Source: Welwitschia mirabilis (lineage: Eukaryota). From it: DNA of 52,986 nt. The DNA lies in contig JBOZIK010000001.1 in assembly GCA_051453625.1 (NCBI GenBank), positions 18,608,951 to 18,661,936 on the forward strand, read 5' to 3'. Under the pieces are notes generated by a model. That model searched no databases. It was not told the DNA's origin and was given only the letters and a program-made list of their open reading frames with translations. The position numbers and the translations under genes are program-made. Positions within the stretch are counted from its first letter, which is position 1, and each line of letters begins with the position of its first letter. Below, piece after piece: positions 1 through 52,986 of this stretch.

Positions 1-435
1 TATCCATTTGATACACTTTGATAGTCTTGGGCTGCAATAGATAAAAACATTCTAATACTATCAAGCCTTGCAACTAGAGTAAATGTTTCACCTACATCAA
101 TGCCTTCAATTTCGTTGTAACCTTGTGCTACTAATCTTGCTTTGTTTTTGATGATATTGTTTTCCTCATCACATTTGTTCTTAAAAATCCACTTAGTCCC
201 AATAACATTTTTGTCTTTTAGCCTTTCGACAAGCTTCCAAACATCATTTCTTTTAAATTGTTGTAATTCATCTTGCATGGCCATCATCCATTCTTCATGG
301 GATTCAACTTCTTCAAATTTCTTAGGTTCTATTTGCGAAACATAACAAATGTGGGCACAGAAATTTTTCATTGAGCTCCTTGTCTTTATCATTGAGCTAA
401 CTTCTCCAATAATATACCCTAAAGGGTGATCTTTT
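1..435 (-). mobile_element. Ty1/copia (SIRE-like) reverse transcriptase N-terminal fragment
   Basis: Minus strand reads ...KDHPLGYIIGE...IEPKKFEE...WMMAMQDELQQFKRNDVWKLV...NVIGTKWIFKNK...KNKARLVAQGYNEIEGID, the classic copia RT start. Bounded by an N-gap. Confidence 0.9.
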
Positions 436-535
436 NNNNNNNNNNNNNNNNNNNNNNNNNNNNNNNNNNNNNNNNNNNNNNNNNNNNNNNNNNNNNNNNN
501 NNNNNNNNNNNNNNNNNNNNNNNNNNNNNNNNNNN

Positions 536-756
536 TGTTGATTAAAGGAACCAAGAGGCTGAAGGCTTGTGCTGCCTCTTGTGAGTGGAGTAGGCTTGGA
601 GAGCCGAACCACCATAAATTGGTAGTCTCTTTTTGTGTTATATTTAATTTTCTGTTACTGTAATTGCTTAATCTGATTAAGTTTATCTTCATTCTTAGTT
701 AAAATTTTTATAAAACCCTATTAACCCCTCGTGTAGGGTTTTTTGCCATCTTAACA
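536..756 (+). repeat. 5' LTR (3' portion; the rest is lost at a gap)
   Basis: Matches 6204-6441, with about 15 differences over the first ~185 bp, nearly all transitions. Ends ...TTAACA directly before the PBS. Confidence 0.9.
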
Positions 757-758
757 AT

Positions 759-770
759 TGGTATTAGAGC
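759..770 (+). promoter_or_regulatory. Primer-binding site (tRNA-iMet type)
   Basis: TGGTATTAGAGC, 2 nt after the LTR end; one mismatch to TGGTATCAGAGC. Confidence 0.85.
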
Positions 771-824
771 TAGGTTGCTCTAGATTAGGGTTTCTTTTTT
801 TATTATTGTGTGATTACAGATCAA

Positions 825-2432
825 ATGGCTTCCTCAAACTTTTTAGAAGGTCAATCCATCCCCAGACCACCACTGTTCTCAAGATCTAACTATGCCTATT
901 GGAAAACCAAAATGGCAATCCTTTTACAATCCCTGGATTGTGAGATGTGGGAATCTATTGAACTAGGCTATGTTGCTCCTACCAAAGTAGCTGGCAATAA
1001 GACCATTCCAAAGCCAAGAAATTAATGAGATCAGGACGACAAACAGGCTTCTCAAATAAGTGCTAAGACCATGAACACCTTGATATGTGTCTTATCCTCA
1101 GAAGAATACAACAAGGTGGTTCAATGCACAATGACTCAAGAAATATGGGAGACCTTAAGAGTTGCTCATGAAGGGACAAATGTTGTGAAGAATGCCAAAC
1201 TACAAATTTTAACAACTCAATTTGAAAACATAAAGATGGAAGATTCAGAATCAGTAGCAAAATACACTTCAAAGGTAAATGACATCGTGAATGGCATGTG
1301 GGGACTAGGCGAAGCTGTACCTCAGAATCGAGTTGTAAGAAAAATTCTCAGAAATCTCACAAAGAAATTCAAACCCAAAATCACTGCCATTGAGGAGAGT
1401 AAAGATATTAATCTCATCAGAGTTGAAGAACTGCAAGGTTAACTCATGGCATATGAGGTCTCTCTACAAACAGAAGCGCCTCATCCAAAATGGATAAACA
1501 TAGTTGTTAAAGCTGAATCAGATGCAGATGAAGACTCTCAATCAAGTGAGGATCTTGAAAACGACGATTTAACTCTCTTGGCGAAGAACTTCAAAAGGTT
1601 TCTCAAGAAGAAGGGAGGAAGATCTTCTCGGTAACCATTTAAAAGAGGTATGGACAAAGGTAAGAATCCCTCTAGTTCAATACAATGTTATGAATGCAAG
1701 GGATTTGGTCACANNNNNNNNNNNNNNNNNNNNNNNNNNNNNNNNNNNNNNNNNNNNNNNNNNNNNNNNNNNNNNNNNNNNNNNNNNNNNNNNNNNNNNN
1801 NNNNNNNNNNNNNNNNNNNNNNNNNNNNNNNNNNNNNNNNNNNNNNNNNNNNNNNNNNNNNNNNNNNNNNNNNNNNNNNNNNNNNNNNNNNNNNNNNNNN
1901 NNNNNNNNNNNNNNNNNNNNNNNNNNNNNNNNNNNNNNNNNNNNNNNNNNNNNNNNNNNNNNNNNNNNNNNNNNNNNNNNNNNNNNNNNNNNNNNNNNNN
2001 NNNAAACTAAAAGAAGCTTCCCTAAAGATAGAATCTCTTCAGAAGGATCTAACTCAAGCACAAGGAATAGCTGAACGTCTTGCTAATGGGAAGGAGAATG
2101 TAGACCAACTTCTAGAATTGGGAAGGAAAGCAAGTGACAAATCTAGTAGGATCAACTTCTAGTATGTTGCCTACTCAAAAGTTTTTTAGTCCAAGTATTA
2201 AATATCGCTCTTTTGGTATCTATAGTCTACAATGTTACTTCTGCCAAGAATATGGTGATATCCAATATTCCTATCCACATAAAAAATCTCAGTATTTTGG
2301 CTATAACTATAATTTCAAGTTTCAAAGTGTATCTAAACCTTTAGAAAGAAGACAGGTTGTTAAGAAGAGCAGTTGGAAATGGGTTAGGAATGAGACCACC
2401 AAGTCTCTTTTCGCTCATGCGGCATTCAGAGT
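825..2432 (+). pseudogene. gag: Copia gag with zinc knuckles, running towards the protease; disrupted
   Basis: MASSNFLEGQSIPRPPLFSRSNYAYWKTKM..., EIWETLRVAHEGT, VRKILRNL..KFKPKITAIEESKD, CYECKGFGH and a second decayed knuckle CYFCQEYGD. Contains in-frame stops and a frameshift. Confidence 0.9.
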
Positions 2433-2532
2433 NNNNNNNNNNNNNNNNNNNNNNNNNNNNNNNNNNNNNNNNNNNNNNNNNNNNNNNNNNNNNNNNNNNN
2501 NNNNNNNNNNNNNNNNNNNNNNNNNNNNNNNN

Positions 2533-3257
2533 GTCTAGTAAAAAGCAAACAACAACCTCCTTGTCCACAGCTGAAGCTGAATACATAGCCGTTGGAGCTT
2601 GTTATACTCAGTTGCTTTGAATGAAGCAAATGATGACTAATTTTGGTGTAAAACCTAACAATGTCAAAATTTATTGTGACAACACAAGTGCCATCAACAT
2701 AACTAAGAATCCAGTTCAGCATTCAAGAAGTAAACACATAGACATCATGCATCATTTCATTAGGAAACACGTTCACAACGATAATGTCGCCCTTGAATAC
2801 ATTTCAACTAATCACCAAATTGCTAACATTATGACTAAGAGCTTNNNNNNNNNNNNNNNNNNNNNNNNNNNNNNNNNNNNNNNNNNNNNNNNNNNNNNNN
2901 NNNNNNNNNNNNNNNNNNNNNNNNNNNNNNNNNNNNNNNNNNNNGTGTTGTACTCAATTGCTTTGGATGAAGCAACTGATGACTGATTTTGGTGTAAAGT
3001 CTGATAAGGTCAAAATTTATTGTGACAACACCAGTGCCATCAACATAACTAAGAATCCAATTCAGCATTCAAGAACTAAACACATAGACATCAGGCATCA
3101 TTTCATTAGGGAACACGTTCAAAACGATAATGTCGCCCTTGAATACATTTCAATTGATCACCAAATTGCTGACATTATGACTAAGAGCTTAAGTGAAGAG
3201 AAATATGTGTTCTTCCGTCAACAACTTAGGCTAGGGAACCACTCCCCTTCGATATAA
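2533..3257 (+). pseudogene. Copia RNase H, present as two non-identical copies either side of a gap
   Basis: SKKQTTTSLSTAEAEYIA...IYCDNTSAINITKNP(V/I)QHSR(S/T)KHIDI.HHFIR. Confidence 0.92.
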
Positions 3258-3349
3258 ATTTTTGTAAAATTTTCTACTCCTACATTTGTCATCATCTAAA
3301 AATTTATCTTCAAGAAGGTGCATATTCCTTATTTATCGTTTAGTTTTTC

Positions 3350-3602
3350 TCGGACGTCCTAGTTTTGTCATCGGACCTCCTACTCTAAATTGATCTGTTT
3401 CAAACGAAATCGTTCTGAACGTCCCACATGTCCACACTGGACGTCCAACTATTTTTTAATCTGTGACCGAGCAGTGCTCGGACGTCCCATCTTTATTTCC
3501 CAGACATCTGATTCAATTTTTTGAAGAAGCGGGTTTTTGATTTAAAACCCAGACGTCCCGACTTAAAAACCTGGATGTCCAGACGAATTCGCTGACGTCC
3601 CC
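3350..3602. repeat. Internal cluster of palindromic GGACGTCC-type motifs
   Basis: About 10 variants (ggacgtcc, ggacctcc, gaacgtcc, agacgtcc, ggatgtcc) between RNase H and the env-like ORF. Confidence 0.8.
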
Positions 3603-3721
3603 GTGTCTATTGATACATTTCTTTTTCTTGTTTTTGTCATTTGCTTCTCTTGTTTTTGCTTGCACCGTCAATCTTCTCTTGTACCTTGAGCTTTACTCCG
3701 TCTATCTCATGCAATTTCAAC

Positions 3722-4737
3722 ATGGTGAGATCGAAATTCTCTACTTCCAGAAAGGGAAGGGAACCTACTTCAGAGGCAGATTGGTTTCTCTCTCCAGAGC
3801 ATAAGAAAAACGGGAATGGTTGCTTTTTTAAGAGGCCTTTAGCTCCAGAAAGGAGTATAGATTTCCAATCCTTTCACCATGAGCTCAGATTGGAACCAAT
3901 GTTTGCAGAACAAGGATGGTCATATGCTCTCAATCCAGACAAATGTGCCTCTGTCAAAATGGTAAGTTTATTTTACTGTAATAGGTTATTTGACAAAAGC
4001 AATTGGAAGTTGATTTCAAAAGTATATGGGAGAACAGCAAAAGTGGACTTGGAAACTATTTCCTTAATCACTAGCTTCCCTAATGATGGCTTCTTTCGAG
4101 AAATCAACTCAGGAGTCTCTCTTCAAGAGGGGTAGTTTCAAAGGCAGTTTTAACCGAAGAGCTGTGTGGAAAGCAAGTTCAGTGGCATGCAAATATCCCA
4201 ACCAATCAATTGAAGCCATTCTACAGAGTAGTCTTCCAGATTTCAACACACAACTTGGTCCTGAAGCTTAGACACAAGGATGAGGTATCCCCAGTATGCG
4301 CTTACATCATGTTCTGTTTGGGTACAGGTGTGAAAATCAACTTGTGTAAATTTATTATGTATTATATCAGTCAATTCTTTGTGGCCAGTCATTCTAGTCT
4401 TCCATTTGGAAGTATTAGCATTGCAATACTACAAAAGCATCAGTTTGTGATCCAAAAGGATGAAGAGTTGGTAAAGGTAGATGTTGTTGGTCCATCTCCT
4501 CCTCCAAAGAAGAAGCAGCGTTCTAAAGAAGGGTTTACCTCTGAGCCTATTGCCAATGAGGTTATCTACCGAGCTATTCAGAGTTTACAGGCCTCCGTGG
4601 ATAACTTAAACATGAAGGTCAATCGAATGCTATTTGGGCTATCCACTTTTGGAGTTGACATTCCATCTGAATCAGAGGAAGAAGTAGCTCCTGGAGATCA
4701 TGCCTCTCCTTCTCACCATGATGAAACTTCTGATTAG
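3722..4737 (+). pseudogene. env-like extra ORF of the Sirevirus, frameshifted near 4130
   Basis: MVRSKFSTSRKGREP...KRPLAPERSIDF...EQGW...VSLFYCN... continues in another frame as ...VFQISTHNLV...HKDEVS...KINLCKFIM...SLPFG plus a coiled-coil-like C-terminus. Lies between pol and the PPT. Confidence 0.75.
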
Positions 4738-4829
4738 CTTGGCTCTGCCTATATCTTTTTCACTAATCTTCTTCTTCTTTTTGGTCTCTCTCCTATCTTC
4801 TCTCTTTCCTATTTTGTGTTTTCAATGAT

Positions 4830-5179
4830 GACAAAGGGGGAGAATATTTTGTATTTTCAAAACTCTGATGTACATTTGCGAAATCGTAATATAGTCAGTT
4901 TTCTTACAAATTTTGTGTAAAACGTTTTGTATTATTTTCTAGTTATTCTCTTACTATATTTGGCATCTCTTCAATTACATGTTTGTTAAATTGTCAGATA
5001 TCCAAGCATAATATAGCTAACAATATTTTTCTTACTCTGATCATGATTAGACATATATATCTATTTAGTGTTTTGGATTAAGTGTGTTAGGCAGGTCAGA
5101 TCCTTTAAACCGATTGCTAAGCCAAGGGGGAGCATTCTTTCTACCTTTTTGCAATTGTCATCATTAAAAAGGGGGAGAT
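4830..5179 (+). promoter_or_regulatory. Multiple polypurine tracts
   Basis: ACAAAGGGGGAGA (~4831), CCAAGGGGGAG (~5122) and AAAAAGGGGGAGAT (5166-5179) directly before TGTTG. Multiple PPTs are a known Sirevirus trait. Confidence 0.85.
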
Positions 5180-6441
5180 TGTTGAGTAAGGGTCCATTTC
5201 AATGACGAACAATAGAATCCATCCCAGAACTCAGTCTCAGCTCAAGAACGTGATAGGCAAATCAAAATACCTCAGGCCAAGTTCAAACAGTTAAGGATCA
5301 TCCGTCTTTTGTCTAGGATGTCCAAACCTGGTTACAGCTAAAAGTACTGGGACGTCCAGTCTCTTAACATGGGACGTCCGAACTTGTATGTTGTGTTTTA
5401 TATTGGGACGTCCGACCGCTCAACTAGGGATGTCCGGGCCTGTAATCTGCCTTTTATACTAGGATGTCTAGGACGTCCAACCTCTCAACCCAAGACGTCC
5501 GGGCCTGTAATCTGTTTCTTGTATTGGGATGTTCGACCACCTTATCCTGGATGTCTGGACCCTATCTTAGTTCTCTATCAAAGAATACCATTAAAAGTGG
5601 AATGTCTGGTTATTTACCTTGGGACGTCTGGCGAACTATCCGTTGACGCGCGGAAATAACTAAAGATGAACGTTGTGCACTCTATTCAAGGCGCAAATAG
5701 CTAAGAAAAGTATTGCAATAACACTCTATTCTATGCAAGGCGCCCTTAAGGGTTTTCTTTAATGAAATACTATATATGTTAAAATCTAAGAGGATTGCAA
5801 TACTACAAAATTGTGAAAATCCTAAANNNNNNNNNNNNNNNNNNNNNNNNNNNNNNNNNNNNNNNNNNNNNNNNNNNNNNNNNNNNNNNNNNNNNNNNNN
5901 NNNNNNNNNNNNNNNNNNNNNNNNNNGGGTTTTCTTTAATGAAATACTATATATGTTAAAATCTAAGAGGATTGCAATACTACAAAATTGTGAAAATCCT
6001 AAACTGTTGAATCAGAATTCCCGAGGAATTGCACCTAATCTAAATTCTTGTATTCTTCCTACTCTGATTGTACTTCTAGCTGATGAATCAAAGCTCATAG
6101 GCTCATACATCATCAGATTTCTTCAGAACTCTTTTGGAATGCTCAAGAAGGAGCAAAACTTGTAATTATAGCCCTAGCAAAGGGAGGTTGTGTTGTTGCA
6201 CCTTGTTGATTAAAGGAATCAAGAGGCTGAAGGCTTATGCTGCCTCTTGTAAGTGAAGTAGGTTTGGAGAGCCGAACCACTACAAATTGGTAGCCTCTTT
6301 TTGTATTATATTTAATTTTCTATTATTGTAATTACTTGATCTGATTAAGTTTATTTTCATTCTTAGTTAAAATTTTATAAAACCCTATCCCCCCCTCTCC
6401 AAACAAAAAAAAACCTCTAGAGTATTTTTGTGATCCTAACA
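5180..6441 (+). repeat. 3' LTR with a tandem GGGACGTCC motif array (~5310-5630)
   Basis: TGTTGAG...CCTAACA, with a C-tract motif near the 3' end. Contains one gap with an artefactual 77-bp duplication. Confidence 0.88.
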
Positions 6442-8160
6442 ATTAGAAATGTCATAGCTTCGCCATAAAAACACACACAACCTTCTCAAAATCCAATATA
6501 CACAAGGTATTACTACTTAAAATCATCACCAAATTATTCTCAAACTCAAGTAATGGACTTAGAAATGTCGTAGCTTTGTCCTCACTAGACATATTCACCC
6601 CAATTATAGCCAGCTAAAAGAAAATGGTATTGGAGCACTAAAGATCCACTATCATGTATCCATATGGCTCTAGTTTCACACTATGTAATATTCAATGCAA
6701 GAAGACATGATAAGTAACACTCTACTTGATAGAGCATTTCTAATCTGCAGCACAAACCATGTCTAGAGTTTTCATTATACACATTTGTGAAAACTAGAAA
6801 CATCCAGACAACATAGAATAATTGCCATTTACCTATCAATTTTATTCCGTTCATCAATGGTAAAATTTATTAAGTTCCATATCCATCCTTCTATAAGCAA
6901 CTCAAGGTCATGTTTATACAGGTACTCCGCTTGATCTTCCAAAACTCATAAGTATAATTGTCAAACTTGTCTGTAAGGATAGAGGTCTTGTCCATCATGC
7001 ACGATAGCTCCCACTAAAGCAGGAAGGTATGAGATCCGCACTTTATATATCCAAATTATCCTCAAACTCAGGTAGTGGACTTAGAAATGTCGTAGCTTTG
7101 TCCTCACTAGACATATTCACCCCAATTATAGCAAGCTAAAAGAAAATGATATTGGAACACTAAAGATCCACTATCAAGTATCCATATGGCTCTAGTTTCA
7201 AACTATGCAATATTCAATGCAAGAAGACATGATAAGTAACACTCTACTTGATAGAGCATTTCTAATCTGTGGCACAAACCATGTCTAGAGTTTTCATTAT
7301 ACACATTTGTGAAAACTAGAAACATCCACACAACACAGAATAATCGTCATTTACCTATCAATTTTATTCCATTTCATGAATAGTAAATTTATTAAGTTCC
7401 ATATCCATCCTTCTATAAGCAACTCAAGGTCATGTTCATACAGGTACTCCATCTTGATCTTCAAAAACTCATAAGTATAATTGTCAAACTTGTCTTTAAG
7501 GATAGAGGTCTTGTCCATCATGCACAATAGCTCCCACTAAAGCAGGAAGGTATGGAATCCGATATATCTCTATGACAAACCCTACTACAGAATGGGACAG
7601 TAGGATTTTGCACCCAAAAATGCTGCCAAGCTAGCAAATACTTGAAAAAGAGAAAGTCATAAACACCTAAAGAACTATACAAATGTCTATTATACAAATG
7701 TATGAAATGACTAATAATGTTGATTGTGTGCTCTTCATGCATGCGCAACTCACTATGCTTTACTACACAAATTCATAGGTCATGAGTATCCACCCTCTAA
7801 TACCAATTGTTATGAAAAAACATACAACAAAATAAGATCACAATGATTTGCCAATCAATAAAAAATTGTAATACATAGCTAGACAACCAAAAACCCAGTC
7901 AAGGGGAACGATAAGAAAGCAGCACAAGTAATGACTTTCAACTAAACAAGAACAAAGATTACAAACCAAGACCAATGCAACATGCTAGACATTCCCAAAA
8001 AGAACCTTTACAATGGAGATCGGTCACTCTCTTGCTCATAGCTCCACCACAATAAACCCCAAAGTATGCTTATATCAATAGGATTACAAACCCTAGAAAA
8101 TCTTAAATTTATTTTTGGCACATTGCCCTTAAATATACTCTAAAATCAAACACCCTAACA
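6442..8160 (-). mobile_element. Second, internally deleted LTR element: 5' LTR 7808-8160, PBS 7795-7805
   Basis: Minus strand TGTTAGGG...CATAACA, then AT, then TGGTATTAGAG. The interior carries decayed copia RT-like words (MDMELN...KLIGK). Confidence 0.65.
6529..7560. repeat. Tandem duplication, ~522-bp period, 2 copies
   Basis: CCAAATTAT(T/C)CTCAAACTCA... at 6529 and 7051. The copies differ by scattered substitutions and no gap lies between them. Confidence 0.92.
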
Positions 8161-8274
8161 ACTTAAAGCGGCATAACTAAAGGGCTTCGATGTACAACAT
8201 GGAATGGTTAGAAGTTTAAAATAAATAACGAGGGCATAAAAATAGAGACTTGACTTCACCATTCTCTAAAAATA

Positions 8275-8800
8275 TCCCCACTGCGAAAGCACAAGCAAAT
8301 TGATTGGGTTCCTTTCAAATACCTCAAATCCACTTCACTACTTGTCAATGACTCTACCCATGGTTCCTCATGAAGTTGCTAAAAACAACAATAGTATATG
8401 TTGTGCCTAGTTGTATGAAAATAAAGCATTCATTAGAGATCATCTGACAATCTCCCCACTACGAAAGCACAAGCAAGTTGATTGGGTTCCTTTCATATAC
8501 CTCAAATCCACTTCACTAGTGAAACAATGACTCTACCCATGGTTCCTCATGAAGTTGCTAACAACAACAATAGTATATGTTGTGCTTAGTTGTGTGAAAA
8601 TAAAAGCATGTTTATTAAAGATCGTCTAACAATCTCCCTAGTACCAAAACACAAGCAAGTTGATTGGGTTCCTTTCAAATACCTCAAATCCACTTCACTA
8701 ATTGTCAATGACTACCCAGGGTTCCTCATGAACCTACTAACAACAAAACTAGTATATGTTGTTTATAGATGTGTGAAGATAAAAGCGTTCATGAGAGATC
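8275..8800. repeat. Tandem triplication (~180-bp unit) of a copia RT C-terminal segment
   Basis: AAGCAA(A/G)TTGATTGGGTTCCTTTCA.ATACCTCAAATCCACTTCACTA occurs near 8293, 8471 and 8653. Confidence 0.9.
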
Positions 8801-10526
8801 CAATAGCAGGCATATATGGCACTTCCTTCTATACTTTCAACATTTTTTTGGTCTTGGGCGATCACTTTTTAAACAGCTAAAACTCAGGAGCTAACTAGCT
8901 TATTGTTTTATATGAAATTACAATATAAATGGCCAAGAGATCTTCATATAGGCCATCAATACGTTTAACAAGAAATGGCCTCACATATTAATTTTAACTT
9001 TGATTTCATTATTCTCATTTCCAACAATCAACATGTTATCAAAATACAGCAATAATAAACATATTTACATAATATCACTAGAAGAATACANNNNNNNNNN
9101 NNNNNNNNNNNNNNNNNNNNNNNNNNNNNNNNNNNNNNNNNNNNNNNNNNNNNNNNNNNNNNNNNNNNNNNNNNNNNNNNNNNNNNNNNNCTCATTTCCA
9201 ACAATCAACATGTTATCAAAATACAGCAATAATAAACATATTTACATAATATCACTAGAAGAATACACACAATCCTCAAAATCACTACTCCTTGTAGACA
9301 ACTCGCACATATAAAGTTGTCAAACTTCTTCTACCACTATCTGGGGATCTATTTCAAGCCACAACAAACAAAATGAAGTTGGGTTTATGTATCATTCAAG
9401 TTGACGCATGTAGATTTTCACATCCAAATCAACATGGAGGAACGTCCTTATGATGCGCAATTATTCCAACTCTAATTCCAAAGCAACACCAAGCGATATA
9501 AACCAACCTGATGGAAAATTTGGTCTTTGAGTAAAGCATTTTACCGTCAATCTATCTTTCTACCTGTTCTCTCCATTTTTGTCTGTCTTAACTCTACAGA
9601 TCTTCTTGTTATGAACCATTTTAAACCCTTTTGAAAGTTCCACAAGTTTTAGAGTTTTGCTTTATTGCAGGAAACTCTATTCCTCTCCCACAGATTTTGC
9701 TTTTGCACATATAAGTCTTCTTTCACTGTTTTAGGTTCTCCACTATCCATGTACAATACATAACAAAAGAGCATGAGAATACCTATCATGATGATGTGTC
9801 GCCTTTGTAGAGCATCCTACCCAATGAGATGCAGGATCAATGAGTTATTCCTACTACACAAAAATTTCAGTGATAACTTCAAACGAGCTTTCTTCAACTT
9901 TATCATTCTAACTTTCTTCTGTAGGGTTTTGATCAGCTATATGTTCTTCATCTTCTCAGTCCTGACTAATTCGAAATTGATTTGTAAGACTGATGTAGGA
10001 GGCCAAAATCAAGTTAATCTAAGTCTATATCCTCAGAACCACAGTACAAAACATTCCCTCTAGATCTAGCATCATGAATACTAACAAATTGTTTGGTTTT
10101 AGCATACCATAATCTATAATCAAGATTATTTTCCTCATAACCTCAAACTATGTACTGCTTAGCTCTATCCAGGAGCTTTATTCTGTTCTCCTTTTGCACA
10201 TGCATATAGGCCTTAAAACCAAAAAATTCCAGATGCTTATAAGATACCTCTTTCCCACTCCATGGGATTCGTGGCGCTTGATTGTTTAATGTGGAATGAG
10301 GAGAGATGTTTATCAAATATGCAACTATAAGAGGTCATTCAACACAAAATGTTTTGGATAANNNNNNNNNNNNNNNNNNNNNNNNNNNNNNNNNNNNNNN
10401 NNNNNNNNNNNNNNNNNNNNNNNNNNNNNNNNNNNNNNNNNNNNNNNNNNNNNNNNNNNNNTTTAATGTGGAATGAGGAGAGATGTTTATCAAATATGCA
10501 ACTATAAGAGGTCATTCAACACAAAA

Positions 10527-10960
10527 TGTTTTGGATAAACACGTGTTAAATTGTGAAGCCAAAGTTTATTTTTATTTCCTTGTTTGTTATATTCCTATGT
10601 TGACCCCAGTTGCTTGTACAAAGTGTATTTGGTTATAAAATTGCCTTGGCGTGGTTATTAAAATTAGTTAATCATAAAAGGAATATGGAGTTAATAGGTA
10701 GTTAGGGTACACTTGTGTCTTTAACCTAACTCCTCTCATATATATACACCTCAAGCCATTGAGGGAATAGGTGTATGGTATGCTTCAGGGTTATTTGTAT
10801 TTTCTGAAGCTCTTGTCTGCCAATAAGAGATCTTCACTGCTTTCTCGAGTATGTAGGCTAGCAAGAGGCCAGAACTCATTAAACATTTTTATGTGCTTTT
10901 GCTTTTGTTTCTGTTACACATTTGTTTATCTTGATTTATGCTATACTCATTTTGATAACA
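10527..10960 (+). mobile_element. Probable solo LTR inserted in the copia integrase
   Basis: TGTTTTGG...GATAACA, with a TATA-like tract and a GTAGGC...CCAGAAC U5-like motif. The integrase frame resumes on both sides. Flanks ACAAAA/ACATAA are an imperfect TSD. Confidence 0.6.
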
Positions 10961-12999
10961 ACATAAACTTACAACCATGGATCTAACATGTTCTAGCGAA
11001 GTCCTGTTGCATCTTTCCCTAGCAACACTCTCCTCTGAGGTACCATGAGGCATATGTATGTACCTAACCCCTTTATCCCTAAAATAGAAAGCAAGCAATT
11101 TACTCTTTTAAGCATGTTTGCATCTCAATCCTTAATACAAAGACTTTAAACGCTGCAAAAACTCCATCCTTACATTTCAAAATATCAATCCAAACTTTAC
11201 ATGTGCAGTCATCNNNNNNNNNNNNNNNNNNNNNNNNNNNNNNNNNNNNNNNNNNNNNNNNNNNNNNNNNNNNNNNNNNNNNNNNNNNNNNNNNNNNNNN
11301 NNNNNNNNNNNNNACAAAGACTTTAAACGCTGCAAAAACTCCATCCTTACATTTCAAAATATCAATCCAAACTTTACATGTGCAGTCATCCTGAAAATAA
11401 CAAGGCATGAAGAACCATCTAGTGAAGAAGAATTCAAGGGTTACAAATATCAGAACAAAGAAGTTCCCCTTTAGTCTTCTTTTTTGATTCCATGTCTCTA
11501 TAAAAGTTGACTCTACAAATCTTACCAATTACACAATTCTTATAAGAATCATAGTTATAAGAGCATGCAGGTATTAAAAATGAGATTTAGGTACCATCAG
11601 CCTTGAGTGCTTGATGTGTTACATCCTTGCCATAGATTTGCATCTCCTTCACTTTTAGCAACAACGAAAACTTTCTTTGTACACCTCTAGATCAAGGATG
11701 TAAATGTTGCCAATCTTCTTACCAGGTAGTACGATAAGGAAACCCATGATGATCTTCCACTTTCCATGACTACCAAAGAAGTGCAGTTCCAAACCATCAA
11801 ACCGCACATTTGAAATCGACCTCTGTTCAAGACAAAACGCATGTTTGATGTTGTGCACTATGATCTCGAGCATTCAAAGCTACTATAACACAATTTTCTC
11901 AACTCCACCAACCTTTAAAGGTTTACAATCCTTTGGATATACAATGCCAGATGATATTGGCTAATAGGAAGAGAAATCTACTCTATTGGGGTAAAACCTG
12001 GAAGGATGCAAAAGTGTCAATTAGTCACACATTATCTCATTGTTCCTATAACAATAGCATGCATGATTCAAAAACCACAAATTTCAATCCCCTTCCCATT
12101 TTGCTTGATTCACGTGGGAAGAGGAAGCCTCTGATCTTCCTTTCTCTCCATCCTTCTCTTTTTGTTTGGCCTCCAAAGCATAACAATTCTACTNNNNNNN
12201 NNNNNNNNNNNNNNNNNNNNNNNNNNNNNNNNNNNNNNNNNNNNNNNNNNNNNNNNNNNNNNNNNNNNNNNNNNNNNNNNNNNNNNNNNNNNNGGAAGAG
12301 GAAGCCTCTGATCTTCCTTTCTCTCCATCCTTCTCTTTTTGTTTGGCCTCCAAAGCATAACAATTCTACTTAACATGTACTTCATAAAGATCCCTAACAT
12401 GAAAGACACCTGTACTCTTGCTTCTCCCCTAGCTTTGATCCCATTTCTTAAACCTACCTCTATCATCTACTGCAACTACACTACTAGAAACATGTGTTTC
12501 TGATAGTCTCCTTTCCGCATCCTAAAGATAGATATTTATTACTGAAGATGGTGTTGGTACCCATATATGTGGTCAGTATCAGTCACTATTACAGCCTATA
12601 GTTCCAGAACGGAGCTGAGGACAAGATTACACTTCATCATGTCATGAACAGAAACATGATATTCCTCATACTTGATATAAACACGACCACTATCTCATCC
12701 AGATGGATCCTGCAATGAAATCTCCTCCTCCATCTTTGTATTGAAGACCTTTATCACACGTGGAACTGTTTAACCTAGATGCCTTATCAAACATGTTCTT
12801 CAACTTTTCCTTTGCCAAAAACAAGACAACCTTGCTCAGACAAGTACCAATGAAAGACAAAGTTTTTGCTTTCATCTTTCTCTAGTCAGCATTAACAATT
12901 CCAAAGGGTCTGGTAGTAGATAGAGCTTCAACGCAATCTTTCTGTTTCAAAATATCTTCCACCTTAATTCTCCATATATTCTAATTTTGTCTAACAAGT

Positions 13000-13560
13000 C
13001 TGTCCAACACTTGCAGTCCTTCCATTCTCATGGATTTGAAGAACTCCCCACAATTGTATGAATACACTGCATGAAGGTTGGATGGACACCTTTTCTCCAA
13101 CCTCCCTCTTCTCTACTCTGCTTGGACATGATGGGATGTTCTGCTTCCCAAAACACTTATAACACAAAAAGCCTTACAAACACCCCTCATTACTGATTCT
13201 TGTGAAACGCAAAGTAAATTCAATAAAACATCAAAGCTAGAAGGCAAACAGAAAACGAAAACACACAAGCTTGATGAGGCTTGGGCCCTTTGTACCCTAC
13301 ATCTTCCAATCAATGCAAAGCTCTTGTTAATATCTACAAAGTCAAGGACAAAAGCTATCCTCCATAGCTTACAGCAGGGTGCACAATCAATTTCACAAAA
13401 GCCTGCTTTGTTCATAGTTCTTGACATTTATTTGCGTAAGATGAATTTACTCTTCCATTTTGTTTCCCAACTCTGCTCAAGTGATTATAGTAACCTTCAT
13501 TTCACTCATACTAGCATTTCATATGATTTAGACCCTTTCATTTGAATTGCTTTATGCTTA
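13000..13560 (-). mobile_element. Additional copia gag fragment
   Basis: FCLPSSFDVLLNLL (gag LxSLPxS-like) and a decayed zinc knuckle (YNCGE...). Confidence 0.45.
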
Positions 13561-14199
13561 TGTTCAAGCATTCTATTTTTATAGTCTTAGGTCAATCTAC
13601 TGTNNNNNNNNNNNNNNNNNNNNNNNNNNNNNNNNNNNNNNNNNNNNNNNNNNNNNNNNNNNNNNNNNNNNNNNNNNNNNNNNNNNNNNNNNNNNNNNNN
13701 NNNTTTAGACCCTTTCATTTGAATTGCTTTATGCTTATGTTCAAGCATTCTATTTTTATAGTCTTAGGTCAATCTACTGTAGAAGAATTTGTATGTTATG
13801 TCAAATGTATTTATGTCATTTGCCGAAATAGAAACATGCACTTGCAAACACCACGTTAGCTTGTTAGCAAAAGCATAGTCAGTACAACCTCATCAAAGTA
13901 TACCATAGAGATTGTGATGTCATCAATTTTCTACTCTCACTCACTGGCAACATTGTATGAATAGGCATTGATGATTTCAGAAGCTTCGTGTGTTATAATT
14001 ATGGGACTTGGCTCACTTGCTGCCTATTTCTCAATAAATGAGATGGGCCAAGTCCTTCTTAATCCTAGTCATAAGCTGACAAGGCATGTCCTTCTTAATC
14101 CTAGTCATTGGCTGACAAGGCGTGTGCCATGACATGTTCATAAGCCTGACATCCATGGACATCAATTTGTGCATTAGATTTTCGCACAGCTATTTCATT

Positions 14200-14320
14200 T
14201 TGCAAATTCAGAGTTGACAGATTTGTAATGGAGAAAGGAATGGCGCCATCAAAATTGTTTTGCCCAACGTTGAGATGTTGCAGCATAGATAAAGCACCAA
14301 ACTCCAGATGCATCCCTCTT
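14200..14320 (-). pseudogene. Plant extracellular LRR fragment (about 1.5 repeats)
   Basis: EFGALSMLQHLNVGQNNFDGAIPFSITNLSTL fits LxxLxxLxLxxNxFxGxIP. Confidence 0.8.
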
Positions 14321-15009
14321 AAGATGGAGAACGCTCAAACCTGAAAATATACGCTAGAAGAACGAAGGGGTCAAACTTGAAAATATACGTTGGCGGCCAT
14401 CTTCACGAGTCAAGTTACTAAGTCATTGACACCTTTGCGCAACATTGTTATGCCCACTGTTTGGAATGAAGTTGAGTAATCGTATTCCCCTTTCCACTTC
14501 CCTCATGTATCTGGAGGTTGCTGCTTCTATTAGGAACAGTCGTCAGCCATACACACAGCACAATCGGCAAGTTCACTACTGCTAAAATTATTCGAGAAAA
14601 CTGATCAGTAACATGGTCTGGATTAGCTTCCTCGTGGGAAATGAAAATTCAGTCTCCAGCCTCCTTCTTCTTGATCTCCTTGTGGATGTGAATTTCTGTT
14701 ATTCTTCTGAACATTCTTTGGTATCAAGGAATCCAAACGTAAGTTCTCACTGCGTTGCCCTGGATATCGGACACCATCTTTTCCAAAGTACTAGGAAACA
14801 TTACTTGCATTGCTTTCTGGTTTTGTTCTTGAAATACAAAGTGGCCCTGCATATTATACTTTTCAAAATGTGCCAAGGGAGGGATTCATCCACCAGTAAT
14901 AGGCGTTGTATTGTTATTTCCATTAGTATTTAGAGCACGTTGAGCGTTCTCCCTCTTTTGTGGCTCTATCTATGTAGAGGCAGCATAGATAAAGCACGTT
15001 GAGCGTTCT

Positions 15010-15190
15010 CCAAATACTATAGAAGTATCAGTCAGAGGATGAAAGCCCTGCACATTTTGCAATCCGAAATTGTAGCCTTGTCACTCTTGGTTTTCCTCCT
15101 ACCATATTTGCTATCAGTGGTGTGCAAGTATAAGCATCAGGTGGCGATCCAAAATTTTCCATTTCCTCTATCAGCTCTTCCATAGCACTA
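15010..15190 (-). pseudogene. PPR fragment, frameshifted
   Basis: MEELIEEMENFGSPPDAYTCTPLIA...; mirror of 32240-32420. Confidence 0.75.
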
Positions 15191-16299
15191 TAAAATTCAA
15201 TTATGAGGCCAGACTTCAAAAACAAGAGTGCCCTACAGAACTGGCATGAATATAACTAGCCAAGGCTAAGTAACATACAATGCTAAAAAATCATACCCAA
15301 AGAAAAATTACCTAAATCCAATCCTCATTACAAATTAAGAAAGAGAATATTTAAAAGTTTACATTAACATCATATTTTCTTCAATAAGCAGATGTGCAAC
15401 TAGTCATCTAATATGTCTACTTGTTAATAGTAGTATTACCTCAAGCTTGGCTACTCTTATTAGCAGACAAAAGCAAAGCACTAATAGAAATAAAGCAGAC
15501 AACTGCAAAGCACTAACAGCAAAGCTACCTCTACAATGTATTTATGCTTACACCCTCGCAAAGTTTAGGAAGACCAAAATCCATAAATTTTTTATAGTAG
15601 ATTACTCCATTACCATTTTTTACTTTCTATGAATGAGGTCCTTCCGTTAATTATGTTTATCAACATTTGAATCTTCTATGTTATGTTTTGATTCCCAGAT
15701 GTGTTTGTGTCTGTATACGTTCAAAGGTGCTATCCTGGGTTGTACCTGGCATAATTTCCTAGCACGCATCCTATGTGTTACATTGTGCTTATGCATTACA
15801 TTTTCTAATGCTTTCATGTTATTGCTGCCATCCCCTTTAGTTATGTGACTATCTGAATGTGAAGTAATCATTTCTGATTCTGATGCAGTCTATTGAAATG
15901 GCTTGCAGTTGTGACTATCACCATTATGTTTCACTAAACAATGATCATGAAAAGTAGTAGTTCTAAACTTTTCACTATTAGAGTTGTCCTGTATACATAT
16001 TTTAGCAGAGCACTATTTTCCTTCCCTGATGTTCATGCAGGTATATAAGCTATAAATTCTATGTATTTAGCATTAGGCATCTTCCACTTGTCTTAATAAA
16101 CTATCACAAGAGCTAAAAAGGTTGAAGCCTTAGGCATCCTCTGCATCTACATCTCTTTCTTGTATTTTTGTCTTAATAAATTTGGTGTAGAGTTTGGTTC
16201 TTTTGTTCAATTATAAACGGATAATCCAAAGTGTTCTCAAACATTAGAGGAAAAATGTATTAAGATTTAAATTTTAACTAACTGAATAAGTTTTGTACA

Positions 16300-18020
16300 G
16301 CACAAGCAACTTTTTCTTTTGACCCACAACCTCTCACCAGCTTTACTATATTCTCCATTTCACAAGTAGTCAGGTTCACAAAACTTGAAGCATTTGCTTA
16401 TTCATTTTCACCTACTAACATTTCTACCACCTCTCCTCCAGAAGCCTTTTTAATAACCTCTTCAACCCCCATAGTATCCTTGATAGTCAAACCTGTAAAT
16501 TTTTTTATGAGCATTGACTGTAGAACATCAATCAAGAGCTATCCAACCAAGTCCTCAGACACTTCTAAAATGGGCTTTGTCATGAAGTACAGTAGGAATC
16601 TTGGCACTGGCAACAAGGGGCAATGTGTTAAATGTATTACAAAGAGTGTTTAATTTTCTAACTCAATGTATGACTTCGTTGCAGTGCAAAAACAGGGGAG
16701 GTCTTCATTGCAATGCAAATGTTATTGCCTCTCATGATGTTGTTAATATTTTTGTGGGACTTCTTGGTTTCTACTTAATGAAGTTGTCATTAGTTGCTTG
16801 ACAAAGTGTCCAAAGACTGCCCACTTTGTAAGAGTGATACCATGAAAACAAAAGTGATAGAAAAAATTCTACACATTTTTCCACAAGCACTAGATCATCT
16901 TTGTACAGCAATTGCGGAATTGCTCCGTGTGGTCATGAATGACTTCTGCTGGAAAAGTTGTTGAACCTCTTTTTTTTAGCGTTGGCCTAACCTAGTCTTA
17001 TAACCTGGCCTAACCTGGTCATAATTGAGAAGTGAGTACCCTAGTATCCTACTGCCAAGTTCTTGTGCTGGTGCTCAGGAGAGCCAAAATGTTCTAGAAC
17101 TACATTGACGAATGTCCAGCCCACAGTTATTGTATCGAATGCCTTGCTTATATCCGGTTTAAGTAGTATTAATGGTCCTTGCTGGTGAATTGAAGTATTT
17201 CAGGTATCAGAATCACTTGATCAACTGTGTACCTTCCCTTTACAAATCCAGCCTGTTCTATGTTTATTATATCTGGTAAAATAACAGCTATTCTATTTGC
17301 TATGAATCTCGTGGGAATTTTGTACCTGGTTATGCAGAGGTTGATCAGCCTAATATCCTTTGGACATGTTGGCTTGCTGATTTTGGGCAATAGAGTTATC
17401 AAAATAGTGTTTACATTTTTGCCTAGGTGGTTTGTTCTCCAAAATTGGAAGATTGCATCTATCACATCCTTTCCAATAATATCCTACTAGTACTTGAAAA
17501 GATCAATCAGATAACCGTCCATCCCCTGATTCTTATTATGTTTGATACTGAATATTGTTTTCTTAATTTCCTCAAGGGTTGGTGCTTTGTTTAGTAGAGC
17601 AATATTATCCTCTCACAACCTTCTTTTGAGTGTACCAACCACTTCCTAAATAGTTTGCACCTCAAGTGTTGTATCTTCACTAGGAAACTTTTATAAAATT
17701 GCTCAATTTCCTGCTTTACTCATTCATAATCATATGACATTGTCCCGTTCTAAATAGTTATGCATTTTATTCTAATCTTGAAACACTTCACTAAAGTATA
17801 ATTGTGAAAGAACCATGTCCCAACATCCCCCATTGAGATTCAATCTGTGTTTGCTCTTTGGTACTCATAAATTCCTTCCCATTGCTGCAAATCATAATAG
17901 CTCTTTAAAAGTTCCCTTTCTCTAATTTTAGATTCTTCACTTCCTCCTTGGCACAACATCACGTGCTACAATTTTTCAATTTCCTGTATACAATTCTATT
18001 TCCTATGTTTCCAACACCTT
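16300..18020 (-). mobile_element. L1-type LINE ORF2 (RT) relic
   Basis: NTILITLLPK...PKDIRLINLC...IANRI...IINIEQAGFVKGR..DQV, KPDISKAFDTI, and LLYKDDLVL (YADD box). Confidence 0.85.
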
Positions 18021-18398
18021 AATGAATTTGCACTAAGATGAGACATATTTACGCAATGTCTCTATGGATTTCCTTGGTGTACAGTGAGAAAGATAAAGTA
18101 ACAAATTAAAATAAAACCCACAAATAAAATAAATAAAAAAAGAATTGTGTTTAAAATTTGATTAGAGTTTTGTAAAATTTTGATTAAAATCTAATTAGAG
18201 TTCTGTAGAATTGTGTTTAAAATTAGATGAGAATTTGATTAGAATTTTATGGAATTGTGTTTATCAAAGTTTAGTGTGTTTCCCAATTCCATAAATAGAG
18301 AAGGCAAATATTATCAAATAAGCTACCTCCAAAAAAAAAAGGTGAATTTCTATTAGCATTGGACTTCCACTTCATTTATCTCGAAAAGCCTTTTGCAG

Positions 18399-19050
18399 AC
18401 TACTCAATTACGAAAGTGACCAGCGGATCCAAACCCAAGGCTTTTACAACCAACGAGATAACTAGGGCCACTGAAAATTCCTCTAAAACTATTACAGAAG
18501 GAAGCTTTGGATTAGTGTTTCTGGGAAACCTAATAGATGGCCATCATATAGTGGCTAAAAGTACTCTCAGCTTTCTAAAGCCAAGGAAAAGAACAATTCC
18601 TAAATAAAGTACATTTTTTATAGACAAAAATAATATCTTGTGATTTTTATTTGTGAGTTTCTTAGATTACATGATTTCACTCTTTGACATGCTATGTCCT
18701 CATTTTAACGGCTTAAACTTTTATATCGGGCTAATCATAGACATTTGAATTCCTTATTGGAAAATAATAGATAGCAAAATGATTTCATGCTTGTTTAGGA
18801 ATACATGCCAGAAGGTCTCTCAAGGATCATGTTTATGTTATAGTCACAAGTCAATGTTGAAATAATTTTCCTTTTTCACCCTTTACATAGGTTGCATATC
18901 AATTTCCACATAATTTTCTCTCTTTATCTTATTTTGCATGCCCATATTTTGTTGAACATACCATGTTCATGGCGTATTGCAAGTCCAGAATCTAAGGGTA
19001 AGAACTTAACTTGAGAGAGAGCGTTAGCATAACATTACATGCTACTCAAG
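18399..19050 (+). pseudogene. Receptor-like kinase (LRR-I/malectin-like type) kinase N-lobe fragment, 3 exons, copy 1
   Basis: KAFTTNEITRATEN.SKTI.EG.FG.VFLG.L.DG, then HRHL.SLL...MLV.EYMPEG.LKDH.Y, then KNLT(W)...ITLHA.QG|GTAAAC. Splice sites are partly retained; stops and frameshifts present. Confidence 0.85.
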
Positions 19051-20529
19051 GTAAACTGGTACAATATACATTAATTGCACACTTCAATCAACAATATGAC
19101 AATATTTCTCAACCACTTGTCAACTATATTTCTCAGTCCCTCTCCAAATTCCACTGAAGCTCAAATGTCTGTCATGCATTCGAACTGGTCCACAACCACC
19201 TTCCTTCTAAAGTGAAGGTTTGATCTCCTTCACTACCACTTACATCAGATTACAGATCTGATTTTTTTCCATCCTAGTTACCTTTCCCAAGCTGTCCTCT
19301 TCTTGACATGAAGTCTATTTAATTCGAAATCATATCAAATCTTTAATTAGATTCTATTCTATTCCACTATCCAAATCAGATTTAGCTTATATCGCATCCT
19401 ATAGAAGTCATTTGTATTCTTGATAACTTGAATGTTAATGTTGTATTTCGCATTAACAAGACTGGCACAACTTGATAACCTTCTTCCATCACCTTGCAAC
19501 TTGCCCGAAACAGGCTTGTAGAGGTTACATATTGTCCTTTAGGTTTGTTATAAATAGGGATAACGATTATCCATATCAATTAATTGGTCTTATTGATTAA
19601 TGAAAAATTCTAACTGGATGCCCAAAAACATGCAAAAAGTCCATTACAGGGCCAAATCAACCTATAGGCTTCTCTACAAAAGCATGAATAAGGGGCACGT
19701 GCTGCTTCTGTGCAAGATGAACATAGGCAACTCTGAGATTTTCTATAATGCGAGCCTTTTGCTTACCACTTAATAGTTATTTCTTTTCCACCGAAATTGC
19801 ACCCAAATTATTCGGTAACTACAAACAATGCAAATAAGTGCAAATAATATTATAGAGTAAATCATCAAAGGCAACCATAGTCTCCTTTTTATTCTTTTTA
19901 CCACTTGTTGTTCGATAATCCATAGCAAGAAAAAGGATAGGTATCTCTATACCTGCATGTGTTATGTTAATAATGCTTTTAAAGCTGAAATTTACTTCAA
20001 ATTGATCTGTAAAATATTAGATTAATACTAAATAGCTCAAAATATATAAAATATTATAGCAACTAACGCAAAAATTAAGCTTTCCTATGAATCTGAAGCA
20101 TTCCCATCTATTGTAATTTTAAATTAGAAAATTTTAACAAATGAAACAAAGATGCAAGCCCTCCTCTTTTATTTGGGCTTGGGACCAGCATTAGGATGTA
20201 TTTCAACATGTAATTATACATCCTAATGGCAGAGTTGCCTGCATTAATACTTAATATTAGAGATCTACATAGTAATATATTATGAGAAAAAATATTTGTC
20301 TAAATTATTTAAAGATTTATACCTTACCTTCTCAGAAGTTATAGGCTGTAGACTGTAGTTGCTAATAGAAAGTAAATAGGCTCAAAATATATCAAATATT
20401 ATAGCAAAATAACAAACAACCATATTGTTAACATTACATTTAGGAAATAAAGATGAGATATCTAAAATGTTTTCTAATATAAACAAAACAAAATTAGCAA
20501 GCACAAAAATAGTAAGCTTCATTCAATAA

Positions 20530-22171
20530 TAGGCACATCAGAGTCATCCAAATGAATAGTGATACTTTTACTAGATGACTTAGATTGTCTTCTCCTCTAT
20601 TTTAGACTAATAAAACTCCTTAAGCGTTCTTTTGAATAGATCTATCTATCTACTGCAGAAAATGTAAGGGAAGAAAGCATTTTATCAACTGTCTTTTCAA
20701 TGCAAACCATGGCATCAACATCTTGTGGAAACATATATCGGAGTTTGGACGTTTTTCCCACACCCTATGTTGTATTACTTGAAGGTTTTCGATTTTTTTT
20801 TCTGACTAGAATCTTCAGGACCAGAATTCATATCAATTTTTTGTTCTTTCACATCAGCTTCCAAAATCACAGGTAGAGATGGATCAACCACTAGTTTATG
20901 GGAAAATGAAAAATTTTTGTCCACTTTGAAATCATCGATGCTTAGTTCATTCTTCTAAAACATGCATTTCCTTGCAAACTCTAAGCCTCTTGTTAGGATC
21001 ATTATTTTAATTATGTGCTTGCATACGCAACCTGTTTTGAACCATTGACATTCACACTCAATTACATACGAGTATGCCTTTGTTACATGGTACATTACCT
21101 CACATATATTCGGGTTCTAACTCCGAACATAATAGTCATCCTCACACATTACCAAACAAGCAATCTTTATTAGTAATGGCAATAGCCCTATCCCACAAAG
21201 CTTTGTCATCTTCTTGTGATCGATGATTCACAAGAAATTCAGCATCCTTAGGTCTTGCTTTATTCCAAAAATGCATTTGTGCTTGAGNNNNNNNNNNNNN
21301 NNNNNNNNNNNNNNNNNNNNNNNNNNNNNNNNNNNNNNNNNNNNNNNNNNNNNNNNNNNNNNNNNNNNNNNNNNNNNNNNNNNNNNNAGAAAATGTAAGG
21401 GAAGAAAGCATTTTATCAACTGTCTTTTCAATGCAAATCATAGCATCAACATCTTGTGGAAACATATGTCGAAGTTTGGACTTTTTTTCCACACCCTATG
21501 TTGTATTACTTAAAGGTCTTCGATTTTTTTTTTCTGACTAGAATCTTCAGAACCAAAATTCATATCAATTTTTTGTTCTTTCACCTCAGCTTCCAAGATC
21601 ACAGGTCGAGATGGATCAATGACTAGTTTATGGGAAATTGAAAAATTTTTGTCCACGTTCAAATCATCGATGCTTAGTTCATCCTCTGAAACATGCATTT
21701 CCTTGCAAACTCTAAGCCTCTTGTTAGGATCATTATTTTAATTATGTGCTTGCAGACGTGACATGTTTTGAACCATTGACATTCACACTCAATTACATAC
21801 AAGTATGCCTTTATTACATGGTACATTACCTCACGTGTATTCGGGTTCTGACTCCGAACATAATAGCCATCCTCACACATTATCAAACAAGCAATCTTTA
21901 TTAGTAATGGCAATAGCCCTATCCCACGAAGCTTTGTTATCTTCTTGTAATCGATGATTCACAATAAATTCAGCATCCTTAGGTCTTACTTTATTCCAAA
22001 AATGCATTTGTGTTTGAGAGAGGTACAAAATCAACCGGTCAACTCTATTAGATGAAGCACGCTTTTTGTTACTGAAAAACTTGTACTTTAGTAAACCATG
22101 ATAAGATTCAACTGCATTATTTGTATGTTGCTATGCATATGGTACATCACTATATACCTTTACCCATATAC
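20530..22171 (-). pseudogene. SWIM zinc-finger / MULE-like transposase fragment; two tandem partial copies (20530-21287 and 21388-22171)
   Basis: TNNAVESYHGLLKYKF...RVDRLI and YYVRSQ...YHV...IECECQWFKT.H.CKHI (CxCx7CKH SWIM motif). An intron with GTAAG donor and TTTCAG acceptor spans 22172-22274. Confidence 0.75.
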
Positions 22172-23094
22172 CTGAAAGCACAAATAACTATAAAAATAAG
22201 AAGCTATATAAATTCATTACTTTCGTTAATAATTATTTTTAAATGCAAAATAAAATTCCAAATAGTCAACTTACTTCTGTGCTTTGTTTAGTAGAGCAAT
22301 ATTGTCCTCACAGCCTTCTTCTGAGTGTACCAACCACTTTGTAAATAGTGTGCACCTCAAGTATTCTATCTTCACCAAGAAACTTTTATAAAATTGCTCA
22401 ATTTCCTGCTTTACTCATTCATAATCATATGACATTGTCTCTTCCTAAATAGTTATGCACTTTATTCTATTCTTCAAACACTTCACTAAAGCATAATTGC
22501 GAAAGAACCATGTCCTAACATCCCCCTTTGAGATCCAATCTGTGTTTGCTCTTTGGTACTCATACATTCTTTCCCATTGCTGCAAATCATAATAGCTCTT
22601 TAAAAGTTCCTTTCTCTATTTCTAGATTCTTCACTTCCTCCTTGGCACAACATCATGTGCTGCAATTTTTCAATTTCCTGTATACAATTCTAGTTCCTAT
22701 GTTTCCAACACCTTAATGAAGTGGCACTAAGATGAGATATATTTACGCAACATCTCTATGGATTTCCTTGGTGTACGGTTAGAAAAATAAGGTAGCAAAT
22801 TAAAATAAAAACATCAAATAAAATAAATAAGAAAAGAATTGTGTTTAAAATTGATTAAAGTTTTGTAGAATTGTGATGAAAATCTGATTAGAGTTCTCTA
22901 GAATTGTGTTTAAAATTAGATAAGAATTTGATTAGAATTTCATGGAATTGTGTTTTCCTTTATCAAAGTTTAGCGTGTCCCCCAATTCCACAAATAGATA
23001 AGGCAAATACCAAAGAAGCTAGCTCCAAAAAAAAAGGGTGAATTTCTATTAGCATTGGACTTCCAATTCATTTTTCTCGAAAAGCCCTTTACAG

Positions 23095-23740
23095 ACTGCT
23101 CAATTATGAAAGTGACCAGCGGATCCAAATCAAAGGCTTTCACAACCAACGAGATAACTAGGGCCACTGAAAATTCCTCTAAAATTATTGCAGAAGGAGG
23201 CTTTAAATCAATGTTTTTGGGAAACCTAACAGATGGCTATCATATAGTGATTAAAAGTACTCTCAGTTTTCTAAAGTCAAGGAAAGGAAGAATTTCTAAA
23301 TAAGGTACATTTTTGATAGGAAAAAATAATATCTTGTGATTTTTATTTGTGGGTTTCTTAGATTACATAATTTCACTCCTTGATATGCTATGTCCTTATT
23401 TTGACAGCTTAAACTTTTGTATCGGGCTATTCATAGACATTTGAGTTCCTTATTGGAAGATAATAGATAGCAAAATGATTTCATGCTTGTTTATAAACAC
23501 ATGCCAGGAAGGTCTCTCAAGGATCACGTTTATGTTGTAGTCACAAGTCAATGCTGAAATAATTTTCGTTTTTCACCCTTTATCAATTTCCACATAGTTT
23601 TCTCTCATCATCTTATTTTGCATGCCTATATTTTATTGAAAATACCATGTTCATGACGTATTGAAGGTGCAGAATTTGAGGGTAAGAACTTAGCTTGAGA
23701 GAGAGAGAGAGCGTTTGCATAACATTACATGCTGCTCAAG
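23095..23740 (+). pseudogene. RLK kinase fragment, copy 2
   Basis: KAFTTNEITRATENSSKIIAEGGFKSMFLGNLTDG; same exon layout as copy 1. Confidence 0.85.
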
Positions 23741-25199
23741 GTAAACTGGTATGGTATACATTAATTGCAAACTTCAACCAACAATATAACAATATTTCTC
23801 AACCACTTGTCAACGATATTTCTCGATCCCTCTTCAAGTTCCACTGAAGCTTAAATGTCTGTCATGCATTCAAACTGGTCCATAACCACCTTCCTTCTAA
23901 AGTGAAGCTATGACCTCCTTCACAACCACTTACATCAAATTACAGATTTGATTTTTTTCCATCCTAGTTACCTTTCCCAAACTATCCTCTTCTTTGACAT
24001 GAAGTCCATCTAATTCGAAATCATATCAAATCTTTAATTAAATTCTATTCTATTACACTATCCAAATGAGATTTAGCTTATATTACATCTTATAGAAATC
24101 ATTTGTATTCTTAATAACTTGAATGTTAATGTTGTATTTTGCATTAACAAGATTGGAAGAACTTGATAACCTTCTTTCATTACTTTGCAACTTGCCCGAA
24201 ATATGCCTGCAGAGATTGCATATTGTCCTTTAGATTTGTTATAAATAGGGATAACGATTATCCATATCTTAATTGATTGGTCTTATTGATTAATAAAAAA
24301 TACTAGCTTCTTTGGATGCCCACAAACATCCAAGAAGTCCATCACAGGACCAAATCAACCTATAAGCTTCTCTGCAAAAGCATGAATTAGGGGCACATGC
24401 TGCTTCTGTGCAAGATGAGCATGGGCAACTCTGAGATTTTCTTTTATGCGAGCCCTTTGCTTACCACTTAATGGTTATTTCTTTTCCACTGAAATTGCAC
24501 CCAAATTATTTGGTAACTACAACAATGCAAATAAGTGCAAATGATACTATAGAGTAAACCATCAAAGGCAACCACAGTCTCATCCTTATTCTTTCACTTG
24601 CTGTTTGAAATCTATAACAAGAGAAAGAATAGGTATCTCTATACCTGCATGTGTTATGTTAATAATGCTTTTAAAACTGAAATTTACTTTAAATTGATCT
24701 GTAAAATATTATACTAATACTAAATAGCTCAAAATATATAAAATATTATAGCAACTAACGCAAAAATTAAGCTTTCCCATGAATGTGAAACATTCTCATC
24801 TATTGTAATTTTAAATTAGAAAATTTTGACAAATGAAACAAAGATATAGGCCCTCCTCTTTTATTTGGGCTTGGGACAACATCATATAATTATACATCCT
24901 AATGGCAGAGTTACCTACATTAATACTTAATATTAGAGATCTATATGGTAATATGTTGTGAGAAAAAAATATTTGTCTAAATTATTTAAAAATTTATACC
25001 TTACCTTCTCAGAAGTTATAGGCTATAGACTGTAGTTGCTAATAGAAAGTAAATAGGCTCAAGATATATTAAGTATTATAGCAAAATAACAAACAACCAT
25101 ATTGTTAACATTACATTTAGGAAATAAAAATGAAATATCCAAAATGTTTTCTAATATAGACAAAACAAAATTAGCAAACACATAAATGGTAAGCTTCAT

Positions 25200-26095
25200 T
25201 CAATAATAGGCACATCAGATTCATCCAAATGAATACTGATACTTTTACTAGATAACTTAAATTGTCTTCTTCTCTATTTTGGAATAATAAAACTCTTTAA
25301 GTATTCTTTTAAATAGATCTGTCTATCTACTGTAGAAAATGTAAGGGAAGAAAGCATTTTATCAACTGTCTTTTCAATGCAAATCATAGCATCAACATCT
25401 TGTGGAAACANNNNNNNNNNNNNNNNNNNNNNNNNNNNNNNNNNNNNNNNNNNNNNNNNNNNNNNNNNNNNNNNNNNNNNNNNNNNNNNNNNNNNNNNNN
25501 NNNNNNNNNNAGCTTCCAAGATCACAAGTTGAGATGGATCAATCACTAGTTTATAGGTAATTGAAAAATTTGTGTCTACTTTCATATCATCTATGCTTAG
25601 TTCATTCCTATAAAATATGTGTTTTCTTGCAAATTCCAAGCCTCTTGTTAGAATCATTATTTTGATTATGTGCTTGCATAAATGACCTGTTTTGAACCAT
25701 TGACATTCACACTCAATTGCATACGAGTATGCCTTTGTTACATGGTACATTACCTCACATGTATTCGGGTTCTGACTTCGAACATAATAGCCATCCTCAC
25801 ACATTATCAAGCAAGCAATCTTCATTAGTAATGGCAATAGCCCTATCCCACGAAGCTTTGTTATCTTGTTGTAATCAATGATTCACAGTAAATCCAGCAT
25901 CCTTATGTCTTGCTTTATTCCAAAAATGTATTTGTATTTGAGAGAGATATTTAATCAACCAGTCAACTCTCTTAGATGAAGCACGCTTTTTGTCACTGAG
26001 AAACTTGTACTATAGTAAACCATGATAAAATTCAATTTCATTATTTGTATGTTGTTGTGCATATGAAACATCATTATATACCTTTGCCCACACAC
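25200..26095 (-). pseudogene. SWIM/MULE-like fragment, copy in the second unit
   Basis: CEDGYYVRSQ...IECECQWFKTGHLCKHIIK. Confidence 0.78.
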
Positions 26096-26204
26096 CTGAA
26101 AGTACAAATAATTATAGAAATAAAAAGCTATATAAATTTGTTACTTTGGTTAATAATTATTTTTATATGCAAAATAAAATTCAAAATACTCAACTTGCTT
26201 CTTT

Positions 26205-27176
26205 TTACCCTTCATAATCCTTCTAAAAGAAAGATAACACCCTTTTCATGTGCAATATTTCTTTTTAATACTTGGAGGAAAAGTAGTACTATTTTTATCA
26301 AGTGTACCATTCTTTCATATGAATACTAATGAGTTATAATTATGCTTGATATTAGAGTTAACAAGTAACAAATAAGATGACTTAAATACCTTATTATTAG
26401 TATTTGATTTTGATTCTACTACTTCTTTTGTTTTGAAAGTAATTAATTTGTTCACATCTTTCTCAATTATAAAAGTTTCTATCTGAGAAACGTGAGTAAT
26501 AGGAATAGAAAGCATGGAACCTTCATTTTTGTAGTGAATAAATAACTTTAGTTGTCGTTGAGAGCATCTTATTATTATCATGTACCAAAGTCTTTAATGG
26601 TTTTGTAAACTTCAATTTATCTTTAAGATTAACATATTTGTTAAATGAAATAAGATAAAATTCTTTCTTTAGTCAATTTATGATTAATTTTTTGCATTAG
26701 TTTTAATAAGTTTCTTGATTCATCTGAAAATGAATTTCTTGTGTCAATAGTAGTATTTAACATGTGAGCAGAAATCGAAAGCTCTTAACATATTAGTATA
26801 GTTAAATCCCTTATTAGGTTGATCATAATCCTTTAGCATAATGACTAATGTTTCTAATGGGATGTTATTAATAGGCCAACAATTTTCATCATCATGTCAT
26901 GTATGATTGTTTTTAAAAAACTAATATCATTTTTTAAGGAACATTAGTTGGTTCATCTAAAGCAACTATTTAGATAATTTTCTATTAAGAATGGATGTCA
27001 TCCTTCCATATTCATTATTTGAAAAATAGCTAGATTTAACCTTGTAAAAATAGATAAGCGTATAACTATTACTTTTATCTTTAACTTCAGATGTCATAAT
27101 CTCAAATACATTATCTTTAAAAGTAATATCACAATCTTCATCTAATGTAAAATTCTGAGGCATTTTTATTTTTGTT
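26205..27176. repeat. Palindrome loop; direct homologue of 44173-45168
   Basis: Colinear match from TTAC.CTTCATA.TCCTTCTAAAAGAAA to GGCATTTTTATTTTTGTT, with one short deletion in this copy. Confidence 0.92.
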
Positions 27177-27304
27177 CTAGTTATTTGGCTATCCCATGAT
27201 AAACAAAGTAAGTTGAGTATTTGGATTTTGCATATAAAAATAATTATTAACCAAAGTAACTAATTTCTGTAGTTTCTTATTTCTATAATTATTTGTGCTT
27301 TCAG

Positions 27305-28230
27305 GTATGTGGGCAAAGGTATATTGTGATGTACCACATACACAACAACATATAAATAATGTAATTGAATCTTATCATGGTTTACTAAAGCATAAGTTTC
27401 TCAGGGACAAAAAGTGTGCTTCATATAAAAGAGTTGACTGGTTAACTTAGCGTCTCTCTCAAGCACAAATACATTTTTGGAATAAAGCAAGACTTAAGGA
27501 TGTTGGATTTATTATGAATCATCCATTACAACAAGATAACAAAGCTTCGTGGGATAAGGCTATTGCCATTACTAATGAAGATTGCTTGCTTGATAATATG
27601 TGTGAGGATGGCTATTATGTTCGAAGTCAGAACCGTAATACACGTGAAGTAATGTACAATGTAACAAAGGCATACTCGTATTCCATTGAGTGTGAATGTC
27701 AATGGTTCAAAATAGGTCATGTATGCAAGCACATAATTAAAATAATGATTCTATTAAGAGGCTTGGAGTTTGCAAGGAAACGCATATTTCAAAGGAGTGA
27801 ACTAAGCATAGATGACTTAAAAGTGGATAAAGATTTTTCAATTTCCCATGAACTAGTGGTCATCTTGGCCTGTGATCTTAGAAGTTGATGTGAAAGAACA
27901 AAAAATTGATATCAATTTTGGCCCTTAAGATTCTAGTCAAAACAAAAAAAAAAAATCGAAGACCTTCAAGTAATACAACATAACGTGTCGAAAAAAAAGT
28001 CCAAACTTCGATATATATTTCCCCAAGATGTTGATATCATGATCTGCATTAAAAAGACAGTTAATGAAATGCTTTCTTCCTTTACATTTTCTACAGTAGA
28101 TAGACAGGTCTATTCAAAAGAATGCTTAAGGAGTTTTATTATTCCTAAATAGAGAAGAAGACAATCTAAGTCATCTAGTAAAAGTATCAGTATTCATTTG
28201 GATGACTCTGATGTGCCTATTATTGAATGA
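27305..28230 (+). pseudogene. SWIM/MULE-like fragment, inverted copy
   Basis: Intron 27208-27304 (GTAAG..TTTCAG), then MWAKG... and IECECQWFKIGHVCKHIIK. Confidence 0.78.
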
Positions 28231-29704
28231 CGCTTGCTATTTTTGGGCTTGCTAATTTTGTTTTGTCTATATTAGAAAACATTTTGGATATCTCATCTTT
28301 TTTCCTTAAATGTAATGTTAACAAATATGGTTGTTTGTTATTTTACTCTAATATTTGATATATTTTGAGCCTATTTACTTTCTATTAGCAACTACAGTCT
28401 ACAACCTATAACTTCTAAGAAGGTAAGATATAAATTTTTAAATAATTTAGACAAATATTTTTTTTCTCATAACATATTACCATGTAGATCTCTAATATTA
28501 AGTATTAATGCAGGTAACTCTGCCATTAGGATGTATAATTACATGATGTTGAAATACATCCTAACGCTGGTCCCAAGCCCAAATAAAAGAAGAGGGTTTG
28601 CATCTTTGTTTTATTTGTTAAGCTTTTCTAATTTAAAATTACAATAGATGGGAATGCTTCAGATTCATGGGAAAGCTTAATTTTTACTTAAGTTGCTATA
28701 ATATTTTATATATTTTGAGCTATTTAGTATCAGTATAATCTTTTACAGATCAATTTAAAGTAAATTTCAGCTTCAAAGACATTATTAACATAACACATGC
28801 AGGTCTAGAGATACCTATCCTTTCTTTTGCTATGGATTATGAAACAGCAAATGGTAGAAAGAATAAGGAGGAGACTATGGTTACCTTTGATGGTTTACTC
28901 TATAATATGATTTGCATTTATTTGCATTGTTTGTAGTTATCGAATAATTTGGGCACAGTGGAAAAGAAACAACTATTAAGTGGTAAGCAAAAGGCTCGCA
29001 TTAAAGAAAATCTCAGAGTCGTCCATGCTCATCTTGCACAGAAGCAGCATGTGTCCCTTATTCATGCTTTTGTAGAAAAGCCCATAAGTTGATCTGGCTC
29101 TGTAATAGACTTCTTAGGTGTTTTTAGGCATCCAGAGAAGCTAGTATTTTTCATTAATCAATAAAACCAATTAACTGATATGGATAATCGTTATCCCTAT
29201 TTATAACAAACCTAAAGGACAATATGCAACCTCTACAGGCCTGTTTCAGCCAAGTTGCAAGGTGATGAAAGAAGGTTATCAAGTTGTTCCAATCTTGTTA
29301 ATGCAAAATACAACATTAACATTCAATTTATCAAGAATACAAACGACTTCTATAAGATGTGATATAAGCTAAATCTGATTTGGATAGTGGAATGGAATAA
29401 AATCTAATTAAAGATTTGATATGATTTCAAATTAGATGGACCTTATGTCAAAAAAGAGGACAGCTTGGGAAAGGTAACTAGAATGGAAAAAAGTCAAAGC
29501 TGCAATCTGATGTAAGTGGTTGTGAAGGAAGTCAAAGCTTCACTTTAAAAGGAAGGTGGTTATGGACCAGTTCAAATGCATGAAAGACATTTGAGCTCTA
29601 GTGGAACTTGGAGAGGGACCGAGAAATATTGTTGACAAGTAGTTGAGAAATATTGTCATATTGTTGATTAAAGTTTGCAATTAATCTATACTATACCAGT
29701 TCAC

Positions 29705-30357
29705 CTTGAGCAGCATGTAATGTTATGCAAATGCTCTCTCTCAAGCTAAATGCTTACCCTCAGATTCTAGACCTGTAATACGCCATGAACATAGTATTTT
29801 TAACAAAATATGGGTATGCACCACAAGATAAAAAGAGAAAATCGTGTGAAAATTGATATGCAACCTATGTAAAGGGTGAAAAACGAAAATTATTTCAACA
29901 TGGACTTGTGAGTATAACATAAACGTGATCCTTGAGAGACCCTCCTGGCATGTGTTCATAAACAAGCATGAAATCATTTTGCTATCTATTATTTTCCAAT
30001 AAGGAACTCAAATGTCTATGATTAGCCCGATACAAAAGTTTAAGCTGTCAAAATGAGGACATGGCATGTCAAGGAGTGAAATCATGTAATCTAAGAAACC
30101 CACAAATAAAAATCACAAGATATTATTTTTGTGTATAAAAAATGTACCTTATTTAAGAATTCTTCCTTTCCTTGGCTTTAGAAAGCTGAGAGTACTTTTA
30201 GCCAATATATGATAGTCATCTATTACGTTTCCCAGAAACACTGATCCAAAGCCTCCTTTTGCAATAGTTTTCGAGGAATTTTCAGCGGTCCTAGTTATCT
30301 CGTTGGTTGTGAAAGCCTTGGGTTTGGATCCGCTGGTCACTTTCATAATTGAGCAGT
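29705..30357 (-). pseudogene. RLK kinase fragment, copy 3 (inverted)
   Basis: KAFTTNEITRTAENSSKTIAKGGFGSVFLGNVIDD. Confidence 0.85.
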
Positions 30358-30744
30358 CTGCAAAGGGCTTTTCGGGATAAATGAATTGGAAGTCCAATGC
30401 TAATAGAAATTCACCTTTTTTTTTTTTTGGAGCTAGCTTATTTGATATTTGCCTTCTCTATTTATAGAATTCAGGGACACGCTAAGCTTTGATAAGGGAA
30501 AGCACAATTCCACGAAATTCTAATCAAATTCTCATCTAATTTTAAATACAATTCTACAGAATTCTAATCAGATTTTAATCACAATTCTACAAAACTCTAA
30601 TCAAATTTTAAACACAATTCTTTTTCTGTTTATTTTATTTGTGGGTTTTATGTTAATTTGTTACTTTATTTTTCTAACCATACGCCAAGAAAATCCATAA
30701 GGATGTCGCATAAATATGTCTCATTTTAGTGCACATTCATTAAG

Positions 30745-31986
30745 GTTTTGAAAACATAGGAAATAGAATTGTATACAGGAAATTGCAACATGTGATGTTA
30801 TGCCAAGAAGGAAGTGAAGAATCTAAAAATAAAGAAAAGGAACTTTTAAAAAGCTATTATGATTTGCAGCAATGGAAAGGAATGTATAAGTACCAAAGAG
30901 CAAACACAGATTGGATCTCAATGGGGGATGTTGAGACATGTCACAATTATGCTTTAGCGAAATGTTTCAAGAATAGAATAAAATGCATAACTATTTAAAA
31001 AGGGACAAGGTCATAAGCTCATGAATGAGTAAAGCAGGAAATTCGGCAATTTTATAAAAGTTTCCTGGTGAAGAAACAACACTTGAGGTGCAAACTATTT
31101 AGGAAGTGGTTGGTACACTCAGAAGAAGGTTGTGAGAGGACAGTATTGCTCTACTAAACAAAGCACCAACCCTTGAGGAAATTAAGCATACAATATTCAG
31201 TATCAAACATAATAAGAAGCAGGGGATGGACGGTTATCTGATTGATCTTTTCAAGTACTACTAGGATATTATTGGAAAGGATGTGATAGATGCAATCTTC
31301 CAATTTTGGAGAACAAACCACATAGGCAAAAATGTAAACACTATCTGGATAACTCTATTGCCCAAAATCAGCAAGTCAACATGTCCAAAGGATACTAAGC
31401 TGATCAGCCTCTGCATAACTAGGTACAAAATTCTCACGAGATTCATAGCAAATAGAATAGTTGTTATTTTATCAGATATAATAAACATAGAACAGACTGC
31501 ATTTCTAAAGGAAAGGCACATAGTTGATCAAGTGATTCTAATACATGAAATACTTCAATTCACCAGCAGGAACCATCAATATGACTTAAATTGGATATAA
31601 GCAAGGCATGAGATACAATAATTGTGGGCTGAACATTCATCAATGTAGTTCTAGAACATTTTGGCTCTCCTGACCACTAGCACAAGAACTTGGCAGCAGG
31701 ATACTAGGGTACTCATTTCTCAATTATGACTAGGTTAGGCCAGGTTGCCAACGCTAAAAAAAGAGGTTCAACAACTTTTCCAGCAGAAGTCATTCATGAC
31801 CACACGGAGCAATTCTGCAATTGCTGTACAAAGATGATCTGGTGCTTATGGAAAAATGTATAGAATTTTTTCTATCACTTTTGTTTTCATGGTATCACTC
31901 TTACAAAGTGGGCAGTCTTTGGACACTCTGTCAAGCAACTAATGACAACTTCATTAAGTAGAAACCAAGAAGTCCCACAAAAATAT
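30745..31986 (+). mobile_element. LINE RT relic, inverted copy of 16746-18020
   Basis: NTIWITLLPK...KLISLC...IINIEQTAFLKERHIVDQV. Confidence 0.85.
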
Positions 31987-32239
31987 GTTGTAATGAGCAT
32001 TGGATTTAAGTAATGTAAACTTTTATTTGAATTTTAAATATAAATGTAGAAATTCAAAACTTGTTCAGTTAGTTAAAATATGATGTTAATGTAAACTTTT
32101 AAATATTCTCTTTCTTAATTTGTAATGAGCATTGGATTTAGGTAATTGTTCTTTGGGTAAGATTTTTTAGCATTGTTCATGCCAGTTCTATAGGGCACTC
32201 ATGTTTTTGAAGTCTAGCCTCACAATTTAATTTTATAGT

Positions 32240-32420
32240 GCTATGGAAGAGCTGATAGAGGAAATGGAAAATTTTGGATCGCCACCTGATGCTCATACTT
32301 GCACACCACTAATAGCAACATATGGGAGGAGGAAAAATAAGAGTGACAAGGCTGCAATTTCGGATTGCAAAATGAGATCGCAAGGCTTTCATCCTACGAC
32401 TGATACTTTTACAGTATCTG
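32240..32420 (+). pseudogene. PPR fragment (about 2 motifs)
   Basis: MEELIEEMENFGSPPDAHTCTPLIATYGRRKNKSDKA...KMRSQGFHPTTDTFTV shows the P-class PPR pattern EM...G..PD..T...LI..Y twice. Confidence 0.8.
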
Positions 32421-33109
32421 GAGAACGCTCAACGTGCTTTATCTATGCTGCCTTTACATAGATAGAGCCACAAAAGAGGGAGAACGCTCAACGTGCTCTA
32501 AATACTAATGGAAATAACAGTACAATGCCTATTACTGGTGGATGAATCCCTCCCGTGGCACATTTTGAAAAGTATAATATGCAAGGCCACTCTTTATTTC
32601 AAGAACGAAACCAGAAAGTAATGCAAATAGTGTTTCCTAGTACTTTGGAAAAAGATGGTGTCCGATATCTAAGGCAACGCAATGAAAACTTACATTTGGA
32701 TTCTTTGATACCAAAGAATGTTCAAAATGATAACAGACATTCGCATCCACAAGGAGACCAAGAAGAAGAGGGCAGAAGACTGAATTTTCATTTCCCACGA
32801 GCAAGCTAATCTAGACCTTGTTACCGATCATGTTTTCTCGAATAATTTTAGCAGCAATGAACTTGTCAATTGTGCTGTGTGTATGGTTGACGACTGTTCC
32901 TAATAGGAGCAGTAGCCTTCGGATACATGAGGGAAGTGGAAAGGTGAATACAATTACTCAAATTCATTCCAAATAGTGGGCATAACGATGTTCTGCTGAG
33001 CTGTCAATGACTCAGTAACTCGACCCATGAAGATGGCTGCCAGCGTATATTTTCAGGTTTGAGCTCTTCATTCTGTCAGCGTATATTTTCAGGCTTAAGC
33101 GTTCTCCAT

Positions 33110-33230
33110 CTTAAGAGGGATGCATCTAGAGTTCGGTGCTTTATCTATGCTGCATTTTCTCAATGTTGGGCAAAACAGTTTTGATGGTGCCATTCCTTTC
33201 TCCATTACAAGCTGTCAAGTCTGAAGTTGC
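33110..33230 (+). pseudogene. LRR fragment, inverted copy
   Basis: EFGALSMLHFLNVGQNSFDGAIPFSIT. Confidence 0.78.
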
Positions 33231-33927
33231 AAAATGAAATAGTTGTGCGAAAATCCAATGCACAAACTGATGGCCATGGATGTCATGCTTATGAACATGT
33301 CATGGCACAAGCCCTGTCAGCCAATGACCAACATTAAGAAGGAGATGCCCTTTCAGCTTATGACTAGGATTAAGAAGGACTTGGCCCATCTCATTAATTA
33401 AGAAATAGGTCGCAAATAAGCCAAGTCTGCTATCCTGAAACAAATGGTTATCTTTTGGAACGAGTTATGCATATGTAACCAATTAGCAATGTGAATTGCA
33501 TGACATGTAATTGTATAAAAAGCATACGCCACACTGAGGTGGGGACACATAGGACAGCTAGTGCTTCTTGCTTGAGATAAGTCTTTGGAACATGGGAAAA
33601 TAAAAGGAATAATTGAGATCAGTCGTTGGAACATTGAAAGATAAAAGGAATAAAGCCTGAAATTTCAAAGAAGCAGCCTTACGAAATAAAAGCAGGTGAA
33701 CATCAGTACGTGCATAAAACATGAATGCCACTGTAAGTAAAAAGGCGTACTTTGAGAACATCCATGAGCTGCTTCCTTCGTTCAATGCATTGAGGTAATA
33801 AATTATCCTCTGGAAANNNNNNNNNNNNNNNNNNNNNNNNNNNNNNNNNNNNNNNNNNNNNNNNNNNNNNNNNNNNNNNNNNNNNNNNNNNNNNNNNNNN
33901 NNNNNNNNNNNNNNNNAAAAGGCGTAC

Positions 33928-34647
33928 TTTGAGAACATCCATGAGCTGCTTCCTTCGTTCAATGCATTGAGGTAATAAATTATCCTCTGGAAATAAGTTA
34001 TTCAATTCTTCCTCGAAACCCTTCCAATCTTTCGCGGCATTAGCAGGTGGCTCTCTTATGTGCTCTAAAACGACCTGAACATGCAAAAAGGTATTTTGAC
34101 CTACCAAAACGGAACAAAATTTACGATAAAAGTTCCACCTAACAAAGTAAAATGAATCTGAATTATGCTGGATGTTAACCTGGAACAAATTCCGAAAATA
34201 AGTATTGGATGTTCTATTTATTGCAGCGAGCCAATTCAAATTCTAAAGAAAACCTATTTTGAGGGCTATCTACAGGAACGGGATAAGTTATAGCAATGAA
34301 AAGGCTACCTCTATGGAAAGGCGTAAAACAAGTTCGGAAGCGTCATCTGAAACCGCATCCAAGGAATCAAGTAAATTTGATCTAATTATCTGGCTGCGAT
34401 TCTTTCTTGTACTACTGAAGGAGGAATCGTTGAACGAGCATTTTTTAAAAATAAGCTCTGAAAACGAAACAAAGCACTCAATCAAACTCAAAGAAGCAAT
34501 CAGTCCTCTAACTAGTTAAGCAAACTGCTGAAATTCTGAAGTACCTTTGAGCAAACAAGGACTCACATCCCTGTTGTTTAATAGCTTTTCTACGATCCAT
34601 GCCCAACATAAGTTCAAACCTTTCGCTCTTTCTACTTGCCGTAACAT
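33928..34647 (-). CDS. 5' part of an uncharacterised host gene (exons 34647-34545, 34457-34309, 34074-33928); the N-terminus resembles the helical domain at the start of plant TRF-like / PHD-associated proteins
   Basis: GT-AG introns with consistent phases (1, 0) give an open 133-aa frame: MLRQVERAKGLNLCWAWIVEKLLNNRDVSPCLLK/ELIFKK...ELVLRLSIE/VVLEHIREPP...QLMDVLK. The region is CpG-rich, unlike its surroundings. The family assignment is from memory only, and downstream exons are unresolved. Confidence 0.7.
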
Positions 34648-35000
34648 TGTAATGATCTTGCTCCGAGAGTTGTGGCGAGGCTTTATTTTACATGGAGTTG
34701 AAAAACTGAAAGTTTTCACATCTCTTTACCCTTTTAAACCGCGTCCTTCGCAGCAGAATTCCAGGGGCAAATAATTAGAAAATTTTAAGAGCGTTTTCTC
34801 TCTTTGGTTGGCTTACGAAAAGGCCCTTCTCCAGAGCGCTTCGTTTGAATGGCTCCGAAACGTTCTTCCGAATCTGCCAGGTCCCTTTCCTCCGCTGCAG
34901 AATCTTAACGCGATGATGCCACCAGAAGTTGCCGCATACCATGTGAGTCTCGTTCCAGGTCCACCTGAAACACATTTTAACCGTTGTTTTATTTAAATTA
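34648..35000 (-). promoter_or_regulatory. Probable promoter / 5' UTR (CpG-retaining island)
   Basis: Local rise in GC and CpG directly upstream of the ATG, followed by an AT-rich tract. Confidence 0.5.
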
Positions 35001-35659
35001 TTTCTTTATTTTTAAATAATNNNNNNNNNNNNNNNNNNNNNNNNNNNNNNNNNNNNNNNNNNNNNNNNNNNNNNNNNNNNNNNNNNNNNNNNNNNNNNNN
35101 NNNNNNNNNNNNNNNNNNNNTGAGTCTCGTTCCAGGTCCACCTGAAACACATTTTAACCGTTGTTTTATTTAAATTATTTCTTTATTTTTAAATAATTTT
35201 ATTTTTAAATAATGTGTTTCCGTTTTTGGATCAGAAATCTGAGTCACAAGAAGTGGTAAAAAAGATTGTTTTTATTTTATACGTGAGTTTAAGTTCTTTT
35301 ACCCTTTTACTGTAATAGTAGCCAAAGATGTGCATTTATAGCTACGTAAGGTTTGTTATCTAAATGTTTAGTATTCTAAGTTTATAATATATTCCACAAT
35401 AATATTCTTTTTAAAGCTAAAAGGTATCTTTGTTAAAATATTTAAAAAGTTATTAAAAATATTCTAATTGATTAAAAGCTATTTATAATTAAAATTAAAA
35501 TTTTTTAGGATGTCCATAAGACCCTCAAAATCTGTTGGACCAAAGAAATGTATTTACATGAGCCTGAAAGATTTCATCTATAGAATTGATGAGTCTTTTG
35601 GGTAAAACTTAAACTAATTAAACAAAATTACAAGCTTTAATGTTTTACTTACTTTATAT

Positions 35660-38600
35660 GTTATCTGCGAGAAGACATTTAAGAGGATGAGATAGAGAAT
35701 ATGAGAGGAAGAGTGTATAGGAATGGTACGAGGAGGATTGGATTCCACAAGCGATGTGGTGAGAAGTCATGCGAGAAGGAGAAGTGCTAGTTTCATCTCT
35801 CGAAGAGAGTGGTAGAAGAGGAGAACATGTCTTGGCTAGAGGGCTTTCGCCTAAAGGGAGGTAGCATGCTAGGGTGGTAGTAAACAGGGAGATAGGATTA
35901 TCAAGAAATGGCCCTCACTTGTAAGTTTGTCATCTTGATGGCTTCTAATGCAGTGAAATTTTTCTATGAAGTGATGGTTTAAGGTTTCTCCTAAGCACTA
36001 TAGTGATGCAAAGGAAAGGTTCAAGCTTAGTTTGATAGGGCATTTTGTGTCTCNNNNNNNNNNNNNNNNNNNNNNNNNNNNNNNNNNNNNNNNNNNNNNN
36101 NNNNNNNNNNNNNNNNNNNNNNNNNNNNNNNNNNNNNNNNNNNNNNNNNNNNNNNNNNNNNNNNNNNNNNNNNNNNNNNNNNNNNNNNNNNNNNNNNNNN
36201 NNNNNNNNGATTCTTTAGAGCAAGGGCCTAGCCTTGGCTCAATGGAAACTAGGAAAAGATCACAAAAAAATCTTTTACAGGTTGTTGATTTGGGTTGAAG
36301 TACAAGGGACCAATCTAACACTCTGAAATTAACATTTCATGTAGGACCTAGCAATTTAGTTTGAAGAATTAATAAAGCTATACCCACTAGTTTGAAGAAT
36401 TAATAAAGTTAGAGGAATGTAGGTATAACAAGGAAAAGAAGGATTTATAGCTAGTTACAAAAAGGAGAAAAGTTGAGATGGTGGTTAAACCCCAAAATGA
36501 AGTTTCTAAATCACATAAACAAATTCTAAGTAAGTGGGCTCAAAACCTCAGTCAGAGGAAGAATGCAAAAGGGAAAGGGTATGATTCCTCCTAAACAAGC
36601 ATAATAAAAGTTCTACAAAAATATAATCTCTAAATAGGTTTAAAGTTCAAGACAACAGCGAGTTAAGATGATCAACTAAAAAGATGAGGATGAGACTAAG
36701 AAAATAAAAAGGAAGACAAACCATTAGATGTACTAGAAGCTTCTAAGGAGGTAGTTGCAAATATAATAAATGAGTCCTAGAAAACCCTAATTAAGATATT
36801 AGTTAAAACCTTCAAAAGAAGAATCAAATGAAGATGATGACTTGGAATATTTGGGGTGTGAGAGGGAATCAAAAAACCTAGGTACTTAGAGAATTTTTAT
36901 CAATCATAGTTTAGACATAATTTCCCTCAAAGAGATAAAAGTCTAAATAGAAGAAATGCATGGAATTTTAGCTTTAGTCAAGTAGGGCATCTAGCAAGCC
37001 TATTTTAAAAGATATAATATACAAAAAAATCATGGGGATCAAATGGTTTTATATTTTTGAGATTGTAGTTTAGTGGCTAATGAACATCTATAATCTACAA
37101 CTGGTGGGAGAAAGAATTAGAATTTTGGGGGAATTTGAATAGAAATTATTAAATGAAAGATGCATTATTATTAGGTATTTTAATCAAAGTAGGCTTGAGC
37201 AAGAAAAGCTAGATGGGATGAAATGGAATCTAGTAGGGATACAAGACCTAGAGGACTTTATGCAAATTTTGAATTTAGTTGATTTACTATTGCAAAAAAT
37301 GCAATTCACATGGTTAATTAGAAGAAGAATAGAAAACAAAATAATATCAATGATAGATATAACCTTAGTTCCCGAAAATTATTTATAGGAAAGTAATGGA
37401 TGTTAAAAGGGGACCAAACGTGATGTCTAAATCACTAATCTATCATCCTTTCTACATAAAGAGAGAGAAATAAGAGAGATAAATTCTCTTTTAAGAATGC
37501 ACTCAACTACCAAAAAAAGATGTAGAAAAAACCTTAGCAATACTAACCAATAGCTAAAAGTGAGAAGTAAAAAATGGAGAATTAAGCAAAATCACAAAGA
37601 AAGTTAAAAGAAGAGATAAAAGAGATATCAAAGAGATAAATTAATAACAAATGCCTTGAAGAAGAAGCATTGCAGAAGTTATGGAACTTAAACAACACAT
37701 GAACTTAGGAAGAGATTCACAAGAAATAAAAGACTCACATAAACTAGTTGAAAGAAGGAGGCCACTGTGCTATATTCTTCTTTAAAATAGTTAACTAGAA
37801 AAGATGGCTAAAAATCATTAACATAGTTCAATGAAAGGTAAATACTTATAACAAAAAAAACATGCATGAAGATTTCTTCTTGTTCCAATAATAACTATGG
37901 GAGAAAAAGGGAGAAAAAAGAATACTTAAATATCATTTCCATAACCTAGAGGGCATAGAACCTTACTGAACCATCAAAGGAAGGAGAGGCTTGCAAAGTC
38001 CTTAAAATGACGAAATTAAGTAAAATCCCAAGGATAGATGGGTGGATATTAGAATTTTTAAGGAATTATTAGGCTTATGCAGGGAAGGATATTGAAATGG
38101 TCTTTAACAAAGCCTTAAAAGGAGAAATGTGCCTTATTTCTGAAATAATACAAAGGTTATTTTAATTTCTAAAAAAATCAAAAGTAGTGATGCTAAAGAT
38201 GCATTAGTATTTGTTACATAATTTATAGATTATTGTCCAAGGCTCTTATTAGTATAACCCCCTAATCTTTCCTCATTTGTTCACTTATACCAAGCTAGCT
38301 TTCTAGAAGGAAGAAGAATCCTTGACCAGGTAGTTCTTAACTACAAATTATTTCATTGTATTAAGACAAAAATACTTTGTATCATATCTTAAAACTAAAT
38401 ATTAAGAAAGTCTACAATAGCGTTTTGTGGAAATTCCTCGCATATGTTCTAAAAGTAAAAGGGATTTTAGAAAACTTTATTTGTCTAGTTCTATAAATGC
38501 AGTAATTTGCTAGTGTTTAATTTGAAAATCAATTAATAAGTTCACGGTTTCTTTTTAGCAGATTGAGTTTTAAGATAATAAAACCATATGTCATCCTATT

Positions 38601-39550
38601 TATTCATAAATATTCTAGATTACTTATAAGATTAAATAAAACAACCAAGGGAAGTAGGGCTAACTTTACATAGGACAAGATTCTTCTGTAATTACTTTGT
38701 TGGCAACATGATAATTTTTTAAAAATCTAATATGAAGAAAATTCAAGCTATAAAATAGGGCTTTGATATCTTTGGAAAGAGTTAGGTTTATACAAAATCT
38801 AGGGAAAAATAAAGTTTACTTCTTTAACCTATGAAAAAGTGTGCAATAGGCTATGATTAAAACCCTTCAAATACAAAAAGAAGACTAAATGGATTCTTAT
38901 TTAGAAATATATATGTTTAATTAAAAACATATTAATACTTGAAATGTCTTATTATAGAGACTCATGAGGAGGGATCGTGGCTAGTATTCTATCTTCTTAT
39001 TAAGTCAAGGCAAAATCATTTTTGGCTAACTCGGTGCTAACAACTAGTGTAAGCTACCACACATCAATAAGATTTTTATCAAATAAGGTAAAAAAGAATA
39101 TTAAATATAATTATTAGAAATTTTATTTGAAAAGGAAAAAAATAAGGGATCAAGGTGCATGAATATAAATATAATTATTAGAAATTTTATTTGAAAAGAA
39201 GAAAAATGAGGAATCAAAGTGCATGTAGCAGCATGGAAGGAGATAATAAAACTAGTGGAATTAGGATATTAGAGAATCTAAGATATTCAAAACAAGAGTT
39301 TAAATGTTTAAATCAATCTAATTAATAAGGTGAAAGTGGGGGCTTTACTATTTATATCCCCTAGATACATGTGAAAAAAAGGCGATATGTAGGTTGGAAA
39401 CCACAAGTGGGGAATTTCATCAGAAACCAAAGTGGGGAATTTCCCTTTCAAGTTAGTCCTTGCTAAAAGAAGATAGGTTAGAAAATGGATGAACTAGTAA
39501 CTAGGCAAAGGGAATATACCCTTTTAGATCTCAAAAACTTTAAATAGATT
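35660..39550 (+). mobile_element. Highly degenerate L1-type LINE (ORF1 relic plus EN-RT ORF2)
   Basis: MKMMTWNIWG (~36828, EN start), FTW, IP(R)IDG..LEF, QASFLEGRRILDQV, LKLNIKKVYNSVLWKFL and PMSSYLF-like motifs in order; many stops. Confidence 0.8.
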
Positions 39551-39949
39551 AATTCCAAATAAAATAGAAGAAATTATTCTATTGAAAAATGGCTTAAAAA
39601 AAGATAGGTACCAAAGTGAGAGACAATTGAAAAATGGGGAAATTCAATTTGATACTATAATAAATAATTCAGAGGTAATAAAAACTAATTGGCTGCCATT
39701 ACATAGTCATCACATGGATGTTAAATTAATAAATAATAAAAACATTACACCAAAAAGACTATTAATTGTAAAATATGTAAATAATGCCTTCCAGAAGAAC
39801 ACATGATGGAAATGCCTAATGGGGAAAAGATGGGTTATTAAAATGGTTGATTGTGAAAGGAAGGGTATTAATGGGGCACTCGAAGGAAGTAAGGCTTTAA
39901 GATTTTTAGAGGAGAGAAGCAAGAATCCAAATAAACTCTACACAAGATT

Positions 39950-41200
39950 AGATATAAAGTGGAAAGAGATGAAACAATTTTCAATATGAAGAAACACCCT
40001 CAATTTGGACTTGAAGATGCAAAAGGTTTTATAAATAATGGAATCATTTTAAAAGAAATTGAAATCATTAGATGGACATTATTAATAAAGTTGAAAGAAG
40101 AGTTAAATTTAGGGGAAGAGATCTTATTTAAGAAGTTTATATCATCAGGAAAAATAGTTGTTTACCACTTTTCTACTAAACTCATTATTGAGGCCACAGA
40201 ATTAATCTTAGATTAGGAGTTTATTTTTATGTTATTTATGGATTATAATAATAGAGATAAGTTTTTTGCAAGGAAAGCTTCTAAAGCAAAAAAAGGGCAC
40301 AATTATAAAGCTAAACTTCATAACCCATGAAATTTAGAACTGGAGTACATTAACCACTATCTTATCTAGGATAGAAATCATTTAAATTTAAGAGGCTTAA
40401 TTTCTTTTTCTTTTAGGAAATACAGGTAAACCTACCTTGATATTTTTAAAAAGAGTTAAAGGGGAACATAGGCTATAGATATTTGGGTCTAATTCATAAA
40501 TATTTTTGATTGTATCAAAAGTTCTAATTTAAAGGGTGATCTAGGTCCAATAGGTAGAAGATAAATGTTGAAAATTGTTATTGCTAAACTAGATACCAAA
40601 AAAAAATGAAGCCTTCAAAATTTAACCAATGCACCAACATGTAAGAAAAACCCTTGGCACTAAAAAATAAAGTATGTGATATTTATAAGAAGGCACCGAA
40701 AGTGATAAAAATAAAAATAAAAATGTAAATGATGTACAAGAAAATAAAGTAAAGAAAAATTTGGATTTAGAAGCTATTACAGTAAGTGATGACAATGTAG
40801 AAAAGGATGAGTAAGTAAGGAATGAGGAGGAGACCAAGGTAACACAGGAAATAATAGAGCCAAAATAACTAGTTAAAGGAGTACAAAAAGATGTGAAGGT
40901 GGGTAGAGAGATAAATAAGGAAGAATGCACCTAATTAGGAGGTTGAAGGAGAAAGGGGGTCAAAGAAGAAAGTAGTAAAAGATTCAAGTACAAGTGAGAC
41001 CTTTAAGCAAAATTTTAAGTAGAAGGATCAACGTCAAAAGAAAGAGAAAAATGGCTCTTTCTCAGCAAGAAGCATAGAGAAATTGATAAAAAATAAGAGA
41101 ACAACTAATCAAAGATCATGAAAGTAGAAAGCAGAAAAGTAGACACAAGATGCTTGTCATAGTCATGGAGTAGGATTATCGTTACACTCAATTAAAATTA
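39950..41200 (+). mobile_element. Possible second LINE ORF1 relic
   Basis: FIFMLFMDYNNRDKFF, IQVNLP, a decayed CxxC..GH..C knuckle near 40630, and a purine-rich low-complexity tail. Confidence 0.45.
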
Positions 41201-43442
41201 ATGCTTTTGTTCTTCATATACAAAATAATTAGAACTCATCATAATATGGTTATCAAATGGAACCCTAAAAAAATCAGAGAGAAGTTGAAAGAGGAGTTAC
41301 AAATACTATTAAGCTTAACAACATCAAGGATGTACTTGACAACAAAAGAATGCAAGCTGCTTTTCATTATTTTTATAGATAAAAATTAGTGGAATACTAT
41401 GAAATTTGTTTTAAGAATCCTTTGATGTTTGAATTCTTACTATTGTTTTTTTGGAAATCAGTTTTATTACATAGAAAGTAGGGTGAATTTTCCCAACTTA
41501 GATGGTAATTACTATATATTTTATTTTTAAATTAAATAATTTTTGCTTTTATATTTAAAAAATGACATTTAAAAAAGATAGGATAGTGTTCTTTAGCATT
41601 ATTCTAGTCACAAAGTGAGCATGTCCACTTCTCTTAAGGGACTCTAGATAATTTACTTATTTTAATCTCAAAATAATAAGATCTCATTTCCACCCTAGTA
41701 ATTTGAATTCATAGACAAAGCAAAATAGTAGCACTTCAGTAAGTTGTCTTTCGAAAAATGCCTTCTTTAATATTAGTTAATTTTTTCTTTCTTTTTTAGT
41801 CTTCCCAAATCCTTTGAAGTTTTTTTTGCTTTATAATTAATGAACGATTTTTTTCTTAAATGTTTCATTTTTAAACAAATCTTTGTTTGATAAATCTAAC
41901 CTTTTCCTTGAGACACACAAAACACCCTTTCTGAAATTTATCAATAGTAGAATTCAAAATATTATAAACATAAGCCACAAATTCTTCAAGGTATCAATTC
42001 AGCTTTAAGAAGCATAATTTCATAATAAGTTTAGTATTTTAAATTCTTCTAATAAGAATTATTTTTAAACTTTTATTATTCTTTTCTAGGGTTTATTTCC
42101 TAATCTAAAATCCCAACAACCATAAATAATTATTGGTTAAATAGTAGTGTATAAAAGTTATATGCATATGACCCAACACAAAATTTCCTGTGTTTTACAT
42201 TTTTTTTATTTAATTGAAATAAGGATTTTATATCGCTACTAACCCTTAGAGAGAGACATTTATTCCATTTGTAATTTGGATTTGTTAAGATAGATAGAAT
42301 ATCCCATTTATGATTATTAGAGCATTTGAAACCTAAGTATTTATAGTGTGAAAGAAATTTTTATTTTTATAACTAAATTTTTAAAGAGGTTTACCCACTT
42401 GTTAATTAAACTTTTTTAAAGAAAACAAAAGGTAAATTTTTCTTAATTTAAAAGATTAAGTAAATCTGTCAAATAAATACATTACAACATTAATAAAAAT
42501 TAAGAAAGGATGAGAAGAAAGGAAAGGAAACCATCCTTGAAAGGATTTTCATGCATGCTAGTATGATGCAGGGTTTATCCCATACATTTACATCTAGCTT
42601 TATGAGACCCTCATGACCCACTTCAATTAGTACATCTAAATGGGGGAACTTGAGGGAATAATTCATGAAATTTTGGATTTAAGTAAATAAAGTAGATTGA
42701 TTAAGCTTATATCAAATGGTTCTCATTCTGATCTAACATGTCATCATTACTATTCTAAGGCATATCACATCCTTTTTCTTGATATAGCACACCATCGGCC
42801 TTTACTAGATATTTCTTGTCACTATCAGAAGGTGGTTTCTAGAGAAGTATTTTCTATAAATATGCATCTAAAACTCTAATCTAGCCCTGCTTACATTTTA
42901 TTTATTAATGACTTTCCTATAGAAAAGCCAAACAAGATCTTCATGCTAGATTTTCCTTTATTAAACTACTTAATAAAAAGAATAATTTAAATTAAAAAAA
43001 GAAATGTTTACATAAAATTGATTGATCATGGACATCAAAAAGTATAGATAAAATTTAGAAAATTTATTGAAATATCCTTCCAACACTTTTAGATAAGGAT
43101 GCATTAATATTTACAAGGTTTTACAAACTCATTTCTATAGTAGGTCCCTTTTAATTTTTCATTTATTATACCAGTTAAACAATAAAATTAGGCTTTAAAG
43201 AATCTTAATTTAATGCCTTTTTAAATTACAAATCCTTTTTCATTACATTCAATAACTTTTTCTATGAGTTGGTTCTTAACATAAAGACTGGTGTCACAAA
43301 CTCATAATTTTCTCCATCTAAATTATTTAAAACCTTAATTAAAAACCTTGTGATCATATCCTTAAATTTTCTTCATAAAGTTACCTTAAATTAGAGTTGT
43401 AAATAAACTTTAAGCCTAGTTGTTATTGATTAGAATCTTGTG

Positions 43443-46400
43443 TGATCAAAAGTGCAACAAGAAATGAAACACAACTTGGAAAACAAAGAGAAAATAAATT
43501 ACAACAAAATGAATGTATAATGAGGGAAAGGTAACAATTTTCTTTTATTTTTAAATATACAATTCTCAACTTGTAAGTGCTAATTTATTTGAATGGGTAT
43601 TTATGTTATATCCTATGATTAGAAAACACTTTAGAAATGAAGAGAGCAAAATCATTATTAAGGAATTTATTATGAGGGAGTTATAAATCAAAGAAACACA
43701 AATTTGTCTCATATTTTATTTTTATTTTGTTTTGTATTTGTCTTATGTTTTAGAAGTTCTTGTTCTCTTTGGAATTTTGGTCTAAAAGTCTTCATTTGAA
43801 TCTAACTTTCGTTTGCCCTTGTGTCATTCCCTATATATGGAAAACATTCTTATATTATTAAGAAGTAAATGAGGTCTACATCTATTTACTTTTTCCTAAA
43901 GCATTTTCTTTTACAAGTCTAATACCTTCTAAGAAATCTTGATTTGATAATATTTTAGAATAATAAAAATGATTCTTTTAATGTTCTTTGTTAAGATCTT
44001 CCTCCTTATTCTGCATATTTTAATTTATGTTACATTGTTATAGTTTCATTGGTAAAACATTCTCCACAATTACTGTCCATCGTTGCCTCTAATTTAAATT
44101 TAGCATCATTACTAAACTTACCATTTATGAAGCTAACCTTTTGTGTTTGCGTAATAACTTTAGCTAAAAACCTTACTCTTCATAGTCCTTCTAAAAGAAA
44201 AATAACACCTTTTTCATGTGCAATATTCCTTTTTAATACTTGGAGGAAAAGCTATACTATTTTTATCAAGTGCACCCTTCTTTTGTATGAATATTGATGA
44301 GTTATTGTTATGCTTGATATTAAAGGTAATAAGTAACAAATAGGATGACTTAAATACCTTATTATTAGTATTTGATTTTGACTCTACTACTTCTTTTGTT
44401 TTGAAAGTAATTAACTGGTTCAGACCTTTGTCAATTATAAAAGTTTCTATTTGAGGAAAGTGAGTAATAAAAACAAAAAGCATGGAACCTTTTTTTTTTA
44501 GTGAAATAAATAACTTTAGTTGTCATTGATAGCATCTTATCATTATCATGTATCAAAGTCTTTAATGGTTCTATAAACTTCAATTTATCTTTAAGGTTAA
44601 CATATTTGTTAAATGATATAAGAGAAAATTTTTTCTGTAGTTAATTTATGATTAATTCTTTGTTTTAGTTATAATAAGTTTCATGATTAATCTAAAAATG
44701 AATTTCTTGTGTCAATAGTAGTAGCCAACATATGAGTAGAAATCGAATGCTCTAACATATTACTATAGTTAACTCCCTTATCAAGTTGATCATAATCCTT
44801 TAGTATAATAACTAATGTTTCTAATAGCATGTTATTAATAGTATCAACAATTTTCATCATCATGTCATGTATGATTGTTTTTAAAAAGCTAATATCATTT
44901 TTTAAGAAACATTAGATGGTTCATCTAAAGCAACTATTTAGATAAGTTATGAATTTAGAGGTGATTGGGATTTGCTATTAAGAGTGGATTTCATCCTTCC
45001 ATATTCATTATTTAAAAAATAGCTAGATTTAACCTTGTAAAAAGGGATAAGCATATAACTATTACTTTTATCTTTCACTTTAGATGTCATAATTTTAAAT
45101 ATGTTATTTTAAAAGTAATATCATAATCTTCATCTGATGTAAAATTCTGAGGCATTTTTATTTTTGTTTTGGTTCTCTTAAAAGAAACTTCTAGGGATGA
45201 AGTTAATTGTTTATAGTTATGAAAGTATTTATTATTTACATCAACTAGAAAAAGATTATAGTTAATATTTATAGAAACCATAAATATAATATAGTGAGAG
45301 GCCACTTTATTTTTAGGTTTAGACAGAAGAGTTGACTATAAGTTTTCAAACATATCTATGATTATCCAAGATTCACTTTAACCAATATAGCTGAAGAAAA
45401 TTAGAATTTAATGTAAGTCTTCAATGAAAGATTCATTTTACATGCTAATTCATCAAGTATAAAAGACTTTGACGTTTTAGAGATAGTTATATTTCATTGC
45501 TTTAATAATAAATCCAATAATCATAAGGCCCTTTCAGTTCATTTATAGGAGATGCACCACTAGAAATTACAATCTTTCAATCACTATTCCGTCCTGTTAA
45601 CATCTTTCTTATCATTCTTATAAAAGTGCTATGAGAACTTGTTAAGCCATTTATAAAGGCCATTAGGTGTTTTAAAGGTAGTCTTCCACTCATTTCTCTC
45701 CATTACATGAATTTAATGATGTCCAATTTTTAAGTTAATGTTGTTAAACTAGTAAGCCCTTGCTAAGTTGTCCAAAATATCATCCATTCTTAGTATAGAA
45801 AATTAGTACCTAATAGTATTCTTATTGATAGCCCTTAAACTCGCACACATTCTCATCTATTGACTATCTTTTCTTAGCATATGAAGGCAAGCTTTTATGA
45901 CTTAGTTCCTTTTCAAAAGTTTGAATTTGCCTTATATCTCCTCCTACTTCTTTAGTAGTATCCAATAGGCATATTTATAAAAAATTGTAGCTCCTAAAAT
46001 GAGATCTATTTAGTGTTTTATGATTCTTGTAGAAGTTATTATAAGAGGAACTTCTTTTATCAAAATGTCGACAACTTGTTATTTTAATTATTCAACTTCG
46101 AAAATCTTTTATTACAATACGTGTATGTTTTATTGTGCTAGGTCCATAATCACTTCCAATGCATCTTTTACTTCATGAAGAAACTCCTTTTCATTTAGAT
46201 AGAAAATTCCTAAGAATTGGTATCTTCTTTTTGTTCTAAGGGTTTCAACATAAATATTTTACCCTTTGTTTATGATAGAACAAGTATTTTGAACTTTTTC
46301 ATGATATCTTTATTCATCAAATTGTCAATGTTTTCCAAGGAAAACATAGCACACACTCATGGGTACTACATCATACAATAGCTAATGATAATCATTATCC

Positions 46401-47327
46401 ACATTAAAACTAACCAAATATTATTTCTTTACTATTACATAATAACCCCTTTGAAGCGATGATACCTTATATAGTGTAGGATGTTGCTTTACTTTCATCT
46501 TTATTTTTTTTACCATTTTTGTGAAAATAACATTATTAAAGATCCGACTGTGTATAATGACTTTGAAGCCTTTTTACTTGCACCTACATCTTGTTTTAAA
46601 GGTTTTACTTCTTTGAAATGGTGATTTTTTCTTCCTTTTCCTTAGCATCGAAGTCCTTTTTCCTAAAAATTTATTGCTATTTTTTTTCCTTTTAGACTTT
46701 CTTTTTTTATTTCTATTATTTTGTTCTCTTTTTTAATCATATTCTTCATTAAGACTAGCATGATCTCATTTTTTTTAAATTCTTTTGTTTTCATTCTCTT
46801 ATTTAAATTGGTTATAATGCTTTTCTTAGGTGGAATTTCAAGAAACCTTTATAATACTAGATTAGATTCTTATGTAGCTAATCTTATTTGACACCTTTTA
46901 GCAATTTCAAAATTCTAATCTAGCTTTAATACTAATCCGTCAAAAAGTGAAATGGGGAATTAGGCATGATCAGAAAAACTAATAAAAAATATACTATAAA
47001 AAATGAATTTATAGCAAGGGAGCGGCAATAAAGCTATTTTATTTTTAAGTACATAATTATTAACTTCTGATTGCTACCTTTTAATACACTAAATTGATAT
47101 TTATATTAAATTTCATAACTAGAAAATGCTTTAGAAATAAACATATTAGAGCAATTATTGAGAAATTTATTAAGAGAACGTGATGAATTAAAATACATAA
47201 ATTTTACTTCATATTTTATTCTTAATTTCTATTGTCTTTTTACTGTTCTTTAGAAGTTCTTATTCTCTTGATAATTCTAGTTAAAAAATCTTAACTTAAC
47301 TTTGACTTTTCATTTTCACTTGCATCA
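43443..47327 (-). mobile_element. Ancient CRM-like Ty3/gypsy element with diverged LTRs (~43443-43826 and ~46937-47327)
   Basis: The LTR pair aligns (AGAAAA..CTTTAGAAAT...TTTAGAAGTTCTT.TTCTCTT...TG(T/C)(G/A)TCA) and starts TGA on the minus strand. Decayed PBS near 46922-46934. Protease (DVVPMSVCYVFLG), RT (MRMCASLRAINKNTIRY.FSILRMDDILDNL...EWKTTFKTPNGLYKWL) and an NVF..GND motif running into the 3' LTR. Confidence 0.78.
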
Positions 47328-48369
47328 TTATCATGAAATGATTTATATCTTTATGCTCTTTTCATTTTATGAATTAGCAATTGAAACAAAGATTACAAGA
47401 TGCAAAGAGTCAACAAGTCTAAATAGGGTGCAGGCGATGACAACATAGATCTAAGACATAGTGATGGTTTATGGTTAAAGCATAGTAGCAATGTAGGAAA
47501 GTAGTTTACTAAATATTTGTATAGCAATGACATAGTATAGATAGATTACAGTGATACCAACTAGATCCACAACAGGGACATAAAATCAATTTGGAGATGA
47601 AACAACAAGGACTAAGCAGTCTTCAAATAGATGCTAGGATTTAAAGCTACAAGCAATGATGAAAGAAGGAAAAAAATGATATATTAAATAAATAAAATTG
47701 TAAAGAATGAAACATGTGACACGAGCATACCACATAAAGTACCATAGAGCTAATATAAGCCTTGTCTAGGAGGACTTTCCTAATGATAATTAAGAAAAGT
47801 ATTTAATCATTTATGAATTTTTTAAAATATTTTATTAATTTATTTATTAAATTTTATTTTTATTATTCTTTTAGTTAATTCACATTCCTCAATATTTATT
47901 TATGGAAGGGCATATAACAAATTATATAAAAGCGAATATTCTATTTAATTAAAGAGGGTTCATAAGTATAGCATTTATCTTCAACTTATTCTATTTTCAC
48001 TTTGAAAAATACATGAAAAAGTTAAGGATATTTTTACCTTAAACACATTAAAATTAAGGCATATTAAGGTAACATCTACTAAATTATAATATGAGGTATA
48101 TAAAAGCACATAGAAAATCTTCACTATCAGTTTCTCATAAAAGGTGCATAAGACAATGCATGACACTAGCAAGTCATCTTATCATAATTATTAGCTAATC
48201 AATACAATTTACTTAGTAATTATTAACTTGAAACATGAAATGATATGTTTCATTTCATATATAAAAGATGCAACCTTTTCTATCTAATAAAACACTATAA
48301 GATGAAGAACATCTATTTCAAAGATAGAGAATCATTTACTTAAATTAAGATCCAAAATAAAAATAAGTA

Positions 48370-49500
48370 TATGAAATACTTGAAGTTACATAGGCCTAAG
48401 TTTAAAGACCTCTATGAGTGGGTCATCCACAAATCACTTACCTACATGCTTGCCAAAAATATTATTTTTAACAATGATTCATTCTTAATTTATTAACTTA
48501 TTTATCTAGTTGAATACAACCTTTGGTTTATACTAAGAGATGGATTTATTCTTACTTCTCATTTTCTATTATTCACAAAGCAATATCATAATATTTTTAC
48601 ATTTAGTTATAAATATAATAAATTTATGAAATAATATCATATCTTCCATAGTTAATCCCAAAACACAAGATTAGAGCATCCTTGCTTCTAAAATCTATTT
48701 CTAGCATGGTATCAAAGCCAAAGGTTGTAAGTTGTAGGACATTAAGATGAACATGATGAATCACAAAATTTACAACTAGATGTTACAATCCTAAGGATGA
48801 ACTTAACTAAATATCAGGTTTAAAAGATCATGGTCTTGAATAGAGATAAAAGTGATAATAGAAAAAGAAGTTCATTAATAAAACTTCAAAAGTTGTAATA
48901 GGCAGTTGTGATTATTAATGAGATGAAATAAATTCATTTATTTAGTTAAATTATGATGGAAGTCATGATTTAAATTTCCAACATAATAAGTTTTTTAAAA
49001 AGTAAAACTATTTTTCATCTACTTCGAAGGCATCAAAGTTATAGAAGTTAAATCCATGAATTTAAGAAAAGATAGTTCTCATAAGTTTTTTATGATTCAT
49101 GTCCCAATAAAAATAGAAGATGATTTCATTAAAGATTAGTAACTTATAATTCTATTTAACAAAACTGAAGGAACAGACTAGGTATGTTAATAAATATATT
49201 AACAAGATTAAAAGGGACTTGTCCACATATAAAGCATCAAAATATCATGAAGCATGAAAAAGTAAGAATAAGATTATTTTTATAGCTAAATCACTATGAT
49301 CATATATTATAGAATAATCATCAGTCAAACTAAAATTGATAGGAGATACGATGTAGACATGTTAGAGATGTTTCACAAACATCTGCTAAAACACCTAGTG
49401 TTGAAGCTATGAAACATAAAAATCAATAGGATAGTTGAGAATAAAAATCGATAGCATAGATGATGTGATCAAAACATTAAAATTTCATTTTTAGATGATG
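48370..49500 (+). mobile_element. Degenerate copia 5' end (LTR end, PBS 48707-48719, gag relic)
   Basis: ...AGCA followed by TGGTATCAAAGCC, then weak gag-like words. Boundaries are uncertain. Confidence 0.5.
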
Positions 49501-50689
49501 AAATGAAATAAGAAGCCATAGTTTCTTCTATAAAGAAACATAATAACTCATTTTTCTTCTCCTTACTTTCCAAACCACTTTTACATGAAATAGAGTGAAT
49601 ATCATCTCATTATACCTTCTTTACTAAATAATATAGAAATGTACCAAAGGTATACATTTTTACAACCGGTATCACATGCTTTACTAGATTTGGCATTACA
49701 TAGCCTTGTTAAATTAATTAAATGTAAAGTTAATGTAATCTCCAAAATGAGTTTGAATTTCCATGGTAGAATTCACAAATGAATTCTATAAAAAGGGCCA
49801 AATGTATGTGTATTTTATCTTTTCATATTGTAAATATGAGATCTATGAGTTTAAAGTGCTATGATTGTTACATTACCATGCAAGCACTAAAGTGAGTTTA
49901 ATATCACTACTCTCCTTATAGCCAAAGATATGCGATTGCATTTTGCAATTTTTTCCATTATTTCTCTTTAACGATTTCATGTGTACTTCTATTCATAAAA
50001 GAAAGAGAGTTAGAATACTTTAAACTGATAAGTATTTGCAATGATATAGAAGAGATATTACTATAAATTTATTCTCTATCAAATTTTAGATTTATTATGG
50101 ATGTTGTGACAAATTTGCATTTAATATTAGTTTAAAACATTAAAAAATTCTAAACATGTAGGTTTAATGTATTTATGTGAAATTTAGATGCTCGAACTAG
50201 TGAAAATTCATTTGCTTTTTAGTTAAGCACCTACATAGATGAATCCATCATTATATAAAAAGAATCTTAATTTGAAAGATACAAGATGACATCAAAGTCA
50301 TTCCATCTTATTGTCAATAGTTTTGATGAAATATTAACTGATGTGAAGTTTGATGAAGCAACAAGGAGAAAGTTATAATAAAATAATAAAAATAGCTTAC
50401 ATTGAAGAAAACCTAAATAAGAAAAAAGAGAGAAGGAAAAAAAATAAGAAGCATACCTGTTAGTCACATGTGAGAAAAGCATGTAAAATGGATAGCCATA
50501 TTCTATTTAAAGAAAAATTGTAGGATTAGGCTAACTATAGTTAAAGTTGATTTACATTTCATTAACTTAACTAAGATTTGCATAGCTATAGTTAAACTCT
50601 AGTTCAACTCTTTTTTAACTCAGTTTAAGTAAAGTAAATCTTAACTGAGGGTAAGTAAAACTTAACTTGAAAATGGTGTAAAGAGGGAT

Positions 50690-51620
50690 AGGTGATGTTA
50701 CATTAGTGCTTTGACATTACATAGCAAAGCCTCACAACACATTTGGGTGTTTAACATCACGTTTGTAATGCTGACACTACAGTTGAAAGGCCAATGTTAT
50801 GGTTGCCTTAGCATCACACTAATAGAATTGATGTTACATAGCCATGAAATCACACTTCAATGCTAATGTCACATTGGGAAGTTGCATTTTAAATTTACTT
50901 TAACATTGCACTAGTGGACCTAACGTTAAATTATGAGCTTGAATGTTACACATTGAGATCCAATATCATAGTAAGAATCTTAATATTTCCAATATTATAG
51001 TAAGAATCTTAACATCACATGTTCCTTGGTGTCATAATATTAGACTTTATGTTACATATTGAGACCAACGTTATACTATTGTGTCTAGCATCACATTGTA
51101 AAGCTTAACATCATGCTTGTCTTGATGTCACATTAGTGGATTTGACATTATATATTGAGCCTTAATGTCACATTATGAGGTCCAACATTGCATTATGAAT
51201 CCTAAAATGACACTTACCCTAATAACACTATTGTAAGACTAATATTACACAATGAGCCTGACATTGCACTATCAAGTCCGATGTTATACATTGAGCCCCA
51301 ATTCCATACTTGCCTTAATGTTTCATTAGTGAGCCTAATGTCACATTATGAATATTAATATTACACTTTTCCTAATGTTGCACTAGTGGGTTTGGCATTA
51401 ACTATGAAGCTCTGATGTTGTACTATAAGGATAGATATTATACTTATTTAAACATCACATTATGGAGCTTGACATTGTAGTATGAAGTCAAATATCACAC
51501 AGTGAAACTGCATTATAGTTATCTTAACATCATGTTATAAAGTCCTCTTATCATATAGTAAAGTTCAATGTCACATCATGGAGCTTAATATCAAAGTATG
51601 AAGCCCAATGTCACACTTAA
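50690..51620. repeat. Degenerate minisatellite, ~17-21-bp units, core YRAYRTYRCA
   Basis: Dozens of variants: AATGTCACA, AACATCACA, GACATTGCA, GATGTTACA, AACGTTATA. Confidence 0.8.
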
Positions 51621-52986
51621 ATACCTGAGATAAACATCTTAGTTACTAGAAGTTTATGAAATCAATCAAAGTAGCTTAATAATTAAGTAAGTTACATATC
51701 CACTATACTAGTTATTCAATCCTTTTAAATGAAGACTACATAAATAAACTTCTAGTTTTCCATTTATAACATTAGGAAGTAATGAAACGCATTAATGACT
51801 TATGGAAAAGGGAATAAATGTTATTATTAACATTGAATCTCAACTAAGTAGCATGTACTCTTAAAATGAAGAAAATTTTTGAAAGATAGATGAAAATCAT
51901 TCCCAAATTGCTGGTAAGATTGATAATATCTTGAATTATTAGAAAGACAGATCATGAGAGTTAGCATTTATGATATCTAACAACACTAGAAGATCATGAA
52001 AATTTCATCTTCAACCTAACTTCAAAGTCAAGATATAACTCTCCATATAGAGAGCCTAATCTACAAAGTTTACAATTAAGACTCATTAATGTAAGTGTCA
52101 ATATTTAGGCATGCTTATCTAATGAATCCCTTCGCCACACATAAAAAACGTGAGGAGGTAGTAGGGATAATTTTCCCTAAAGTCTATTAAGAACAAATCA
52201 CTACTAGTGAGGAGGCTATGGCATGATTAGAATAGACAGTGTACTACTTTCTCATTAAAAAACATTCCTCTTAATAGAAGATGTGTTTATGCTCCTATCT
52301 TTATTATAGAAGATGCTTTAGAGTGATGGATAAGATTAGAGCAAAAGTATAGGAATTTTGTCAATGACATACATTCATGAATGATTTAGAAAAGACGTTT
52401 AGTCTTGATGATTTTATTAAAGATTAGTACAAGAAATATAGGAGCAATAAAAAATGCCTTAAAGGCTTTTAAGACCTTCTTTTCACAAAACGCTTTAAGG
52501 TGTTTTTAAGGTGTTTTTATTAACATCATGTTATAAAGCCCTCTTATCATATAGTAAAGTTCAATGTCACATCATGGAGCTTAATATCAAAGTATGAAGC
52601 CTAATGTCATACTTAAATACCTGAGATAAATATCTTAGTTACTAGAAGTTTGTGAAATCAATCAAAGTAGCTTAATAATTAAGTAAGTTACATATCCACT
52701 ATACTATTTATTCAATCCTCTAAAATGAAGACTACATAAATAAACTTCTATTTTTCCATTTATAACATTAGGAAGTAATGAAACGCATCAAGGACTTATG
52801 GAAAAGGGAATAAATGTTATTATTAACATTGAATCTCAACTAAGTAGCATATACTCTTAAAATGAAGAAAATTTTTGAAAGATAGATGAAAATCATTCCC
52901 AAATTGCTAGTAAGATTGATAATATCTTGAATTATTAGAAAGACAGATCATGAGAGTTAGCATTTATGATATCTAACAACACTAGA
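51524..52986. repeat. Direct duplication with a 996-bp offset (51524-51990 vs 52520-52986), running off the window
   Basis: Near-identical, with a few substitutions and no intervening gap. Confidence 0.93.
51620..52525 (+). mobile_element. Possible hAT 3'-end relic
   Basis: PNLQ(K)F.IK-like words near 52055 and a terminal AAGGTGTTTTT repeat resembling CpG-decayed hAT subterminal AAGGCG motifs. Confidence 0.3.

Follow-up and report, generated by a model that had tools for sequence, protein, structure and literature searches.

Among described systems, the locus reported here most resembles Mu killer of maize, in which a Mutator transposase gene is partially duplicated in inverted orientation, the same terminus lies at both outer ends and an adjoining gene is proposed to read through (PMC3440606; PMC10827316); according to PMC3440606, the read-through hairpin model is disputed even for Mu killer. 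An inverted partial transposase duplication with one duplicated terminus is likewise found in a 52,986-nt window of Welwitschia mirabilis (contig JBOZIK010000001.1, positions 18,608,951 to 18,661,936), the window being the whole stretch of DNA that was analysed. Unlike those of Mu killer, its arms are 6-8 kb long, 9-10% diverged and old, hold the 3' (SWIM) end of the transposase rather than the 5' promoter end, and carry host cargo, a LINE, a twister and an extra tandem copy; its silencing activity is putative. Pack-MULEs and other gene-capturing transposable elements are similar in that the locus is a non-autonomous MULE-like relic with several host-gene fragments, one with a retained intron, and the same sources describe gene capture by transposable elements as very common in gymnosperms (10.1101/777037; PMC13477047; PMC6446971). 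It differs from Pack-MULEs in having no target-site duplication (TSD), in the inversion of the whole arm and not just the TIR, and in carrying one terminus type in duplicate instead of the two ends of one insertion. Composite Ac/Ds insertions, products of alternative transposition, also comprise fractured transposon pieces in inverted duplication, with dsRNA from a transposon or flanking promoter, but are hAT, recent and with siRNAs shown (10.1101/2020.01.07.897926), whereas the present locus is MULE-like and ancient, its siRNAs being putative. With Arabidopsis repeats of the IR71 type, as described in PMC10827316, it shares a multi-kilobase imperfect fold-back and a potential RDR-independent source of siRNAs, dicing here being hypothetical.

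The locus is a cargo-laden Mutator-like relic in three copies, pairwise 86-90% alike, A and B in tandem and C inverted (Table 1). The preliminary description of this DNA took 14003-26202 to be the palindrome arms; that stretch instead comprises copy A followed by B, a partial copy in tandem; C, in inverted orientation, lies at 27183-33429. The twister ribozyme, the multi-copy terminus, the uS17-like piece and the expressed flanking gene were overlooked in that description.

Table 1. Features of the Welwitschia mirabilis locus (positions within the window)
Feature	Position	Strand	Remarks
Copy A	14003-22278		mosaic unit; 100-N gap at 21288-21387
Block unique to A	15379-16745		absent in C
Copy B	22279-26202		tandem partial copy of 17582-22278; 90.1% identity to A; 100-N gap at 25411-25510
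Spacer/loop	26203-27182		direct copy (88%) of 44173-45174
Copy C	27183-33429		inverted copy of A, without the 15379-16745 block
Multi-copy terminus	14003-14170	+	TIR-like; starts GGG; 50-bp stem-loop; 36-bp subterminal repeat
Mate of multi-copy terminus	33295-33429		outer end of copy C
LRR fragment	14203-14307	-	about 1.4 plant-type repeats, intronless; Pfam LRR_4 E=0.008
Possible bacterial-type (organellar) uS17 fragment	14622-14753	-	Pfam E=4e-4, below cut-off; PDB uS17 E=2e-4
PPR fragment	15031-15195	-	about 1.6 motifs, intronless; copy C 32243-32416 (+)
LINE ORF2 fragment	17044-17965	-	linker and start of RT; copy C 30744-31700 (+)
RLK-type kinase fragment	18299-18997	+	three exons, two introns; copy C 29744-30460 (-)
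Kinase exons	to ~18608; 18712-18837; 18940-18997	+	
MULE-type SWIM transposase gene, 3' part and end of preceding intron	20640-22278	-	B 25274-26202 (-); C 27183-28150 (+)
Twister candidate, copy A	20155-20241	-	best kept; predicted cut 20237/20236; 55.2 bits, E=4e-10
Twister candidate, copy B	24847-24917	-	19-bp deletion in P3/P4; 49.1 bits
Twister candidate, copy C	28511-28600	+	one P2 mismatch; predicted cut 28515/28516; 48.8 bits
Twister-headed short unit	19959-20236	-	281 bp in C (28516-28796); 8-9 bp direct repeat adjoins cut site
Expressed CpG-rich flanking gene	33751-34647	-	points into copy C

The inverted duplication of a broken DNA transposon is genuine but old. Arms of 1.4-4.6 kb align at 89-90% identity (BLAST E=0, far beyond chance), and short templated duplications occur within the cargo. 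Read mapping covered one arm and the spacer and used four of the 24 listed runs, namely X5 (DNA), X15 and X18 (mRNA) and X12 (a single run, guessed to be RNA). The inversion joint (26203/27206) is present in one contig of X5 and the A/B tandem joint (31166>27225) recurs in X5 and X12, so that both key joints were found again in independent runs, one of them under a second organism label. Together with the single gap-free contig that holds the tail of B, the spacer and C, and with a divergence that is large for alleles, these joints make it hardly credible that haplotypes or paralogues were wrongly scaffolded together, even though the scaffold was built from short reads and has 15 N gaps, many of them showing 77-nt overlaps, and the 77-mer after the gap at 21288 equals the 77-mer before the gap at 25411. 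The sequences on either side of the gap in copy A (20657-21287 and 21388-22018) overlap at 94%, which would fit such an artefact as well; because of this overlap, a further copy may be concealed within the gap.

K2P distances between the copies are 0.086, 0.091 and 0.104 and private changes number 125, 153 and 164, a near star-like pattern; at a published rate the copies would be about 20 My old. The arms have undergone neutral decay, with a transition excess of 2.2-3.2 and a CpG o/e of 0.25-0.36, and divergence, at 5-13% per 200 columns, is equally flat inside and outside the cargo exons, homogenisation being absent. The arms are not kept by selection; an explanation by selection for hairpin pairing was rejected, since A>G changes, which this would favour too, are unbiased (55 vs 52). 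The hairpin proposed in the preliminary description would be physically possible, as the inner 2.4 kb is predicted to fold with 626 arm-to-arm pairs and 93-95% of columns pair when G:U is allowed. Fully paired 21-mers make up 12-16% without G:U and about 30% with it, in runs of up to 145 nt. The same rearrangement could also be an inert relic, its RNA stemming from ordinary read-through of an intron or from noise and seldom being diced, and its siRNAs being only the ordinary Pol IV repeat type; the signs of neutral decay, the flat divergence, the sparse mRNA reads (below) and the share of 21-mers that pair without G:U are all consistent with this. Pairing with G:U and the long paired runs argue against it, as do the arms in X12, whose depth is about 10 times that of the loop, a difference to be expected where paired stems survive. 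Overall, inertness appears rather unlikely.

The transposase piece adjoins the palindrome centre in both arms. It corresponds to residues 450-601 of a 620-aa MULE protein, with stops and with the rest absent, is collinear with a Cryptomeria MULE-domain protein and matches the SWIM domain at E=0.003-0.006 (Pfam); a homologue search with it gave nothing at E<=0.001. Earlier taken for a host-gene fragment, it is instead a multi-copy transposase piece, single SWIM positions having variants in 23-26 X5 contigs as against 1-3 for the listed positions of the LINE part. The shared inner end of the copies falls inside the transposase intron. Along the arm, copy number changes in steps, as judged from contigs and reads of the runs.

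The same multi-copy terminus occupies both outer ends, and its flanks vary among its other copies; behind 33427, heterogeneous loose ends are seen in 22 X5 contigs, 12 X15 reads and 14 X18 reads. The terminus has no match to any named MULE TIR and, as it has fewer copies than the SWIM part, the two may originate from different families. When a TSD was sought up to 6 bp from the outer ends of the palindrome, no match of 5-12 bp turned up, nor did single copies show one of 7-12 bp. Host-gene fragments are present without an intact transposase, and Pack-MULE as a class for the locus was set aside because an 8-11 bp target-site duplication is absent. Conceivably the locus is a patchwork of Helitron-type or pure break-repair origin, with the MULE piece as part of the cargo and an unrelated small element as the outer terminus; the absent TSD, the stepwise copy number and the inner end within the intron would all suit this, but neither 5'-TC nor 3'-CTRR Helitron ends were found at the shared boundaries or in the loose-end consensuses behind 33427. 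Such an origin, or else outward transcription from the spacer giving same-sense RNAs unable to pair, is considered unlikely.

The LRR, PPR, intron-bearing RLK kinase, LINE and SWIM pieces of the mosaic first described are all present, as profile or structure-chain matches, and their mixed orientation is confirmed, the kinase being opposite in strand to every other identified piece. The top PDB matches of the LRR fragment are plant LRR-RLK chains; LRR and kinase lie on opposite strands about 4 kb apart and therefore do not represent one RLK gene in place. The PPR fragment matches Pfam PPR_2 (E=1.7e-5 in copy C, 0.021 in copy A) and PPR chains in PDB, a homologue search with it gave nothing at E<=0.001, and X18 reads from a relative of this piece extend upstream of 32234. 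The LINE RT matches RVT_1 at E=2.6e-4, its linker being recognised from the translation. With moderate support, the profile and structure matches point to a scrap of ribosomal protein uS17 next to the LRR fragment. An ARM-like reading of 16296-17000 (-) was not borne out (Pfam Arm E=0.19 only, further searches negative). Kinase exon 1 has weak RLK matches only (best E=0.68), exon 2 matches FERONIA (E=0.0014), and exon 3 is assigned by reading of its motif and splice donor only. A spliced kinase relative lacking the 104-bp first intron occurs in X12, X15 and X18 and not in the DNA run X5; the intron is therefore retained here, which supports, for the kinase, the earlier proposal of capture at the DNA level.

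That the locus exists to silence PPR, LRR and RLK families in trans, or as a precursor of a new MIR gene, is not supported. In arm C the LRR, PPR and kinase pieces amount to 17%, against 40% for MULE plus LINE, the cargo exons have no extra conservation or pairing, A>G changes are unbiased as noted, and no MIR family was matched in Rfam at E<=5. The possible ribosomal-protein scrap suggests random capture. Excessive divergence of the fragments from live genes, named in advance as an objection to the idea, does not apply to kinase exon 2, which is 90% identical to the spliced relative, so that about 64% of its 21-mers should match with no more than 2 mismatches, against about 16% for exon 1 (79% identical). 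Donor-like transcripts, 79-90% identical, are indeed expressed. Captured fragments are reported to raise donor methylation in maize and in one conifer, but syntenic donors kept their expression in both studies (10.1101/777037; PMC13477047), and endogenous inverted repeats are suspected starting points of MIR genes (PMC10827316). Because the arms decay neutrally, gene-family silencing or a new MIR gene is unlikely as a function, and a locus retained for either is very improbable.

The flanking gene matches EukProt Welwitschia transcript proteins and has spliced reads in X15 and X18. Its next exon was not found within the window and could sit in an N gap or past the left end; for its family, Pfam gave nothing and ESM Atlas low-recognition leads only. 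In X12, near-exact contigs of C reach a depth of 108-129 and a B-type contig 127, against 12 for the spacer. One X12 contig lacks 33435-33527, a stretch GT-AG-ended on the minus strand (joint read by eye), and has in addition one non-canonical joint (32805/33426). From X15 and X18, which are unstranded, 144 and 179 reads map, of which 27 and 25 are at least 99% identical; the reads give depth to 20 and 22 of 30 bins, respectively. C>T changes are commoner on the minus strand of the chromosome (122/1401) than on its plus strand (80/1518; p=0.0003; in a second count, 135/1587 vs 93/1731), and each of the three copies shows this direction; with respect to element orientation there is no bias (p=0.38), and copy A alone gives p=0.13, which is not significant. 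Such a strand bias could come from replication, according to PMC10030826. Since it keeps to one strand of the chromosome whichever way a copy is oriented, it argues against divergent transcription from the spacer. On the basis of one probable-RNA run (X12) and this bias, transcription probably runs through the arms, apparently as read-through from the right-hand gene.

The account best fitting these data would start from a defective Mutator-like element whose SWIM transposase was already missing its 5' part and which bore a LINE piece, fragments of three or four host genes at least, and a short insert headed by a twister. Local copying of this element would have produced C as an inverted and B as a tandem copy, probably through template switching in the course of repair or through aberrant transposition, with a 1-kb filler between B and C that also occurs at a site 18 kb away. 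Read-through RNA from the neighbouring gene would then form a giant hairpin, an endogenous inverted repeat on which Dicer would act; both 21- and 24-nt siRNA are made in this species, which expresses DCL2/3/4, as described in PMC8275611. As with Mu killer, the resulting mixed siRNA pool would be directed chiefly at transposons, here the MULE and LINE families, and cross-talk to donor genes would be only incidental. The anatomy, the two joints and the cargo are direct observations; the whole account, of a relic MULE copied locally and read through into a hairpin aimed mainly at transposons, is held with moderate confidence.

Each copy of the mosaic carries one type-P1 twister candidate by the Rfam RF03160 covariance model. 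The matches span the full model (E=4e-10 to 3e-8) at 48.8-55.2 bits, the gathering score of 67.2 being unreached, and loops L1, L2 and L4 all agree with the twister domain table of PMC8501958. Copy A pairs at 7/7 in P1, 4/4 in P2, 13 bp in P3 and 2/3 in P4, and has C for U at -1; P3 is lost in B. Twister columns are no better kept than the rest (8/74 variable vs 13%). The direct repeat of 8-9 bp that flanks the unit is found in C and B (the 8-mer occurs in 106/20000 shuffles), A deviating at the -1 base, and could be a TSD or, equally, the end of a tandem unit. As type-P1 twisters do in Schistosoma Perere-3 (RTE), the candidate heads its unit, and the direct repeat adjoins the predicted cut site and forms the 5' strand of P1 (PMC8501958); unit size, 281-350 nt, is also like that of Perere-3 and tandem non-LTR retrozymes (PMC8501958; PMC7761336). 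Unlike Perere-3, the unit here has no following RTE ORF, the host is a gymnosperm and the unit sits in a MULE 3' region; the 281-bp unit contains no ORF. Retrozymes as described in PMC7761336 use hammerheads, whereas each copy here has a single twister rather than two ribozymes in tandem, and the circular fold is no stabler than shuffles (z=-1.1 to +0.3). Evidence for an older tandem copy on the upstream side of the twister is borderline (local scores of 64-69 against shuffle maxima of 61-65). Joints in X5 between two 35-bp repeats (28324>28693, 28726>28393), considered as empty or tandem sites, were left uncounted, having about 30 letters on one side and being perhaps mis-mapped. Pattern scans for twisters gave 0 matches among metagenome and viral contigs, and in the literature searched there was no report of a twister in a gymnosperm or in a MULE.

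An X12 contig of an abundant relative ends one base before the predicted cut site, which may hint indirectly at self-cleavage in vivo. Taken further, a gnetophyte might host an undescribed family of short twister retroelements, SINE- or retrozyme-like and self-cleaving in vivo, amplified inside a MULE family; by cutting a read-through hairpin of the Mu killer kind, the sense-strand twisters of B and A would then control the amount of dsRNA against the transposon and the captured genes, as a ribozyme-trimmed endogenous inverted repeat. This extension is quite doubtful. For plant twister ribozymes no function is known and tests are confined to rice, according to PMC10226581; the present 90-nt candidate, which may be cut in vivo, could be tested at little cost. 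Natural Mu killer-like loci in the literature searched are recent maize events. With public small-RNA and methylome data for the species, an old Mu killer-like locus in a gymnosperm would allow it to be asked whether inverted repeats silence a transposon family and its donors for millions of years, or decay.

The patchwork of LRR, PPR, kinase, LINE and SWIM pieces reported for the palindrome arm in the preliminary description is real, and it belongs to three copies of one cargo-laden Mutator-like (MULE) relic, A and B in tandem and C inverted. On a modest balance of probability, the locus is an old inverted duplication of this relic, similar to Mu killer of maize, probably transcribed and presumably a source of siRNAs directed mainly at transposons. 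K2P distances (A-B 0.086, A-C 0.091, B-C 0.104) and similar numbers of private changes per copy (125, 153 and 164) point to a roughly simultaneous origin of the copies. Their age comes to 20-24 My with the PMC8275611 rate of 2.2e-9 per site per year, or to 2-3 My with 1.8e-8. Either the spacer or its distant relative may be the donor of the other.

Features of the inverted duplication, with positions in the window
Feature	Position (strand)	Remark	Source
Copy A	14003-22278		self-BLAST
Copy B	22279-26202	tandem, partial	self-BLAST
Spacer	26203-27182	1 kb; 88% direct copy of 44173-45174, 18 kb distant	self-BLAST
Copy C	27183-33429	inverted	self-BLAST
Twister candidate in A	20155-20241(-)	type P1	RF03160
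Twister candidate in B	24847-24917(-)	type P1	RF03160
Twister candidate in C	28511-28600(+)	type P1	RF03160

Four runs (X5, DNA; X12, read as RNA; X15 and X18, mRNA) were mapped to 26203-33816 at 80% likeness. The inversion joint was found in a contig of X5, a run under a second organism label (organism B), and the A-B joint in both X5 and X12. The window comes from short-read scaffolding and contains 15 N gaps, many flanked by 77-nt overlaps; where outer A is placed depends on the scaffolding over one gap, at which a 94% overlap may hide a further copy. The genome of this gnetophyte is 6.8 Gb, GC-poor and heavily methylated (PMC8275611). By reading of the sequence, positions 1-6420 appear to hold remains of a Copia-type LTR retrotransposon (gag-like 820-1710; RT/RNaseH-like 1-435(-) and 2533-3250; LTR-like repeat 536-730/6204-6397). 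Long, purine-skewed, decayed and putatively LINE-like stretches in opposite orientations flank the palindrome (9200-13500(-) and 36300-41100(+)), with no BLAST similarity to one another. Other local duplications (6529-7561, 8265-8800 and 51524-52986) show a 522-bp period (95%), a 179-bp unit in three copies and a 996-bp period (97%).

From its outer end inward, A contains the multi-copy terminus, LRR, a possible uS17 scrap, PPR, an A-only block, an unassigned piece whose ARM-like look was not borne out by searches, LINE ORF2, three oppositely oriented kinase exons, the twister and the 3' part of SWIM. The uS17 assignment has moderate support because, within this scrap, some of the RNA reads diverge from the locus. 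The SWIM piece is the 3' part of a transposase; its alignment covers residues 450-601 in a Cryptomeria protein whose MULE domain match is slightly below the Pfam cut-off. No other part is as highly repeated in X5: summed depth, which is not copy number, is 457-715 over 27219-28742 versus 10-38 over the LINE part. A spliced relative of the kinase occurs in X12 (identity 90% and 79% in two exons), and its joint in three reads of X15, one of X18 and none of X5; thus the kinase intron was retained and capture took place at the DNA level, as had been proposed. A joint skipping 184 bp within 32865-33050 (C) occurs only in RNA (X12, X15 and X18), at sites lacking canonical splice ends in the window; it may mark filler missing from the donor transcript.

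The outer ends of A and C stop at one identical sequence. Behind it, loose ends go into mixed flanks in 22 X5 contigs, 12 X15 reads and 14 X18 reads (agreement 0.43-0.61), so this terminus is taken as the end of a dispersed element; 11 X5 contigs extend its family inward. Neither TSDs around the outer ends nor Helitron ends at the copy boundaries were found. Since MULEs are defined by long TIRs and 8-11 bp TSDs (PMC6446971), the element is termed MULE-like and is not classed as a Pack-MULE. The layout matches that described for Mu killer, in which a partial, inverted transposase copy lies next to a gene and both ends carry one duplicated terminus (PMC3440606). Alternative transposition of Ac/Ds is reported to yield similar loci (10.1101/2020.01.07.897926), and rival accounts of origin or artefact overlap with the readings weighed here.

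No Rfam match to the window was obtained at gathering level; at E-value level RF03160 gave one match per copy, with E between 4e-10 and 3e-8 (55.2, 49.1 and 48.8 bits), and the rest of the window gave none. The loops agree with a published domain table (PMC8501958). The A candidate keeps P1, P2 and a 13-bp P3. Activity is uncertain because the basal position of P4 is a C.A mismatch in all three, P3 is missing from B and P2 contains a mismatch in C. Pairing is kept through all four P1 changes in B, one of them changed on both sides. A minus-strand transcript would carry the twister in sense orientation in A and B and in antisense orientation in C. The twister stands at the head of a 281-bp unit that has an 8-9 bp repeat on either side. 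The octamer preceding the cut site occurs again 281 bp downstream (106/20000 shuffles), which resembles the TSD adjoining the cut site of Perere-3. Direct repeats of 35 bp, ~345 bp apart, bracket the twister (20029-20062/20373-20407; in C 28343-28377/28693-28726) and may mark an older tandem duplicate of this unit. In 28434-28514, an X12 contig of depth 1838, from a diverged relative, covers 28457, and bin depths bar extension far beyond 28490; the only loose end listed near 28490 carries 29 letters like 28486-28514, stopping one base short of the cut site. We infer that both are the same contig, whose end could reflect an abundant self-cleaved RNA or a graph fork. Plant twisters are described as confirmed in rice alone, with function not known (PMC10226581). 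A survey reports enrichment in Copia/Gypsy elements (PMC11933835), and truncated twisters at 5' ends of RTE are noted in a review (PMC7761336). Twisters from gymnosperms may already be entered in the original lists or in the full Rfam family.

The expressed right-hand gene (33751-34647(-)) points into C, is spliced in X15 and X18, and is CpG-rich (o/e 0.95 vs 0.2-0.36 elsewhere). Two EukProt proteins derived from transcripts under the label Welwitschia mirabilis match its exon 33928-34074(-) with 100% identity, and one of them also tracks the locus frame through the preceding exon, with 4 of the first 10 residues different. The next exon is absent from the window sequence, lying outside it or in an N gap, so an intron of >33 kb is possible. 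Exon 2 of this gene copy is frameshifted and shorter than in P0002.

X12 (labelled 'RNA?') is read as RNA because two joints common to it and the raw RNA runs are absent in X5, whose copy profile it does not show. Its C contigs (2-3 differences) have depth 108-129, a B-type contig 127 and the spacer 12. A contig of depth 56 lacks 33435-33527, which is bounded by GT-AG on the minus strand; the contig's other joint is non-canonical. Against transcription as read from X12 count the sparse reads of X15 and X18 (144 and 179, about a quarter of each run being read; 27 and 25 at 99%+; depth under 6; 10/30 and 8/30 bins empty). That the locus is an inert relic is a minority reading, rather unlikely but of real weight. 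Independently of the runs, the chromosomal minus strand carries proportionally more polarised C>T changes than the plus strand (122/1401 vs 80/1518, p=0.0003). A (p=0.13), B (0.026) and inverted C (0.027) all lean this way, and no bias by element orientation is seen (p=0.38). The direction holds in all methylation contexts, significantly for CHH alone, and a small tandem repeat 5 kb leftward leans likewise (8/81 vs 4/117). Transcription of the minus strand over a long period would fit this pattern; so would replication bias (PMC10030826).

A minus-strand RNA is predicted to pair in 93-95% of columns, G:U allowed, with ~30% of 21-mers fully paired and longest paired runs of 93-145 nt; the inner 2.4 kb would form 626 arm-to-arm pairs, the plus strand folding equally well. 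The hairpin first proposed can thus pair and is probably transcribed. Its suggested role as an adaptive silencer of gene families, or as a proto-MIR, is very improbable: LRR, PPR and kinase make up 1050 of the 6247 bp of arm C (17%) versus 40% for MULE and LINE, and the arms show no signs of selection, divergence being flat over exons and introns and A>G strand bias absent (55 vs 52). Production of siRNAs is plausible for the Mu killer-like locus, since Welwitschia has 21- and 24-nt siRNAs (PMC8275611) and DCL2/3/4 dice endogenous inverted repeats (PMC10827316); the pool, if made, would be mostly transposon sequence. Gene capture is reported as very common in gymnosperms, with donor methylation raised and expression of syntenic donors not lowered (PMC13477047), as in maize (10.1101/777037). 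Cross-talk with donor genes would therefore be a side effect to be expected, not a special function.
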